IMG/VR virus record: IMGVR_UViG_3300032116_000032
Location: 64,001 to 128,000 of that record
Source: a virus
DNA length: 64,000 bases
Direction: 5' to 3' (one strand)
The notes under the pieces are model-generated. The model was not told the DNA's origin. It saw only the letters and a program-made list of their open reading frames with translations, and did no database searches. The position numbers and the translations under genes are program-made. This document shows, piece by piece, positions 1-64,000 of this stretch (the first letter of the stretch is position 1; each line of letters opens with the position of its first letter).

Positions 1-1
1 T

Positions 2-1474
2 TTAGTTAATGGTGCTGGACAACCTTTTGAAACTGTCTATGACATTGATTTTGCATCACCAATTAATGCTGAAGGATCACCAAACAGATTAAAAATACCA
101 AATTTTGATTCAAGTGGTAAATTGATAAATTACACCATTGTTAAAAGAGAAGTTGTTGTAAATGGAGTTACAAAAGTGTTCAAAAGAACAATTACCGCAA
201 ATGATGTAAAACCATATTTAGAGTTATTTCTCCCTGAAAAAAATATATTAGGAATTACAAGTGTGTTGTTGAAACCAGGAACACAATATTCAACAGTACC
301 AAATCCGCAAGATTTTTTAAGTTTGGGGCCTGAAAGATGGTTTGAGGTTGATGCATTAGTTCAAGATAGAGTTTTTGTTGAAGACCCAACTAAAGTTTCA
401 GATCAACCAGGTATTAAAGTTGGAAGATACATCACAACCTCTAATAAATTTATTTCTGAATACACACCACAAGGTTTCTGTAAAATGACTTTTGGTGGTG
501 GTAACATTTCGGCCGAAGAACAACTAAGAGAATTCGCTAGAGATGGTAAAGGATTTGATTTAAGTAGATATACTAACAATTACGCTATGGGTGCGGCTTT
601 AACACCAAATACAACACTATTCGTTCAATACAGAATTGGGGGTGGATTAGCTAGTAATGTAGGTCTAAATACAATCAATCAAATTGGTACAGTTTCATTC
701 GCAGTTAATGGACCTTCTGATTCTGTAAATAGAAGTGTTATTAATAGTCTTCAGTGTAATAACGTAACTGCCGCAATTGGTGGTGCTAATTTACCAACAA
801 CAGAAGATGTTAGAAATATGGTTTCATTTAACTTCGCAGCTCAGAACAGAGCAGTAACTGTTAATGATTATAATTCATTAATAAGAACAATGCCGTCACA
901 ATATGGCGCACCAGCAAAAGTTGCAATCACTGAAGAAAATAATAAAATTAGAATCAAAATGTTGTCATACGACACTAATGGTAGTTTATCTAATGTTGTT
1001 TCAAATACTTTAAAACAAAACATCGCAAATTATTTATCTAACTTCAGAATGATCAATGATTATATTTCCGTTGAAGCGGCAGAAACAATTGATTTGGCTG
1101 TTACTGTTGATGTTGTATTAGATAATAGTCAAAACCAAGGTGCAATTATTTCAAAAACAATTGAAATTGTTAGTAACTTCTTTAATCCATTAGTTATACA
1201 GTTAGGTCAAAATGTAAACATATCTGAACTTAGAAGACTAATACAAGCAGAAAACGGTATAGTTAGTATTTCTGACATTTCATTCTTTAATCAAGTTGGA
1301 GGTCAATACTCTTCGGCACAAACATCTATGCCTTATTCGGATCCTGTAACAAGACAAATACAACCAACGGCAGATACTTTGTTTGCAACTCCAACACAAA
1401 TCTATCAAATTCGATTCCCAAACAAAGATATTAATGTAAGAGTATTGAACTTGAAATCCGTTAATTTCTCATAG
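2..1474 (+). CDS. Baseplate wedge protein (T4 gp6/baseplate J-like), 5' truncated by the window edge
   Basis: Frame is open from position 2 (LVNGAGQPFETVYDIDF...). It contains YRIGGGLASNVG, GGANLPTTEDVR and AQNRAVTVNDY, typical of gp6/J wedge proteins. Confidence 0.8.
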   Translation, partial: LVNGAGQPFETVYDIDFASPINAEGSPNRLKIPNFDSSGKLINYTIVKREVVVNGVTKVFKRTITANDVKPYLELFLPEKNILGITSVLLKPGTQYSTVPNPQDFLSLGPERWFEVDALVQDRVFVEDPTKVSDQPGIKVGRYITTSNKFISEYTPQGFCKMTFGGGNISAEEQLREFARDGKGFDLSRYTNNYAMGAALTPNTTLFVQYRIGGGLASNVGLNTINQIGTVSFAVNGPSDSVNRSVINSLQCNNVTAAIGGANLPTTEDVRNMVSFNFAAQNRAVTVNDYNSLIRTMPSQYGAPAKVAITEENNKIRIKMLSYDTNGSLSNVVSNTLKQNIANYLSNFRMINDYISVEAAETIDLAVTVDVVLDNSQNQGAIISKTIEIVSNFFNPLVIQLGQNVNISELRRLIQAENGIVSISDISFFNQVGGQYSSAQTSMPYSDPVTRQIQPTADTLFATPTQIYQIRFPNKDINVRVLNLKSVNFS

Positions 1475-1527
1475 GGATTTATTTTTTTTCAAAAGGGACT
1501 ATTTTTCTATGAAAATAGGAAATAAAC

Positions 1528-1534
1528 TATTTAT
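1528..1534 (+). promoter_or_regulatory. TATTTAT putative late promoter (first of about 17 copies; listed in findings)
   Basis: Same heptamer recurs 5-30 nt upstream of start codons on both strands. Confidence 0.65.
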
Positions 1535-1552
1535 GAAAAAACGATTTTTTTA

Positions 1553-4500
1553 ATGCCAAAATCATACAGAATAAGAACCGAAGTTGGTGTTGACAAGTAC
1601 ATCAATGTAAATTTAGAACAAGATTGGGAGTCTTTAGAAGTACTCTCACTGAAAATACTTGCAAATGATGTTTATACAAGAATGTGTGCTGATTACGGAG
1701 TTGTGGTTGGTAGAGTTTTTGTGAATAATGGTTTTGGTTTACCAAATGCAAGGGTTTCTGTTTTTATTCCCCTTGATGATGCGGATGAACTAAATCCTGT
1801 AATTTCAGAATTATACCCATACAAAACTATCACAGATACTAATGAAGAAGGTTATAGATATAACTTACTTCCCAAGTTACCATCATACAGAGGTCACCAA
1901 TCTACAGGATCATTCCCAAATGTGTCTGATGTATTAATGGATGACTCATACATTGAAGTCTACGATAAGTATTATAGATTTACTGTTAAAACTAATGAGA
2001 GTGGTGACTTTATGATTTTTGGTGTTCCTGTTGGAAACCAAACTATTGTTATGGATGTTGATCTTTCCGATATTGGATGTTTTTCATTATCACCACAAGA
2101 TTTAATTCAACAAGGATTAGCAACAGAGTCTCAAGTGAATGGATCTACATTCAAATCCTCAACAAATCTAAGAGAGTTACCACAAATTAAAAATTTAGTT
2201 TTTGACGTTGACGTATCTCCTTTTTGGGGAGATCCTGATTTATGTCAAGTTGCGATAACACGAGTTGATTTTGATTTGACAAAATTAGCAAACATTAATA
2301 TACAACCGACCTCAATTTTCATGGGGTCAATTATATCTACAACAGATGATGATGCATTAAAAGTAAGTTGTAAACCAAAAAACAATACAGGAAATCTTTG
2401 TGAAATAGTTTCAGGACCTGGCGAAATTTTGGCAATTAGACACACAATCAATTCTGACGATCAAGGATTACCAATACTTGAACAATATCAAATAGAAGAG
2501 GAAGGAAAAGTTATCGATCAAGATGGAACATACCTATTGAATGTTCCTATGAATTTGGATTACGTTTTTACAAATGAATTTGGTCAACAAGTATTATCTG
2601 ACGACCCATCAAAAGGTATCCCAACAAAAGGTAGATATAGATTTAAATTTAAATGGCAAAACGAACAAGGATTACAAGGGAGTTTTTTACGAGCCAATTT
2701 TTTAGTCCCTAATGTTAAAGAATATGGATGGACAAATTATACTGTAGATCCATTAACAAATAACACACCCTCAACATACCCTTATAATTTAGGTGTTGGT
2801 GTTGTCACAGGATCTACAGTTGTTTTTGGGACGGCACAAGGATTGGCAGACCCAACAACAACCAATGTCCAATCTTATATAATATACATAAATGGACAAC
2901 CATATACAGGAACTCTAAACGCTATTGAAATAACACCAGGAGATCAACTTCAAATTGTTGCAAATCCTGTTGACCCCTCTCAACCACAAGTTATAACATT
3001 TAAACAATACCCACAAGCTCTATTTGATCTTTACAGATCATATGCCTTTAGTACCGATTGGGATGATTATGTTAACAAACAAGAAGCAATCAATTGTGAA
3101 GATACCTTTTACGAATTCCAATACAATAAAGTCTATACAACGGCAATGTTCCTTGATAGATATAAAAACGGAATTGGAAGGGCAAAACATTTAGGTATAA
3201 AAGAAATTGACAACAGAACTTGTAAATCAACTGTTAACACTTTTCCAGTAAATGATATAATAAGGAACTTTGATCCTATTTTTTTTGTTTTTAATGTACT
3301 TGTTAATATTTTGACATTCCCAATTTTGGTATTGTTATTTGTCGCCCACTTGATTGCGTTATTGTGGCCTGTATTGAAATACTTGTTATTATTCCTTGGA
3401 CCATATATTGTATATCAGGGTGTTTCTGCGGGAATAGATTTAGTTTATTATATTACTAGTCTTGGTGATTTTGCACCATTAGGAGGACCGGTAATTTCAA
3501 TTGGTACTATTTTACAAATTATTGCTCAAGGGCTCAAAGTTATAATTCAAGTCGCAGCTGGTTTGGCGTTTACATATTTTTATACAAAATTCTTTCTTGA
3601 TAATACCCAAAATGGTAAGATAGACAATTTCCCAAGAATTGGTCTACCTATGATTGCATATCCTGACTGTACAAGTTGTGATTGTGATTGTGGAACAGCA
3701 ACTTTGGATGATGACTTTGATGCAAATACTTTAGCACAAGAACAACAGGAAATTCAAAATAGTTTACAAGACCCCTCAAGCGGACTTGGGTTTGATGTAG
3801 TATTGACTCAAACAAATAGTGTAATTGCGCCTGTTAATTCTCCTGGATCATACGATGTTTCCCATCCTAATTTTGAAAACGATGATAATGGAGACGACCC
3901 ATTCCAATGTGGAAGTACGGGCGGATTCAAAAGTTTTGAGTCATTATTAGGACAAAACGATATTAGCACTGCGGTTGCTGTAAAGGCGGCCTTGGATTTC
4001 AAAAGAATAATTTCAGGTTATGATGTATTATCATCAACCGACCCAAATAAATTATATAGTAACGAACAATATTTGTTACATGCTCCTCAACCGTTTTTAT
4101 GGTCTGCAAACAAACAAGGGGCTGGTATTGCAGATGAAAGGTATTTTGCTTACCCAACAACGGCAACTTTTCCACAACAATTAAATCAATTCAATACAAG
4201 AGATAAATATTTTTCAGGTGTTAACCAAATCAAAACAACTGTAAACCCAATTTCAGGTTCAACACCATTTTTTGATCAAGTTGTTGTTGTTTTGATGAAT
4301 TCAGGAACCGCAGCGTCAATTACACCTGGTGGTATTTGTTCTTTCCAAGATCCAAACTATATGGATTCAGGTTCTCAGTTTAGAATGAGAAACCTTACGG
4401 GTGCAACACTGAATCAATTTGGTAACAATGCAATTACAGGTTTAACAACCACAGGTGTTACAACATATACTGTGAATTATGCAGACCCATCTAACTCAAA

Positions 4501-7144
4501 TGGAACATCAAGTTTACCGGCAATAATTTATATTGATCAACCACAAGTTAGTCAAGTTGCGGGAACTATAACACAAGAACAAAGTTTTTTACAATATCCG
4601 ACAGATATAGAATATTTCCAATTGTTAACTGGTTTAACTGTAACAGACTTTGTAAACACTTCTTTAGGAACATCAGGATATTACAAAAGTGCTTATTTAG
4701 AACACAATGTACAATTTAATTATCCAATATGTAATGGAAATAATGTGCCTATTTGTCCTTCTTTTGGTCCATACACAATCCAAGACGTTTTATACACTAT
4801 GCCGAATTGGCAAAATTTTGAAGTTTGTATTTTTGTTCGAGGTGTTGACCCTCACACCGCACCTCAAACAATTTCTTACGACGTGTCTAAAATATTTGGT
4901 CATACTTCGTTCAATGGAAGTGTAGTGATCAGTGGTAGTTATTATTTGAATGTACCAATACAAAGTTCTACGGTATCTCAAAAACCTCAAACACACAATA
5001 CAACAAATAACAATAATGTTAAATTGTATTTTCCATCTTATAATTTTACAATTACACCACCAAGTATCAACCCAAACAACTATAGCGGTTTTACATCAAA
5101 TTTACCTTATTTTTATTTAAGTACTGATGACACACCATCATATACACCAACACCTGGATGGTTAAATGTATCAACACAAACACAAGGTTCTCCTTTTGTT
5201 TATGTTGACTCGAGTTCACAATATACTTTACCAAGAAACCAAGCAAATCCAACGACATATGTTGGGGGTGGTGCGTTTTTAGGATGGGTTGGTAACAATC
5301 CGTTTTCATCAAACATGTTGACTGATACCGCAATATCTGACGATAATCAAAAGAAACAATATTATAACACTAATGCGGGATATTTTCAACAACAATCTTC
5401 ATGTGGAGGAAATGGTAATCTAAGTTCTTTATATTCTCCGGCATATTATAATCAATCTTTTTCACCTATAAATTTTGGAAATTCACTTCTTATAATCATG
5501 AGAAGTGATAGGTTACCAACCTCAACAAGAGTTGAAAATGGAGCAAGTCCTACAACAGGATATGCTTTACATCAGAACAACAATTTTGCGGTTTATACTG
5601 TTAGTGGTGAATTAGAACCACCAACAATAACTGCAGGTGCTGACTTACCATCAGGTGATAGTTTTGATGAAACTGGACCAACTTCAGCTTTGACCTCTAC
5701 TTTAACATGTGAAGGTATGGTTCCTTTAGAGTGTTATAGCGGTTCAGGAAATAATGTTGGTGTAATACCTGCAGGACAATGTTCTATACCTGAAAACAGG
5801 ATGATAAATGGATGTTACTGTCTTCTTAATAAAAAATATGTCAAAGAGTATGGTTCAGATGTGAGATTATTTTTAGAATGGAAAGTTAGATTTACCATGA
5901 ACTTTGCTGCGTGTAGAGGAGTTTTTGCTCAAGTATTCCAAAACAATTGGATCAACGGAGTTCTTTATATGTTTAATTTTAACAAAAGACAAACATTCGG
6001 TGTTAATCCATTGATACCAAATTATGATTATTGTACTGATGTTATTGTATTTGACGACATTAATAATAGTTTTTTCTACAGATCATCTCCTTGGAATAAA
6101 ACCATCCAACAATTTATTGGTAAGAATAAACCACAAATTAATCCATTAATACCACAAAGATTGGCAACATTCCCAGGTTTTGGGTATAATGATAGACAAA
6201 TCCAATTTCCAACTACACTTACAGATTTAGGACCAAGAGACTTTTTTATAAATGAGATCTGTTGTGGGGCTGGTGAAAACGGGTTTGGATCCTATTATGC
6301 TGACCAATTAAAATCTACCTCATATCAAGATAACTCAGACATTATACAACTTGGGTTTTTATCAAGAATATTGAATGAAGGTGTAAGACAAAGAATATTA
6401 CCAATAGGACAAGGTCAAAATAATACTGAGGGTAAAGGAATTGAACAATTCTTCAATAGCACAAGGGGAGGATACAGAATAGACGGAGATTGGGCACAAA
6501 TGTTATCAATCAACTCGGAATGGAAGGTTTTACCATTTATAAGTGAAAACCTTACAGGACCAAATGCTAATGATTTTATTTTCTTTGGTGATAATTATTA
6601 TCCTGCAACCCCTCCATCAGGGGCAAATGATATAAAACCTATTATGGGACTATTTTTCCAAACCCCTCTTGAAAATTTAAGATATAGAAAAATTGAATCA
6701 CCAGGTATTGAAACGTATAACTTCAACCCATTAATTCAAAATTACTTTGGATATGGTAAATCACAAGTGGTTCCACATTACAAGTGGAGTTTAAAACAAA
6801 GTAACCCAAGTCAAAACATATTTGGAACTGAAGACAATAATTGGTATACAAATGTTGTTGGACAAGGTTTCTTTAAGAAAAAATACCAAGATCTAGATTT
6901 TACAACTTTGGGTGAAAAGTATATTACAAGTACTACTAATTTAGGTTACATTTCAAACTATACATTAGCTGGTGTACCTGAACCACTTATACCGCCATCA
7001 GTTGTCAATCAGGGACAACCTATTGGTAGCGCTAATCAAGCAGTAGTTGTCGGAGCACCTTACCATTTCTACTTTGGTTTGAACAATGGTAAAACTGCTT
7101 TGAATAGATTCTATAAACTTTATGTAGCAACAACAGAAGAATGA
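1553..7144 (+). CDS. Large baseplate/tail-associated virion protein (1863 aa), beta-sandwich-like N-terminus, internal hydrophobic segment
   Basis: Long ORF directly after the wedge gene and preceded by TATTTAT. It is T/N/G/P-rich and has a hydrophobic stretch at about 3270-3590. Confidence 0.6.
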   Translation: MPKSYRIRTEVGVDKYINVNLEQDWESLEVLSLKILANDVYTRMCADYGVVVGRVFVNNGFGLPNARVSVFIPLDDADELNPVISELYPYKTITDTNEEGYRYNLLPKLPSYRGHQSTGSFPNVSDVLMDDSYIEVYDKYYRFTVKTNESGDFMIFGVPVGNQTIVMDVDLSDIGCFSLSPQDLIQQGLATESQVNGSTFKSSTNLRELPQIKNLVFDVDVSPFWGDPDLCQVAITRVDFDLTKLANINIQPTSIFMGSIISTTDDDALKVSCKPKNNTGNLCEIVSGPGEILAIRHTINSDDQGLPILEQYQIEEEGKVIDQDGTYLLNVPMNLDYVFTNEFGQQVLSDDPSKGIPTKGRYRFKFKWQNEQGLQGSFLRANFLVPNVKEYGWTNYTVDPLTNNTPSTYPYNLGVGVVTGSTVVFGTAQGLADPTTTNVQSYIIYINGQPYTGTLNAIEITPGDQLQIVANPVDPSQPQVITFKQYPQALFDLYRSYAFSTDWDDYVNKQEAINCEDTFYEFQYNKVYTTAMFLDRYKNGIGRAKHLGIKEIDNRTCKSTVNTFPVNDIIRNFDPIFFVFNVLVNILTFPILVLLFVAHLIALLWPVLKYLLLFLGPYIVYQGVSAGIDLVYYITSLGDFAPLGGPVISIGTILQIIAQGLKVIIQVAAGLAFTYFYTKFFLDNTQNGKIDNFPRIGLPMIAYPDCTSCDCDCGTATLDDDFDANTLAQEQQEIQNSLQDPSSGLGFDVVLTQTNSVIAPVNSPGSYDVSHPNFENDDNGDDPFQCGSTGGFKSFESLLGQNDISTAVAVKAALDFKRIISGYDVLSSTDPNKLYSNEQYLLHAPQPFLWSANKQGAGIADERYFAYPTTATFPQQLNQFNTRDKYFSGVNQIKTTVNPISGSTPFFDQVVVVLMNSGTAASITPGGICSFQDPNYMDSGSQFRMRNLTGATLNQFGNNAITGLTTTGVTTYTVNYADPSNSNGTSSLPAIIYIDQPQVSQVAGTITQEQSFLQYPTDIEYFQLLTGLTVTDFVNTSLGTSGYYKSAYLEHNVQFNYPICNGNNVPICPSFGPYTIQDVLYTMPNWQNFEVCIFVRGVDPHTAPQTISYDVSKIFGHTSFNGSVVISGSYYLNVPIQSSTVSQKPQTHNTTNNNNVKLYFPSYNFTITPPSINPNNYSGFTSNLPYFYLSTDDTPSYTPTPGWLNVSTQTQGSPFVYVDSSSQYTLPRNQANPTTYVGGGAFLGWVGNNPFSSNMLTDTAISDDNQKKQYYNTNAGYFQQQSSCGGNGNLSSLYSPAYYNQSFSPINFGNSLLIIMRSDRLPTSTRVENGASPTTGYALHQNNNFAVYTVSGELEPPTITAGADLPSGDSFDETGPTSALTSTLTCEGMVPLECYSGSGNNVGVIPAGQCSIPENRMINGCYCLLNKKYVKEYGSDVRLFLEWKVRFTMNFAACRGVFAQVFQNNWINGVLYMFNFNKRQTFGVNPLIPNYDYCTDVIVFDDINNSFFYRSSPWNKTIQQFIGKNKPQINPLIPQRLATFPGFGYNDRQIQFPTTLTDLGPRDFFINEICCGAGENGFGSYYADQLKSTSYQDNSDIIQLGFLSRILNEGVRQRILPIGQGQNNTEGKGIEQFFNSTRGGYRIDGDWAQMLSINSEWKVLPFISENLTGPNANDFIFFGDNYYPATPPSGANDIKPIMGLFFQTPLENLRYRKIESPGIETYNFNPLIQNYFGYGKSQVVPHYKWSLKQSNPSQNIFGTEDNNWYTNVVGQGFFKKKYQDLDFTTLGEKYITSTTNLGYISNYTLAGVPEPLIPPSVVNQGQPIGSANQAVVVGAPYHFYFGLNNGKTALNRFYKLYVATTEE

Positions 7145-8937
7145 TGACAGTAGATCCATCAACAAGAATAATAGAATCAACGCAGAGATATAAATCGGCA
7201 CCAAAAGTTGATCAATTTATAAATGTACCGTTCGCTCAAACTTCAAAAGACTTAATCGAATATGATAGAAGTGTTGATTTGAGTTTGGCAACTGTTTTTG
7301 ATGAAGAAAGACAAGCGTCCACAATATTCAGACCTGTTACCAAATTTACGGTTTTATTTGAAAACGCTTATACTGGGTCAACAAAATATGTTCCATATAG
7401 AGATAATCTATATTATACAAATGAACTAAATAACGCTATTCTATATTACCCATCAGGAAATTTTGGACCAAACCCATCAACAGTCCAAACAGTTCAGTGG
7501 ACAGGATTTCCACAATATTATGAATTCGATTTTATACGAACAGATAATGATGTAATTGGTTATACTCAACCACCAAATAATCATTTAGATTTTAAAAACG
7601 TAAGTGCAACAACTTACAATTGGAGTCACTATTTAAGTTATGCTTTTATAAATGATTATAATAAAAATTTATTTGCCGTTGAACCTAATTCTCAAATTAA
7701 TTGGTCTTGGGTTGCTTCAGATGGTTTACCATACTATATAATGGTGGGTAACGATTTGAATGGGTTGAATATTACATTTAAGTGTCCTGTAGAACATGGT
7801 TTACAAGTAGGAGAGTTTGTTTTATTATCAACAAACTATAACGGAACTGAAATGTTTCAGGTATCAAGTTTGGGGGACACTGGAGATGGATCGGACGCAT
7901 TTATTTTCAACATTAAAAATATTGGTTATACAGGAACAACATTCCAAACAAATTCACAAGGGACTTTCAAAAGAGTTATAAATGCCGCAAATTCGGGAGA
8001 TACTGTTAGTGAATATTATATAAGAAAACACAGAATATTAACAAATCAAGAATGTTCTGTCTTAGTAAATGCAGGGTTTGAAAGAAATATTTATGGAGAT
8101 AAAAGAAAATGTGAAATAAAAGTTTTAACACCAAATAACAAAGCTAGAGTGTCAACAAAAGAAGGTAATAGATCGTATACCCTTTCATTTAATTGTGATG
8201 TTGATATACAACCATTGAGAGATAACCAAGGAAGACCCTTAAGTGAATTATTTTTTACGTCAATTTGGAGAGGTTATTTTGGATGGACTAAAGATCTAAA
8301 ACAAGGGTGGTACTTTAACACCTTCTTAGAGAATAAAAAACCTCAATCATGGTGGGATGACAATAATGTTAACTCAAATGTTATTGTTAATCAAAATAGT
8401 TATGTTTCATTGTTAGGATCAGGACCTTTCTTTTATAATGATTTTTTACAGTCTGGTGACACTATAGATGGTGATTATTGTGAGTGGAATAATTACGAAC
8501 AATTAGAAAGAGTTATTTCTTTGTATCAACATAAAATAAAATATAACCCATTATGGTTCACACTTTATAATGATTTCTTACCCACAAATCAGCCAGGTTA
8601 TTTTTATCAACCACACAGTGCAATACAAATTGCGGCATTTTCAGATTACATTGAAGAGGGTGATTCATCAAATGTTGTTGGTATTCCTGATTATGCTTAT
8701 TACTCAACTATGGCGGCATTATTTAGATGGAGAGATAAATATCCTTATGGTTTTATTGATACTGACGGTATTGGTGTTGATTATCCGTTCTTAAATAATG
8801 CTCATTATCCTTATAAAAATACAATTTTTAGAATTACTCCTGAATTATATAATATACCAAATGATTATGCAATTTCAGGTTCGGTTCCATTGAACATAAC
8901 AACAATAGCAGAACCAACTACAGATGAATGCGAATAG
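7141..8937 (+). CDS. Putative virion structural protein (598 aa)
   Basis: ATGA overlap with the previous gene; lies in the structural operon; aromatic/Asn-rich composition. Confidence 0.55.
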   Translation: MMTVDPSTRIIESTQRYKSAPKVDQFINVPFAQTSKDLIEYDRSVDLSLATVFDEERQASTIFRPVTKFTVLFENAYTGSTKYVPYRDNLYYTNELNNAILYYPSGNFGPNPSTVQTVQWTGFPQYYEFDFIRTDNDVIGYTQPPNNHLDFKNVSATTYNWSHYLSYAFINDYNKNLFAVEPNSQINWSWVASDGLPYYIMVGNDLNGLNITFKCPVEHGLQVGEFVLLSTNYNGTEMFQVSSLGDTGDGSDAFIFNIKNIGYTGTTFQTNSQGTFKRVINAANSGDTVSEYYIRKHRILTNQECSVLVNAGFERNIYGDKRKCEIKVLTPNNKARVSTKEGNRSYTLSFNCDVDIQPLRDNQGRPLSELFFTSIWRGYFGWTKDLKQGWYFNTFLENKKPQSWWDDNNVNSNVIVNQNSYVSLLGSGPFFYNDFLQSGDTIDGDYCEWNNYEQLERVISLYQHKIKYNPLWFTLYNDFLPTNQPGYFYQPHSAIQIAAFSDYIEEGDSSNVVGIPDYAYYSTMAALFRWRDKYPYGFIDTDGIGVDYPFLNNAHYPYKNTIFRITPELYNIPNDYAISGSVPLNITTIAEPTTDECE

Positions 8938-9727
8938 AATAAAAATTTTAAAAACCGAACTTGAACAATTTGTTAATATACCAATTAACATGCAATGGGA
9001 TTTTATGGGTAAAGATGATGCGATTGATGAATACGAAGTGAGTGTACTTGATCAAGTTATAGGACCTGCGGCGGATTTTGAAATTGCAAGGTTTCCACAT
9101 AATATATTTCAGAATCAAGATACAGCAATTAATTATGAATTTTATTTTTATGATGATTCACAACCAATAACAGCAAACACTGTTGGTAACTGGAATATTT
9201 CATATTTAAATAACGGATTCACCGCGGAAGAAATTTACTACTATTCAAAACCGTTTACTAAATCGTTTTTTAAGTTGGATTTTTATGATACTGCAGATGA
9301 AAGAGATCAACAAATCTATCTATCTGTAATTTTACCTGTTCAACAAGGATTAACACAAACAGTTGTTATATCTCCTTTAGTCCCACCAGTTGAAATTAAA
9401 AAACCAAAAATGGTTTTAGATTATTTAGGTGATAAAGAAGGATTTTTTATTTATTGGTTAAGAAGTAGAGATTTTATAGATGTCGATACTTTTTATGTGA
9501 CTGCAAAATTTTTTGATGCTAGGTTAGGTTTTTTTAAACAAATGACCAATACAAGACAAGATTTAATAACACCAACCAAATTTACTTTTAATAATGCAGA
9601 CTATTTCTATTATAGATATAGTTTGAATTACGCAACTAAAACTTACGAGGTATTCTCCACTTCAACAAACTTAAGAGTTGGGGACGGATTATCACCGATA
9701 AAATGGTATGAATATGTTAATCCATAA
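8924..9727 (+). CDS. Putative virion structural protein (267 aa)
   Basis: Overlapping ORF in the tail operon. Confidence 0.55.
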   Translation: MNANRIKILKTELEQFVNIPINMQWDFMGKDDAIDEYEVSVLDQVIGPAADFEIARFPHNIFQNQDTAINYEFYFYDDSQPITANTVGNWNISYLNNGFTAEEIYYYSKPFTKSFFKLDFYDTADERDQQIYLSVILPVQQGLTQTVVISPLVPPVEIKKPKMVLDYLGDKEGFFIYWLRSRDFIDVDTFYVTAKFFDARLGFFKQMTNTRQDLITPTKFTFNNADYFYYRYSLNYATKTYEVFSTSTNLRVGDGLSPIKWYEYVNP

Positions 9728-10902
9728 TGGAATTACAACAATATAATTTCATAATTTCTCCTGAAAACATCAAGAGTGATTTAGTATTTGTTCCTTATAC
9801 AGGGGAGACAGATATAACGACAATCATAGACCCTTGTTGTTTAACAGCATTTACATTTAGTGCAGTAACAACAGGGACAACAGGTGTTTATTTACCAATG
9901 GAATATGTGTTATCAGGAAATACAGGTGGTACATCATTTTTAACGGGATTAACGGTTAATTTAATGTTTACAGAATCTACTGTGGACATTGGGTATTACA
10001 CGCCAACGGACGGTTTAATTTTACAACTTGACGTTTTAAATAATTTTATTGTAACAGCAAATACAATAAATCCTTACACTTTCACATTTTATAATACTTC
10101 AGATTTAGAGTTAATAAAATTCTTACAATTAGTTACTTATACTTTAGATTGGGGTGATGGATCAGCACCACAAGCAGTCTTAGGTATTTCACCAATAACA
10201 CATACATATCCTGTTAGTCAAACATCTTATACAATAACACTTACGGCAAACTCACCATGGGGTATTTCAAAAGTTCAAAAAGATATTATTGTACCTTACA
10301 CAAATGCAACAATACCAAATCCAAACGGATCAATAACGTTTTATCCTGCGGGAGGTAGTTGGTCGGCAACACCTATAAGTTATGATTATATTTTTACAGG
10401 TGACTCAAACACAAACATAATTGATTATTATTCCTACAATTATACATCAGTTCCATTTCCAATAACAGGTTTAACCTTATCTTCTGTTAACGACTTAGCA
10501 CAATTTGGACCTAAAACAAATTTATATGATGGTAAATTTAAATTAGGAGTTCAGGTTACAGGAACAACAGGGGCTATTGGAACATTTTGGGGACCTGATC
10601 CGAGTAATTCTTATACAGCATATACCATAAATGGTATGACTTATTTGGACTACGAAGATTATACCATTTATGTTACAGATTCTTATGGTTTAGTTCCTGG
10701 TGATATTGTTTTAACGGCATTAACAAAAAATGAGGCTTTATTAAATGTTATAGATCAACCTGAAATCATTACTAATGTTTTTGTTGAGAGAGGTAAATAC
10801 ACACCATTGGAAAATATACAAAGAATTGGGGAAGTTGATAATGTAGGAGACTTAGAAAAATACGGATACAAATATTTCAACATTGAAAAAGTATCAACAT
10901 AA
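9727..10902 (+). CDS. Putative virion protein with PKD-like Ig fold
   Basis: YTLDWGDGSAPQ...THTYPVSQTSYTITLTA matches the PKD WDFGDG...HTY pattern. Confidence 0.6.
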   Translation: MELQQYNFIISPENIKSDLVFVPYTGETDITTIIDPCCLTAFTFSAVTTGTTGVYLPMEYVLSGNTGGTSFLTGLTVNLMFTESTVDIGYYTPTDGLILQLDVLNNFIVTANTINPYTFTFYNTSDLELIKFLQLVTYTLDWGDGSAPQAVLGISPITHTYPVSQTSYTITLTANSPWGISKVQKDIIVPYTNATIPNPNGSITFYPAGGSWSATPISYDYIFTGDSNTNIIDYYSYNYTSVPFPITGLTLSSVNDLAQFGPKTNLYDGKFKLGVQVTGTTGAIGTFWGPDPSNSYTAYTINGMTYLDYEDYTIYVTDSYGLVPGDIVLTALTKNEALLNVIDQPEIITNVFVERGKYTPLENIQRIGEVDNVGDLEKYGYKYFNIEKVST

Positions 10903-10929
10903 CTATTTATAAAAAAAAAGAAAAAACAA

Positions 10930-11835
10930 ATGGCTACAGGTAATTACGGAACTATTAGACCAGCGGATGTCAGTCCTGAAGACGTGGAAATCGTTATGGT
11001 TTATACACCATCAAGAGATGACACACAAAACTTCATTTTAACAACATTAAATGCTCAAGATGTCTTAAGACCATACTTCAATAATAATGCAACAGGAGGA
11101 AATACTGTTGAAGTTTTAGGTGGGTTGTATAGTTTAAAACTACCTGCCGATCAGTTCACAAGTTTGGGAATTTATACTTTAATGATTAGACCCGCACAAA
11201 TTAGAACGACTATCACAGATTGTGGTGTTTTATCTGCTCTACCAAATGTTAAAGGAATAGTAATTGATTTGAATAATGTACCAACAGAATATAGAAATAA
11301 ATTTGTTAATCAAGGACTTGTAGGATTTAGAGTGGAATATTTGAATCCCGATGGAACAAAAATTCCTAACTTCTTTAGAATAATAACATCTTCATTCTAC
11401 TGTGAACCAGTCATTCAAAACTTAACTAACACAATTCAAAAATCTATTAGATATAGATATGTTGAAGGTGCAACAAATCTTTTATTTTGTACACTTTCAC
11501 CATCTTCATCACCAACAAACAAACCAAGTGCAACTCCGTATATCGGACAACCTAACCAAAGTATTATAATAAGTAATACTTACTTCAATCCAATATCAAC
11601 AGAGATTGAAATAGTAGATCAAGATATTTCAACTTTAGCGATAGCACTTTACGGTAACCAAACTAAATCTATTGAGGACGGTATTTACACTATTTACGAC
11701 GCTGACAATAACATCTACCAACAATACAACTTGTATGAAATTAAAGATCAGTTTAATACTCTTCTTTATGAAGTTAGACAAAATCGTAATGAAAATATCG
11801 ATTTCTCTAAAGCTTTTAATAATATTGTTGCTTAA
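10930..11835 (+). CDS. Putative baseplate/tail structural protein (301 aa)
   Basis: TATTTAT at 10904-10910; structural operon context. Confidence 0.55.
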   Translation: MATGNYGTIRPADVSPEDVEIVMVYTPSRDDTQNFILTTLNAQDVLRPYFNNNATGGNTVEVLGGLYSLKLPADQFTSLGIYTLMIRPAQIRTTITDCGVLSALPNVKGIVIDLNNVPTEYRNKFVNQGLVGFRVEYLNPDGTKIPNFFRIITSSFYCEPVIQNLTNTIQKSIRYRYVEGATNLLFCTLSPSSSPTNKPSATPYIGQPNQSIIISNTYFNPISTEIEIVDQDISTLAIALYGNQTKSIEDGIYTIYDADNNIYQQYNLYEIKDQFNTLLYEVRQNRNENIDFSKAFNNIVA

Positions 11836-14822
11836 TGGCCACACAGAAGTTTACTTGTCCACCTCAAAGTAGTGCCGCCAATGAATTCTCAAATAATTTG
11901 GTTGGAGTTCAGTTAGTCACTGGAGGAGGGTTAACGCAAGCAAATTTTAACTTCACAACAAACATATCCGAAAAACAGAATAGAACGTTTAATATTGGTA
12001 CGTTTTCAGATCCAATAAATCTTGAGAGTATAAATATTGATAATAATATTGAAGCCGCTGAGATTTTAGCTAACAACTATAGAGTTTACCCAAATTATGA
12101 TTTATCTCAAGTAACAAACTTTACCCAATATGGTTCTTTAGTAAAAAGATTTTCAGTTTCAATAACTAAGATAATCAACTTTTATCCTGCAGGATTAGAG
12201 GTTTCACCAAATACAAATAAGTTTATAACTCAAGAAACGGCATTTAATATAACTTACGATGCGGTAGAGGACGACACAACTTTCGAAGTTTCAGTATCAT
12301 CTATTAGAAATCCATTTGACATAGATTACACCGTTAATGCTGAAACTAATATGTTGTTTAATGAGATGGAAGTTTCACCTCTGAGGAATATGAAATTGGA
12401 GTATAAAAAATACGCCTTAGTTGTCAACGGCAATGAATATCCTGTAAATTATTTGTACCCTACGACAAGTAATTCATCTACATTAAAATTAATTGTTGAT
12501 GGAAACCCATTCAACGGGAATTCAATATCTTACGATTATATTGTTATAAGACCAAATAACTATGAAGTTAATAAAGTATTTAATCTGAAGTTTGATCCTG
12601 TTGAGAATTTTTTATTAAATAGAAATATTAATCCTCCATATACCGCAACTTTTACAGTACCAAGAGAACAAGAAGATGGAACATTTAAGATAACAACAGA
12701 ACTTGCCACATTCCCAAAATCAGGACTTTGGAACTTAGATATTGAATCACAAACATTTGATAACTACCTAACACAAATTAACGATTTTGCAATAAATCTT
12801 GATTCATATAACACGAATTTAGTTTCAAGATTTTTAACGACAGGTGCTCTGAAAGAGTTTGATACACCTGATCATAAATTTGAAAAACTTTTACAGATTT
12901 ATGGTAGAAGTTTTGACGAAACTAAAGCATTCATTTCGGCGTTAGGTAATATTAATAGTGTTCACTATACTGTTAAAAATGATATACCGTCACAACTTTT
13001 GAAAAATTTGGCACAAACATTAGGTTGGGTAACAAACTTTTCACCTATATCGAATGAAGAATTGTTACAGGCAGTTTTTACAACACAACCAAATACTTTT
13101 CCTGGTTTACAAATAGGACCAACGCCTGAGGAAATTAATTATCAATTTTACAGAAACTTAATTATAAATTCTGCGTGGTTATTTAAATCAAAAGGAACAA
13201 GAAAATCTATTGAGTGTCTCTTGAGGATGGTTGGAGCTCCTGAGGCTTTAATTGATTTTAACGAACACATTTATGTTGCTGATCAAAGAATTAACATGAG
13301 TGAGTTTAATAAACAGTACTTACAATTATCGGGAGGAACTTTCCTACAAGAATATCCTGTATTAGAAACTAACAACACATACTCAATACAAGGTATTCAG
13401 TACACTGGTTTTACAACAACATTTGCAAATGCAACAGTTTTAACTACAAGAGAAGATTATCCTGTTGATGAATTTGGATGTCCTAAAATGCCAACACCAA
13501 CGGAGGAATACTTTTTTCAAATTGGAGGAGGATGGTTCGAATCAACACCTCAACACAGGATGCCAGAATTTGTAATCCCAACAAATCAAGTATTCATAGG
13601 CGATAATCCTAATTTCCAAACTCAACTTTTACCTTTCAACTATGGAGAGGAATATCTACAACTGTACAGACATTTCCCATATATGAATTTGGGGTATAAG
13701 ATTAGAAAAGTCCAAGATAATAAGAAAAGTTGGAGTGATACCTCACCAACACAACGAGTAAGTTCAGATGGTGGATTTAATGCTTATTATGAAGTCGGTG
13801 AAGAATGTTTAACATTGAATGTAAAAAATGTTGACATTATGATGAATCCCGCACAAGGTTTGGTTTATGATGTTTGGACAATGTCTAGACAATATAATTA
13901 CCCAATACCTGAACAAGGTTTATTCTACACTCCTGACACACCTTGTAGTGTACCAAATCCTTACCCAAGATATGGTGGAATAGATTGGACAACAATTATC
14001 CCAAAACCAAAACAAAAAACTTTCTTTGAATTTGCTCAAACATTTTGGAGAAATATGGTTAACACTAGAAACCGACAATTTATTACCGATGGTAAAACTG
14101 GAGGTTACCCAACACTACAATCAATATATTGGAAATACTTAGAATCTCAGACACAAGCAGGAATACCAAATGATAATTTTACATACCAAACTATGATAGA
14201 TTATATTAATGGTATGGGTGACTATTGGATTAGAATGGTTGAACAAATGGTCCCTGCAACTACAATATGGAACACAGGAGTTAGATTAGAAAATTCAATA
14301 TTTCATAGACAAAAATTTGTATGGAGAAGACAAGAAGGCTGTAAAATCGTTCCTGTTCCTTGTAAACCTTGTTCTTTGGCAACACAATTATTTGTATACG
14401 ATTGCCCTGTACAACAAGTGGTTTGTGGACTTTATCCTTGGAATAGTGACCCTACAATAACATCTATGGGTGCAGTCTTGAATGATACTTTAGATACTTT
14501 TTATAGCCAAAATTCATTAAACCCAACCGATTGTTTACAGAATTCAATTGTAACAACTTGGAATGTAGATTTGAGGGTAAATGGATTTGTATTGGTAATA
14601 TCACCTTTCTACACAGGTATTGGACCATTCAATATCCCAACTAATTCAGAATGGGTTGACGCTTTGAGTAGTACATTAAATAATTTACTAACCTCAGGGT
14701 ATAGTTATAATATTGATGAGGATAACGAACAAATAACAGTCTTTAACAATAATTGTCAACCTAATTTTGATGACTTTCAAATAAACATAGGACTTGAGTT
14801 CGAAATATATTGTAACGAATAA
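11835..14822 (+). CDS. Baseplate wedge/tail protein (P2 gpI/T4 gp7-like core) with large extensions
   Basis: IPSQLLKNLAQTLGW...FYRNLIINSAWLFKSKGTRKSIECLLRMVG resembles the KGT motif of tail protein I-like wedge subunits. Confidence 0.6.
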   Translation: MATQKFTCPPQSSAANEFSNNLVGVQLVTGGGLTQANFNFTTNISEKQNRTFNIGTFSDPINLESINIDNNIEAAEILANNYRVYPNYDLSQVTNFTQYGSLVKRFSVSITKIINFYPAGLEVSPNTNKFITQETAFNITYDAVEDDTTFEVSVSSIRNPFDIDYTVNAETNMLFNEMEVSPLRNMKLEYKKYALVVNGNEYPVNYLYPTTSNSSTLKLIVDGNPFNGNSISYDYIVIRPNNYEVNKVFNLKFDPVENFLLNRNINPPYTATFTVPREQEDGTFKITTELATFPKSGLWNLDIESQTFDNYLTQINDFAINLDSYNTNLVSRFLTTGALKEFDTPDHKFEKLLQIYGRSFDETKAFISALGNINSVHYTVKNDIPSQLLKNLAQTLGWVTNFSPISNEELLQAVFTTQPNTFPGLQIGPTPEEINYQFYRNLIINSAWLFKSKGTRKSIECLLRMVGAPEALIDFNEHIYVADQRINMSEFNKQYLQLSGGTFLQEYPVLETNNTYSIQGIQYTGFTTTFANATVLTTREDYPVDEFGCPKMPTPTEEYFFQIGGGWFESTPQHRMPEFVIPTNQVFIGDNPNFQTQLLPFNYGEEYLQLYRHFPYMNLGYKIRKVQDNKKSWSDTSPTQRVSSDGGFNAYYEVGEECLTLNVKNVDIMMNPAQGLVYDVWTMSRQYNYPIPEQGLFYTPDTPCSVPNPYPRYGGIDWTTIIPKPKQKTFFEFAQTFWRNMVNTRNRQFITDGKTGGYPTLQSIYWKYLESQTQAGIPNDNFTYQTMIDYINGMGDYWIRMVEQMVPATTIWNTGVRLENSIFHRQKFVWRRQEGCKIVPVPCKPCSLATQLFVYDCPVQQVVCGLYPWNSDPTITSMGAVLNDTLDTFYSQNSLNPTDCLQNSIVTTWNVDLRVNGFVLVISPFYTGIGPFNIPTNSEWVDALSSTLNNLLTSGYSYNIDEDNEQITVFNNNCQPNFDDFQINIGLEFEIYCNE

Positions 14823-17020
14823 TGAGTATTTTAATTTATAATTATAGTGTAACGGGGGATTGTAGTAATACAGGTAGCGGTGCGGTTTCGTTTGATATAA
14901 CTGGAAGTACACCAACAGTATCTCCTTTTAGTATTTCAGATGCAACAGGTCAAGGATTATTACCACTTTCTGCAGCAACAAATACATACTCAGTAACTGG
15001 CCTTACAGGAGGCACATATTATGCTCAACTTACAGATTCTAGTACAGAAAAAGAAGTTTTAAACATTTATATTTCAACAGGCACTACAGCAACTATTGAT
15101 TCGTCCAATACCACTTGTGGACAGAATAATGGAACCATAACAGGTTTCACGTCTGGCGTCTATGGACTTGTTTCTTTTAATTTATATGATATAAGTAATA
15201 ATTTAATTTCAGGTGTAACAACATCTAATTCTTATTATGAATTCACATCTCTTTCGGCCGGTACATATTACATTGTTGCAAACGATGGTGGTGGATGTAC
15301 AGGAATAACCGCATCTGTAATATTAAATCCTTCATCAGGTTTAACATATGGTGCATATGTTGTTGATGATGCTAGTTGTTTAGGTTCAGGTAGTGGTAAA
15401 ATTTTCTTAACAGGGTTAACACCACCATTGTCGGCATACACAATAACTTGGAGTCCTAACGCTTTAGGGCAAACAGGATCAACAATAACAGGACTAACAT
15501 CTGGATCTTATGTTGCTACTGTTACTAATTCAGTAGGATGTACGTTAAGTCAGTCATTTACTGTAAACACTATTCCGCCATTAACATCAGGTGGTTTTAT
15601 TGTGGTATCACAACCTTCTTGTTTTGCCAATGATGGTGAAGTGGAGTTTATTGTTGTTGGTGGTACTGCACCATATTTTTTTAGTGGATCATCAGGTCAA
15701 GTTGAAATAACATTTGATACTTCCGTAACTTTTACGGGACTATCTTCAGGATTATACTCATTTTTTGTGACAGATTCAGGTTTATGTACAATTTATGATT
15801 CTGTAAGTTTAATAACACCAAACTCTTTTAGTACTGTTGCAGTAACAACAACTAACTCAACTTGTTCTGTAAATGATGGTAGTATTAATGTTTTAGTTGA
15901 TGGAGGACTTAGTACTGCAACCAACTTACAAATTTCGGTATCTGGAACAACAGGTATAAGTCAAATAGGATTGTTTGGTAGTTCTAATGAAACATTTAAT
16001 GGTCTCGGAAGTGGAACATATATAGTAACAGTTGTATCTGCAGGTTGTACCTATACCGCATCAACAGTAATAAATTCTGTTAGTTTATATAGTGCAACTA
16101 CTGAAGTAACCGGAACTACATGTGGATTGAATAATGGGATTCTTGTTGTAAGTGCGTCAACAGGAGGAACTTTCCCATACACATATTCATTAACAGGACC
16201 AAGTTACAACCCAAACACTACTACAAGCCAGTTCAACACGTTTACTAATTTAGCTAACGGAAATTACGTGTTAACAATACAAGATACCTCATCACCACCT
16301 TGTATACAAACATATGCGGTTAATATACCATATAGTCAAAGTGTAAACTTTAATCTATATCCAAACCAACCTGTAAATGGTAATGACGGATCTATAACTG
16401 CGTTTATCACAAGTGGTGAACCACCTTTCACTTTAACTTGGAGTGGAGGAACTATAGGACTTCAAACAGGAAGTACTGTTACAGGTCTTACTTCAGGTCC
16501 TTACAGTCTAACTGTAACTGATGCTAGTGGTTGTACACTAACAAAATACGCAACATTAACAGGTACTAAAAAATACACTAATTATTTATACTATAATGTT
16601 TGTGATAATACATTTACAGATAGTGGGTTAGTAACTAAAAGAACTATACGAGCAATGTATTTAGAAGGGTTCAATGACTTAACTAGTGGTGATACAAACT
16701 GTATTATAAATTCTGCAACTTTTACGATTGGTGCTGAAGTTGGTGGACAATCAGCAGAAACTATATTTTATACATCTTCTGGTTCTACAGATTACCCAAA
16801 TGATATACTATGGGCAGACGCAATATCGACAATACTTAACGACTTTGTTGGAATATCAGATGTTACTATAGACCTACCTTCAAATAGAATTATCATAAAA
16901 ACAAACTGCGAAGAAATCACTAAAAACTGTGGTCCACAAACAATAAATCCATTACAAGATACTGAAATAAAAGTCAACTTATTGATTGACTATGACATAT
17001 CTTGTGTAAGTTGTAGTTAA
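14822..17020 (+). CDS. SprB-repeat virion/adhesin-like protein (732 aa)
   Basis: Several units such as SQPSCFANDGEVEFIVVGGTAPYFFS, GTTCGLNNGILVVSASTGGTFPYTYSL and GNDGSITAFITSGEPPFTLTWSGG...GLTSGPYSLTVTDASGCT. Confidence 0.75.
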   Translation: MSILIYNYSVTGDCSNTGSGAVSFDITGSTPTVSPFSISDATGQGLLPLSAATNTYSVTGLTGGTYYAQLTDSSTEKEVLNIYISTGTTATIDSSNTTCGQNNGTITGFTSGVYGLVSFNLYDISNNLISGVTTSNSYYEFTSLSAGTYYIVANDGGGCTGITASVILNPSSGLTYGAYVVDDASCLGSGSGKIFLTGLTPPLSAYTITWSPNALGQTGSTITGLTSGSYVATVTNSVGCTLSQSFTVNTIPPLTSGGFIVVSQPSCFANDGEVEFIVVGGTAPYFFSGSSGQVEITFDTSVTFTGLSSGLYSFFVTDSGLCTIYDSVSLITPNSFSTVAVTTTNSTCSVNDGSINVLVDGGLSTATNLQISVSGTTGISQIGLFGSSNETFNGLGSGTYIVTVVSAGCTYTASTVINSVSLYSATTEVTGTTCGLNNGILVVSASTGGTFPYTYSLTGPSYNPNTTTSQFNTFTNLANGNYVLTIQDTSSPPCIQTYAVNIPYSQSVNFNLYPNQPVNGNDGSITAFITSGEPPFTLTWSGGTIGLQTGSTVTGLTSGPYSLTVTDASGCTLTKYATLTGTKKYTNYLYYNVCDNTFTDSGLVTKRTIRAMYLEGFNDLTSGDTNCIINSATFTIGAEVGGQSAETIFYTSSGSTDYPNDILWADAISTILNDFVGISDVTIDLPSNRIIIKTNCEEITKNCGPQTINPLQDTEIKVNLLIDYDISCVSCS

Positions 17021-17317
17021 ATGCCCTCACAAGTTACAATAGTATCGGCAATAGGTATTACACCACCATTTAGTGGAACCGCTTGTGATGTCTATGGAAA
17101 TCAATGTTCATATATAGGAAGTGGAACAACTTTTCCAATAACATTTACATTACCATCACAATTCAATACGGCTCCATCATTACAATTAACATTACAAGAT
17201 TCAATTGGATGTTTAGTGTCTGAAATAATTTATTGTTCAACCGAAGGATTACCAAAACAATTCCAAAATTTACAATATTACTTTTTTATGGATGGAACTC
17301 AGTTTAATTTTCAGTAA
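17021..17317 (+). CDS. Small Cys-containing tail-associated protein; paralog of 27929-28150
   Basis: MPSQVTIVSAIGITPPFSGTACDVYGNQCSYI aligns with MPTQITITGLSGSSPFDIYTCDTGYTTCIYI. Confidence 0.6.
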   Translation: MPSQVTIVSAIGITPPFSGTACDVYGNQCSYIGSGTTFPITFTLPSQFNTAPSLQLTLQDSIGCLVSEIIYCSTEGLPKQFQNLQYYFFMDGTQFNFQ

Positions 17318-17338
17318 CCAAAATATTTATTATACGAT

Positions 17339-20290
17339 ATGGCATTATTAACGGATCAAATACAAGCTACTGGAGTTTCTCTAACAGACTTAATTCACAT
17401 AGTAATAACTGGTGATACTTCTCAAAATCCTGCGGGATCATCTTTTAAAGCATCAATTTCTCAACTTGTTAGTTTAATTAGTGGTTCTACAGGAACAAAC
17501 GGTACATCAGGAACTAATGGAAGTAGTGGTACAAATGGAACTAACGGTACATCAGGAACTAATGGGTCTAGCGGTACTAATGGGTCTAGCGGTACTAATG
17601 GAACAAACGGTACTTCAGGAACAAATGGATCTAGCGGTACTAATGGAACAAACGGTACTTCAGGAACAAATGGATCTAGCGGTACTAATGGAACAAACGG
17701 TACTTCAGGAACAAATGGATCTAGCGGTACTAATGGAACAAACGGTACTTCAGGAACAAATGGATCTAGCGGTACAAATGGAACAAATGGATCTAGCGGT
17801 ACAAATGGAACTAATGGTACAAGCGGTCTAAGTGGTATTGGGTTATTTTTACCATTATCAGGGGGCACGGTTACGGGTAATACAATATTTAATGCCGGTT
17901 TAAGTGCGATAACAATATCGGCAACAACCTATCAAAACTTACCAAGTGATGTGATAATTATTGACTCAACACAGATTCAATCAGGATTTACAGGTGGAGT
18001 CTTGTTCCAAAGTTCAGCAAGTACGGTAAGTCAAACTACTGGATTTACTTGGGATAATGTAAATAAAAGGTTGGGAATTGGGACTAACACCCCTCTCTAT
18101 GACTTAGACGTTTATGGGTCTATCTATCAAAAAACCGGAGAATTATTAATTACATCCACAAGTGGTGTTAATAAAGAAGGTCCATTTATAGCATCAGACG
18201 GCGGAACTAACAGAACCATTCAATTAGGAATTTCAGACAATTCAACTGTACCTGTCGGCATTGATATGTTTGTAACTAACAATACATTCCCGCCAAGTTA
18301 CATGAACTTTAGAGTAAACGATGCTGATCTAGTTAGGATGTCTGGTAGTTCTGTTATAATTAGCGGTCTTACATATACAAGTGGTATAACCTCTACATCT
18401 AAAATAACATTTCCACAGCTGACAATTAATAGTTCATACACCATGACTGATAATGATTTTATGATTGATGTTACAGGAGGAACATTCAACGTACAATTAC
18501 TATCTGCCGTAGGAAGACAAGGAAGAATAGTTGTTATTAAAAATAATGGTGGAGGTGCAGTTACGGTAGTCCCTTATGGTAGTGAAACTATAGATCTAGC
18601 ACCATTTGTTATTTTAGGTGAAACAAACTCATTACAATTAGTAAGTAATGGTAGTTTTTGGGTTGCAATGTCTTATAATATCTCAACAGTAAACTCATCA
18701 ACAGGTGTTTTTGAATTTAGTGGTTTGACAAAGGCAAGTAATACCACATTTAATGTTGCCCCTGTTAAAGGTTGGATAGTTGATGATACAACTAATCCGT
18801 TGAGTCCCCAACTTTTATTTGTTTATTTTACTGGAGGAACGTATACTGATAGTTTTGTAACAACGGCTTTTGAGACATTTGTTTATTTAACAAGTGGTGC
18901 AACAATTGGACAACAATCAACACCACTAACTGAACAACAAAGAAGACAAAATATATTTTTAGGTAAAATAGGACACCCTGAAAAAGTTTCAATTAACTTA
19001 GTGTTTTCACAACCTGATTTTGTTTTATCACCATTATCTCAACTTCGTGATATGTTTGTACCTATTAATTTAATTAATGGGGGTGTATATCCATCAGCCA
19101 ACGGAGCAAACTTAAAATTCAACACAAGTGCCGGGTTTATATATGGATTAGGTATTAATTTTGCATCGAATACATTGAACCCAAATGCATTATCGATATC
19201 AGGAACAAGCCCTTGTACATTCCAATATAGAACACAAACAGGAGGAACGGTTACAAATGTTACAGATATTGACCCACTTAACTATGATGTTGGGGGTGTT
19301 ATAACTCCAATCACAGGTACTAAAGCCACAAACCAAAGAATTTACCTATTGCAAAATGGACAATTTAGAATTCAATATGGTCAAACCGAATATAACACTT
19401 TAGTACAGGCGATAGAAGCATTACAAACAGAAACATTCACAATATTCCCCAATTTTGTAAATAATGCCGTTCTTATTGGTATATTAACGGTGTTAAGTAC
19501 CGCAACGGATTTGACCGATACAACTAAAGCAAGATTCTTTTTTGCGTCTAAGTTTGGTGAAACTGTAGGTGCTACGGGGGGTGTGTCAACAACAAACCTA
19601 CAACAAGCTTATAATAACTCAGTACAACCTGAAATAACAACCAACTCAACTTTAGGTGCGTTCTCAATCAAAAATGGTACGGGTAATCCTGATGCCACCA
19701 CAAATTTATTTGAAGGAATTAATTCTGCAAATACTTTAACATCGGTAATCACTGCAAGAGGTACTATCACAGGGTCTAGTATTACTACAAATGGTGCTGT
19801 GACGGGAGCTACCGTAATTGGTGATGTTATATCGGGTAACACAGTGTCGGCCTCAACACTTAACCTTGCAGGATCACAAATAAATACTGCTTGGACATCT
19901 TATGTACCTGTTTTGACCGCAAGTGTAACTAATCCTGTAATTGGTAATGGAACCGTAGAAGGTTGGTATAAAATAGTTGGTAAAACATGTTTTGTGAGAG
20001 GAAATATTGTAATGGGATCAACAACAACATTTGGTGCAGGAGAATGGTATGTGTCAGTACCATTTACCGCGGCTCATGCTGATGCAATATTATTAAATGC
20101 TGACATATTAGATAATGGGACCGCTTGGTATAATGCATTTATAGCGGGTGCAAGAGCAGGATTTAATACCAAAGCGGCAATACAATATCAAAATACAGGA
20201 GGAACTACAGATAGTGTTTCACCAAGTACCCCATTTACTTGGACAACTGGTGATAGATTTTTATGGAATGGAAGTTATGAAATCGCATAG
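17339..20290 (+). CDS. Tail fibre/receptor-binding protein with Gly-X-X (GTN/GTS/GSS) repeat
   Basis: About 110 residues of GTNGTSGTNGSS repeats, then FLPLSGGTVTG, a RLGIGTNTP repeat and a C-terminal fibre-like domain (WTSYVPVLT...WYKIVGKTCFVRG). TATTTAT at 17324. Confidence 0.75.
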   Translation: MALLTDQIQATGVSLTDLIHIVITGDTSQNPAGSSFKASISQLVSLISGSTGTNGTSGTNGSSGTNGTNGTSGTNGSSGTNGSSGTNGTNGTSGTNGSSGTNGTNGTSGTNGSSGTNGTNGTSGTNGSSGTNGTNGTSGTNGSSGTNGTNGSSGTNGTNGTSGLSGIGLFLPLSGGTVTGNTIFNAGLSAITISATTYQNLPSDVIIIDSTQIQSGFTGGVLFQSSASTVSQTTGFTWDNVNKRLGIGTNTPLYDLDVYGSIYQKTGELLITSTSGVNKEGPFIASDGGTNRTIQLGISDNSTVPVGIDMFVTNNTFPPSYMNFRVNDADLVRMSGSSVIISGLTYTSGITSTSKITFPQLTINSSYTMTDNDFMIDVTGGTFNVQLLSAVGRQGRIVVIKNNGGGAVTVVPYGSETIDLAPFVILGETNSLQLVSNGSFWVAMSYNISTVNSSTGVFEFSGLTKASNTTFNVAPVKGWIVDDTTNPLSPQLLFVYFTGGTYTDSFVTTAFETFVYLTSGATIGQQSTPLTEQQRRQNIFLGKIGHPEKVSINLVFSQPDFVLSPLSQLRDMFVPINLINGGVYPSANGANLKFNTSAGFIYGLGINFASNTLNPNALSISGTSPCTFQYRTQTGGTVTNVTDIDPLNYDVGGVITPITGTKATNQRIYLLQNGQFRIQYGQTEYNTLVQAIEALQTETFTIFPNFVNNAVLIGILTVLSTATDLTDTTKARFFFASKFGETVGATGGVSTTNLQQAYNNSVQPEITTNSTLGAFSIKNGTGNPDATTNLFEGINSANTLTSVITARGTITGSSITTNGAVTGATVIGDVISGNTVSASTLNLAGSQINTAWTSYVPVLTASVTNPVIGNGTVEGWYKIVGKTCFVRGNIVMGSTTTFGAGEWYVSVPFTAAHADAILLNADILDNGTAWYNAFIAGARAGFNTKAAIQYQNTGGTTDSVSPSTPFTWTTGDRFLWNGSYEIA
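17483..17835 (+). repeat. In-frame Gly-X-X coding repeat, including four perfect 45-bp tandem copies (17591-17770)
   Basis: Unit GGTACTAATGGAACAAACGGTACTTCAGGAACAAATGGATCTAGC x4, flanked by degenerate 9/18/27-bp units. Confidence 0.95.
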
Positions 20291-20344
20291 ACTTTAAAAT
20301 TCAAAATTAATTCACTTTACCTTATTTTAATTTAATTTTCCTAT

Positions 20345-21325
20345 ATGGAAAATATGTTATTTGTTTCAGCACAACCCGATGTCCCCTACTTTATATGGCA
20401 AATAAAATTGTATGTTCATAATTTTATTGAAAAAGGAATCAACCCAAATCAAATACATGTTGTTTTAGGGTTAGTCAATAATGTAAACACACCATCTAAA
20501 GAATCAGAACAACTTAAAGAGTTAGGGGTTAATGTGCATTACTTTGTTGATCAAAGATCTAAAAAACATTATATACCAAGTATTAAACCATACCTCATCT
20601 CAAAGTGGATACAGTCAAATCCTGATTATGGAAAATTATTTTTCCTTCATGATGCTGACATTATTTTTAAAGAATTACCGAGTTTTGATCGGTTGTTAAA
20701 AGATGAGGTTAGTTATTTATCTGATACAATAGGATACATTGGATATAACTATATTATGGATTGTTGTGAAAGATATGAACAACAACACCCCAATTCAGAT
20801 AAAGGACAACTTATAAGTGAAATGGCAGATGTAATTGGTGTTGACGTTGAGACAATCAAAATTAATCAAGAAAATTCTGGTGGAGGACAATACCTAATCA
20901 AAAATACAAATTGTGAGTTATGGGATAAAATCTATAGAGACTCAACTACTATGTATGACAAGATGTTGGATTATCAAAAAAGATTCCCGATAAATCCAGG
21001 TCAAATACAATTTTGGACTGCTGAGATGTGGTCATTATTATGGAATTTATGGTTGTATAATATTGAAACTAAAGTTACAGAAGATCTTGATTTTTCTTGG
21101 GCAACGGATACCATAGAAACTTATGAAAAAAAACCAATACTTCATATGGCTGGTGTGACTGATAACCTAAGAGCTACAAAATTCTACAAAGGTGATTACA
21201 TTAATATAAACCCAATTTCTAAGTTGAGAGAAAACCCTAATCATTTTGATTACATAGATAAAGATAGTTCGACAATAAAATATATCGATAATATGAAATC
21301 TTATATTCAAAAATACAACATATGA
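20345..21325 (+). CDS. GT-A fold glycosyltransferase resembling peptidyl-Ser galactosyltransferase/hydroxyproline arabinosyltransferase (GT96/GT95-like)
   Basis: Motifs in order: PYFIWQ, YIPSIKPYLISKWIQ, FFLHDADIIF (DxD), GGGQYLI, FWTAEMWSL, PILHMAG. Confidence 0.65.
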   Translation: MENMLFVSAQPDVPYFIWQIKLYVHNFIEKGINPNQIHVVLGLVNNVNTPSKESEQLKELGVNVHYFVDQRSKKHYIPSIKPYLISKWIQSNPDYGKLFFLHDADIIFKELPSFDRLLKDEVSYLSDTIGYIGYNYIMDCCERYEQQHPNSDKGQLISEMADVIGVDVETIKINQENSGGGQYLIKNTNCELWDKIYRDSTTMYDKMLDYQKRFPINPGQIQFWTAEMWSLLWNLWLYNIETKVTEDLDFSWATDTIETYEKKPILHMAGVTDNLRATKFYKGDYININPISKLRENPNHFDYIDKDSSTIKYIDNMKSYIQKYNI

Positions 21326-21342
21326 TTATTTATTGTTAATAG

Positions 21343-23421
21343 ATGGTAGAAAATTGTTATATATTATATTCTTGCGACGGAAGTTACGAACCGATCATTT
21401 CAAACTTTAGTGGGTTGAGCGCTTATTCGGCATCATACATCTCTGTAAATTCGATAGATTCAGTAACAATAGAGGAGACTTGTTTTTATGTGTTAAGTTT
21501 AGGTGTGATAGACTGTACCATAACAAACGAAATAACAATTTCAACAGGGATAACATGCAATTGTCAATGTTATTGTTATTTTATAAGATCTGTGGTTCAA
21601 ACAACTGATGTTACATATGTTAATTGTAATGATGAAATTATTGTCGATACTATCCAAGAAGGATTAACTTATAATATTTGTAGTAAAGTTTATCCACAGT
21701 TTGATAATCAAGTACAAATCCCAATTAAATTAACTGACATTTGTGTTGATAACCAATGTCCACCAACAATCCCAACTGTAAAACCAACAAACGAATGTGA
21801 TGTTATTACTATATTCCCTATGGGAGTTACTTGTATAACACAACAACCTTCATCAGAAAGAAATTTTGACGGGGCGGTTGAATTAGTTGTAACAGGAGGA
21901 ACGCCACCTTATACTATATTTTGGGAAGTTGGAAGTTTTGCGCCAGCACTTACTAATCTTGGTGTTGGAGAATACTCAGCATCTGTTACGGATTATTATG
22001 GTGATTTCTCAGCATTTACAACTTGTGTTTTAACTGCTGAAACTATAAATTATTCAGGTATGTGTTTTGTATTAACAGGTGTAGTAGAGGATCAGTTAGT
22101 ATACATTAATTCAGAAGTAAAAGGGTTTAAAAATACCAAACCATACTTTGAAATACAATATGGTGTAAATCTTTTGGGTTACGTTTTTTGGGACCCAAGT
22201 TCGTCGAATAAATGGTTTTTTTGTCAAACATTAGATTGTCAATTATCACCATATAATACACTTATATTACCTGATGGATTATATCCTACAGGAACAACAG
22301 GTGATTGGCAAGTTGTTTCAGACACACCGTATTTAATTGTTGAATCAACAATTGGTAATTGTTCGCCACCAACAATACCTAAAGAACAGTTTCCTCTTTG
22401 TGCAACAATAGTTTTAAGATCGACAAAACCTGGTTCTGCAACAATCACATCACAGGTCCAACTTGACCCAAGTGTCGAAATAAATGGAGAACCTAGTTGG
22501 TCATCATCAACAGATCAATATGTTGTATATTGGAATAGCGGATCAACACCTGCTCAGTGGGTTATGACAGGGTTTACTAACCCATCAACATTGGTTTCAA
22601 ATAATGATCCTTCATATCCGCCTGTAAGTAATTGGCAGGTTTATGGTTCACCTGAAGTTTATAGTGTTGATATTACACAAGGTGAATGTTCAGAATCATA
22701 CATTGTATTAGCGTCTGCAATTGTAAATGATGCTCTATGTGGAGACAATGGTAATATTACCGTAAGTGCTTCGGGAGGAGATGCACCATATCAATATTCA
22801 ATAGACGGAGGAATATCATATCAACCATCACCAATATTTAGTAATGTTTTACCAGGAACTTACAGTGTATTTGTAAAAGACGTAAACACAACAATAGGTT
22901 CGTTTGGACCAGTGGTAGTTAATAACATACCAACCACCATTTATAATGTAACAATGAATGTAAATTACAATAATAATACTTTTACGTTAACCGCACCATC
23001 GTTACCTGTTGGAGCTACCTTAACAGTGGACGTGGTTATGTCATCAGTATTCAATTATTACCCACAAAGTTTAAGTCCAATACCTACATATAATAATTTT
23101 ACAACTATTAATGGTGTAGGTCTTATGACAAACATTAATACGACAGCTAATACATATCCTTTAGGTGGACCTTGTAGTGTTCCTGGACCATTGAATAATA
23201 CTCAAATTAGTAATACGTATTTAAACACAATAACATTAACAAGCGGTCAAGTTGTTACAGGTAGTACTACAAATAGTATTATTAATGCTCCTGTTACATC
23301 TTGCTCAAATGCTTTAGGGTATTATACACTATCCATAGCTAATGCAATGATAAACAACTGTCAATGTTGTGATGCGAATCTAATTAATACGGTTCCACCA
23401 GCACCACAATCAGTTTTATAA
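21343..23421 (+). CDS. Cys-rich SprB-repeat virion protein (692 aa)
   Basis: DGAVELVVTGGTPPYTIFW...LGVGEYSASVTD and CGDNGNITVSASGGDAPYQYSIDGG...VLPGTYSVFVKD; many Cys; TATTTAT at 21327. Confidence 0.7.
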   Translation: MVENCYILYSCDGSYEPIISNFSGLSAYSASYISVNSIDSVTIEETCFYVLSLGVIDCTITNEITISTGITCNCQCYCYFIRSVVQTTDVTYVNCNDEIIVDTIQEGLTYNICSKVYPQFDNQVQIPIKLTDICVDNQCPPTIPTVKPTNECDVITIFPMGVTCITQQPSSERNFDGAVELVVTGGTPPYTIFWEVGSFAPALTNLGVGEYSASVTDYYGDFSAFTTCVLTAETINYSGMCFVLTGVVEDQLVYINSEVKGFKNTKPYFEIQYGVNLLGYVFWDPSSSNKWFFCQTLDCQLSPYNTLILPDGLYPTGTTGDWQVVSDTPYLIVESTIGNCSPPTIPKEQFPLCATIVLRSTKPGSATITSQVQLDPSVEINGEPSWSSSTDQYVVYWNSGSTPAQWVMTGFTNPSTLVSNNDPSYPPVSNWQVYGSPEVYSVDITQGECSESYIVLASAIVNDALCGDNGNITVSASGGDAPYQYSIDGGISYQPSPIFSNVLPGTYSVFVKDVNTTIGSFGPVVVNNIPTTIYNVTMNVNYNNNTFTLTAPSLPVGATLTVDVVMSSVFNYYPQSLSPIPTYNNFTTINGVGLMTNINTTANTYPLGGPCSVPGPLNNTQISNTYLNTITLTSGQVVTGSTTNSIINAPVTSCSNALGYYTLSIANAMINNCQCCDANLINTVPPAPQSVL

Positions 23422-23447
23422 ATTGAATATAAGAATATTTACAATAA

Positions 23448-25952
23448 ATGGCTTACATAATTAAAAATACATCTGGTTTAGTTAACACTCGTGTAACGGA
23501 TACAGGTAGACAAAAAATGTCTGAAGGTAATTTTAATATCTTGTACTTTGCAGTAGGGGATAGTGAAGTTTCATACAATGAATTACCATCAACATACAAT
23601 CAGGCTAATACTGTTGTATTAGAGCCACAGTTCAATGCGCAGAATAGTTCAGGTGTTCCTGAGTCAAATAGACAGTACATCAAATATCCATATTTAGTTG
23701 ATGAGGGACAAACAAACATATATGGTATTCCTTTTATGGATTCAGGTATTGAATCTGTTTATAATAGAGCAGCCATGAGAGGATTTTTCACAGGAAATAC
23801 AACAGCGTCTACTATAGATTGGAAAGCATTAGTTAACAACACATATGTTATCACACCAAATTATGTAGTTAATATGTCTACGTTGAACGGAACAAATCAA
23901 ATAAGTGTACAAAGAATGGACTGTAACGTTCAAAATAATAATACACCTAATGTTGGAGATTTTATAACAATATATTACGATGGAAGGGCAGAAACTGATT
24001 GTTCTTGTACTAATTTCCCTACACCAACACCTACACCTTCATTGTATAGTACACCAACACCTACACCAACACCAACAGGTACAAATTCAATACCATGTGC
24101 TTCACCAACACCAACACCTTCACCAACGCATACACCATGTTTAACACCAACACCAAGTGCTCAATGTCCCGTACCACCACCACCTGATTGTTTGAAAGAT
24201 GTGGTAAGTTGTTTTTCAATTTTAACTTATAGAATTGTTGAAGTTTGTGGTGATGTTTTAACGTTAGATAGAGAGACACCTGATTTTACAAATTTATCTA
24301 TTGATTGTTGGGCGAGAACATTAATTTATCCACCACAGATGGTTCCTTTGTATGATAGTTTTACACCTGAACCACATTGGAGTAAAAGTGTGATTGACTT
24401 CGAATCGGTTTGTGATACTGATCAGTTTGATGTTAAAATATGGAATATGAACATTCCTTGGACTGAGAGTCCTGCTGGTTTAGCGTCGGCTCAATTTCAA
24501 GACTATACAAAATTTGGTTCTATTAATTATATAGGACAAAAAGAATATTTTGGATACACTTCATCTGATGGTCAAACATCTACGGACGATGTGTATTACT
24601 ACAATTCTTTTGGTGAAAAAATTGTAGTTACACCTGAAGAACAAAAAACTATAGCAATTATACACTATACTAACCAAACCATTGATTTCTTCTATGGTGA
24701 AAAATTTGCATTAGAACCATACGACACTCAAAACCCTGAGAACACCCAAGGTCAAGCAAGAAATTTCAAGTTACATATGCCAACAATAATGTGGCATAAA
24801 AATCCTGAATGTTGTTTTGGACAAACGTTTTGGGTTGATCCTCCTGGATTTGACAATCAAAATTTATTTCAAGTTCAATATACTAAATCTAAGATTTCAC
24901 AACAAATGAATCAACCTGGACTTAGGTATTATAATCTTTGGGATACATTTGCACAACCTAATGGTCAACCAAGTAGAGTAGGTAAAGTTTACCCCGATTC
25001 AAAACTAATTGTTATTGACGACGAAGAATTGGTGGCCGCTCTATCATATAAATCAAATAGAAACTGGACATTACCGGCACCACAAGTGTCTTTAATAACA
25101 CCAAACACGTGTGGAACTTCAAATACTACAGGTGTTTTGACAGGAGGAGGAGAAACACTTTGGGTGACTTATAGATTATCAAATTCAAACACATTTACAA
25201 ATTCATTACATAGTAATTACTACACAAGTGTCGTTGGAACTGAAAATGTCTGTTCACCTGAAACACCAAAGAATGTTGCAATTAGATTTGGTGGAGATTT
25301 CCCATGTTTAGTACAACCTGGATTCTCACCAACAACTACAACCACAACATTTAATCCTGTAACCACATCAACAACTACAATTAATCCACCATATACAACA
25401 ACTACAACAACTCAGTGTCCTGTATGTACTGTTCCTGCTGGATTCTACGCACAACAGTTCCAAGTATTGGCTCAAAAAACATTATCGGGAGTAAGACCTG
25501 ATCCGGCACAATGGAGGTTAATTGATTTTACAAGTCAAATTGAACAATACTTCATTAATGGTTATGTAACGCAAGAATCTTTAACTGCAACTACTTTTGT
25601 TGTGACTGCAGAAAATTATGGAAGTGCACCTATATACAATCTAAACAATTACATAAGTTTAGTTCCTAATGGTGCTACAGGACAACAATTAAATTTTGGT
25701 GATGAATACTATTTCTACGGTAATTTAGAAACCGACATTCAAGCAACATTGTATGAGATGAAATATAAAATTAACTTAAGTGATAATGAATTCTTACTCT
25801 CTCAAAACCCAACTTGGACCCAAGGAACACCATCTTATGTTACAGAAATCGCTCTTTTAGATGAAAATAAAGATGTTTTAGTTATGTCTAAAATGCAATC
25901 ACCTATCTTAAGACAAGGAATTCAACAGTACGTTATCAAATTAGATTTCTAA
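23448..25952 (+). CDS. Tail collar/fibre-attachment protein (DUF3751/P2 gpH N-terminal-like) with PT and poly-Thr linkers
   Basis: N-terminal VTDTGRQKMSEGNFNILYFAVGDSEV and C-terminal VTEIALLDENKDVLVMSKMQSPI; TATTTAC upstream. Confidence 0.55.
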   Translation: MAYIIKNTSGLVNTRVTDTGRQKMSEGNFNILYFAVGDSEVSYNELPSTYNQANTVVLEPQFNAQNSSGVPESNRQYIKYPYLVDEGQTNIYGIPFMDSGIESVYNRAAMRGFFTGNTTASTIDWKALVNNTYVITPNYVVNMSTLNGTNQISVQRMDCNVQNNNTPNVGDFITIYYDGRAETDCSCTNFPTPTPTPSLYSTPTPTPTPTGTNSIPCASPTPTPSPTHTPCLTPTPSAQCPVPPPPDCLKDVVSCFSILTYRIVEVCGDVLTLDRETPDFTNLSIDCWARTLIYPPQMVPLYDSFTPEPHWSKSVIDFESVCDTDQFDVKIWNMNIPWTESPAGLASAQFQDYTKFGSINYIGQKEYFGYTSSDGQTSTDDVYYYNSFGEKIVVTPEEQKTIAIIHYTNQTIDFFYGEKFALEPYDTQNPENTQGQARNFKLHMPTIMWHKNPECCFGQTFWVDPPGFDNQNLFQVQYTKSKISQQMNQPGLRYYNLWDTFAQPNGQPSRVGKVYPDSKLIVIDDEELVAALSYKSNRNWTLPAPQVSLITPNTCGTSNTTGVLTGGGETLWVTYRLSNSNTFTNSLHSNYYTSVVGTENVCSPETPKNVAIRFGGDFPCLVQPGFSPTTTTTTFNPVTTSTTTINPPYTTTTTTQCPVCTVPAGFYAQQFQVLAQKTLSGVRPDPAQWRLIDFTSQIEQYFINGYVTQESLTATTFVVTAENYGSAPIYNLNNYISLVPNGATGQQLNFGDEYYFYGNLETDIQATLYEMKYKINLSDNEFLLSQNPTWTQGTPSYVTEIALLDENKDVLVMSKMQSPILRQGIQQYVIKLDF
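24018..24186 (+). repeat. Pro-Thr coding repeat (mucin/extensin-like linker)
   Basis: PTPTPTPSLYSTPTPTPTPT...PTPTPSPTHTP...PVPPPP. Confidence 0.9.
25331..25412 (+). repeat. Poly-Thr coding tract
   Basis: TTTTTTFNPVTTSTTTINPPYTTTTTT. Confidence 0.9.
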
Positions 25953-26006
25953 TAAAACTACAATTTTTATCTTCATAGTTTATAATATAAATAAAATAAT
26001 AGTTTT

Positions 26007-26615
26007 ATGGCAAAAAATTTAAAAAACTCCCCCAAAGTTTTGGGTCTTGATATTTCCACAAAAACCATAGGGTGGGCATTGTTTGATATTAAAACACAAG
26101 AATTACTTGAATTAACTCACATCTCACCAAGACCAAAAATGGAAAAAGATGAGGATGATAAATTAAAAGAATTATTGTTGAAATCAGAAATATTTGCCGA
26201 AAAACTTAAACAATATAAAGATTTAGGAATTGTTAGAATTATCATAGAAGAACCACTTTTGAATTCTAATAACATTTATACAATACAAACACTATTAAGA
26301 TTTAATAGTTTTGTGTTTAAAGAAATCTATAATATAATGGGAATTGTTCCTGAATTTATTTCAACTTACAACTCAAGAAAATTTGCATTCCCAGATTTAG
26401 TTCAAGAAAACGATAAGAAAAAATTTGTATTATTTGGTGGATTACCAAAAGACGTGGATAAGAAAATGATCATTTGGGAAAAAGTTGCAAAAAGAGAACC
26501 CCAAATTACATGGCATTATACAAAAAACAATACATTAAAGAAAGAAAATTTTGATCAAACAGACGCCTATACTTGTGTTTTAGGATTTATGAGATCAAAA
26601 GAAATTTGGAAATAA
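26007..26615 (+). CDS. RuvC-like Holliday junction resolvase (RNase H fold)
   Basis: VLGLDISTKTIGWALFD, IIIEEP and FDQTDAY give the D-E-D-D catalytic pattern. Confidence 0.75.
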   Translation: MAKNLKNSPKVLGLDISTKTIGWALFDIKTQELLELTHISPRPKMEKDEDDKLKELLLKSEIFAEKLKQYKDLGIVRIIIEEPLLNSNNIYTIQTLLRFNSFVFKEIYNIMGIVPEFISTYNSRKFAFPDLVQENDKKKFVLFGGLPKDVDKKMIIWEKVAKREPQITWHYTKNNTLKKENFDQTDAYTCVLGFMRSKEIWK

Positions 26616-26640
26616 TATCTTTTATATAACCGATAATTTG

Positions 26641-26670
26641 AAATATCGTCTTTTTAGACGATATTTTTTT
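26641..26670. terminator. Bidirectional intrinsic terminator between convergent genes
   Basis: AAATATCGTCT-TTT-AGACGATATTT hairpin followed by a T run. Confidence 0.65.
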
Positions 26671-26673
26671 TTA

Positions 26674-27927
26674 TTAACAAATTGCGCCTGTATCTGTAGC
26701 GGTAAAGTTAGGTGAAGTTGACGTTGGAATTGTAATTGAACAAACGTAAACGGATGTATAACCGTTTAATCCACCTGTAGATACTGTTCCATCACACTCG
26801 TAGTAGTCATATTTAACAAAACTTGGACTATTATTCTCAACGTACCATCTTGTAAGGATACAAGGAGGTAAAGTTGTAGTTGTGGTTGTAGTACTTGTTG
26901 ATGTTGTGGTCGTAGTTGGTTGTATATTAGAAAAACAAGCTAAACAAGAACCATCAACTCTTGAACCTATTTCAGTTAATAATACAACTGTGTCAACCCC
27001 ACTTATGTTTTCAAACAAACCTTCAAATGTAACACAAGTTTGTTGACCGTTAATTTCTGCAAAATATACGTAATTTTCTAAAGGAGTATTTCCTGAAATT
27101 AAAACTAAATCTGAAGTATAATAATCTACACCATTGAAACAATCACTAAATCTTTTACTATTAGCACATTGAATTACTTCAGTAAACGTATTGAATATAA
27201 CTTCGCCTGAAAAATTACAAGGATAGTTAATAGTTGTTGTGGTAGTCGTTGTTGGTGCTATTGTGGTTGTAGTTGTGGTATATGTGACCGCAATAGCCGT
27301 AATTGACTTTCCACTACAAGGATTAGGAAGTACTGTTGTCGTAGTAGTCGTTGTGGGGGCTGCTGTAGTTGTTGTAGTTGTTGTAGGAACTAAACAATCA
27401 AAAATGGCGCTAAAATCAAATGTAGCACATGGATCCACAGTTGTGGTTGTTGTTACACAAATTCCGGTATACGCTACCGTGTCGTCAAAATCAGGACAAT
27501 CTGATGTGCTTCCAAAAGGACCAAACTGATCACATGGGTCACCTAAGTTTTGTGCTAAACACCATCTTGTTTCACCTGTTGAATAAAACATGAAATATCC
27601 GGTGGTTTGACCTGTAAAATAAGATTCACCATCGTAAATTCCTGCTAACTGATAAGTGTCATCATAATTAGTGTCGTTTTCAACACAAAAAAACTGAGGA
27701 CAAGTACAACCTGAACTACCAATAATTGTACCTGAACCATCTATATCATATACATCTATACCATCTGAATAGTATGATAGTAATGCTGGACTACTACATA
27801 TTGAGTCTAAATAAACAATGTCACCTACAGTTAAACCACTACCATAAAGAGTAAAACTCAAAGTAGATCCACAGGAACTGTTAGGGTCTGAGGCGGATGA
27901 AAATAAACCTAAATTATTACAAGACAT
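26674..27927 (-). CDS. Cys-rich, poly-Thr (mucin-like) putative virion decoration/fibre protein
   Basis: Cys-paired modules separated by four poly-Thr tracts; co-transcribed with 27929-28150. Confidence 0.65.
   Translation of the reverse strand: MSCNNLGLFSSASDPNSSCGSTLSFTLYGSGLTVGDIVYLDSICSSPALLSYYSDGIDVYDIDGSGTIIGSSGCTCPQFFCVENDTNYDDTYQLAGIYDGESYFTGQTTGYFMFYSTGETRWCLAQNLGDPCDQFGPFGSTSDCPDFDDTVAYTGICVTTTTTVDPCATFDFSAIFDCLVPTTTTTTTAAPTTTTTTTVLPNPCSGKSITAIAVTYTTTTTTIAPTTTTTTTINYPCNFSGEVIFNTFTEVIQCANSKRFSDCFNGVDYYTSDLVLISGNTPLENYVYFAEINGQQTCVTFEGLFENISGVDTVVLLTEIGSRVDGSCLACFSNIQPTTTTTSTSTTTTTTTLPPCILTRWYVENNSPSFVKYDYYECDGTVSTGGLNGYTSVYVCSITIPTSTSPNFTATDTGAIC
26872..27455 (-). repeat. Cluster of poly-Thr coding tracts
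   Basis: TTTTT, PTTTTTTTAAPTTTTTTT, TTTTTTIAPTTTTTTT, PTTTTTSTSTTTTTTT. Confidence 0.9.
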
Positions 27928-27928
27928 A

Positions 27929-28150
27929 TTATATCAACAAATTTTCTTCAACCAAACAATTATTACTATCAACTGATTTTACACCTACCGAACCCATACC
28001 TTCTAAAATATACGGAAGATCAAAAACATATGGGATTTGACCCGATGTTATTGTATCTATGTAAATACAAGTTGTGTAACCTGTATCACATGTGTAAATG
28101 TCAAAAGGTGAAGAACCGCTTAAACCAGTAATTGTAATTTGTGTTGGCAT
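27929..28150 (-). CDS. Small Cys-containing tail-associated protein; paralog of 17021-17317
   Basis: Shared MP(S/T)Q(V/I)TI...PF...CD....C.YI pattern; minus-strand TATTTAT at 28158-28164. Confidence 0.65.
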   Translation of the reverse strand: MPTQITITGLSGSSPFDIYTCDTGYTTCIYIDTITSGQIPYVFDLPYILEGMGSVGVKSVDSNNCLVEENLLI

Positions 28151-28189
28151 ATCAACAATAAATATAAAAGAACATGAAAGTTTGTGTAG

Positions 28190-28220
28190 TTGATGTATTG
28201 AAAGTTTATGATTATATTAT
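28190..28220 (+). promoter_or_regulatory. Bacteroidota-type promoter variant upstream of primase
   Basis: TTG-N20-TATATTAT. Confidence 0.4.
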
Positions 28221-28225
28221 AGGAG

Positions 28226-29125
28226 ATGGAAGAAAATGAAGCGTTAGTTGAGTTATTGGAGGAAGTTCTTGGTGATCACGGACTTCATTACCCCAATCGG
28301 GGACAAATTTCCTTCAACTGCCCCGTATGTGATGACGGTAGAAATAAACATAATATGGAGGTCAATTACATAGATAATGTCTATAAGTGTTGGTCCTGCG
28401 GTGATAGTGAGGGTACGCACGGAGCATTAGGTAGAATTTTTGATAAATACGGAAATAAAAAACAAAAAAAACTTTATAATGTTCTAAAACCTGAAACCGT
28501 TGTAAAGAGAGAAAAAAAGAAAAAAACGATGAAACTCCCTGAGGGTTTTACGTTGTTCAAAGACTCAAGTCCGGTATATCCTGTGAGAAGACAAGCCATG
28601 AATTATCTTAAAAATCGTGGGATCACAGACGAGATGATAGAAAAGTTTGGTATTGGATTTTGTGATAAAGGGGATCATGCTGGTCGAATTGTAATCCCAT
28701 CATACAATACAAAAGGTGAGTTGAATTATTATATTGCGAGAAGTTGGAACCCAATGTCTCGTGCTAAATATAAAAATCCTGAAGCCGAAAAAGACAAAAT
28801 TATATTTTGGGAAAATCTAATTGATTGGAACAAAGACATTTATTTGGTGGAAGGTGCGTTCGATGGGTTATTCGTAGATAACCCAATTCCAATGTTAGGT
28901 AAACACATGTCAGAACTTTTGTTTGAGACGATATACAAAAAGGCAAAGGCTGATATAATTATTTGTTTAGATGCTGATGCTTGGGAAAACGCAGTTAAAC
29001 TATACCACGAATTACATGGTGGTGAATTATGGGGTAGAATTAAAATAATAAAACTACCTGACGATAAAGATATTGCCGACCTACGAGGTGAAATAAAAGA
29101 AGAATACTATCATATTATAAGATAA
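28226..29125 (+). CDS. DNA primase (Zn-finger + TOPRIM)
   Basis: CPVCDD...YKCWSCG Zn domain; YYIARS, IYLVEGAFD, IICLDADA, DKDIAD. Confidence 0.85.
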   Translation: MEENEALVELLEEVLGDHGLHYPNRGQISFNCPVCDDGRNKHNMEVNYIDNVYKCWSCGDSEGTHGALGRIFDKYGNKKQKKLYNVLKPETVVKREKKKKTMKLPEGFTLFKDSSPVYPVRRQAMNYLKNRGITDEMIEKFGIGFCDKGDHAGRIVIPSYNTKGELNYYIARSWNPMSRAKYKNPEAEKDKIIFWENLIDWNKDIYLVEGAFDGLFVDNPIPMLGKHMSELLFETIYKKAKADIIICLDADAWENAVKLYHELHGGELWGRIKIIKLPDDKDIADLRGEIKEEYYHIIR

Positions 29126-29988
29126 TGGATTTAAAAAAAATTGCACAAGAAATTAGGGACATCATTTCTGAAAGACAAAAAGAGTTCCAACTTACCTTTG
29201 AAGAGGAAAGTCACAAATATACAATGTTGGATAAAGATGGAAATTTAAAATCAGATTTTCCATCGGTATCTAAAGTTATGAAAATATTTTATGACGACTT
29301 TCCAACGGAACAAGCGGCGTATAACAAAGCCGGTGGTGATCCTGATGAGGCCGAAAGATTAATGGAAGAGTGGGCGGAAGCCGGTAGAAAATCAACAAAC
29401 TTGGGATCTCGTTGTCACTTCTTTTTGGAAGAACATACACTAAAAGAATTTGGAGTTGAGAAAATTGTACGACAACCAATATTTGATTGTGATGCAGAAC
29501 AGATCATTAAGAGTGATACTATGATTATGGCTGGTAAGCATTACATAGAACTTCTTAAAGAAAGAGGATGTATATTAATTGATACAGAAATGGTTTTAGG
29601 TCATCCTGACTTAGGTTATACAGGACAACCCGATAAGGTGTGGTTAGTCATTGGAACAAACGGGAATCTTGGTATTTTAATAACGGATTGGAAATCTAAC
29701 AAACCAAAGAATTTTGCGGTTACCCGTTATACTAAAAAAATGAAACAACCATTTGAAGACTTACCTGATAATGCTTTAGGTCACTACAATACCCAGTTAC
29801 CTTTTTATGGTAAGTTACTTTTGAAAATGTTAGAAGGAACTAAATATGAAAACATACAACTATTAGGTTGTATTATCGTTTTGATTACTGAAGAAAGAGA
29901 GTACCATGAGTACCGAGTATCCAAAAAAACGATGAATACTATTTTAGAAATGGACATGAAACAATATTTGACTAAAATTAATAAATAA
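29125..29988 (+). CDS. PD-(D/E)XK exonuclease (Cas4/Exo-like)
   Basis: PSVSKV, GSRCHFFLE, DTE, GQPDKVW, ITDWKSNK, HYNTQLPFY. Confidence 0.75.
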   Translation: MDLKKIAQEIRDIISERQKEFQLTFEEESHKYTMLDKDGNLKSDFPSVSKVMKIFYDDFPTEQAAYNKAGGDPDEAERLMEEWAEAGRKSTNLGSRCHFFLEEHTLKEFGVEKIVRQPIFDCDAEQIIKSDTMIMAGKHYIELLKERGCILIDTEMVLGHPDLGYTGQPDKVWLVIGTNGNLGILITDWKSNKPKNFAVTRYTKKMKQPFEDLPDNALGHYNTQLPFYGKLLLKMLEGTKYENIQLLGCIIVLITEEREYHEYRVSKKTMNTILEMDMKQYLTKINK

Positions 29989-29998
29989 ACTATTATTG
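29968..29998 (+). promoter_or_regulatory. Bacteroidota-type promoter variant
   Basis: TTG-N20-TATTATTG. Confidence 0.45.
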
Positions 29999-30001
29999 AG
30001 T

Positions 30002-30094
30002 ATGACACTAACAATAACACCTACTTGGGTAACAACAACTAGTTGGGACCAATTATTACCTATTAAAGTAAAAATAAACTATATTATAAAATAA
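30002..30094 (+). CDS. Small hypothetical peptide (30 aa)
   Basis: MTLTITPTWVTTTSWDQLLPIKVKINYIIK; follows a promoter-like element and abuts the next gene. Confidence 0.35.
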   Translation: MTLTITPTWVTTTSWDQLLPIKVKINYIIK

Positions 30095-30096
30095 AA

Positions 30097-30312
30097 ATGG
30101 ACGATATTATTAAACCAAAGATTGATCTTAGACAACAACAGACAATCAAATGTGAAAAATGCGAGTCAAAGTTCTTCAAAGAAGTAACAATGCTTAAGAA
30201 AGTACCTAAATTATTAACAGGAAGTCACGAAGACACAATTGTACCATTCCCAACTTATATGTGTAATGAGTGTGGTCACGTAAACGAAGACTTTGAATTA
30301 TTCATAGACTAA
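30097..30312 (+). CDS. Zn-ribbon protein
   Basis: CEKC...CNECGH. Confidence 0.7.
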   Translation: MDDIIKPKIDLRQQQTIKCEKCESKFFKEVTMLKKVPKLLTGSHEDTIVPFPTYMCNECGHVNEDFELFID

Positions 30313-30458
30313 TGGAAATAGGTAAAATGACTATCAGTGAAGCAGAACCATACTTAGAAAGTATTGCAATGCTTTATGGATTAAACTTGGGTAAAGTTAA
30401 ACACTTCAAATTTGCAAGAATGATTTTGGCAACCCTTTATTGTAGAGAAAACGCATGA
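30312..30458 (+). CDS. Small hypothetical protein (48 aa), not in the ORF track
   Basis: TAATG/ATGA coupling on both sides; MEIGKMTISEAEPYLESIAMLYG... Confidence 0.55.
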   Translation: MEIGKMTISEAEPYLESIAMLYGLNLGKVKHFKFARMILATLYCRENA

Positions 30459-30697
30459 CATACAAAGAATTTTACTATTGGTTAGATGGTTATTTGACCA
30501 ATAAGCTTGAAAGTGAAAAACTAAATATCGCACCTATAATTGAAAAGATGGGTCAAGTAAAAGAGGAAAGAACTAAAAGCGATTTATTACCTTTCCAACA
30601 CATACCAGTACCGATTAATCCATTCCCCGTCCAAGATGATCCCTACAGACCACCATACGAAGTATATTGCGGAGACAAAACACAATTGAATGATTAA
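30455..30697 (+). CDS. Hypothetical phage protein
   Basis: MTYKEFYYWLDGYL N-terminus; translationally coupled. Confidence 0.6.
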   Translation: MTYKEFYYWLDGYLTNKLESEKLNIAPIIEKMGQVKEERTKSDLLPFQHIPVPINPFPVQDDPYRPPYEVYCGDKTQLND

Positions 30698-31469
30698 GAA
30701 ACTTATACACTTTTCAGACTTACATATCCGTCTTTTTAAAGACCACGATTTGTATAAATCAATTTTGGAAACTGCCATTGAACAATGGAAAGAGTTGAAG
30801 CCAGAACGCATCGTGTTCACGGGTGATTTAGTTCATTCTAAAAACCAAATGACACCTGAACTTATTGAGATGGTTAGATGGTTATTAACAGAATGTTCTT
30901 CTGTTGCTAAAACAATTATTATTCCAGGTAACCACGACTTCTTGGTTAATAACACAGAAAGATTGGATGCTCTTTCACCTATCATTAATTCACTGAATAG
31001 TGAAAACATCGTCTATTACAAAGACAGAGGAGTTTATGAAGACGAAAACATCAGTTGGTGTGTGTATTCACAATATCAAGGTAATATTCCGCCTGAAATT
31101 ACTGAAGCGAAAGGTAAAAGAATTGGATTATTTCACGGACCAATTCAGGGAATGAAAACAGATCTTGGGTTTGACTTTGGTGAGGAGGCATATGACGTTG
31201 AAAAGTTCGATGGGTTAGAAACCGTGTTATGTGGAGACATTCACAAAAGACAAGAATTCAAATTCAAAACCGGTAAAGGTTATATGATTGGGAGTCCAAT
31301 CCAACAAAATATTGGTGAGAGTATTGGACGACACGGTTATGGGATCTACAATGTTGAAAGTCAAGAATATTCTTATGTAGATCTACCAAACCCAAAACCA
31401 TTTCTAAAGTTCTCCATAAAATCATTTGAAGATATTGAAAATGGAACCGAAAAACTCCAAAATATTTAG
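30690..31469 (+). CDS. Mre11/SbcD/gp47-like metallophosphoesterase nuclease
   Basis: FSDLHIR, FTGDLVH, IPGNHD, FHG, CGDIH. Confidence 0.85.
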   Translation: MIKKLIHFSDLHIRLFKDHDLYKSILETAIEQWKELKPERIVFTGDLVHSKNQMTPELIEMVRWLLTECSSVAKTIIIPGNHDFLVNNTERLDALSPIINSLNSENIVYYKDRGVYEDENISWCVYSQYQGNIPPEITEAKGKRIGLFHGPIQGMKTDLGFDFGEEAYDVEKFDGLETVLCGDIHKRQEFKFKTGKGYMIGSPIQQNIGESIGRHGYGIYNVESQEYSYVDLPNPKPFLKFSIKSFEDIENGTEKLQNI

Positions 31470-32160
31470 TAAGGAAATGATGCAGGCGGTGTCTGCATTT
31501 TGTGAATCCAAAGAAATTAAGGATGTGGATAATTTCATTTACCTTTGTTTTAAACAAGGATTTGATATCAGAAAATATGGTCTTTTGGAAAAAACACTTA
31601 ATGAAGGTGAAAAAGACTTAAAAACGGGTGAAGTTCAGGAAAAACGAGTGGAAATAGAGGTAATAAAAGAAATACGGGTGGAAGTTCCTGTCGAAGTTAT
31701 TAAAGAAGTTGAGGTTATTAAAGAGGTTGAAAAGATTGTTGAAATACCTATTGAGGTAATCAAGGAAGTTGAGAAAATAATCCACACCTCTGATGATACT
31801 CAAGTAAATGAACTGTTGTCAAAAATAGAACAGTTAAACGGAGAAATTTCGATTAAAACTACCGAAATTGGCAGAATTAGAGAAGAATTTTCCATTAAAA
31901 CGGAAGAAATGGAAAATATTTTCCAAAATAAAATGTCTGAAAAGGATGAAGATTTAGACGAACTTAGACAAAAGTTAGACATTCTCGTAACAAATGATAA
32001 GACAAAAATGTTACAAGAAACACTCCAAAACTTAAGAAGTGAGTTACAACAAAAGAACGAACAAATAAGAGAATTGGAAAAAATAAACCGAGAACTTCTT
32101 AACGGTAATCAAAATCAAGCTTACCTTTTGAGGGGATCAAATTTAAATAGACGAGTATGA
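31441..32160 (+). CDS. Coiled-coil protein with E/K/V/P (alveolin-like) repeats
   Basis: EVPVEVIKEVEVIKEVEKIVEIPIEVIKEVEK followed by a heptad coiled coil. Start placed at MEPKN. Confidence 0.65.
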   Translation: MEPKNSKIFSKEMMQAVSAFCESKEIKDVDNFIYLCFKQGFDIRKYGLLEKTLNEGEKDLKTGEVQEKRVEIEVIKEIRVEVPVEVIKEVEVIKEVEKIVEIPIEVIKEVEKIIHTSDDTQVNELLSKIEQLNGEISIKTTEIGRIREEFSIKTEEMENIFQNKMSEKDEDLDELRQKLDILVTNDKTKMLQETLQNLRSELQQKNEQIRELEKINRELLNGNQNQAYLLRGSNLNRRV

Positions 32161-32513
32161 TAATTTTAATGTGGATGATTGCGGCCTATGGGATGACCAA
32201 TATTTTGGTTTACGGATCAATCTTCAACGGATTAAGAAATTGGATCCATAATAACGCACAACCTAATGTTGGATTGACTATTTTTAGACCAGTATTTGAA
32301 TTCATTTCAAACTTAATAAAATGTGTACTTTGCACATCAACATGGGTAGGATTCTTTTTATCGTTAACATTGTTTGCACCTTGGCATGAAATAATTGGAC
32401 TTAATAAATATATTTCTATATTTTTTGATGGAATGTTATCGGCAGGTGCCGTATGGGCGATTAATAGTGTAATCGAATGGTTTGAAGAAAATAGACCAAA
32501 TAATAATAATTAA
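32157..32513 (+). CDS. Membrane protein, DUF1360-like
   Basis: Three hydrophobic helices and CVLCTSTWVG. Confidence 0.55.
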   Translation: MIILMWMIAAYGMTNILVYGSIFNGLRNWIHNNAQPNVGLTIFRPVFEFISNLIKCVLCTSTWVGFFLSLTLFAPWHEIIGLNKYISIFFDGMLSAGAVWAINSVIEWFEENRPNNNN

Positions 32514-32525
32514 CTAAAAGTAAAA

Positions 32526-32843
32526 ATGGGAAAAGCGGCAAAAGAACACAGAAAGAAAGTTGCAAAACGAAATGCAAAAATTAAACAAGAAAAGGCTGGC
32601 ATGCAAAAAGCTTTTGATATGTTACTACAACAACAATTGGAAAAATTGAAAAATGATGAAATGACTGCAATGGTGGGAGATCAAGAAGTTAAAATGGAAT
32701 TAGTTGAAGATAAAATAGTTGACCATGCATTCAAGTTCACTCCTAATGAAGAGGAGTCTGCAAAAATCAACAAAGAATTTGAACCTGAATATGATAGTGC
32801 GGGATATACAATCGAAGATAGAGAGTTACCAACAGAAGAATAA
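32526..32843 (+). CDS. Hypothetical protein
   Basis: ORF in operon; basic N-terminus, acidic C-terminus. Confidence 0.55.
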   Translation: MGKAAKEHRKKVAKRNAKIKQEKAGMQKAFDMLLQQQLEKLKNDEMTAMVGDQEVKMELVEDKIVDHAFKFTPNEEESAKINKEFEPEYDSAGYTIEDRELPTEE

Positions 32844-32845
32844 AA

Positions 32846-35218
32846 ATGGATCTTTTTAATCCGCCAAAATTATTTAACTACAATATTATGATAAAAGACT
32901 TGGACTTTTCTACGTTTGAAAACCCAATTATACAAGTTGTTTGGGAAGATTTACCAGAAAACTTCACACAGGATAAACTCAAAAGTGTAAAACATTACTT
33001 CTCAAAAAAGTATAACACAACGAATGTAAATGTGTTAACAAAGGCAAAAAACGTTGAAACCGAAACGATGCAAAGTATTGATGTTTCGGTAAATATTAAC
33101 GATGCTCAGTACCAACTTGAACTAATCACAAACTATCTAAAGTCAAAAGGGCACGAAGATAAAAGTGAGGATATATTAGCTATTAATAGAATGGTTGAGA
33201 ATAGAATGTCTGGGGACGAAGAAAACCAAGCTCAATTTAAAAAGTGGTATATTCGAAACATTGAGTTCTCAAACTTTTTATCATATGGAGAAAATCAAAG
33301 ATTAGACTTTGATAAGTTAAATGGGATTGTGGTGGTTGAGTCTGATCCACCAAACTTTGGGGGGAAAACGGTTCTTACCGTTGACCTCCTAATGTTTTTA
33401 TTCTTTAATGAAACGACAAAAACAACCAAAGCCGAGGAGATCTTCAACCGATTTTCAAATAAAGACAAAGTTCACGTTAAAGGTGAAATTACAATTGATG
33501 GTGAAGATTATGTTATTATAAGAAACATTGAAAGAAAGTTATCTAAGAAAGGTGATTGGAACGTTAAAACAGAATTGGACTTCTTCAAAAAATTATCGGA
33601 CGGTACCTTATTAAATTTTACTGGTGAACAAAGAAGAGAAACAGAAGCCTTCATTAAGAATTCAATTGGAACCAAAGAGGACTTCTTAATGACAATTCTA
33701 ACAACAGGATCAAATCTTGAAGAGTTGTTAGAGTCAAAACCAACGGCAAGAGGCCAGGTTTTGTCACGTTTTATGGGACTTGAGTTTTTGAAAAGAAAAG
33801 AAGAAGTTGCAAAAGAAATCTACTCCGAGTTTTCAAAACAAAAAATTTCCAACATTTATTCATCAGAGCAATTAAAGACTGATATTGAAACGTATCAAAA
33901 CTCAATTTCTGAATTACAAAATCAAATTAAGGAAAGTAAATTAAAATTGGTTGAGACTGATGAAGCGATAACAAAAGGTAAAACATATCGTGATGATATG
34001 TTAAAGAAAAAACACACAAACATTGATCAAGAATTGAGTTTGTTAAACCCTGAAAAAACCAAAGATGAAATTAAAGAAATTGAACGTGAGAAATCGGGAT
34101 ATCTTGCAAAAATATCCGAAATCAAAGTTGTTGAACCTTCTAAATTCTATGAAGAAGAAATCCATGACAAGGTTAAAGAAGAGATCAACATTCTTTACAA
34201 AGAGATCGTTAAAGTTGATACAGAAATTGCGTCAATTAACAAATTAAAATCTTCAGTTGAAGGTGGAATCAAATGTGAACACTGTGGAATTGAGTTGATG
34301 AATGCTGCTATTACAAATGCCAAAATTGCCGAATTAGATGGATTTATCGTGCAAAAAACCACAAAAACAACACTTATGACGGATTTATCCGACAAAGAAA
34401 AAAGTTTTGTACAACTCAAAAAAGAGTTTGACGAATATGAAAAAAACAAGTTGGTTAAAGAAAAGTATGAGATTTCTGTTGAAAGTTGTGACCTTAAGAT
34501 TGGGTCGTTAAGTGATAAGATCAAAAGATGGGAGGAAATTCAAGATAAAATCCAAGAAAATCAAAAAATCGAAGCTCAGTTAATAAAGGCCGACGTGAGA
34601 TTAGATGAGTTGGAAAATCAAAGAAGAACGATTAATAATTCAATCACAACAAACGAGGGATCAATTAAATCTATTGAGGAAAAGATTGATATTAACCAAA
34701 AGAAAATTGTTACAATTAAAGAGGAAGAAGAAAAAGAAAAGATATATAAGATCTACTTGGAACTTTATGGTAAGAACGGTATATCAAAAATAATTATGAA
34801 AACAATGATGCCATTAATCAATTCTGAATTACAAAGATTGATGGAAGACTCATGTTATTTCAAATTGGAAATTCGTATTAATGAAAAGAATGAGGTTGAA
34901 TTTATTATGACTGATAATGCAACTGGTGTTGAGAAATTAATGACTTCAGGTTCAGGTTTTGAAAAAACAATTTCTTCATTAGCTTTGAGATCAGTTCTTA
35001 CTAAGATTGCAAGTTTACCCAAACCAAATCTTGTTGTTCTTGATGAGGTGTTTGGAAAAATTGCTAATGACAACTTAGAGATGGTTTATGAATTCTTCAC
35101 AAAAATTAAAGATTATTTTGAAAAGATCTTTGTAATAAGTCACAACTCAATAGTATCAACTTGGGGTGATCATGTTGTAAAAATTAAGAAAGAAAACAAT
35201 TTGTCAAAAGTTTTATAG
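32846..35218 (+). CDS. Rad50/SbcC/gp46-like ATPase with N-terminal extension
   Basis: NFLSYG, Walker A PNFGGKT, coiled coil with CEHC zinc hook, signature-like SGSGFE, Walker B LVVLDEVFG, H-loop VISHN. Confidence 0.85.
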   Translation: MDLFNPPKLFNYNIMIKDLDFSTFENPIIQVVWEDLPENFTQDKLKSVKHYFSKKYNTTNVNVLTKAKNVETETMQSIDVSVNINDAQYQLELITNYLKSKGHEDKSEDILAINRMVENRMSGDEENQAQFKKWYIRNIEFSNFLSYGENQRLDFDKLNGIVVVESDPPNFGGKTVLTVDLLMFLFFNETTKTTKAEEIFNRFSNKDKVHVKGEITIDGEDYVIIRNIERKLSKKGDWNVKTELDFFKKLSDGTLLNFTGEQRRETEAFIKNSIGTKEDFLMTILTTGSNLEELLESKPTARGQVLSRFMGLEFLKRKEEVAKEIYSEFSKQKISNIYSSEQLKTDIETYQNSISELQNQIKESKLKLVETDEAITKGKTYRDDMLKKKHTNIDQELSLLNPEKTKDEIKEIEREKSGYLAKISEIKVVEPSKFYEEEIHDKVKEEINILYKEIVKVDTEIASINKLKSSVEGGIKCEHCGIELMNAAITNAKIAELDGFIVQKTTKTTLMTDLSDKEKSFVQLKKEFDEYEKNKLVKEKYEISVESCDLKIGSLSDKIKRWEEIQDKIQENQKIEAQLIKADVRLDELENQRRTINNSITTNEGSIKSIEEKIDINQKKIVTIKEEEEKEKIYKIYLELYGKNGISKIIMKTMMPLINSELQRLMEDSCYFKLEIRINEKNEVEFIMTDNATGVEKLMTSGSGFEKTISSLALRSVLTKIASLPKPNLVVLDEVFGKIANDNLEMVYEFFTKIKDYFEKIFVISHNSIVSTWGDHVVKIKKENNLSKVL

Positions 35219-35248
35219 AATTTTTAAAACTAATTAGAATTTTATCAG

Positions 35249-35256
35249 TATATTTG
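35249..35256 (+). promoter_or_regulatory. Bacteroidota -7 element upstream of the operon containing the sigma factor
   Basis: TATATTTG equals TAnnTTTG; no clear -33 TTG. Confidence 0.5.
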
Positions 35257-35277
35257 TAGAACAATTAAAACACACAA

Positions 35278-35802
35278 ATGAACTACTTACTTTTTGTATA
35301 TTATAATTCTGAAGTAGAAAATTCAGAAGAAAAAACACAAGAAATCGGAACACAACTTGCAGAACATATGACTAGTGGTCAGGTTAAATTTATGTATGGA
35401 GATCGACATGCAATCTTCCATTTTGGATGTAAAAGTGATTTTAAAGATGTTGCTGATGTAGTATTCTTTATTTCCGAAGAAATACCGGGATTTGAATATC
35501 TTTTAACAAAAAAAGGTAGAGACCACAGTTCAAACTTTGATGAAGACAACCTTGAGCACTTAATGTCGTTAAAGAACACCACACCGAAGAAACATAAACC
35601 AGCGGCACCAAAATTAAGAACAAAAAATCTTGGTGATGGTGAAACGTTTTTGGATATTGCAGATCTTATTTTAAATCTAAAAAGAAAAGAAGTTTGTAAT
35701 ATGACTTTGGACGAACTATTAGATAAAATTAGTACTCAAGGTATGAATTCATTATCTGAAGTTGAAAAACAAAAGTTAGACGAATACTCAAAATCACTTT
35801 AA
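35278..35802 (+). CDS. Hypothetical protein with a C-terminal DUF6576-like helical motif
   Basis: LDELLDKISTQGMNSLSEVEKQKLDEYSK; TATATTTG upstream. Confidence 0.5.
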   Translation: MNYLLFVYYNSEVENSEEKTQEIGTQLAEHMTSGQVKFMYGDRHAIFHFGCKSDFKDVADVVFFISEEIPGFEYLLTKKGRDHSSNFDEDNLEHLMSLKNTTPKKHKPAAPKLRTKNLGDGETFLDIADLILNLKRKEVCNMTLDELLDKISTQGMNSLSEVEKQKLDEYSKSL

Positions 35803-35811
35803 CAAACATAT

Positions 35812-36612
35812 ATGAAAGACAAAAACACAGGGGCACCTATCAATCAGGATGAGATTTATCACTACCTTAAAGATATTAGAAAAATTAAGGTAATGACTGC
35901 AGAACGCGAACGTCATTTAGCCACACGAATGAAGTCGAATGATCTTACCTTGATTGAAAAACAACAAATTGAGGAAGAACTTTTAACAGGAAACCTACGT
36001 TTTGTAATAACAGTTGCAAAACAATATCAAAATCAAGGTTTAGATTTGTCAGATCTTATTGCAGAAGGTAATTTTGGTTTGATGAAAGCAATCAAGAACT
36101 TTGATTGGAATAAAGACTTACGTTTTATATCTTATGCTGTTTGGTGGGTTAAACAATCCATAATCCAATCTTTGAACGATAATTCGAGAACGATCCGTCT
36201 ACCGGTAAACGTTGTCCAAGACTTACAAAAGGCTAAAAAGGAATTAGAGCAAACAGGAAAAAAACTTGACGACAAGTTCCAAACTTTACCATCTATCATA
36301 GATTTGGATATGAATATCAATGAAGACGGTGATACTTTGATTGATATGATTGAGAATAAAGACGCTGTAGCACCTGACGCTAGTTTTCACACAAAAGACA
36401 TATTAAAAGATAAGTTAATGAGACTTTTAGATGTTTTGGATGAAAGAGAAAAAGTCATTGTAGGTGATTACTTTGGTTTAACAGGAACACCAAGAACATT
36501 GGAAGATATTGGATCTGACTTTGGTTTAACAAAAGAACGTGTTCGTCAAATTAAAGAAAAAGCTCTTCGTAGACTTAGAAATGATTCTTCCGAATTATTT
36601 GATTATTTATAG
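35812..36612 (+). CDS. RNA polymerase sigma-70 family factor, Bacteroidota primary-sigma-like
   Basis: Region 1.2 YLKDIRK; region 2 NLRFVITVAKQYQNQG...DLIAEGNFGL...RFISYAVWWVKQSI; region 4 TLEDIG...LTKERVRQIKEKALRRLR. Confidence 0.92.
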   Translation: MKDKNTGAPINQDEIYHYLKDIRKIKVMTAERERHLATRMKSNDLTLIEKQQIEEELLTGNLRFVITVAKQYQNQGLDLSDLIAEGNFGLMKAIKNFDWNKDLRFISYAVWWVKQSIIQSLNDNSRTIRLPVNVVQDLQKAKKELEQTGKKLDDKFQTLPSIIDLDMNINEDGDTLIDMIENKDAVAPDASFHTKDILKDKLMRLLDVLDEREKVIVGDYFGLTGTPRTLEDIGSDFGLTKERVRQIKEKALRRLRNDSSELFDYL

Positions 36613-36749
36613 AATGGGTTGAACCGAGATTACCCATACAACTCGGCAGAAGGTGCCTGAAGTCACCAGGGTGAAACTCCCCAATTCTATCTATACGGTA
36701 GAATGAAATTACACTCCCCCACTGGTACCGGTGGGGGTTTTATTGTTTT
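36609..36749 (+). ncRNA. Candidate structured non-coding RNA of unknown family
   Basis: GC-rich intergenic island (about 53% GC over 36614-36683) with several complementary pairs. TATTTAT lies just upstream and a terminator just downstream; no plausible ORF. Confidence 0.4.
36716..36749 (+). terminator. Intrinsic terminator
   Basis: CCCCCACTG-GTAC-CGGTGGGGG followed by TTTTATTGTTTT. Confidence 0.8.
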
Positions 36750-36810
36750 ATAGGGTTTATAATTATCAATCATTTGATTATTTTGATATTTATCAAATAA
36801 AACAAATTAA

Positions 36811-38034
36811 ATGAATAAAAAATTTTTACCCTGGTTTTTATTGTTTTGTGCTTTAGGATTGTCAGGGACTGCCGCTTATTATAGTGTTATAGGTTTATCA
36901 ATAATTTTCTCAGCTGTTGCAATTCCTGTTATTATAATGGGATCGTTTTTAGAAATATCTAAACTTGCAATTGCAACCTATCTACACGACAAATGGAAAG
37001 AAACTTACGGAGTTTTGAAGATCTATCTTACAATGGCCCTTGTAGTTCTTTCAATTCTAACTTCTGTTGGTATCTACGGGTTACTTTCAACAGGATTCCA
37101 AAAAAATATTGCGGGTCTTGAAATTAACAATAAAGTAATTGAAAATATTGAAGTTAAAAAAACTCGATTCGAAGAAATCAAAACTGACTATCAAAAAGAG
37201 AAAAGTGTTTTGGACAAAGATATCACCAATTTAAGAAACGCCCTCTCAACTAACACAACTACCCAATCAATAGATAGAACGACGGGACAGGTCATTACAA
37301 GAGCAAATGGAGGTAATAGAAAGGCTTTTGAGACTCAGTTAAAAGTTGCTCAAGAGAATAGAGATGGAATATCAAAGAAAATTGAATCCCTTAATGATAG
37401 TATTACTAGATTAGATTTAGAAATATTAGATCTTGCTTCCACAGAAATTGAATCAGGTGAGTTAGGTGCAATCAAGTATTTAAGTGAGATTACAGGTTGG
37501 GATGTTAAAAAAACTGCTAACTTTTTTATTCTAACTCTGATATTTGTGTTTGATCCTTTAGCAATTGCTTTAGTTATTTCTACAAACCAAGCATTTAAAA
37601 TTTATAGAAGAAAAGATGAGGAAGAAGATAAAGTTGAAGATGAGTATCCTTTTTATGATGAGGTAGAAATACCTGAAAGTTATTTTGCAAATCATACCCC
37701 CCAAGTCACCCCCCAAGTCACCCCCCAAGTCGAACCTGAAATTGTTGAAAGAATTGTTGAAGTTCCTGTTGAAATTATTAAGGAAGTTGAAAAAATTGTT
37801 GAGGTTCCTGTGGAAGTTGTAAGAGAGGTTCCTGTTGATAGATTGGTTGAGGTTGTAAGAGAAGTTCCTGTTGAAGTGGTAAAAGAAATTGAGGTTCCTG
37901 TCGAGGTCCCCTTCAAATATTACGTAAACGATAATGGTCAAATATTTGATGATCAGGGAAATGAAGTTGAAGAAAGATTGTTTAATAAAAAGTTAGAAGA
38001 GATTGAGAAGAGGGTTTTAAAATATCAAAAATAA
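36811..38034 (+). CDS. Multi-pass membrane protein with coiled coil and alveolin-like PVEV repeats
   Basis: Three N-terminal TM helices, coiled coil, a fourth TM, then EVPVEIIKEVEKIVEVPVEVVREVP repeats; TATTTAT at 36787. Confidence 0.7.
   Translation: MNKKFLPWFLLFCALGLSGTAAYYSVIGLSIIFSAVAIPVIIMGSFLEISKLAIATYLHDKWKETYGVLKIYLTMALVVLSILTSVGIYGLLSTGFQKNIAGLEINNKVIENIEVKKTRFEEIKTDYQKEKSVLDKDITNLRNALSTNTTTQSIDRTTGQVITRANGGNRKAFETQLKVAQENRDGISKKIESLNDSITRLDLEILDLASTEIESGELGAIKYLSEITGWDVKKTANFFILTLIFVFDPLAIALVISTNQAFKIYRRKDEEEDKVEDEYPFYDEVEIPESYFANHTPQVTPQVTPQVEPEIVERIVEVPVEIIKEVEKIVEVPVEVVREVPVDRLVEVVREVPVEVVKEIEVPVEVPFKYYVNDNGQIFDDQGNEVEERLFNKKLEEIEKRVLKYQK
37696..37731 (+). repeat. Three perfect 12-bp tandem repeats (TPQV x3)
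   Basis: ACCCCCCAAGTC x3, in frame. Confidence 0.9.
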
Positions 38035-38037
38035 TAT

Positions 38038-38631
38038 ATGGAAATAATTGAAAATTTAATCCAAACAAACTTTAAAAAAGAAGACAAAAAAAATCAAATA
38101 GTTCTTTGTCACACATCAAGAACACTTTTTGATTATATGGTCTCAATAAAATTTAGATTTGGTGGAAAACCTATCAGATTACCTCATTACATTATTAGTA
38201 GAGACGGTAGGATTTTGCAGTTATTAGATGAAGAATTAAATGGTTATTTTACTAATAATGATCGAATAAATTCCAAATCAATTGTGGTTTGTTTGGAAAA
38301 CTTAGGATGGTTAGAAAAAGAACCTTTAAAACACCATCACATTAATTGGATTGGTAATATTTATAAAGAGAAAGTTTTTGATCGTAAGTGGAGAGATTAT
38401 TTTTTTTGGCACCCATACACCGACATACAAGTTGAAAAAACTGCAGAGTTGTGTTTAGAGTTGACAAAAAAACATAAAATTGAAAAAAACTTTATTGGAC
38501 ACAACACAAAGGTAAAAGGTGTTGAGTCTTTTATGGGTATCATTACGAGATCAAACTTTGATGAATTTGCAACGGATCTAAGTCCGGCATTTGATTTTGA
38601 AAAATTTAATAAATTGTTGAATGATGAGTAA
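38038..38631 (+). CDS. N-acetylmuramoyl-L-alanine amidase (Amidase_2-like)
   Basis: IVLCHTS, PHYIISRDGRI, SIVVCLEN, FIGHN, DLSPAFDF. Confidence 0.7.
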   Translation: MEIIENLIQTNFKKEDKKNQIVLCHTSRTLFDYMVSIKFRFGGKPIRLPHYIISRDGRILQLLDEELNGYFTNNDRINSKSIVVCLENLGWLEKEPLKHHHINWIGNIYKEKVFDRKWRDYFFWHPYTDIQVEKTAELCLELTKKHKIEKNFIGHNTKVKGVESFMGIITRSNFDEFATDLSPAFDFEKFNKLLNDE

Positions 38632-39214
38632 CTACGATGAAATAAAAAATTTGATTAGAGCATCAAGAAATGCCTTTAATACAAATTTAAATGAAGATGC
38701 CCAACGTATTAAAAAACAGTATGGGTTATTAACAGAACAACCTGTTGAGAAGGAAGAAGAAGTTGTTAAAGATGAAAACCAATCTTTCCAAAAAGAAAAA
38801 AAGGATTCTGATGAAATCGGAACTCAAAGAGATAAACAAAAGGCTTTTAGAATATTGGCCAATATTATCGTTCTTCATGGAAAAACTAAGGCCGATCTAC
38901 AATTGACTACAGATGAAAAAAACGCATTTACCTCAAGTGTTGATGAGTTTAGAACTGATGTTGCCGAATTAGTTGAATTTGGCAGACTTAATGTTTTCCC
39001 AAGTAACGTTGAATGGTCGGGTAAAATTTTAGAAAATGATATTGAATTTTTCTATACAATAAACGAACCAAATGGTATCTACATTAATGGTCAAATGATA
39101 AAAATAGATCAAGATTATTTGGAAACAATTAATAAGTTACAAGCTTATTATGAGAAATTTAAAAATAAATGGAGTAAAATTGTCGCAACAAGACAAGAAG
39201 ATGTTGAAAAATGA
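38621..39214 (+). CDS. Hypothetical protein, possible head-associated
   Basis: Charged N-terminus with YDEIKNLIR and LNE/LTE sites. Confidence 0.55.
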   Translation: MMSNYDEIKNLIRASRNAFNTNLNEDAQRIKKQYGLLTEQPVEKEEEVVKDENQSFQKEKKDSDEIGTQRDKQKAFRILANIIVLHGKTKADLQLTTDEKNAFTSSVDEFRTDVAELVEFGRLNVFPSNVEWSGKILENDIEFFYTINEPNGIYINGQMIKIDQDYLETINKLQAYYEKFKNKWSKIVATRQEDVEK

Positions 39215-39564
39215 AAGAGTTCTTAATTAAAAATTGGAAAAATATTGTTCTTGGTTTATTGGGGGTGATTTTTGTTTATTTGTTGGTTCGAGTTTTTACA
39301 CCAACTCCTGATATGTCAGAACTTAACAAATATAAGTTAGAACAAATAGACAAACACATCAACGAGATGAAAAACCTCCAAAAAAGTTTGAGTGACTCAA
39401 TACAATCTTACCAACACAAAATTGATGAGATTGACGATAAAATTTCACATATAAAAATTGAGAAAAAAGAGGTAAATAATTTTTACACTCAAAAAAGAGA
39501 AGAGATAAAAAACGCAGACAAGAAACAAATTGATAGTCTGTTAAGAAGTAGATATAATTTTTAA
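39211..39564 (+). CDS. Single-TM coiled-coil protein (spanin-like candidate)
   Basis: N-terminal TM followed by a heptad coiled coil; near the amidase. Confidence 0.5.
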   Translation: MKEFLIKNWKNIVLGLLGVIFVYLLVRVFTPTPDMSELNKYKLEQIDKHINEMKNLQKSLSDSIQSYQHKIDEIDDKISHIKIEKKEVNNFYTQKREEIKNADKKQIDSLLRSRYNF

Positions 39565-39565
39565 C

Positions 39566-39982
39566 ATGAAAAAACTAATATTTTTAATTTCATTTGTGTT
39601 TGTTAGTTTCATATCCGAAGCACAAGTAAAAAAACCTGTCGACACAACCCAAATGTGTATTCCTTACGATGTAGCACAAAAAATGTTATTAGAACTTAAT
39701 GATTACGACAGATTGAAAGAATTATCAAAACTAGATAAAAAAGAAATCACCGAACTTAATAATAAAATAAATCTTTTAGAAAAAACAAATAATACTTGGC
39801 AAGTTAAAGATTCTTTAAGTGGTCAGATAATTTTACAAACAGAAGAAAAGGTAAAAATTTATAAAGAAGAAAATGAGAATTTAAACAAAGAATTGAAGAG
39901 ACTTAAAACAAAAAATACACTATTTAATATTATATCAGGAGCTATTATTGCTCCATTAACATATATCGCAGTTTTTAAATAA
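39566..39982 (+). CDS. Secreted coiled-coil protein with C-terminal TM anchor
   Basis: Signal peptide MKKLIFLISFVFVSFISEA-Q, coiled coil, C-terminal hydrophobic helix. Confidence 0.55.
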   Translation: MKKLIFLISFVFVSFISEAQVKKPVDTTQMCIPYDVAQKMLLELNDYDRLKELSKLDKKEITELNNKINLLEKTNNTWQVKDSLSGQIILQTEEKVKIYKEENENLNKELKRLKTKNTLFNIISGAIIAPLTYIAVFK

Positions 39983-40227
39983 TGGCCCTTACATCCTCAG
40001 ATAAAAAAGAAATTGAAGTAATGATTAGAAAAGAGATCAAAGATTTCTTCAATTCTAACACTGCTAAACAATTTGAGGATAAGTTGATTGATAAAATCTC
40101 CAAAGAAATGCAAAAAGGAGGTCTTAAAAAAGACGTTAAAGAAATCGTCATAAAATCATTCCAAGAATACTTTCAGACCATGTATCAGCAAAGATATTAT
40201 TGGGAGTCAAAATTTAGAAGTGTGTGA
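39982..40227 (+). CDS. Hypothetical protein
   Basis: Coupled ORF. Confidence 0.55.
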   Translation: MALTSSDKKEIEVMIRKEIKDFFNSNTAKQFEDKLIDKISKEMQKGGLKKDVKEIVIKSFQEYFQTMYQQRYYWESKFRSV

Positions 40228-40997
40228 TGGAAGATATTTTTAACAAAATAAAGGAAAAGGTTAGTTATGGATTGGCAGATAATGCTGATGCAAAATATGA
40301 TACATTGAAAGCATTAAACAAAGCTTCATCAGAATTATCTGAAGAAAAACATTTTACCGATTTTTTGAAAGATAAAGAAGACTTGATGAAAGTTTATTTG
40401 TTGGTTAAAAACAAAAAATTGTCAAACAATCAAATAAAGAAAAAAATAAAAGAATATTTGAAAGATCCTGAGGAAATAACAAAATTCCTTGAATCGGTTT
40501 TAAATTCCAACAAGTCAAAAAAGAAAGAAGAATCTAAAGAGGCGATGGGAGCGGCATCCGCTGGTGGATACTCAATGCCATTATTCTCAACGACTAAAGG
40601 TGATATAGTTAAAGGTGTTAAGACTGTCAGAGAACAAGCCGAATATGACTTAAGTATTGAGGATGGTGATGGAGAAGTAACGAAAGCCGAAACAAAAGAA
40701 GCAACAAGTGTATCATCAAGTGGACAATATAATCAACCCTCAATTTGGGCAAAATCCATGAAGAAAAAAGATTTCAGAGGATATTCTAAGTCACAAATTC
40801 CTGGAGGAAAGTTTGTCCAAGTTAAGAAAAAATGTAAAAAATTCCCTTATTGTAATCAGGGGGATATAAAGGCATTGAAAATATTCGAAAACGAATCAGT
40901 GCAGAACGCAATAGACAGTGTCTCGAGTAGCTACGGGATTGATAAAAACTATATTTCAGAAATTGTCTTTCAGGAAATCAGACAAAGACAAAAGTAA
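40224..40997 (+). CDS. Hypothetical protein with a repeated E-A-x-x-x-x-S-x-G-x-Y-x-x-P motif and a C-terminal CKKFPYC motif
   Basis: EAMGAASAGGYSMP and EATSVSSSGQYNQP. Confidence 0.6.
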   Translation: MMEDIFNKIKEKVSYGLADNADAKYDTLKALNKASSELSEEKHFTDFLKDKEDLMKVYLLVKNKKLSNNQIKKKIKEYLKDPEEITKFLESVLNSNKSKKKEESKEAMGAASAGGYSMPLFSTTKGDIVKGVKTVREQAEYDLSIEDGDGEVTKAETKEATSVSSSGQYNQPSIWAKSMKKKDFRGYSKSQIPGGKFVQVKKKCKKFPYCNQGDIKALKIFENESVQNAIDSVSSSYGIDKNYISEIVFQEIRQRQK

Positions 40998-41021
40998 AGA
41001 TATTTATAAAGAAAAATAATT

Positions 41022-42581
41022 ATGAACACAAGACAATATATTAACTCAAGATTTGAAAAAATTATATCAGAAAACATTAATGAGAAAGCAGATGCTATCT
41101 TACAAAGATTGAATTATGATGAGGAGGCACCATTCAATCCTGCTGGTAAATCATTTGACTATGTACAAGAAGGTATGAAAGAAACTTGTGAACAATGTGG
41201 GTCTGAAATGAATGAAGGTGAATGTTCAGAATGTGGTTACCAAAATGAAGAGATTATGGAACTTGGCGGCATGGATGACGGACACCCGAAATATGGAAAG
41301 ATGAATTTTTCAAAACTTTCAAGAAAAGAAATTGAAAAAATTATGAAAGATATGGACAATATGGAAGATGACGATGAAGAAGAATTCGTAGATTATGATG
41401 ATATAGATTATGGTGATATGGATGATGATGAAGAAGAATATTATCCTGAACTGAGAATACCTCATGACATGCCATCATACAAAACTAAATATAGACATAG
41501 TGATGATGAAGACGATGAATGGGAAGAAGTAGATTTAGACACAGAAACTGATTGGGATCAATTAGAAGAAGATGAATGTACTGAGTGTGGTGATATGTAT
41601 GAAATTGAACTTGATGAAAAATTATATGGAAACCAAACAAAACTTGACAAAAACAAAAACGGTAGAATAGATAGAGAGGATTTCAAAATGTTAAGAAAAC
41701 AACAAGATGAGGAAGAAACTCTTTACGAAGTTGAATTTGAAAAAGATGAGTTTAAAGAAGAAAGTAAACCTGACTTTTTAGATTTAGACAAAGATGGTAA
41801 TAAAAAAGAATCTATGAAGTCTGCAGCTAAAAGTAAAAAAATGAAAGGAAAGGTTACTGAGTCTTTAATTTTTACTGAAAATGAGTTGATTTCACTTATT
41901 GAAAAAACAGTAAATGAAGAAAAAAAATTCAAAATGAGCGAGCCTAAAGGTTATCAAGAGTACGAAAAAGCACACAGAAAAGATAAGAAAGAAAATGAAG
42001 ATTATTTAAAGATGGTTGCTAAAAAAATGACTGATTACTTGAAAGGTATGTCTGACAAAGAGTCTAAATACGAAATGAAAGAAACACAAAAATTCCCAAC
42101 TGAAAATGGTGGTAAAAGAAAAAAATATACTCCATCTGAAGCTGTTGATGAATACATTGATGCATTCTCTTATCCTGGACAAACTAATTTAGTTTATGAT
42201 GAGATCAAACCTAATGATGAAAGAATTGAAAAATATCTGAAAGGTGACAGTACTACAGGAAATGCACAAGTTGATAAAGACGGAAAGGCTTTAGGTAATG
42301 TTGTACCAAGTGAAGTTGGTGAGAAATTCTTCAAAAACTATAAAGATAATCTTTATGGTCAAGAACAACAACAGGCTTCTTATAAGAGACAAACCCAACC
42401 TGTTGATCAGGCTGGTGAGGTAACTGAAAGAGGTTCTTTAAAATCTAAGAAAGGTAAAAAAACCGCACAAAGTGTTTTGAATAAAGTTGAGGAATCTGTT
42501 AATCAAAAAGAAAAACAAAAATTAACAGAAGAATTCCAAAGAATTCAAAATCTAATGGGCTATAACCAAAAGACTCAATAA
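41022..42581 (+). CDS. Acidic putative prohead core/internal head protein with Cys-pair and EF-hand-like motifs
   Basis: TATTTAT at 41001; CEQC/CSEC/CTEC; DKNKNGRIDRED; DLDKDGN; many (I/L/V)xE sites. Confidence 0.55.
   Translation: MNTRQYINSRFEKIISENINEKADAILQRLNYDEEAPFNPAGKSFDYVQEGMKETCEQCGSEMNEGECSECGYQNEEIMELGGMDDGHPKYGKMNFSKLSRKEIEKIMKDMDNMEDDDEEEFVDYDDIDYGDMDDDEEEYYPELRIPHDMPSYKTKYRHSDDEDDEWEEVDLDTETDWDQLEEDECTECGDMYEIELDEKLYGNQTKLDKNKNGRIDREDFKMLRKQQDEEETLYEVEFEKDEFKEESKPDFLDLDKDGNKKESMKSAAKSKKMKGKVTESLIFTENELISLIEKTVNEEKKFKMSEPKGYQEYEKAHRKDKKENEDYLKMVAKKMTDYLKGMSDKESKYEMKETQKFPTENGGKRKKYTPSEAVDEYIDAFSYPGQTNLVYDEIKPNDERIEKYLKGDSTTGNAQVDKDGKALGNVVPSEVGEKFFKNYKDNLYGQEQQQASYKRQTQPVDQAGEVTERGSLKSKKGKKTAQSVLNKVEESVNQKEKQKLTEEFQRIQNLMGYNQKTQ
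41369..41509 (+). repeat. 141-bp dispersed repeat, copy 1
   Basis: Identical to 52243-52395 except for a 12-bp tandem duplication in copy 2. Confidence 0.95.
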
Positions 42582-42628
42582 TTTACATTACTTAGTCTTA
42601 TCCTATAATTTTTTCATAGTTTTTTACT

Positions 42629-43096
42629 ATGGATAATTTTCTAAATTACATTACAAAAAATCTTGACCCTGAAGAGGTGGACATCTGGTTCAGGGTCAAT
42701 AATATAATTCCTGAAAAAATGGAATTGTATTATGACCTGTCTTATAGTCTATTCTTGTTAATCAAAAATACATATCTTGGAGATGAATCTGATAATGGTG
42801 AAACCACAGTAAAGATGAATGACACCGACAACAAAAAACACTTCAACTGGTGTTGGAAAAAAATCATAGATAACTTTGAAAGAGAAAGTATTTCATTTGA
42901 CATGGAAGGAGATCACTACGAGTATTTTTTTACACTATTCAATGAGATATATTACAGACAAAGCAAAGAAGCAATTAGAAATTCAATAGATGTATTTTTC
43001 AATGATCTTTTCAATAGAGAAAAGGCATTCACACAAGTCGATCTTGATTTAATCTTTAATATATACAAAACACTAGATAAAAATCTTAAGGTTTAA
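42629..43096 (+). CDS. Hypothetical protein
   Basis: ORF after a TTTACA...TATAAT-like element. Confidence 0.6.
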   Translation: MDNFLNYITKNLDPEEVDIWFRVNNIIPEKMELYYDLSYSLFLLIKNTYLGDESDNGETTVKMNDTDNKKHFNWCWKKIIDNFERESISFDMEGDHYEYFFTLFNEIYYRQSKEAIRNSIDVFFNDLFNREKAFTQVDLDLIFNIYKTLDKNLKV

Positions 43097-43159
43097 ACTT
43101 TACAATAGTTTATTTAGAACCTAATTTATGTGTAATAAACAATAATTTTTTAATTTCAA

Positions 43160-43330
43160 ATGGAAACTTTAGAAAAAATTAAAGAGCTTACTGAGCAACT
43201 AAGTGTTGACGTTAACAAATTCTTTAGCGGAAACAAAAGTGCTGGTACAAGAGCTAGAAAAACCTCACAAGATTTAAAGGCACTTTTACAACAATTAAGA
43301 GGTGAAATTTTAGAGGAGAAAAAAAAGTAA
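43160..43330 (+). CDS. Histone H1-like (Hc1-family) nucleoid protein, 56 aa, not in the ORF track
   Basis: METLEKIKELTEQLSVDVNKFFSGNKSAGTRARKTSQDLKALLQQLRGEILEEKKK; GNKxAGTRARK is the Hc1-like signature. Confidence 0.75.
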   Translation: METLEKIKELTEQLSVDVNKFFSGNKSAGTRARKTSQDLKALLQQLRGEILEEKKK

Positions 43331-43331
43331 T

Positions 43332-43526
43332 ATGAGGGAATTGGATATTTTGTGTCTTTTTATTTTTGTATTATCAATAATATTTGTTACTAATCAAATA
43401 TTTAAGATTTCTGCTGAAATATTAAGTGAAAATCCTCAGAAGATAATTTATCGAGGATTTGAAAAAATATCCAATTACTTCTTTGTATCCTACTTAATAA
43501 CTTATATTTTAATCAAATTTTTTTAA
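43332..43526 (+). CDS. Small two-TM membrane protein
   Basis: Two hydrophobic helices. Confidence 0.55.
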   Translation: MRELDILCLFIFVLSIIFVTNQIFKISAEILSENPQKIIYRGFEKISNYFFVSYLITYILIKFF

Positions 43527-43530
43527 AAAA

Positions 43531-43959
43531 ATGTATAACGAATTAAAAGACATATTTCAATTTTTAGTGTCAGTTAGAAAATTGAAAACATACTTGACAA
43601 TAGATATTGAATTTCCTGCTAATTGGAAAATACCTAAAAAATATGTGATAGAAGATAAGATTGTTGAGAACGAAAAATTAAATGATAATTTTAGATTTTT
43701 TTCATTTGTTACTGAATTTAACGAAGTAGAAATGAACCAAACAGTTTCTAATATAAAGAAAATAATTTCTTACAATAAAGAAATCGAAATGAAAGAGAAA
43801 TTGTTGAAACAAAAAATAGACGAATTAAAACGAATTTTTGAAAAAGAAAACTTAGACAATTTACAGTCATTAAAATTTGATATTTTAGAAGAAAAATTAG
43901 ATGATGGAGAAGAAATCGTTGACACGAGAGGAACAAATGGTGGATTGGTTGAACAGTGA
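43531..43959 (+). CDS. Hypothetical protein
   Basis: ORF in operon. Confidence 0.6.
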   Translation: MYNELKDIFQFLVSVRKLKTYLTIDIEFPANWKIPKKYVIEDKIVENEKLNDNFRFFSFVTEFNEVEMNQTVSNIKKIISYNKEIEMKEKLLKQKIDELKRIFEKENLDNLQSLKFDILEEKLDDGEEIVDTRGTNGGLVEQ

Positions 43960-44104
43960 AATTGAAAAAGATAAAATCGAATTAGATAAAGAAAAAAAAG
44001 ATCTAATAAATTCATTAAAATCAATAAAAAAAGAAGAAGTTTTACCAAAACAAGAAAAACTTAGTTTATGGAAGAAAATAAAGAAAGTGTTATTGGGGTC
44101 TTAG
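43901..44104 (+). CDS. Small coiled-coil hypothetical protein
   Basis: Overlaps both neighbours; ends in amphipathic SLWKKIKKVLLGS. Confidence 0.5.
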   Translation: MMEKKSLTREEQMVDWLNSEIEKDKIELDKEKKDLINSLKSIKKEEVLPKQEKLSLWKKIKKVLLGS

Positions 44105-44385
44105 AAAAACTGGCATTAGTCACTGATGGATTGCAAAATATTTTTCCTGATGGTAAAGTCATTTGTGTTTATGAATTAAATGACGAGGACTTCAAACAAG
44201 TACAAGAAAATTTTCGAAAAATAGATCACTCACACAAAAGATTTTCTATTGATATTTCAGGAATTGAACACGTATTTATTCACGAAAATTTTGAAAGATC
44301 TGAAATTAAAGAAGAAGTCAAAATAGAAGAACCAAAAAAACAAAGTTGGATTAGAAAAGTACTATCTAGTTTTAAAAGTAGTTGA
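44068..44385 (+). CDS. Hypothetical protein
   Basis: Ends in amphipathic SWIRKVLSSFKSS. Confidence 0.55.
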   Translation: MEENKESVIGVLEKLALVTDGLQNIFPDGKVICVYELNDEDFKQVQENFRKIDHSHKRFSIDISGIEHVFIHENFERSEIKEEVKIEEPKKQSWIRKVLSSFKSS

Positions 44386-45000
44386 TCTCCTATATAGGGA
44401 TTGTTTACTAATCCCTTTTTCAGATAAAATATCATACAAGTATTTTTTTTGTGCTTTGGAGGATTCAGAAACTATAATACAATCAATTCTTTGTTGAGAA
44501 ATTAAAAATTCATTAAGGTTATCTAAAAATCTTTTTGATTCGTTTTCATCCTTCAATGAAAACAATTTAACATCATCATCATTTTGTAAAACAACCTTAT
44601 TATTCAATCTTGAAATTAACTTTATTGAATTTTTTGGTAAGTAGTTTTTGATAAAAACATCCATAGTTATTTTTGTCTTTTTATCAACGTCGTAAATCTT
44701 TTCAGGTATTTTATATTTTACAACTTTAAGTATCTTATAGTCAGGATCATCCAAATCTACCAAAACCTGCCTACCCATCTCATCCCTAACAAACATCTTA
44801 TCAAAGTTATTATCCTTCTTTTCAAGAATAGACAATTCATAATCACAAGGTTTTGCATTTTCAACCTTAGTTTCAAAAATGACAGATTGATTTTCCTCAA
44901 TTAATTTATCGAAGAAAAGATTAGCCCTTTCTTTAGTTTTAAATTTGTTGATTATTTTTTTTCTTTCTTTATTTTTAAAGACAACAACTAAGTAGTTCAT
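44362..45000 (-). CDS. Hypothetical protein
   Basis: 212-aa ORF divergent from dnaJ. Confidence 0.65.
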   Translation of the reverse strand: MNYLVVVFKNKERKKIINKFKTKERANLFFDKLIEENQSVIFETKVENAKPCDYELSILEKKDNNFDKMFVRDEMGRQVLVDLDDPDYKILKVVKYKIPEKIYDVDKKTKITMDVFIKNYLPKNSIKLISRLNNKVVLQNDDDVKLFSLKDENESKRFLDNLNEFLISQQRIDCIIVSESSKAQKKYLYDILSEKGISKQSLYRRSTTFKTR

Positions 45001-45029
45001 AAATTAATAATAATATTTTCTTTTTATAA

Positions 45030-45947
45030 ATGAATAATGAAAATTTTTACCAAGTTTTGGGGGTCCAAGAAAATGCGACTCAAGATGAAATAAAGAAGGC
45101 ATACCGTAATTTGGCGAAAGAGAATCACCCTGATACAGGTGGTGATGAAGATAAGTTTAAAAAGATTTCGGTTGCTTACGATGTTTTAAGTGATGAATCT
45201 AAAAGAAGAGAATACGATACCAAAAGAAAAAATCCATTTGGTAATTATGATAACTATGAAGATATGTTCTCTAATATGTTTGGTGGTAGAAAACCAAGAC
45301 AAACCGTACACACTACAAACATTACAGTGAATGTTGGTGTTTTAGATTCATATAGGGCAAATAAACATTCTCTTTCATATAGAAGACAAACAATGTGCGA
45401 ACCATGTTCAGGCACTGGCGGCGATAAAAAAACTTGTGGGACTTGTAACGGTTCAGGTGTTGTAGTTAGACAAGTTGGATCAGGATTTTTTGTTCAAGTA
45501 GTACAGATGGCTTGTGATGGATGTGGAGGAATTGGAAGTATAACCATTAACCCATGTTTTATGTGTAGTGGAAGTGGATCAAAACCTGAAATAAAAAACT
45601 TGGACATATCTCTACCTCATGGAATAGATAATGGTCAGTTTTTAAGATTACAAGGAATGGGAGATTTTAAAAATGGAAACTATGGAGATCTTGTTGTTAG
45701 AGTTGATTTGAAACCACAGGATGGATTTGATAAGGTGGGTAATCATTTGGTATATAATGTTTTTATGACACTTGATGAACTTAAACAAGGAAGTTTTAAT
45801 GTCCCACATCCCGATGGTATGATGAATGTTAAGATGCCCAAAAAAGTTGATACATCACTACCATTGAGAGTCAAAGCAAAAGGATTTAGATTAGATACTG
45901 TTGGTGATTTGATGATCAACCAATATGTGAGATTTGATAGGGATTAA
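45030..45947 (+). CDS. dnaJ: DnaJ (Hsp40) co-chaperone
   Basis: J domain with HPD; four CxxCxGxG repeats; C-terminal domain ([19 protein letters not shown]...YGDLVV). Confidence 0.9.
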
Positions 45948-46105
45948 AATAAAGATATAACATCTTTGACAAACGATACGATACCGTATATACCAAAAAA
46001 GAAAAATATCCCACCACCAATTAGAACAAATCTTTGAGTGTTCTGTACTTGTTTACTTTCTTCACAAGTTCTACATTTTACTTCTGTTGCTTTTTTCTCT
46101 TCCAT
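45944..46105 (-). CDS. Small CxxC + TM protein (53 aa), not in the ORF track
   Basis: [53 protein letters not shown]. Confidence 0.6.
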
Positions 46106-46112
46106 AAATTAA

Positions 46113-46619
46113 TTATAACACAATGGTTTTAATATGAAAATAGTTTTCCAACATTACTTTCTTTTGTTGGGGTTTGTTTTTGTTGAAGAATCTAAGATAA
46201 TTACCATCAAATGAATAAGTACTTGTTGGAATGACATAAACCCTGTCAGTAGACTTTTCAATTATAAATTCTAAATAATCAAAAACTTCTTCATCTTCAT
46301 TGTCCTCATCTCTATAAACAAACTTTAACCTATCACCCAATGAATGATCAGCAAATGATCTAATAATTTTTGGATATTTTAATTCTATAACTTGTGATAA
46401 AATGTCGTTAGGGACCGCAACTCTTTCGTGTGTTGAAGTATCAGAGTCAATAGAATCTAAAATTGATTGTCTTATGAAATCAAAATCTTTATTACCCTTT
46501 CTATCTATTGATTGATGACTTGAAGCATAGAATGAATTACCTCTTGGACTGATATATAATAAATCTTCCCTGTCGGCTTGCTCGGCAATAATTGATCTTA
46601 GAGTTTGAAGCATTTTCAT
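46113..46619 (-). CDS. Hypothetical protein with leader MKMLQTLRSIIAE
   Basis: Start reassigned to 46619, directly after the minus-strand TATTTAT at 46626-46632. The longer start would overlap the MTase gene. Confidence 0.6.
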   Translation of the reverse strand: MKMLQTLRSIIAEQADREDLLYISPRGNSFYASSHQSIDRKGNKDFDFIRQSILDSIDSDTSTHERVAVPNDILSQVIELKYPKIIRSFADHSLGDRLKFVYRDEDNEDEEVFDYLEFIIEKSTDRVYVIPTSTYSFDGNYLRFFNKNKPQQKKVMLENYFHIKTIVL

Positions 46620-46652
46620 ACTAGAATAAATATTTGAAAAATAAAAATACAA

Positions 46653-46683
46653 TTGATTAGTCATCTTGTTTTTACTATCTTTA
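46653..46683 (+). promoter_or_regulatory. Bacteroidota-type promoter variant upstream of the Dam-like MTase
   Basis: TTG-N20-TATCTTTA. Confidence 0.5.
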
Positions 46684-46687
46684 TTAC

Positions 46688-47527
46688 ATGTTAAGTTATA
46701 TCGGAGGTAAGAGTAAAATTGGTAAATGGATTGTTCCATTCTACGACAAAAACATGGAGGTCTATTTAGAGACTTTCGGAGGAATGTTTTGGTGTTTCTA
46801 TAATATGGATCTAAAACAATTCCCAAATCTAAATAAAGTTGTTTATAACGACTTTAACCCACTAAATTATAATCTATTCAAATGCGTCCAAAACCCAAAC
46901 GAGTTGTTAAGGGCGATAAATTCAATTGATTGTCAAAAACAAGGCGTGGATCTTACACCTGAAATATACAAACAACAATTTATCAGCTTTCAGGCTGAAG
47001 TTTTTAATGAAGGTTTCAGCGTAGAACCTGGCGATTATGAAGTTGCCGCTAAGTATGTCTATATTCTAACACAAGTTTTTAGTGGATCAAAACCTGAGAC
47101 ATCTAACTTCATTGACCTTAAAGGGAAATACAAATCAAAATATCTTACATTTAGAGATAAGTTATCTAAACCTGATTGGTTGGATCACTTTTTAAAAATT
47201 ACTGATGTTGAAAACATGGATTTCGCAGATGTAATCAATAAGTATGACTCACCATCAACTTACATTTATTTGGACCCACCGTATTGGAAAACGGAAAATT
47301 ACTACTCCAACCACGACTTTGATCGTCAAGATCATGAACGTTTGGCTAATGTTTTACACGGGGTTCAAGGTAAGTTTTCTTTATCTTACTATGACTTTGA
47401 ATTACTTCACGAATGGTTTCCCGAAGACCAATACACTTGGGTTAAAAAAGAGTTTGCTAAAGCTGCGGCTGCTAAGAAAGGTGAGAAACAAAATATGGGG
47501 GAAGAATTATTGATAATGAATTATTAA
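46688..47527 (+). CDS. DNA adenine methyltransferase, D12/Dam-like class
   Basis: YIGGKS, YLETFGG, YNDFN, IYLDPPY. Confidence 0.85.
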   Translation: MLSYIGGKSKIGKWIVPFYDKNMEVYLETFGGMFWCFYNMDLKQFPNLNKVVYNDFNPLNYNLFKCVQNPNELLRAINSIDCQKQGVDLTPEIYKQQFISFQAEVFNEGFSVEPGDYEVAAKYVYILTQVFSGSKPETSNFIDLKGKYKSKYLTFRDKLSKPDWLDHFLKITDVENMDFADVINKYDSPSTYIYLDPPYWKTENYYSNHDFDRQDHERLANVLHGVQGKFSLSYYDFELLHEWFPEDQYTWVKKEFAKAAAAKKGEKQNMGEELLIMNY

Positions 47528-47567
47528 TTTTTTACTGTTTACAAATATTTATTAAATAAAAAATATT

Positions 47568-48950
47568 ATGTCACTTAGGTTCACCAATCTATTAAGAGAT
47601 CTTATTGTTGAAAGTTCAAGATTTCAAGTATTATTCGATAAGTTCGTAAAACCAAAAGAAAGAGGTCAAAGAGGTATTATGCCTTTTGAAACTTTATTTG
47701 CACTTATCGCCGCTGACCCAACTACAAAGGTCCCTGACGGTATGGATATCGATAATGTTAAACCTGAACAGATGGAGAAGGTTAAAATTGGGAAATACGC
47801 TCAATGGTTACTAAAAAACTTTGTCACTCCTAAATTACCTGCTGATCACCCTTTAATGGTTTCAGATCCACAATCAGGTCAATATAAAGCGGCTTTAAAG
47901 GCATTCCAAGATCTTTTTATGGAAGACTTATATAAGGTTACAACAAACCTCCAAAAGTTTGAAAGATTTAAAAATAGATTACCTCAAGAGTATAGAGATA
48001 TTAACAAACTAACTCCTGAGACTTTATTTGATCAAGTTAAAGATTTCAGTTTAGAAAAAACCAAAGCGACTGCCGCTGAGAAAAAAGAAGCATCAACAAC
48101 ATATGCTCACCCTGGTGCTGACATCGTTTATAGAGGTCAAGATTGGACAGTTGCTAAAATATCAGACAAAGGTCCATTAGGTAAAGAAGCCGCATGTTTC
48201 TATGGTGGATCTCATAATGAAGGTAGAAGAGGAGAAACTACTTGGTGTACATCTTCACCTGGACTTTCTTGGTTTGATCGTTATATTGGTAAAGGACCAT
48301 TGTATGTTGTAATTCCAAACAAACCAACATCATTTAAATCTTACGGTAAAGAAGTTGGAGATGTTTCAGGTTTACCGGCAAACAGATACCAATTCCACTT
48401 CCCTGATAATCAGTATATGGATGCGGATGACAGACCAATCAATTTGATTGAATTCTTAAACACAAATGAAGAAGGACTAAAACAATTCTTCAAACCTGAG
48501 TTCATGAAGTCATTAGCCGGAGATAAAGGTGAAAAAGTTGTGATTGATTATCCAGGTGATTCGGCATCAAAATTCATTGCACTTTATGGTTTTGACGAAT
48601 TCTTTGCCACTCTTCCTCAGTCATTGAAAAGACTTACATTCAAAAACACATCAAGAGACAAAATTTCATTGAATATTCCAAACGACATTGGAAGGTTCAA
48701 ACAGTTGAACGCAATCAACTTTGTTGGATGTGTTGCAACTATACCTGAAGCAATTTGTCAATTACAAAATTTACAATATTTATCTTTAGTTAATAACCCA
48801 GACCTTCAAAAATTACCTGAATGTGTTGGGGATATGCAAAACCTTATGGTACTAAACCTTGGAGGATCCGATCCTAAGAAAGTTCTACCTGAATCTGTAT
48901 TCAGAAGAGCTGAAACAGACGAAGACTTCAACTTATTTACACACTCTTAA
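47568..48950 (+). CDS. Leucine-rich-repeat protein with N-terminal WCTSS domain
   Basis: IPNDIGRFKQLNAINF, IPEAICQLQNLQYLSLVNN, LPECVGDMQNLMVLNLGGS; TATTTAT at 47546. Confidence 0.7.
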   Translation: MSLRFTNLLRDLIVESSRFQVLFDKFVKPKERGQRGIMPFETLFALIAADPTTKVPDGMDIDNVKPEQMEKVKIGKYAQWLLKNFVTPKLPADHPLMVSDPQSGQYKAALKAFQDLFMEDLYKVTTNLQKFERFKNRLPQEYRDINKLTPETLFDQVKDFSLEKTKATAAEKKEASTTYAHPGADIVYRGQDWTVAKISDKGPLGKEAACFYGGSHNEGRRGETTWCTSSPGLSWFDRYIGKGPLYVVIPNKPTSFKSYGKEVGDVSGLPANRYQFHFPDNQYMDADDRPINLIEFLNTNEEGLKQFFKPEFMKSLAGDKGEKVVIDYPGDSASKFIALYGFDEFFATLPQSLKRLTFKNTSRDKISLNIPNDIGRFKQLNAINFVGCVATIPEAICQLQNLQYLSLVNNPDLQKLPECVGDMQNLMVLNLGGSDPKKVLPESVFRRAETDEDFNLFTHS

Positions 48951-48952
48951 AA

Positions 48953-49642
48953 ATGAATAGAAGATTAATAATTAATGAAGAAGAAAAAAGAAGAATTTTA
49001 AATCTTCATGAAAGTAGAAGATCTAAAGAATTAGGTTTTTTATTTGAAGACGATAATGCAAACAATGAAGTACTGCTTCAAGGTACGGATAAGGATTATG
49101 ATTATAAAAAAGTGGGAGATAAATATTATTTCAAGTTAAAGGATAACCCTACAAGTGTCGCGGCTAAAGGATACAAAACACAAGGAAAATTTGTAGATTG
49201 GACAGAAGCGACTAATCAAAAAGCTATAGATAAAATTTCACAACTACCTACATTATCAACAGTAGCACAATTTCAGGGACCTGGTGAAGTTGACGGAAGT
49301 GATGAGACATTTGACGCACCACAAACCGCATCTACAACGGCGCAAACACCTACAGTGGCGTCAACAACATCTACAACCGCAGCAACACCCACAAACGCAA
49401 CTACAACTACAAACGCAACAACACCAGCACCTACGTCAAAAAACCCTGATGTTTTAGCAGACTTAAAAACTGCATCACAAATCAGACAAGAATTTAGACA
49501 AGGTAATAGAGATAAAAACAAAGCGATGAGACAATACAATCAAATGGTTAATAAATATAACAAATTAAAAAGTAAAATGAGTCCACAAGATAATTCGGCT
49601 TATCTACAAGCAATTGGCCAATTGAAACAACAAATAGGATAA
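48953..49642 (+). CDS. Hypothetical protein with IINEEEKRRILNLHE leader and a Thr/Ala-rich linker
   Basis: Leader shared with other late genes; TTAQTPTVASTTSTTAATPT linker. Confidence 0.6.
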   Translation: MNRRLIINEEEKRRILNLHESRRSKELGFLFEDDNANNEVLLQGTDKDYDYKKVGDKYYFKLKDNPTSVAAKGYKTQGKFVDWTEATNQKAIDKISQLPTLSTVAQFQGPGEVDGSDETFDAPQTASTTAQTPTVASTTSTTAATPTNATTTTNATTPAPTSKNPDVLADLKTASQIRQEFRQGNRDKNKAMRQYNQMVNKYNKLKSKMSPQDNSAYLQAIGQLKQQIG

Positions 49643-49662
49643 TAAATAAATTACATTCTTTT

Positions 49663-49696
49663 AAAACCCCCCCTTCTTTTGATCGGGGGTTTTTTA
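49663..49696 (+). terminator. Intrinsic terminator
   Basis: AAAACCCCC...GGGGGTTTTTT. Confidence 0.65.
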
Positions 49697-49706
49697 TTTA
49701 ACAAAG

Positions 49707-49713
49707 TATTTAT
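49707..49713 (+). promoter_or_regulatory. TATTTAT putative late promoter of the MKIIITE cassette
   Basis: Follows a terminator and precedes the ATG by 5 nt. Confidence 0.65.
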
Positions 49714-49718
49714 CTTAT

Positions 49719-50093
49719 ATGAAAATCATCATAACAGAAGAACAGTATAATCTAATCAACGAAACCTATAGAAGAGATCGTTTTGATGCTGAGTACGCTG
49801 ATGAATATCCAAAGTATAAGAAGTTGTTTTTAAAGACAATATCTAAAGATGTCAAAGGTTGGGGTGAATGGCCAGGATCAATTTATCTGATGACTGAAAA
49901 CGGAGACCCTTTATTTGTATATAGAATACCATCAAAAACCGTATATTATGATTATTCAATAGATAAAGAGATGGAAGAATATATTCCTTATCACATTGTT
50001 TCGAGACACTTGAAAAACGCAGTTTACGATTACTTCAAAGGACTTTTTCCTGATGTTGAAATAAAAGAGGTAAGTGGGGCTAATATTGTATAG
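49719..50093 (+). CDS. MKIIITE-leader protein (type A)
   Basis: MKIIITEEQYNLINE; TATTTAT at 49707. Confidence 0.7.
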   Translation: MKIIITEEQYNLINETYRRDRFDAEYADEYPKYKKLFLKTISKDVKGWGEWPGSIYLMTENGDPLFVYRIPSKTVYYDYSIDKEMEEYIPYHIVSRHLKNAVYDYFKGLFPDVEIKEVSGANIV

Positions 50094-50095
50094 TT

Positions 50096-50653
50096 ATGAA
50101 AATAATAATATCTAATAATCAATATAGTCTTTTGAAGGAAGTGCATGTTGCTATTAAAAACATTGAGGGTCTTAAAAAGTATTGGAGAAACCAACAAAAA
50201 AAAGGTCAACAAATTAGATTTAATAAAGAAGATTTAGATTTTTGGGGTATTACAACTAGACAGGAAAAATATTATGCTCAAACAGCATTTCAAGAATTAG
50301 TTGGAGATGAGGTTTTTACTGAAAAAGTTATTAAAAAGTTAATCGGAAAAACATTTTCAACGAAAGACTTTGATGATAGAATCACTGGTGGATATGATTT
50401 CGAGTGGGTGATTGATAATATGGAATATAGAGATTATGATTTTTATTTATATGGAAAAACATTACCGGGAGGAACTGTTACTCTTATGGATGGTAGACAC
50501 ATATCTTTAAGTGAAGGAATAAATCATGAAGATTTAGGTTGGGAAATACAAGAAGAAATTAAAGATGTTGTCCAAGACTGTATGGATGAAATAATTTTAC
50601 CTGTCACAGGATATGAAGTGATAGTACCATATTTAATTATATCTGAAGAATGA
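50096..50653 (+). CDS. MKIII-leader protein (type B)
   Basis: MKIIISNNQYSLLKE; WRNQQKKG. Confidence 0.7.
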   Translation: MKIIISNNQYSLLKEVHVAIKNIEGLKKYWRNQQKKGQQIRFNKEDLDFWGITTRQEKYYAQTAFQELVGDEVFTEKVIKKLIGKTFSTKDFDDRITGGYDFEWVIDNMEYRDYDFYLYGKTLPGGTVTLMDGRHISLSEGINHEDLGWEIQEEIKDVVQDCMDEIILPVTGYEVIVPYLIISEE

Positions 50654-50976
50654 AAATAATAATTACAGAATCACAGAAAGAAAAACTAATGAATGATTTT
50701 ATGAAATCACTCGTAGATGATACCTTAGATGAAAACAAACCTTCTTATGTTGATTATTATATTGTTATTTGGGATAAAACTGCTGTTTGGAACATTGATA
50801 ACGAGCCGTTTATTGAATATGATAAATCTGATGGTAGATTGTGGATATCAAAAAAATATTTAAACAACTTAGAATCTTGGTTCCCAATCAAAAAAGAAAA
50901 AGTGTTAGATATGATTAAAAACTCTTTTGAAAATAAATTTAATGTTGATGTAAAATATATCAAAGCGGAGTCATGA
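50650..50976 (+). CDS. MKIIITE-leader protein (type A)
   Basis: MKIIITESQKEKL. Confidence 0.7.
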   Translation: MKIIITESQKEKLMNDFMKSLVDDTLDENKPSYVDYYIVIWDKTAVWNIDNEPFIEYDKSDGRLWISKKYLNNLESWFPIKKEKVLDMIKNSFENKFNVDVKYIKAES

Positions 50977-51560
50977 AAATAATAATTACAGAAAAACAAT
51001 ATAATAAGTTAACTGAAGATAAACTTCAGAAACTTTGTTATACAGTATGGAACCAACAAAAAAAGAGAGGTGAAGAACCTTATATTGATGATATAATATA
51101 CGACATTACAGATATTAGAAAAAACACAAATGAAGACTTTCAAATCATTAGACCCATTTGGTATAGATACAACGGTGGATTTAATAACTTATTTGAAAAA
51201 CTTAAAAATGAAATTGACGAAAAAATATTTGACCTTACAAGTGATTGGGGTAATCTTGATACAAGAGTAGAAGTTATTGAAGTAAGTCAGTTTGGTAGAT
51301 TAGGTGAAGATTTTGGAGTAGATATATTTGTAAATGTAGATCCAAATGGAACCATGGATTTCCAAATGTATGAAGAAGGAACCGATAACGAAATTCAAGT
51401 TAACGATACGATTGAGGCGGCTTATTTTGAAGCTCAATCCAATTATGAAGGAAGTGATCTTCTTGGTTATTTAAGAGGGGAAGTTTATGACCTTTTTTAT
51501 AAAAAGTTAGAAAAATACGGAATTCCAATTGACGTGGATGTTGATCTAAAAGAATTTTAA
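50973..51560 (+). CDS. MKIIITE-leader protein (type B)
   Basis: MKIIITEKQYNKLTE; WNQQKKRG. Confidence 0.7.
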   Translation: MKIIITEKQYNKLTEDKLQKLCYTVWNQQKKRGEEPYIDDIIYDITDIRKNTNEDFQIIRPIWYRYNGGFNNLFEKLKNEIDEKIFDLTSDWGNLDTRVEVIEVSQFGRLGEDFGVDIFVNVDPNGTMDFQMYEEGTDNEIQVNDTIEAAYFEAQSNYEGSDLLGYLRGEVYDLFYKKLEKYGIPIDVDVDLKEF

Positions 51561-51579
51561 ATATATATTTATTATCACT

Positions 51580-51816
51580 ATGGGACCAATCGAAAAAAAA
51601 ATCTTAGAATTATCTAAAACAGAAGGACTTTCTGAAGAAACAAAACTTGCTTTGACTATAATTAAAAATCAAGTTAAAGAAGATGAAAAACGAATTGTTA
51701 ATGAAGCATATCAAAAAGGTTACCACGATAAAGAAATGAGCCGTAGACCCACTTGGAACTACTTTGAAAGTAAGTACAAATCATTCTTTACAAATTTCAG
51801 AGTTGGTGAATTGTAA
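51580..51816 (+). CDS. Hypothetical protein
   Basis: TATTTAT at 51566. Confidence 0.55.
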   Translation: MGPIEKKILELSKTEGLSEETKLALTIIKNQVKEDEKRIVNEAYQKGYHDKEMSRRPTWNYFESKYKSFFTNFRVGEL

Positions 51817-51833
51817 AATTTTTCGTATCTTTG
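51803..51833 (+). promoter_or_regulatory. Bacteroidota housekeeping-type promoter
   Basis: TTG-N20-TATCTTTG, 4 nt before the ATG. Confidence 0.6.
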
Positions 51834-51837
51834 TGGT

Positions 51838-52122
51838 ATGGAAGACTTAAACAAACTCGAATTACCCGAAATCAAAACTCTTTGTAAACAATACGGAATC
51901 GGGACCGTAGGTGATAAAAAAACCCTAATTAAAAAACTCAAATATTTCTTGGACCCTATTGAGGATGTGTTAAATACACACCCTGGTAGAAAACTACCAA
52001 AAGATAAAAAAATTGTTGGTGCTAAAGTAACCAAACAAGAAGAAATTAATAATGTGTTAAAAAAGAAGGGTCAATTTTTATATTATTCTTTGGGTTATCA
52101 TTATTATATGGTGACAGAATAA
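51838..52122 (+). CDS. SAP-like DNA-binding domain protein
   Basis: LELPEIKTLCKQYGIGTVGDKKTLIKKL fits the SAP pattern; host-type promoter upstream. Confidence 0.55.
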   Translation: MEDLNKLELPEIKTLCKQYGIGTVGDKKTLIKKLKYFLDPIEDVLNTHPGRKLPKDKKIVGAKVTKQEEINNVLKKKGQFLYYSLGYHYYMVTE

Positions 52123-52153
52123 AAAAACTAGATATTTATTAAATAAAATTGGT

Positions 52154-52612
52154 ATGAAAAAACAAATACTTGAAGAGCTTAATGATATTAAGTATCTTTT
52201 TAATTACAATAGAGGTAAAATTATTTCAGAACAGGAACAATTTGACGATGAAGAAGAATTCGTAGATTATGATGATATAGATTATGGTGATATGGATGAT
52301 GATATGGATGATGATGAAGAAGAATATTATCCTGAACTGAGAATACCTCATGACATGCCATCATACAAAACTAAATATAGACATAGTGATGATGATATGG
52401 AATTGGACGAAGAAATGGATCTTCCTGTAATGTTACCAGGTACAAAAGAAAAAGAAAGAACTAAGGTAACACCTGGAACTAAACCGAGAACAAAACCTAA
52501 TACTCCATATAGCCCAAAACCAGGACCAAAACCGGATCCTAAGGCTAGAAATAGAAAAGATGAGATGCCTGATTGGTTAACCTTTGATGAACTTGGAATT
52601 GATTTTGAATAA
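52154..52612 (+). CDS. Acidic/Pro-rich hypothetical late protein carrying the duplicated cassette
   Basis: TATTTAT at 52133; leader ILEELNDIKYLFNY...IISE; PKPGPKPDPK. Confidence 0.65.
   Translation: MKKQILEELNDIKYLFNYNRGKIISEQEQFDDEEEFVDYDDIDYGDMDDDMDDDEEEYYPELRIPHDMPSYKTKYRHSDDDMELDEEMDLPVMLPGTKEKERTKVTPGTKPRTKPNTPYSPKPGPKPDPKARNRKDEMPDWLTFDELGIDFE
52243..52395 (+). repeat. 153-bp dispersed repeat, copy 2
   Basis: Equals 41369-41509 plus an extra GATATGGATGAT. Confidence 0.95.
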
Positions 52613-52613
52613 T

Positions 52614-53849
52614 ATGAAAAATTTAAGAAAAAAATTATACACTGAAGGTTTACCAAAATCTGAATTTGTTAGACTATTGGAAGCCCCAATTGACTATGAA
52701 GGTCCTGAAAGAATGGCTGGAGATGTTGAGGGAAAAATCACCGGTAAAAAAACCCCCTACCATAATTTTCCTGCTATCCCTAATATGGATAAAGACTTTG
52801 TTGAATTAATATCTTCCAAGAGATTCAAAGACTCAGTTGACAAAGTTAGAATGGCTATGGGTGATACAAGAATTATACAAGGTCAAAATGCTTTAATGCA
52901 GTTAATGGGAACTGTTGGTCAAGCGATGCAAAGACTTGTTATGATTCAGTCACAAAACAAAAAACAACTTGAAGATTTGGCTATTGAACTTGTAAAAAAA
53001 GAAATGGGTATTCCTGAAGGGGCAATGCAGTTCAAGGCTGAACTAATGACACAACCTATGGGTGCCGCAGAAGGGATGAAAGATGAAGCCGAAATGCCAA
53101 GTGAAGAAGAAATTGAAGAGTTTATGGGTGACGTTGAAAACTTCAACTTAGAAAGAGCTAAAAGAAGATTTATTAACTCATTAATTCAAGGAGCGGCTTT
53201 CAAAGGAGGTCACATGTATAATCTTGTAAGAAATGAAATCAATGATATCAACCCACAATTAATGAACCTTTATGCTGTTACCCAATCTTTGATGGAACAT
53301 GCTTATTGGATCTTTCCTGATATGGAAGGAATGGCAGGTGGTGGCGGTGGTCAAATGGGTCAGTCAGAATATGATGATGAGACAGATCCACCAACAGTAA
53401 AAGCTAGAGCTGTTACATTCCCACTTCTTGTACACGAGTTAGTTAAAGGTGTTTATGAGGTATTTGGAACTCATGGTTTACCTGATGACCCAAAACAAAG
53501 AGAAATGGTATTAAATGCTGAAGATTCACTTCCTGCTGAGATTTGGGACTCTCGTTTAGGACCAATTTTTTGGGAGAAGTTCGTTTCAACTTACCCTATG
53601 GAATTGTTCGATGATGATATGAAACATATCCAACATTATTTATTCATGCGTTTTTCAGCTTTAAACGCAGAAGAATTTATGAGTTTAGCTAAAAAGATCC
53701 TAAGTGGGGATCCAAAAGGACAACAAATAATTCAAAGAATGGTTGATGATATCGTTAAAGATTTAAAAGACAGAGAATATAAAGATGCCATGGGTGATGA
53801 TGATGACGAAGACTACGGCGATGTTGATCTAAGTGATTTGGGACTTTAA
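52614..53849 (+). CDS. Helical hypothetical protein
   Basis: Start placed at MKNLRKK, just after the previous stop; acidic tail DDDDEDYGDVDLSDLGL. Confidence 0.65.
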   Translation: MKNLRKKLYTEGLPKSEFVRLLEAPIDYEGPERMAGDVEGKITGKKTPYHNFPAIPNMDKDFVELISSKRFKDSVDKVRMAMGDTRIIQGQNALMQLMGTVGQAMQRLVMIQSQNKKQLEDLAIELVKKEMGIPEGAMQFKAELMTQPMGAAEGMKDEAEMPSEEEIEEFMGDVENFNLERAKRRFINSLIQGAAFKGGHMYNLVRNEINDINPQLMNLYAVTQSLMEHAYWIFPDMEGMAGGGGGQMGQSEYDDETDPPTVKARAVTFPLLVHELVKGVYEVFGTHGLPDDPKQREMVLNAEDSLPAEIWDSRLGPIFWEKFVSTYPMELFDDDMKHIQHYLFMRFSALNAEEFMSLAKKILSGDPKGQQIIQRMVDDIVKDLKDREYKDAMGDDDDEDYGDVDLSDLGL

Positions 53850-53870
53850 TAAGTCCCATTTCTTTTTTAT
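53840..53870 (+). terminator. Intrinsic terminator
   Basis: GGGACTT-TAAT-AAGTCCC followed by ATTTCTTTTTT. Confidence 0.6.
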
Positions 53871-53899
53871 AAGGAATTTTTTTCCTATAATTATTAAAA

Positions 53900-54205
53900 A
53901 TGTTAGGTATGAAAAATATTGATTGTGAGATATACATTAAACAACTAATTTCCTTTTTTGAAAATAATCCTGGTGACTTAATGCAACTTATAGGAAACGT
54001 TCAAAAAGAAGACTTTTATTTGAAATTAAGAGAAAAATCAGAAAACAATGTTGATGAAGGATTAGATCATGTTTTATCTAGACAACAAATGATTGACATT
54101 GTCTTGGAATTAAAGATTCCTGAACTATTTGAAAAACCAAACCCTAAGGCTGTTGTTGAAGGGTATGTCCAAAAAACAAAGTGGGGAAAAATTATTTTAA
54201 ATTAA
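53900..54205 (+). CDS. Hypothetical protein
   Basis: 101-aa ORF; the start may be 53909. Confidence 0.55.
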   Translation: MLGMKNIDCEIYIKQLISFFENNPGDLMQLIGNVQKEDFYLKLREKSENNVDEGLDHVLSRQQMIDIVLELKIPELFEKPNPKAVVEGYVQKTKWGKIILN

Positions 54206-54207
54206 AG

Positions 54208-54237
54208 TTGGTATTTATTAAAAAATTATTATCTTTG
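54208..54237 (+). promoter_or_regulatory. Bacteroidota housekeeping-type promoter
   Basis: TTG-N19-TATCTTTG upstream of the ArfA-like/DUF932 operon. Confidence 0.65.
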
Positions 54238-54260
54238 TAGAGTGATAAACGAGAAACAAA

Positions 54261-54377
54261 ATGAAAACTATAGAAGTAACGATACAAGAAATCTGGCAGG
54301 CAACTAGACCTATCGTGCAAAAAAGTAAGAAATCATATACTCGTAAAGTCAAACACAAAAACAAAGAAAATAATTAA
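54261..54377 (+). CDS. 38-aa basic peptide with ArfA-like C-terminal motif, not in the ORF track
   Basis: MKTIEVTIQEIWQATRPIVQKSKKSYTRKVKHKNKENN; directly after a host-type promoter. Confidence 0.55.
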   Translation: MKTIEVTIQEIWQATRPIVQKSKKSYTRKVKHKNKENN

Positions 54378-54379
54378 CT

Positions 54380-55138
54380 ATGATATACACACCAGAACTA
54401 ATCAAATCAATTGCACCGGCAGTATTCGCCACATCACCATCTTCTAAAATGACGAACAAGTATGAGTTCGTACCAACTAATGAAGTAATGGAGATTTTTG
54501 ACCGAGAAGGTTGGAAACTGTCATCTGTAAAACAAACAGGTAGAGGTATCCATTCAATGCACGAATTAAAATACAGAAACAGTGAATTACCAAAAGTTGG
54601 TGACACAGTTGTTGAAGCAATCGTTAGAAACTCTCACGATGGAACTGCAACATTCTCTATGGGAGCAGGACTTTTCCGATTGGTATGTTCAAATGGACTT
54701 ACAGTTCCTACGTCAGTAGCGGAGAAATTCTCAATTCGACACAATCACTTTTCATTCGACGATGTTCGAGGTTTAGCTGAGGACTTCTCTAAGAAACTCC
54801 CAAGAATCGAAGAGTCAGTTACTCGAATGATGGAAAAGGAGTTAACTGAAAAAGAAAAACTCCGTTTAATCAAAGAAGCGGTTAAGATCCGTTGGGCGGT
54901 TGGAAATGGACCTGAATCTATTGACATTACAGACATCCTAACACCGTTTCGACCTGAGGATGAGGGAAGTGATCTTTGGACAGTATTTAATGTGATACAA
55001 GAGAAAATGACTCGAGGTGGATTCACTTACAAAAGTCCAAGAGGAAGACAAACAACACTTCGTGGAATCAAAAGCATCCAAGCCACGAATCGTTTAAACA
55101 CTAAACTTTGGGAAGCCGCTGAACTATTATTAGTATAA
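54380..55138 (+). CDS. DUF932 family protein
   Basis: APAVFATSP...YEFVPT, IVRNSHDGT, GLFRLVCSNGL, DLWTVFNVIQE, LNTKLWEAA. Confidence 0.85.
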   Translation: MIYTPELIKSIAPAVFATSPSSKMTNKYEFVPTNEVMEIFDREGWKLSSVKQTGRGIHSMHELKYRNSELPKVGDTVVEAIVRNSHDGTATFSMGAGLFRLVCSNGLTVPTSVAEKFSIRHNHFSFDDVRGLAEDFSKKLPRIEESVTRMMEKELTEKEKLRLIKEAVKIRWAVGNGPESIDITDILTPFRPEDEGSDLWTVFNVIQEKMTRGGFTYKSPRGRQTTLRGIKSIQATNRLNTKLWEAAELLLV

Positions 55139-55148
55139 AAAAAGAAAA

Positions 55149-55170
55149 GGGGGTCAGTGACCCCCATTTT
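55149..55170 (+). terminator. Intrinsic terminator
   Basis: GGGGGTC-AGT-GACCCCC followed by ATTTT. Confidence 0.65.
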
Positions 55171-55175
55171 GTATT

Positions 55176-55520
55176 ATGGAAAAATTCAAACACGAAAAAA
55201 GACTTTTAGATTTCCTCATAGAGGAAAATAAAATATTGTATTCAACAATCCAACTAACGGGTTTTATTGAACTAACACCTGAAAGTTTACTTGAAAAACC
55301 AAGATTTGAGAATTATTTATTGGACGGTATGCAATATACTGATGGGGTTTCATATTCTGATGGAATATTTATTTATGATAACAATATTTACATATATTTA
55401 TCTAAAACTGACCCATTAGTCTCTTCATTTTCTTGTAAGATATATTATCCTATAAATAGAAAAAAAGACGTTGAGTTCTTTATATTAAACCTAAAAAAAT
55501 TAAAAAAAGATGGAAATTAG
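55176..55520 (+). CDS. Hypothetical protein
   Basis: 114-aa ORF coupled to thioredoxin. Confidence 0.55.
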   Translation: MEKFKHEKRLLDFLIEENKILYSTIQLTGFIELTPESLLEKPRFENYLLDGMQYTDGVSYSDGIFIYDNNIYIYLSKTDPLVSSFSCKIYYPINRKKDVEFFILNLKKLKKDGN

Positions 55521-55824
55521 TAGTGTTGAATTACAACAAAAAATAAATGCTGGTGAAAAACTTGTGGTTGAGTTTTGGGCTGAGTGGTGTGGACCATGTA
55601 AAATGATGAAACCAATTTTTGAAAGAGTTGCATCTTCAAACGAAAGTGAAGTCCAAATGTATACACTTAATATTGATAATAACAGAGAAGTCGCTTTAAG
55701 CCTTGGTATCAGAAGTATACCAACTGTAAAGATGTTTAATTCTGGTGAAGTGGTTGAGACAAAAGTGGGTATGATGAATGAAGGACAGATAAAAGAAATG
55801 GTAAGTGAATTGATCAATGGATAA
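55510..55824 (+). CDS. trxA: Thioredoxin
   Basis: EFWAEWCGPCKMMKP, IRSIPT. Confidence 0.9.
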   Translation: MEISSVELQQKINAGEKLVVEFWAEWCGPCKMMKPIFERVASSNESEVQMYTLNIDNNREVALSLGIRSIPTVKMFNSGEVVETKVGMMNEGQIKEMVSELING

Positions 55825-56104
55825 AATTGCAGTTGTGTTCACAATGAAGAGTTGTCCTCATTGTCACACATTTAAAAAAATGTTAGAAGAGGCTGACATT
55901 GACTTTATCGATAGAGATATTGATGAATATGAAGAAGAATACGATATGTTTGTTGAAGTTACAGGAAATGATTTTGTACCGGCATTCATGTTAATTGAGA
56001 ATCCCGAAAGTGAAACTCCTACATCAAATTTATATGCTCCTGATCGAGATTTTGAGGATATAGATGAAGGACTAAAAATAATTAAAGAATTTTACGAAAG
56101 ATAA
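55817..56104 (+). CDS. Glutaredoxin-like protein
   Basis: VFTMKSCPHC, FVPAF. Confidence 0.75.
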   Translation: MDKIAVVFTMKSCPHCHTFKKMLEEADIDFIDRDIDEYEEEYDMFVEVTGNDFVPAFMLIENPESETPTSNLYAPDRDFEDIDEGLKIIKEFYER

Positions 56105-56105
56105 A

Positions 56106-56134
56106 AAAACCCCTCAATCGAGGGGTTTTCTTTT
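56106..56134. terminator. Bidirectional intrinsic terminator
   Basis: AAAACCCCTC-AATC-GAGGGGTTTT between convergent genes. Confidence 0.8.
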
Positions 56135-56828
56135 ATATCAATATTATGTCTTTTAGTCTATCTTGAATCAAGTATGGTTTGTCCAATGTCTGATCAGTGA
56201 TATCTTTTGTAAAGTCGTAGTTAGACAGCCTTTCTTTGAATTCAGTAAGATCCATATCAAAACAATCTAAAACAAGACTTTCAATAGTTTTCTTTGGTAT
56301 TTGAGAATCACAAATCACTTTAATTCTATAATCTTCATCTTCATTTAAATCACTTGAGTAATGAAAATATAATTTATCAATACCCAACAAAGAATACATT
56401 TGATTGAAGATATAATGTGAGTAATATAATATTCCTCTACCACAACCTAAACTATGCCCATAAGGAAACTCTGATGAAATGTTTATTTCTGAAATGGGGT
56501 CTAATTCCTTAACGTACAAAGATTTATTAACTGTGATCCATGCTCTTGGAAAATCTGTGATTTCTTGTTCGTACTTAATGATATCAATAATGTTAAGACT
56601 TTCTTTATTGAGTGATTTAAATAATTCCTTGTTTGATTCTATAAATTCTATTTTAAGTTCGTTAAGGTTTAGAACATTACTACTTATAGTTTGACCGTTA
56701 ACAACCACAAAGTTTTCACAATCTGTTACTTGAATTATTGTATTTTCTGATTTGTTGAATTTTGACAGGATGTAGTCTGCAAATAGATTTACAAAATACC
56801 GTCTTGTGTTTTTTTCTAATTTTCTCAT
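56133..56828 (-). CDS. Hypothetical protein, possibly a degenerate SAM synthetase (MetK)-like fold
   Basis: NLFADYILSKF...VVVNGQT...LNLNEL and FPYG resemble the MetK N-terminal and central domains; catalytic motifs are absent. Confidence 0.35.
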   Translation of the reverse strand: MRKLEKNTRRYFVNLFADYILSKFNKSENTIIQVTDCENFVVVNGQTISSNVLNLNELKIEFIESNKELFKSLNKESLNIIDIIKYEQEITDFPRAWITVNKSLYVKELDPISEINISSEFPYGHSLGCGRGILYYSHYIFNQMYSLLGIDKLYFHYSSDLNEDEDYRIKVICDSQIPKKTIESLVLDCFDMDLTEFKERLSNYDFTKDITDQTLDKPYLIQDRLKDIILI

Positions 56829-56878
56829 ATTCTTGGTTTTGTATAATGAATATGAGAATTAAATGAAACTATAAAGAG

Positions 56879-57994
56879 TTAAATATAATCTAAAAACATT
56901 TCGTTTATGTTTCTTCTTGTTCTGTCCCAATCAGGATATTCAGGGATTCTAATATCAATACATTCTACATCATCATTAGAAATCATATTATTTATAAGTT
57001 CCGTATATCCACCAAAATATTCTAAAAATGAATCACTCCAAGTTCCGCCTTTATTATTTTCTAAAAATGTTGTTATATTTCCAATAAAGTCTCTGATTTT
57101 AATATATTGGTCGTATTTAGTTTTTTCACCGACCTTTCTTGGAATCTCATCAATACGACCCTCGAAGTATTCATTAAGACCATTATAAACAGCTTCATAA
57201 ACTTCATCTTCATATGCTGTATTTTCAGAGCTGTAATAAACACTTCTCAATTCTTGACCAATTTCTTGTAAATCTTTTTTGAAAAGTTCGTTTGATGCGT
57301 CACTATCTTTTAATAGGTCGTTTAAATCTTCAGGTCTTATTCTAAAATATCCTTCTGTCCCTTGTATTTCAGATAAATGTTCAAAAAAGTCTGAATCATA
57401 ATCTTCTAATGAAAGTTCTTGATTTCCAATTTTTTTATAAATAACATCTTTAAGATGTGCTAAATTAGAATCATCTAAAACATCTACTGTATCGTGTGGT
57501 GACATACTAGAATCATAATACCAATCGTGACCTAAACCTTCTTCACTTAAAATTAGTTTTGCAACATATCTAGGGCCACTATCACTTCTTCTACTACCAC
57601 TACAAAAATATTCACTTAACTCTTCACTATCTCTTAATTTTAGATAAAAACCACCATTTCTAATTTCAACATCAGTTATTAGATTGTTAATTATAAAATA
57701 AACTGTGTCTTCGTAGTTGTCTTCTAAACCTTTTAAAAGTAATATATTTTTTAATTCTTCGGGTGCGTCTTCATAACTAAGATTACCTAAAACACCATTT
57801 TCATCTAAAAAATTAATTAGTTCACTGTCCCAATTACGATAACCTACTTGACCTAAATCTAATTCATCTAAAAGACCGTATTTTTTAACAAACTTAAAGA
57901 ATGTTATTAAGTCATTAAAATACGGCTCAATGTCGTCATCAAAATCACCATAATTAAATGAATTAACTAATTGTCTTGCTCTATCTAAACTCAT
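56879..57994 (-). CDS. Acidic hypothetical late protein
   Basis: Minus-strand TATTTAT at 58000-58006; D/E/Y-rich. Confidence 0.65.
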   Translation of the reverse strand: MSLDRARQLVNSFNYGDFDDDIEPYFNDLITFFKFVKKYGLLDELDLGQVGYRNWDSELINFLDENGVLGNLSYEDAPEELKNILLLKGLEDNYEDTVYFIINNLITDVEIRNGGFYLKLRDSEELSEYFCSGSRRSDSGPRYVAKLILSEEGLGHDWYYDSSMSPHDTVDVLDDSNLAHLKDVIYKKIGNQELSLEDYDSDFFEHLSEIQGTEGYFRIRPEDLNDLLKDSDASNELFKKDLQEIGQELRSVYYSSENTAYEDEVYEAVYNGLNEYFEGRIDEIPRKVGEKTKYDQYIKIRDFIGNITTFLENNKGGTWSDSFLEYFGGYTELINNMISNDDVECIDIRIPEYPDWDRTRRNINEMFLDYI

Positions 57995-58012
57995 ATGGTA
58001 TAAATATCTTAT

Positions 58013-58044
58013 AAATAAAAAAGGTGTCCCAATCGGAACACCTT
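58013..58044 (-). terminator. Intrinsic terminator (minus strand)
   Basis: AAGGTGTTCC-GATT-GGGACACCTT followed by a U run; the one non-Watson-Crick position pairs as G.U only on the minus strand. Confidence 0.7.
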
Positions 58045-58064
58045 ATCTTGATGATACGCAAATA

Positions 58065-58202
58065 TTATTTTCTGTAATATTTGTTAATGATTTTTTTTAC
58101 TGACTCTTGAACATTAGTTTTATTTTGAGTCGTATTTGCACCTTGTTGTGTTTGTGTTTGAGGTTGTTGTGCCTGTTGTTTGTTTTTACATCCGCAGCCC
58201 AT
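58065..58202 (-). CDS. 45-aa MGCGCK peptide, not in the ORF track
   Basis: MGCGCKNKQQAQQPQTQTQQGANTTQNKTNVQESVKKIINKYYRK; own TATTTAT (58233-58239) and terminator. Confidence 0.7.
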   Translation of the reverse strand: MGCGCKNKQQAQQPQTQTQQGANTTQNKTNVQESVKKIINKYYRK

Positions 58203-58308
58203 AACTAAATATTTTTATCGGTTTATTTATCTATAAATAGTATCTAAAACAAGTTTAATTCAGAATAATTAAAAATCAATTATTTTTATTTTGTTATATT
58301 TATCAAGT

Positions 58309-59514
58309 ATGAGAGACTTCATTAAAAATTTCTTATTAGAACAAGATGAGAATCTTGTTACACTAACTCCTGATCAATATATCGAAACATTAGAAGATGT
58401 TGGTGGAATTGCGGCGAGAGTTTCAAATCTAAAACCTTATCGTGGTAAAGGTATTGTTATTAACGGTGATTTAGATCTTAGAAAATTTAAAACTGTTGGA
58501 CCACTTACAGGAATTGTGAGAGTAATGGGTAGGTTAGATATATCCAATACGAATGTTCCAAATCTTGATGGTGTTACCGTAGATAGATATGTTAGTAATT
58601 GGGGATCAACAATGCATACAATTAAATTAAAACAAGAAAGAAATAAAAAACTTTCAGAATTGGCCGATTATAGAGAAAATGATGAGTGGAATACAGAAAA
58701 CAAAGACGATGATTCTGAAAGAACTGAAGCTTTATATGAATTTTTGGTTGAAGAAGGTATACCTACTTTATATGAAGACGACAATGGTGAAGAAGTAGAA
58801 GAAGACAAATATTTTATTTATCCTAATAGCACTGGAACTTACGGTATTGGAAAACAATACGAATGGTTAGGTAGTGATACTTTACAACCTGATACATATG
58901 ATGTTTATACTCAAGATGAGTTAGATATTGCCGCTAGAAGATATGTTGAAAATGCTATTGATGACATGGGTTATGAGGCATTTACAAGTTGGGTTTGGGA
59001 TCAAGCACTTGATAGAGGACAGTGGGAAAGTTGGTTAGAAGATTTTTATGAAGATATAATTAGAGATGATCCTGAAAACTATGATATAGGACTTGAATTA
59101 TCTACAAATCAACAACATCAAGTTAATCAATTAAAAAAAACTATAGAAAATCTAAATAATAAATTAAAAAGTGAGGAATTGTCTGACGAAGAATACGAAA
59201 ACATCGAAAGAAAAATTGAAGGTTTAGAAGAGACGATAGAAGAAATTATAGAAGATCCACAAGGTGGTTATGATGAAAGTTCCATACAGAATGAAATCAA
59301 TGATAGAGTTAATGAATATGTTGATGATATTGATGATTTTATTAAACACTACGGATATGAAAAAAGTTTTATAATGGATTTTGTTGATTTAGATGAGGTT
59401 ACGGATATTGTCGTAAATAGTGATGGATATGGTAATCTATTAAACTCTTATGATGGAGAAATGTTTGAAACACAGGTAAACGGTGACTGGTATTTTGTAA
59501 TGAGGGCTAGTTAG
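58309..59514 (+). CDS. Highly acidic hypothetical late protein with leader MRDFIKNFLLE
   Basis: TATTTAT at 58297 supports the 58309 start; coiled coil; C-terminal GYGNLLNSYDG. Confidence 0.65.
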   Translation: MRDFIKNFLLEQDENLVTLTPDQYIETLEDVGGIAARVSNLKPYRGKGIVINGDLDLRKFKTVGPLTGIVRVMGRLDISNTNVPNLDGVTVDRYVSNWGSTMHTIKLKQERNKKLSELADYRENDEWNTENKDDDSERTEALYEFLVEEGIPTLYEDDNGEEVEEDKYFIYPNSTGTYGIGKQYEWLGSDTLQPDTYDVYTQDELDIAARRYVENAIDDMGYEAFTSWVWDQALDRGQWESWLEDFYEDIIRDDPENYDIGLELSTNQQHQVNQLKKTIENLNNKLKSEELSDEEYENIERKIEGLEETIEEIIEDPQGGYDESSIQNEINDRVNEYVDDIDDFIKHYGYEKSFIMDFVDLDEVTDIVVNSDGYGNLLNSYDGEMFETQVNGDWYFVMRAS

Positions 59515-59554
59515 GTCTTTATTTGTTGAACAATATATCATATTTTTATTATGA

Positions 59555-60322
59555 ATGGCACGAAGAAAAAAAATAGAATTTTTAATGAACACCGATTGGA
59601 TGTTCGAAAAACCTATTGATAGAGAATACAAAGAATACAAACTACTTTCTTATTTCCAAAAGATGGGAGATAAACTCGATAAATTAGAGTTATATCCAGG
59701 ATTTATTGAATTATCATTACACTTAATGAATATACAAGCTCTTATGAGAGATAAGAAAATTGTCTACACGGATAAAAAATTAAATACTGTAGACGATGAG
59801 ATTATGGTGAAGGATCTAAAAGTTAAGGACGCCCCAACCATGTCCGATGAAGAAAATGAAGAATTTAGAAAAATCTTATCTTATTCAGCACCAAGAATTA
59901 TGGAATACTTTAATGTTGCAAAGTCTGTTTGGACAATAGTATTTGATTCTTTGGATATGAAAATCAAAAGAAATAAAAAAAATATTTTACACCCGAAAGG
60001 GTATTTCTACTATACTCAAACCGAAAGTAAAAAAACTTATGTTTGGGAGTATGTAATCAAGAAAGAAACAAAAACCAACCCACAAAGAATGGCGAATATA
60101 AATTTAATTTATTTCGATGAGATCGGAGATTTGACCATTCCAAAAATAATATCTACATTTTCTACATACGAACCAAAAGACAAGAGAATGGGACCAGTAT
60201 TTCAAATGTCATCAAACGGAATTTTTCCTGTTAATGAAACATTATTACCCCTATTCAAAAGAAGAATTGCGGGACTTATCTCACAAACAAAAAACCTAGA
60301 AGAAAAGCAAGAAACAGAATAA
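59555..60322 (+). CDS. Hypothetical protein
   Basis: 255-aa ORF. Confidence 0.6.
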   Translation: MARRKKIEFLMNTDWMFEKPIDREYKEYKLLSYFQKMGDKLDKLELYPGFIELSLHLMNIQALMRDKKIVYTDKKLNTVDDEIMVKDLKVKDAPTMSDEENEEFRKILSYSAPRIMEYFNVAKSVWTIVFDSLDMKIKRNKKNILHPKGYFYYTQTESKKTYVWEYVIKKETKTNPQRMANINLIYFDEIGDLTIPKIISTFSTYEPKDKRMGPVFQMSSNGIFPVNETLLPLFKRRIAGLISQTKNLEEKQETE

Positions 60323-60324
60323 TC

Positions 60325-60507
60325 ATGGGATTTAATAAGAGAATATTAAAGAAAGAAAACATTTTAAATAACCTCCCAAATCTTATGACCTATTTAGATG
60401 CCGATGCAATTATTTGCACCGACAATTTTTCACGCGAGGTATATGGGTTATTTCGTATAGGATCATCAAAAGAAGAAATAATAAATCTAATAAATAAAAT
60501 AAAATGA
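60325..60507 (+). CDS. Small hypothetical protein
   Basis: Coupled to the glutamine synthetase gene. Confidence 0.55.
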   Translation: MGFNKRILKKENILNNLPNLMTYLDADAIICTDNFSREVYGLFRIGSSKEEIINLINKIK

Positions 60508-61637
60508 AAATTAAATTGGAATATGTTTGGTTAGACGGATATAAACCTGAACCTAACCTAAGAAGTAAAGTTAAGATTGTTGATTACGAATCTGTTAAGA
60601 ACGCATTTCTTGATGGTAATTTTCCTATGTGGAATTTTGATGGGTCATCAACAAATCAAGCTGACACGGGAAACTCTGATCGTTTGTTAAAACCTGTGAG
60701 ACATTACGCTCCGACTAATTTTTTAAAAAATAATAATCCTGTGTATGTTTTGTGTGAGGTATTAAATCCTGATGGAACACCACACCAATCCAATAAAAGA
60801 TCTGAAATTGGAGAAAATTTTGAAGATCTTTGGTTTGGTTTTGAGCAAGAATACTTCATTCGTGAAGAAGTGAATGGTAATATTTTGGGACACAAAAGAA
60901 ATATCCTTAAAGGTCAAGGTGAGTACTACTGTGGTGTAGGTCATAATGTTGTTGGTCGTCCATTTGTTGAAGAACATTTAAATATGTGTCTTGAATATGG
61001 TATTGATATTACTGGGACAAATGCTGAGGTTGCTTTGGGTCAATGGGAATACCAAGTATTCTCAAAAGGAAAATTAAAAGGTGGAGATGATCTTTGGATG
61101 TCTAGATACTTCCTATTCAAGATTGCTGAGAACTATGGTTATCACATTGAACTTCACCCAAAACCAATCACACACGGAGAGTGGAATGGTTCAGGACTTC
61201 ACACAAATTTCTCAACCGACCAAATGAGATTTGATGGAAACGAAGAATACTTCATGGCATTATTCAATGCATTTGAGTCAAGACATGAAGACCATATCAA
61301 AGCATACGGATCAAACAATCATTTACGATTAACAGGTGAATATGAAACACAAGCAATTGATAAGTTCAGTTGGGGTGTATCTGATCGTGGAGCATCAATT
61401 AGAGTTCCTCAGGACACCGCAAAAGAATGGAAAGGATATGTTGAAGATCGTAGACCTGGATCAAATGCGGACCCATACAAAATCATTCGTGAGATTGTTA
61501 ACTCATTATATGTTGCACAACTTCTTTATGACACAAAAACTATGATTAATAAAGACGTTGATTTGAATGGTCTTAGTGAGAAGTATGGAACAATGTCTAA
61601 CGAGGAGTTATTAAAAGAATATAGAGAAGAAGAATAA
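60504..61637 (+). CDS. glnII: Glutamine synthetase type II
   Basis: LEYVWLDG, WNFDGSST, WFGFEQEY, YYCGVG, NAEVALGQWEYQ, HPKP...WNGSGLHTNFST, RGASIRVP, EDRRPGSNADPY. Confidence 0.92.
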   Translation: MKIKLEYVWLDGYKPEPNLRSKVKIVDYESVKNAFLDGNFPMWNFDGSSTNQADTGNSDRLLKPVRHYAPTNFLKNNNPVYVLCEVLNPDGTPHQSNKRSEIGENFEDLWFGFEQEYFIREEVNGNILGHKRNILKGQGEYYCGVGHNVVGRPFVEEHLNMCLEYGIDITGTNAEVALGQWEYQVFSKGKLKGGDDLWMSRYFLFKIAENYGYHIELHPKPITHGEWNGSGLHTNFSTDQMRFDGNEEYFMALFNAFESRHEDHIKAYGSNNHLRLTGEYETQAIDKFSWGVSDRGASIRVPQDTAKEWKGYVEDRRPGSNADPYKIIREIVNSLYVAQLLYDTKTMINKDVDLNGLSEKYGTMSNEELLKEYREEE

Positions 61638-61906
61638 TGGATAAACAATGTGTTTGTGGTGGAACAGGTCCTTGTCAATGCCCACCACCAAAAGTAGAAC
61701 AAGTTAATCACCCACAACATTATGGAGGTGAAAATAATCCTTACGAAGCTATCAAAGTTATTGATGCTTGGGATTTAGGATTTAGTTTAGGAAATACAGT
61801 AAAATATATATCACGTGCAGGAAAAAAAGGAAAAGATAAAGAACTTGAGGACCTCAGAAAAGCACTCTGGTACCTCCAACACCACATCGAAACACTCGAA
61901 AAGTAA
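61637..61906 (+). CDS. DUF3310 protein (T7 gp1.7/SaV-like)
   Basis: VNHPQHY...EAIKVI...GNTVKYISRAGKK...EDLRKALWYL. Confidence 0.85.
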   Translation: MDKQCVCGGTGPCQCPPPKVEQVNHPQHYGGENNPYEAIKVIDAWDLGFSLGNTVKYISRAGKKGKDKELEDLRKALWYLQHHIETLEK

Positions 61907-62210
61907 AACAGGTTTTGATAAAGAGATCAGTGTTTGGGACGCTCTTACAACACCAAACGAGTTATTAAGAGAAACCCTAATTAACTTTATGTGGGGGTTT
62001 TTAGGTAACTCTATTGTAGTATTTGCGGCAAAGGAACTGGACTTTTTAGTTCTTATAAATTATATTGTCTATTACATACTAATTTCTTATATTGTGAATA
62101 GAAAGAAATATGAAACTATGTTAGGTAAGTTCATTATTCTTCCTGGATCTGCGGCGGCAGGTGCATTCACAGGATATAAATTGGCTCAAATGATTTCGAA
62201 TTTTATTTAA
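61815..62210 (+). CDS. Three-TM membrane protein; true start uncertain
   Basis: Hydrophobic helices from FMWGFLGNSIVVF onward; the ATG at 61815 overlaps the DUF3310 gene. Confidence 0.5.
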   Translation: MQEKKEKIKNLRTSEKHSGTSNTTSKHSKSKTGFDKEISVWDALTTPNELLRETLINFMWGFLGNSIVVFAAKELDFLVLINYIVYYILISYIVNRKKYETMLGKFIILPGSAAAGAFTGYKLAQMISNFI

Positions 62211-62212
62211 CT

Positions 62213-62362
62213 ATGGAAAAAGATTGGAACCCAAACGACTTTCAAGGAAGGTCAAAAGATCAAGTAGAAAGAAACTATAGAGTTTTTGCTATTTTTTTAA
62301 TTTTAAGTTGGTTAATTGGGACAGGTCTTGTTTTATACTCTATAATTGATTACATTTTTTAA
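62213..62362 (+). CDS. Small single-TM protein (49 aa), not in the ORF track
   Basis: MEKDWNPNDFQGRSKDQVERNYRVFAIFLILSWLIGTGLVLYSIIDYIF. Confidence 0.6.
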   Translation: MEKDWNPNDFQGRSKDQVERNYRVFAIFLILSWLIGTGLVLYSIIDYIF

Positions 62363-62373
62363 TCTATAATAAT

Positions 62374-62904
62374 ATGAAATACCACAAAATTACACTTGGG
62401 CATCGAGGGGCGGAAATATATCCGTTTAAATTAAACACAGAACAATACAATACTTTTCAAGAAAAAAGAGTTGAGTTTGATGAAATGGATTATGATCAGA
62501 TTTGTGAAGTGTTGGGTGTTGAAAGTTATTTTGATTCTGAGTTAGAAACTTTAATAGGTCCTTATCCTGATACTTTTTATATGAAAGTTGAAGATGAGGA
62601 TGGTAATTTAGTTTATGAAACTGAAGAACTTGATCGTGAAAAATGTGATTACGAAGAAAAGTATTGTAGTCAAGATGCTTATCTTATAATAGAAGATTAT
62701 TGTAAGGGTAACATATTAGTGTATGATATACCATTAGAAGAAGACTTTGATGTAGAAAAAATTAGATTTGAAGTTAAAGATGTTGGTTGTAGAATTGAAA
62801 TTGTCACAGATATGTTCTATGATGATAAAAGATATGAAATTTATAAATCATTTGGGGATATGACATCGAAAGGTTACTATTACCATATAACAGCAGGAAT
62901 TTAA
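62374..62904 (+). CDS. Acidic hypothetical protein
   Basis: 176-aa ORF. Confidence 0.6.
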   Translation: MKYHKITLGHRGAEIYPFKLNTEQYNTFQEKRVEFDEMDYDQICEVLGVESYFDSELETLIGPYPDTFYMKVEDEDGNLVYETEELDREKCDYEEKYCSQDAYLIIEDYCKGNILVYDIPLEEDFDVEKIRFEVKDVGCRIEIVTDMFYDDKRYEIYKSFGDMTSKGYYYHITAGI

Positions 62905-62907
62905 AAA

Positions 62908-63759
62908 ATGATAGAAACAGGAAAAATTATTAACGGAGATTGTATTGAGGTAATGAAAACTTTACCTGAAGGATCTGTGGATCTGATAGTTACATCTCCA
63001 CCTTATGGGGTTGGTATTGACTATGATGTTCATGAAGATGACACGGAGTTCAACGAGTATGTTGAGTTTGCAAAGTCTTGGTTATCTGAGGCTTATCGAC
63101 TATTAAAAGATGATGGAAGAATAGCTCTGAACATTCCTTACGAAATTAATCGTCAGAAAAAAGGTGGTCGTATTTTCTTTGTGTCAGAGATGTGGCAGAT
63201 TATGAAAGAAATCGGTTTTGGTTTCTTTGGTATTGTGGATTTAGAAGAACAATCACCACATAGAAGTAAAACTACCGCTTGGGGATCTTGGATGAGCCCA
63301 AGTTCACCGTACATTTATAACCCAAAAGAATGTGTAATTTTGGCATACAAAAACAAACACATTAAAAAAATCAAAGGTCAACCACAATGGACTGGAGAAT
63401 TAACTGAAATTGAAAATGAAGATGGTTCGAAAAGAAATAAAATGGTCTATGATGAGAATGATAAAAAAGAATTTATGGAACTTGTGTTTGGTCAGTGGAA
63501 TTACTTTGCAGATACTAAATCACTCACCAAGGCAACTTTCTCGATGGACATACCAACTAAAGCGATCAAGATATTATCCTACAAGAACGATGTAGTTTTA
63601 GATCCGTTTGCAGGATCAGGAACTAGTTTAGTGGCGGCTGAGATATTAAACAGAAGATGGTTGGGAATAGAATTATCACCAAATTATTGTGATGTTGCTC
63701 GAGGAAGAGTCCAAGCTTTTGTTGATGAAAAAACAAAAGTAAAAATTGAAAGTGAGTGA
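62908..63759 (+). CDS. DNA amino-methyltransferase (N4-C/N6-A, beta class)
   Basis: INGDC, VTSPPY precedes VLDPFAGSGTS (motif IV before motif I). Confidence 0.88.
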   Translation: MIETGKIINGDCIEVMKTLPEGSVDLIVTSPPYGVGIDYDVHEDDTEFNEYVEFAKSWLSEAYRLLKDDGRIALNIPYEINRQKKGGRIFFVSEMWQIMKEIGFGFFGIVDLEEQSPHRSKTTAWGSWMSPSSPYIYNPKECVILAYKNKHIKKIKGQPQWTGELTEIENEDGSKRNKMVYDENDKKEFMELVFGQWNYFADTKSLTKATFSMDIPTKAIKILSYKNDVVLDPFAGSGTSLVAAEILNRRWLGIELSPNYCDVARGRVQAFVDEKTKVKIESE

Positions 63760-63771
63760 TATTTATATGAT

Positions 63772-63960
63772 ATGAAAAACTATTTAATCAACGAGAAACA
63801 ACTTAAGAGAATTCTTGAACAAGTTGAGGATGAAGAAAACAAATCAGAAGATGATCAAACTAATGACGAAACTGTAAGTAGTGGTTTTTTTGACGACATC
63901 GTAAAAAAACCTTTGGACTCTAGTGATCCTTTGAAAATGTTTTTTGATTCCCTAAATTAA
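63772..63960 (+). CDS. Small acidic late protein with leader MKNYLINEKQLKRILE
   Basis: TATTTAT at 63760. Confidence 0.55.
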   Translation: MKNYLINEKQLKRILEQVEDEENKSEDDQTNDETVSSGFFDDIVKKPLDSSDPLKMFFDSLN

Positions 63961-63999
63961 TTCAATCAGGTCATCTTCTTTAATATTGTATTTTTTACA
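63952..63999 (-). CDS. 3' end of a gene cut by the window edge, DUF192-like C-terminus
   Basis: CKKYNIKEDDLIELI-stop. Confidence 0.25.
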   Translation of the reverse strand, partial: CKKYNIKEDDLIELI

Positions 64000-64000
64000 A

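Follow-up and report, generated by a model that had tools for sequence, protein, structure and literature searches.

The O-glycosylation of phage particles by a phage-encoded system has reportedly been described in the mycobacteriophages Che8, Corndog, and Myrna, in work attributed to Freeman et al. (Cell Host Microbe, 2023) and summarized in PMC12619734, in which phage-encoded glycosyltransferases (GTs) are said to work in the cytoplasm, with subunits of the capsid and the tail tube as substrates, and to place glycans on C-terminal extensions. The locus described here, which lies in a window of 64,000 nucleotides of a 136-kb record from an aquatic jumbo phage, resembles that system in that a GT gene resides within or next to virion structural genes, with homologs in other phages directly following capsid or tail-tube genes, and in that Ser/Thr-rich virion segments co-vary with the GT (10/10 versus 0/5 phages). 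It differs in that the hosts are Bacillota and Bacteroidota, the GT belongs to another, unnamed family (phrog_4417, without a Pfam entry), and the tag is made up almost wholly of poly-Thr or PT, tracts that in the jumbo phage form internal loops and linkers of sheath and fiber-region proteins. The autonomous capsid and fiber glycosylation systems of giant viruses, represented by PBCV-1 A64R and the collagen-like fibers of Mimivirus, belong to eukaryotic viruses, are N- or Hyl-linked and involve large glycan gene sets, and the similarity of their enzymes to the phage enzyme is confined to the fold.

The enzyme in question, P0001, is encoded between baseplate and fiber genes (20345..21325, + strand) and is a soluble protein of 326 residues and a candidate virion-protein O-glycosyltransferase of GT-A fold from the phrog_4417 family. 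The motifs that a preliminary description of this DNA had listed, PYFIWQ (residues 14–19), YIPSIKPYLISKWIQ (residues 76–90), DADII (residues 103–107), and WTAEMW (residues 224–229), are all present in the translation, and the other sequence features listed there were likewise found in place. Profile searches returned neither a Pfam match at E ≤ 1 nor an NCBIfam match for P0001; its sole family match is phrog_4417 (E 1.8e-67, residues 4–319 against profile positions 1–290 of 293), which is annotated in PHROG as being of unknown function, and the searchable literature yielded no paper on the family, whether biochemical or proteomic. The AF2 model (pLDDT 97.4) consists of a single Rossmann-like α/β/α GT-A domain, and its best matches among solved structures are all GT-A glycosyltransferases, with glycogenin and LgtC ranking at the top, alongside Skp1 AgtA, UGGT, GlyE, and PBCV-1 A64R. 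Several of these enzymes act on proteins or protein-linked glycans, such as GlyE on serine-rich-repeat adhesins and A64R on the PBCV-1 capsid. Judged from the model, the nearest solved folds are retaining GT-A enzymes of the GT8/GT24/GT77 type; however, P0001 shares only 7–13% identity with glycogenin, LgtC, GlyE, UGGT (GT24), and AgtA (GT77), with TM-scores of only 0.4–0.5, and exceeds them in length by about 70 residues, with additional helices. The PF01501 (Glyco_transf_8) profile matched neither P0001 nor any other sequence in its own genome, and the fold shared with GT8-type enzymes does not settle the type of acceptor.

GT8 enzymes use the DxD motif together with a C-terminal histidine as metal ligands. 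The DxD of P0001, a metal- and nucleotide-binding motif, comprises D103-A-D105, following the strand formed by residues 98–101; among 49 relatives, D105 is invariant and D103 is kept in at least 90%, and both are kept in at least 90% of 150 diverse relatives. His267 is invariant in the 49 relatives, and together with Lys282 and the G179-G180-x-Q182 segment it is invariant or nearly so in both sets; His267 would be the counterpart of the GT8 histidine. P0001 contains no hydrophobic segment and has neither a transmembrane nor a signal sequence, which fits a cytoplasmic enzyme.

The α- and β-glucosyltransferases of phage T4 are GT-B enzymes. A T4-type DNA glucosyltransferase was considered and rejected as a model for P0001, which has a single GT-A domain instead of the two-domain GT-B fold and resides in a structural context rather than one of DNA metabolism. 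Phage GTs are classically known for glucosylating DNA (PMC12619734), and a RuvC-like nuclease (P0006) is encoded in the same cluster, yet it is extremely improbable that P0001 glycosylates hydroxymethylated DNA bases for restriction evasion, as all of its fold matches are GT-A enzymes that transfer sugar to protein or glycan, the genes are located in structural rather than replication modules and co-vary with protein tags, and the domains fused to P0001 relatives are glycan-building GTs and lectin-like domains. The structural comparison proposed in the preliminary description returned protein- or glycan-acting GTs as the best matches, and not DNA-modifying GTs or non-GT folds, an outcome that favors the reading given there.

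The plant and algal enzymes HPAT (GT95) and the peptidyl-serine α-galactosyltransferase SGT1/SERGT1 (GT96), which are of GT-A type and have a DxD motif, attach sugars to extensin-like repeats rich in Ser and Hyp, an activity analogous to the proposed glycosylation of PT and poly-Thr tracts in phages. P0001 had initially been regarded as GT96/GT95-like on the basis of motif likeness. The HPAT profile (PF23452) is the only Pfam family with even weak matches to members of the phage family, but only two of the 49 relatives reach E 0.09, and no match was found in P0001, its own genome, five other phage genomes, or ten further family members. HPAT-labelled members are present in 19 of the 30 nearest named ESM-Atlas clusters, with a share of about 10% in the entry shown, and the GT95/GT96 link of the family is a weak lead. 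Where the partners of P0001-type domains in fused proteins are recognizable, almost all are GTs, comprising PF11397 (three cases), Glyco_transf_7C (seven), GT2 and GT6 (two each), GT25, a GT1-like domain, and a protein O-FucT, and F5/8-type-C sugar-binding domains are also found fused to it. P0001 belongs to a widespread, unnamed GT family.

The genes surrounding P0001 encode several proteins with dense Thr/Pro tracts. The conserved upstream neighbor (14822..17020, + strand) is an SprB-repeat tail-region protein (Pfam SprB, E 2e-13) with 29% Ser+Thr that is kept in the lineage, often with Ser/Thr/Pro tracts. P0002 (17339..20290, + strand), a collagen-like tail fiber (Pfam Collagen, E 3e-16; PHROG tail-fiber families) and candidate acceptor, contains 40 uninterrupted G-X-Y triplets (residues 49–168, nucleotides 17483–17842; GTN ×22, GSS ×8, GTS ×7). 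Its gene fills a hypervariable slot that immediately precedes the GT; among 80 related loci the content of this slot differs, with poly-Thr multi-domain fibers frequently present. P0003 (21343..23421, + strand), a Cys-rich protein with SprB repeats (Pfam SprB, E 5e-12), fills the variable slot downstream of the GT, and its homologs in relatives show 25–92% identity, most of them carrying [STP]6+ tracts. P0004 (23448..25952, + strand) is a conserved virion-module protein of 834 residues, and its translation and comparison with orthologs reveal two Cys-flanked Thr/Pro loops, one consisting of PT repeats (residues 191–227, from nucleotide 24018) and the other of poly-Thr (residues 627–655, from nucleotide 25326). 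Both loops reside at fixed positions in 57 distinct orthologs, in which PT and poly-Thr interchange and the loop lengths range over 10–264 and 14–286 residues, respectively; position and composition are conserved, while the sequence is not, and P0004 is the best candidate acceptor within the window. P0005 (26674..27927, − strand), recognized from its translation and a tract scan as a Cys-rich multi-domain protein and a further candidate acceptor, has five poly-Thr linkers between residues 181 and 352 and a shorter PTSTSP at residues 401–406, and its variable homologs carry 2–16 Ser/Thr/Pro tracts in most related loci. The interposed P0006 (26007..26615, + strand; phrog_159 and phrog_827) is a RuvC-like resolvase with 65–100% identity across related loci, a conserved neighbor outside the logic of glycosylation.

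The abundance of such tracts is far above chance: the whole 136-kb record contains 11 T{5,} runs against 0.47 in shuffled sequences (maximum 3), and five (PT)3+ repeats against 0.01. The GTN/GSS, PT, and poly-Thr tracts noted in the preliminary description are present in P0002, P0004, and P0005; however, such tracts extend beyond this cluster, as Thr/Pro tracts are also found in the sheath of the tail and in a minimum of three further proteins encoded 18–45 kb upstream of the window. The same description had remarked that P0001 lacks the TATTTAT motif of its neighbors. The motif does precede P0002 and P0003, at a distance of 8–9 nt, and is missing before P0001, but this absence is not distinctive, because only 14 of the 69 ORFs have the motif and P0004 also lacks it.

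The position of the GT, between the variable fiber genes and the P0004 ortholog, is fixed across 80 jumbo-lineage loci, and co-occurrence within this lineage is a single inherited synteny block rather than many independent events. Isolated phages extend the comparison to other lineages. All ten isolates with a P0001 homolog, whose hosts are Enterococcus, Clostridium, Lactobacillus, Lacticaseibacillus, Staphylococcus, Arcanobacterium, Lactococcus, and Chryseobacterium, have a run of T5–T41 in a capsid, tail-tube, or other neighboring protein whose gene lies no more than about 4 kb from the GT. Eight of the ten carry this run at the very C-terminal end of the major capsid protein, of the major tail/tail-tube protein, or of both; in Staphylococcus PT94 it stops 17 residues short of the end of a small protein adjoining the GT, and in Chryseobacterium MA9V-3 the poly-Thr runs are internal. 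The GT lies immediately 3′ of the tagged gene in phiFL1A, phiCTP1, Bacchae, 4995_1, R3.3, PT94, and 1706. In contrast, poly-Thr tags are absent from all five GT-less phages with orthologous tail proteins (47–60% identity), in which the orthologous capsid and tail proteins end untagged and the chaperone gene comes immediately after the tail gene. No [ST]{5,} run occurs in the 28–36 kb of three of these phages, and in the remaining two such runs are of mixed Ser/Thr composition and restricted to the tape-measure, hyaluronidase, and primase genes. The same contrast is seen within the genus Coetzeevirus, where R3.3 has the GT and the tags and phiJL-1 and ATCC8014 have neither. The co-occurrence suggested in the preliminary description was therefore observed, with GT presence tracking the Thr-rich tags (10/10 versus 0/5), in small sets (n = 10 and n = 5) given as raw counts that ignore kinship. 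As the GT is found in unrelated phages exactly where capsid or tail proteins have Thr-rich tags, the particles are probably sugar-coated by the phage itself. The small Firmicutes phages, in which poly-Thr tags end the capsid and tail proteins, are reminiscent of the mycobacteriophage system, whereas the jumbo-phage tracts are internal loops, and the acceptor rules may therefore differ between the two.

GT8-type enzymes, LgtC among them, use LOS as an acceptor, a property that would suit a target on the host. Phage GTs that alter host surface glycans are also well known and have been noted for temperate phages (PMC12619734), and some carriers of the P0001-type enzyme, such as phiFL1A, are temperate. 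That the target of P0001 is a glycan of the host envelope (wall teichoic acid or polysaccharide, as in superinfection exclusion), a host protein, or something else outside the virion, the location among structural genes being incidental, is nevertheless quite improbable: in many unrelated phages the gene resides inside late structural operons directly 3′ of tagged capsid or tail genes, its gain and loss are coupled to those of poly-Thr tags on orthologous proteins, P0001 has no membrane segment, and lytic jumbo phages retain the family.

A blind sample of IMG/VR contigs, picked solely by an (ACN)9 run, gave a GT-family gene in nine loci, and in all nine a poly-Thr ORF lies immediately upstream on the same strand. 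No GT-family gene was found within the short fetched locus in the other 83 of the 92 poly-Thr loci, and poly-Thr is therefore not exclusive to P0001-type enzymes. Thr/Pro-rich linkers are common in Bacteroidota-associated proteins and may be mere spacers. If the tracts were plain flexible linkers or tags unrelated to P0001, their association would be a matter of mobile-module hitch-hiking and P0001 would have another soluble acceptor, and the many poly-Thr loci without a GT are in keeping with this, as is the jumbo relative L078, which has lost both P0004 loops and kept the GT. However, L078 encodes another poly-Thr protein directly 3′ of the GT, and the difference between GT-carrying and GT-less phages extends over distant hosts and three virion architectures, in which the adjacency is the same, which makes an unrelated linker very improbable.

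GT60 polypeptide/hydroxyproline α-GlcNAc transferases (PF11397; Dictyostelium Gnt1, pp-α-GlcNAcT) initiate O-glycans on Thr-rich or Hyp sites, and the polypeptide α-GlcNAc transferases of Dictyostelium and trypanosomes place the first GlcNAc on threonine. P0001 itself falls outside the GT60/PF11397 family, but a PF11397 GlcNAc-transferase-family gene (E 1e-60) is present in three complete relatives and in its own genome, where it stands apart from the P0001 gene, 69 kb upstream along the record and outside the window. Three cluster representatives combine P0001-type and PF11397 domains in a fusion. Together with the fact that many of the top fold matches (LgtC, AgtA, UGGT, and GlyE) extend existing glycans, this raises an unlikely order of events in the jumbo phage, in which the GT60-like enzyme would put the first GlcNAc on threonine and P0001 would add the next sugar. 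Against elongation by P0001, neither PF11397 nor GT2 was found in five small tagged phages with a P0001 homolog, which leaves the P0001 type as their sole recognized phage GT and suggests that it suffices as the phage-encoded step, and it is also the partner tightly linked to the tags. P0001 may be the initiating enzyme, with the PF11397 enzyme presumably cooperating in building the glycan.

We consider it likely that P0001 is a cytoplasmic, metal-dependent GT-A enzyme, probably retaining, that O-glycosylates Thr-rich tracts of virion proteins; this functional reading, already put forward in the preliminary description, is strongly supported by comparative genomics, the glycans themselves being predicted. 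P0001 would take a nucleotide sugar and modify protein threonine before or during assembly, with poly-Thr, PT repeats, and possibly G-T-N collagen triplets as acceptor tracts. In the jumbo phage, the likely acceptors would be loops and linkers exposed on P0004, P0005, the tail sheath, and the variable fibers encoded on either side of the gene, and in small Firmicutes phages the same enzyme family would act on short poly-Thr tags at the C-termini of major capsid and tail-tube proteins. Shielding, stiffening, protease protection, and adhesion are all conceivable roles of such glycans, none of which is singled out.

From their gene content, phages with a P0001-type enzyme probably coat their own particles with sugar. 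With roughly even confidence, the phrog_4417 enzyme and its poly-Thr or PT tract may be regarded as a portable “glyco-tag plus cognate transferase” module disseminated among tailed phages infecting Bacillota and Bacteroidota, in which gain of the enzyme goes with poly-Thr tags on capsid, tail-tube, sheath, or fiber proteins; in the jumbo phage, it would build mucin-like glycan brushes on tail and fibers together with the GT60-like GlcNAc transferase, and may also glycosylate threonines in proline-free G-T-N collagen triple helices.

P0001, the candidate glycosyltransferase (GT) encoded at 20345–21325 (+) of the window (326 amino acids), is a full-length member of phrog_4417, a family annotated as being of unknown function, and searches of Pfam, NCBIfam, and PDB sequences with the single sequence or a 49-sequence profile returned nothing useful. 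An exhaustive HMMER search places 839 cluster representatives (50% identity) in the family. The AlphaFold model of P0001, with a 49-sequence alignment as input, has a pLDDT of 97.4 and a pTM of 0.94, and consists of a single GT-A domain. Its nearest solved structures, on which Foldseek and an aligner independent of Foldseek concur, are glycogenin (structure-match value 15.8), LgtC (14.5), the Skp1 α-galactosyltransferase AgtA (14.3), WbbM (14.1), the UGGT catalytic domain (14.0), and GlyE (13.1), with PBCV-1 A64R (10.9) further down the list; GT8, GT24, and GT77 enzymes are structurally the nearest known. The GT8 profile (PF01501) finds no match in the phage's own genome, P0001 included. The motifs attributed to this ORF in the preliminary description are all present in its translation. 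The HPAT model PF23452 did not match P0001, and it was blank in the phage's own genome, five GT-carrying phage genomes, and 10 further family members, although these blanks are weak because the controls were equally silent. Two of 49 P0001 relatives reach an E value of 0.09 with PF23452, and about 10% of the members of some nearby Atlas clusters are labelled HPAT; the GT95/GT96 label for the P0001 family is an unproven lead.

The residues D103xD105, H267, and K282 and the sequence G179-G180-x-Q182 are invariant or nearly so in sets of 49 and 150 diverse relatives, and D103xD105 and H267 presumably mirror the DxD and histidine metal site of GT8 enzymes. P0001 contains no hydrophobic segment, and the protein is therefore predicted to be a soluble, cytoplasmic enzyme.

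The source record is 136 kb long, with a CheckV completeness of 46%. Near-identical P0001 homologs reside on contigs of 274–318 kb (completeness 93–100%), indicating that the window derives from an abundant aquatic jumbo-phage lineage, which comprises at least 594 IMG/VR contigs and may be a member of the recently named "moraphages" (PMC12619734). A megablast search with the whole region as query found no counterpart among isolated phages. Large structural ORFs lie 5′ of the region, as does a baseplate-J-like gene. Two tail-region proteins (14822–17020 and 21343–23421) carry SprB repeats (Pfam PF13573). These are the repeats of a Flavobacteriia gliding adhesin, and their presence points to a Bacteroidota host.

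All of the Ser/Thr/Pro-rich features that the preliminary description placed around the GT were found at their positions. The collagen-like fibre P0002 (17339–20290, +) contains a run of 40 GTN/GSS/GTS triplets, the 834-residue protein P0004 (23448–25952, +) carries both PT repeats and poly-Thr runs, and P0005 (26674–27927), encoded on the minus strand, carries poly-Thr runs (n = 5). Across all 134 ORFs of the record, 11 runs of five or more threonines were observed against 0.47 in composition-preserving shuffles, and five repeats of at least three PT units against 0.01. The tracts are not limited to the fibre cluster, but also occur in the tail sheath and in three other upstream proteins. The sheath (1116 amino acids; phrog_23, E = 8e-54), encoded at 32573–35923 of the source record (G000:C1; L098:14573-17923), 28–31 kb 5′ of the window, has its PT tracts at residues 299–327, within an N-terminal extension, so that a major surface-exposed tail protein also bears candidate acceptor tracts.

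The gene order around the GT is fixed in 80 related loci of the jumbo lineage: a 995-residue protein, an SprB protein, a 98-residue protein, a variable fibre, the GT, a variable SprB-like protein, the P0004 ortholog, RuvC, and the reverse-strand poly-T protein. P0004 has two Thr/Pro-rich loops, at residues 185–245 (window 24000–24190) and 615–665 (25290–25440), bracketed by the conserved Cys pairs DCSC...CP.PPP and FPCL...CP.C. Both Cys-flanked loops are constant in position and in Ser/Thr/Pro richness among 57 distinct P0004 orthologs, while PT and poly-T interchange and the length ranges from 10 to 286 residues, suggesting that selection acts on composition rather than on sequence. Some orthologs have acidic mini-domains inserted in the loops, flanked by more PT and poly-T stretches. 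The RuvC-like Holliday-junction resolvase gene (P0006, 26007–26615), which is 65–100% identical across loci, sits inside the fibre cluster, with P0004 on one side and the reverse-strand gene for the poly-T protein on the other.

The slot directly 5′ of the GT (17339–20290 in the window; the same slot in L006–L085 and L102–L217) is hypervariable and looks like a receptor-binding-protein exchange cassette. It holds a collagen-like fibre in about 8 of the 80 loci, and elsewhere unrelated proteins of 170–1724 residues or Cys-rich, multi-domain proteins with numerous poly-T linkers. Collagen-like fibres were considered as the conserved partner of the GT and rejected, since so few upstream slots contain a collagen run.

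Homologs of P0001 with 32–37% identity are present in 77 isolated phage genomes, and ten carriers from distinct lineages were examined. All ten contain T5–T41 runs no more than about 4 kb from the GT, which often lies directly 3′ of the tagged gene. In eight, the major capsid protein and/or the major tail or tail-tube protein carries the run at its very C-terminus, as in phiFL1A ("...GETTTTTKPTTTTTKPTTTTTTTQG" and "...NGTTTTTSTTTTTTSSTTTTTTTQASSK"); in Staphylococcus PT94, 17 residues separate its end from the stop of a small protein adjoining the GT, and those of Chryseobacterium MA9V-3 are internal. Five GT-less phages (three Streptococcus prophages, Lactobacillus phiJL-1, and ATCC8014) have orthologous tail proteins (47–60% identity), and in all five the capsid and tail proteins can be aligned as far as the shared closing motifs and end there, untagged, with a chaperone gene directly after the tail gene. 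Runs matching [ST]{5,} are absent from the entire 28–36 kb of three of these phages, and in the other two such runs are short, of mixed Ser/Thr composition, and confined to unrelated genes. The contrast holds within a genus, where R3.3 has the GT and the tags and phiJL-1 and ATCC8014 have neither. The preliminary description called for the GT to co-occur with Thr-rich fibre genes in relatives; GT presence there tracks Thr-rich tags, with tags in 10/10 carriers and 0/5 GT-less phages.

The association was also followed in a blind IMG/VR sample picked by an (ACN)9 run alone, which yielded 118 loci, 92 of them with eight or more threonines in an open frame. A GT-family gene is present in nine loci, and in all nine a poly-T ORF lies immediately 5′ of it on the same strand. 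The other 83 of the 92 poly-T loci have no GT-family gene, indicating that poly-T is not exclusive to the P0001-type enzyme, at least in cis.

Among 150 cluster representatives of the P0001 family, 83 are at least 400 residues long, most of them fused forms. The fusion partners that could be recognised, in part through a Pfam tally of 73 sequences, are almost without exception further glycosyltransferases: PF11397 "GlcNAc" (three), Glyco_transf_7C (seven), GT2 (two), GT6 (two), and one each of GT25, a GT1-like domain, and protein O-fucosyltransferase. Further fusions involve F5/8-type-C domains, one radical-SAM domain, and one methyltransferase. PF11397, which we take to be the GT60 family of polypeptide and hydroxyproline GlcNAc transferases, also occurs as a separate gene (G000:C1:14814-16058, L097:14814-16058; E = 1.2e-60), about 49 kb 5′ of the window, conserved in the phage's own genome and in three complete relatives of 274–318 kb. 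It directly follows P0280 (13431–14765), a paralog of P0002, so that a GT comes directly after a collagen-like fibre at two places in the genome. The complete relatives (G001–G003, behind L038, L037, and L035) have 7–8 Glycos_transf_2 (GT2) matches each, 4–5 of which pass the curated cut-off; the window's own record, which is 46% complete, has none, and the glycan-building set of the full phage is probably larger. Neither PF11397 nor GT2 was found in five small tag-bearing phages, leaving the P0001 type as the only recognised phage GT there and the best candidate for the peptide-touching step.

The preliminary description had also remarked on a TATTTAT motif missing before P0001. The motif occurs within 35 nt 5′ of 14 of the 69 window ORFs, against about one expected by a rough estimate from overall density, and lies 5–19 nt 5′ of the ORF start (motif at, e.g., 1528, 10904, 17324, 21327, 36787, 41001, and 47546); it is not enriched over the whole window (50 versus 43 expected). 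TATTTAT is a real start-proximal motif, perhaps serving this phage as a late promoter or in translation initiation. The motif stands before P0002 and P0003 (the SprB-repeat protein at 21343–23421) and not before P0001, but this absence was rejected as a meaningful sign because most genes (55/69 ORFs) also have no motif.

It is established that the general O-glycosylation system of Bacteroidota is periplasmic, as the preliminary description held, so that virion glycosylation would need a phage-encoded cytoplasmic enzyme. The comparative evidence gives good support to P0001 being such a virion-protein glycosyltransferase; it is comparative genomics that upholds this reading. P0001 would be a cytoplasmic Mn/Mg-dependent GT-A enzyme, probably retaining, that moves a sugar from a nucleotide-sugar donor onto the Thr hydroxyls of poly-Thr and PT tracts in virion proteins, as the putative initiating step, before or during virion assembly; other phage GTs may extend the glycan afterwards. 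To our knowledge, phage virion glycosylation has been shown experimentally in a few mycobacteriophages only. The system proposed here would be functionally of the same type, but differs in its unnamed GT family and distinctive poly-Thr tag, and the jumbo phage would extend it to internal loops of sheath and fibre proteins. A literature search brought to light no paper dealing with the P0001 family, nor any on poly-Thr tags in the capsid or tail proteins of phages.

If true, virion glycosylation would reach numerous phages that infect lactic acid bacteria, enterococci, staphylococci, clostridia, and aquatic Bacteroidota, and a poly-Thr tag together with a P0001-type GT would be a sequence-readable rule predicting glycosylated virion proteins. 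This would bear on how immunogenic and how stable phages are in therapy and dairy settings, and on adhesion to mucus or polysaccharide, and biotechnology might gain a genetically encodable tag for cytoplasmic O-glycosylation. A large family of "hypothetical proteins" would gain a candidate function, which can be tested on cultured phages.
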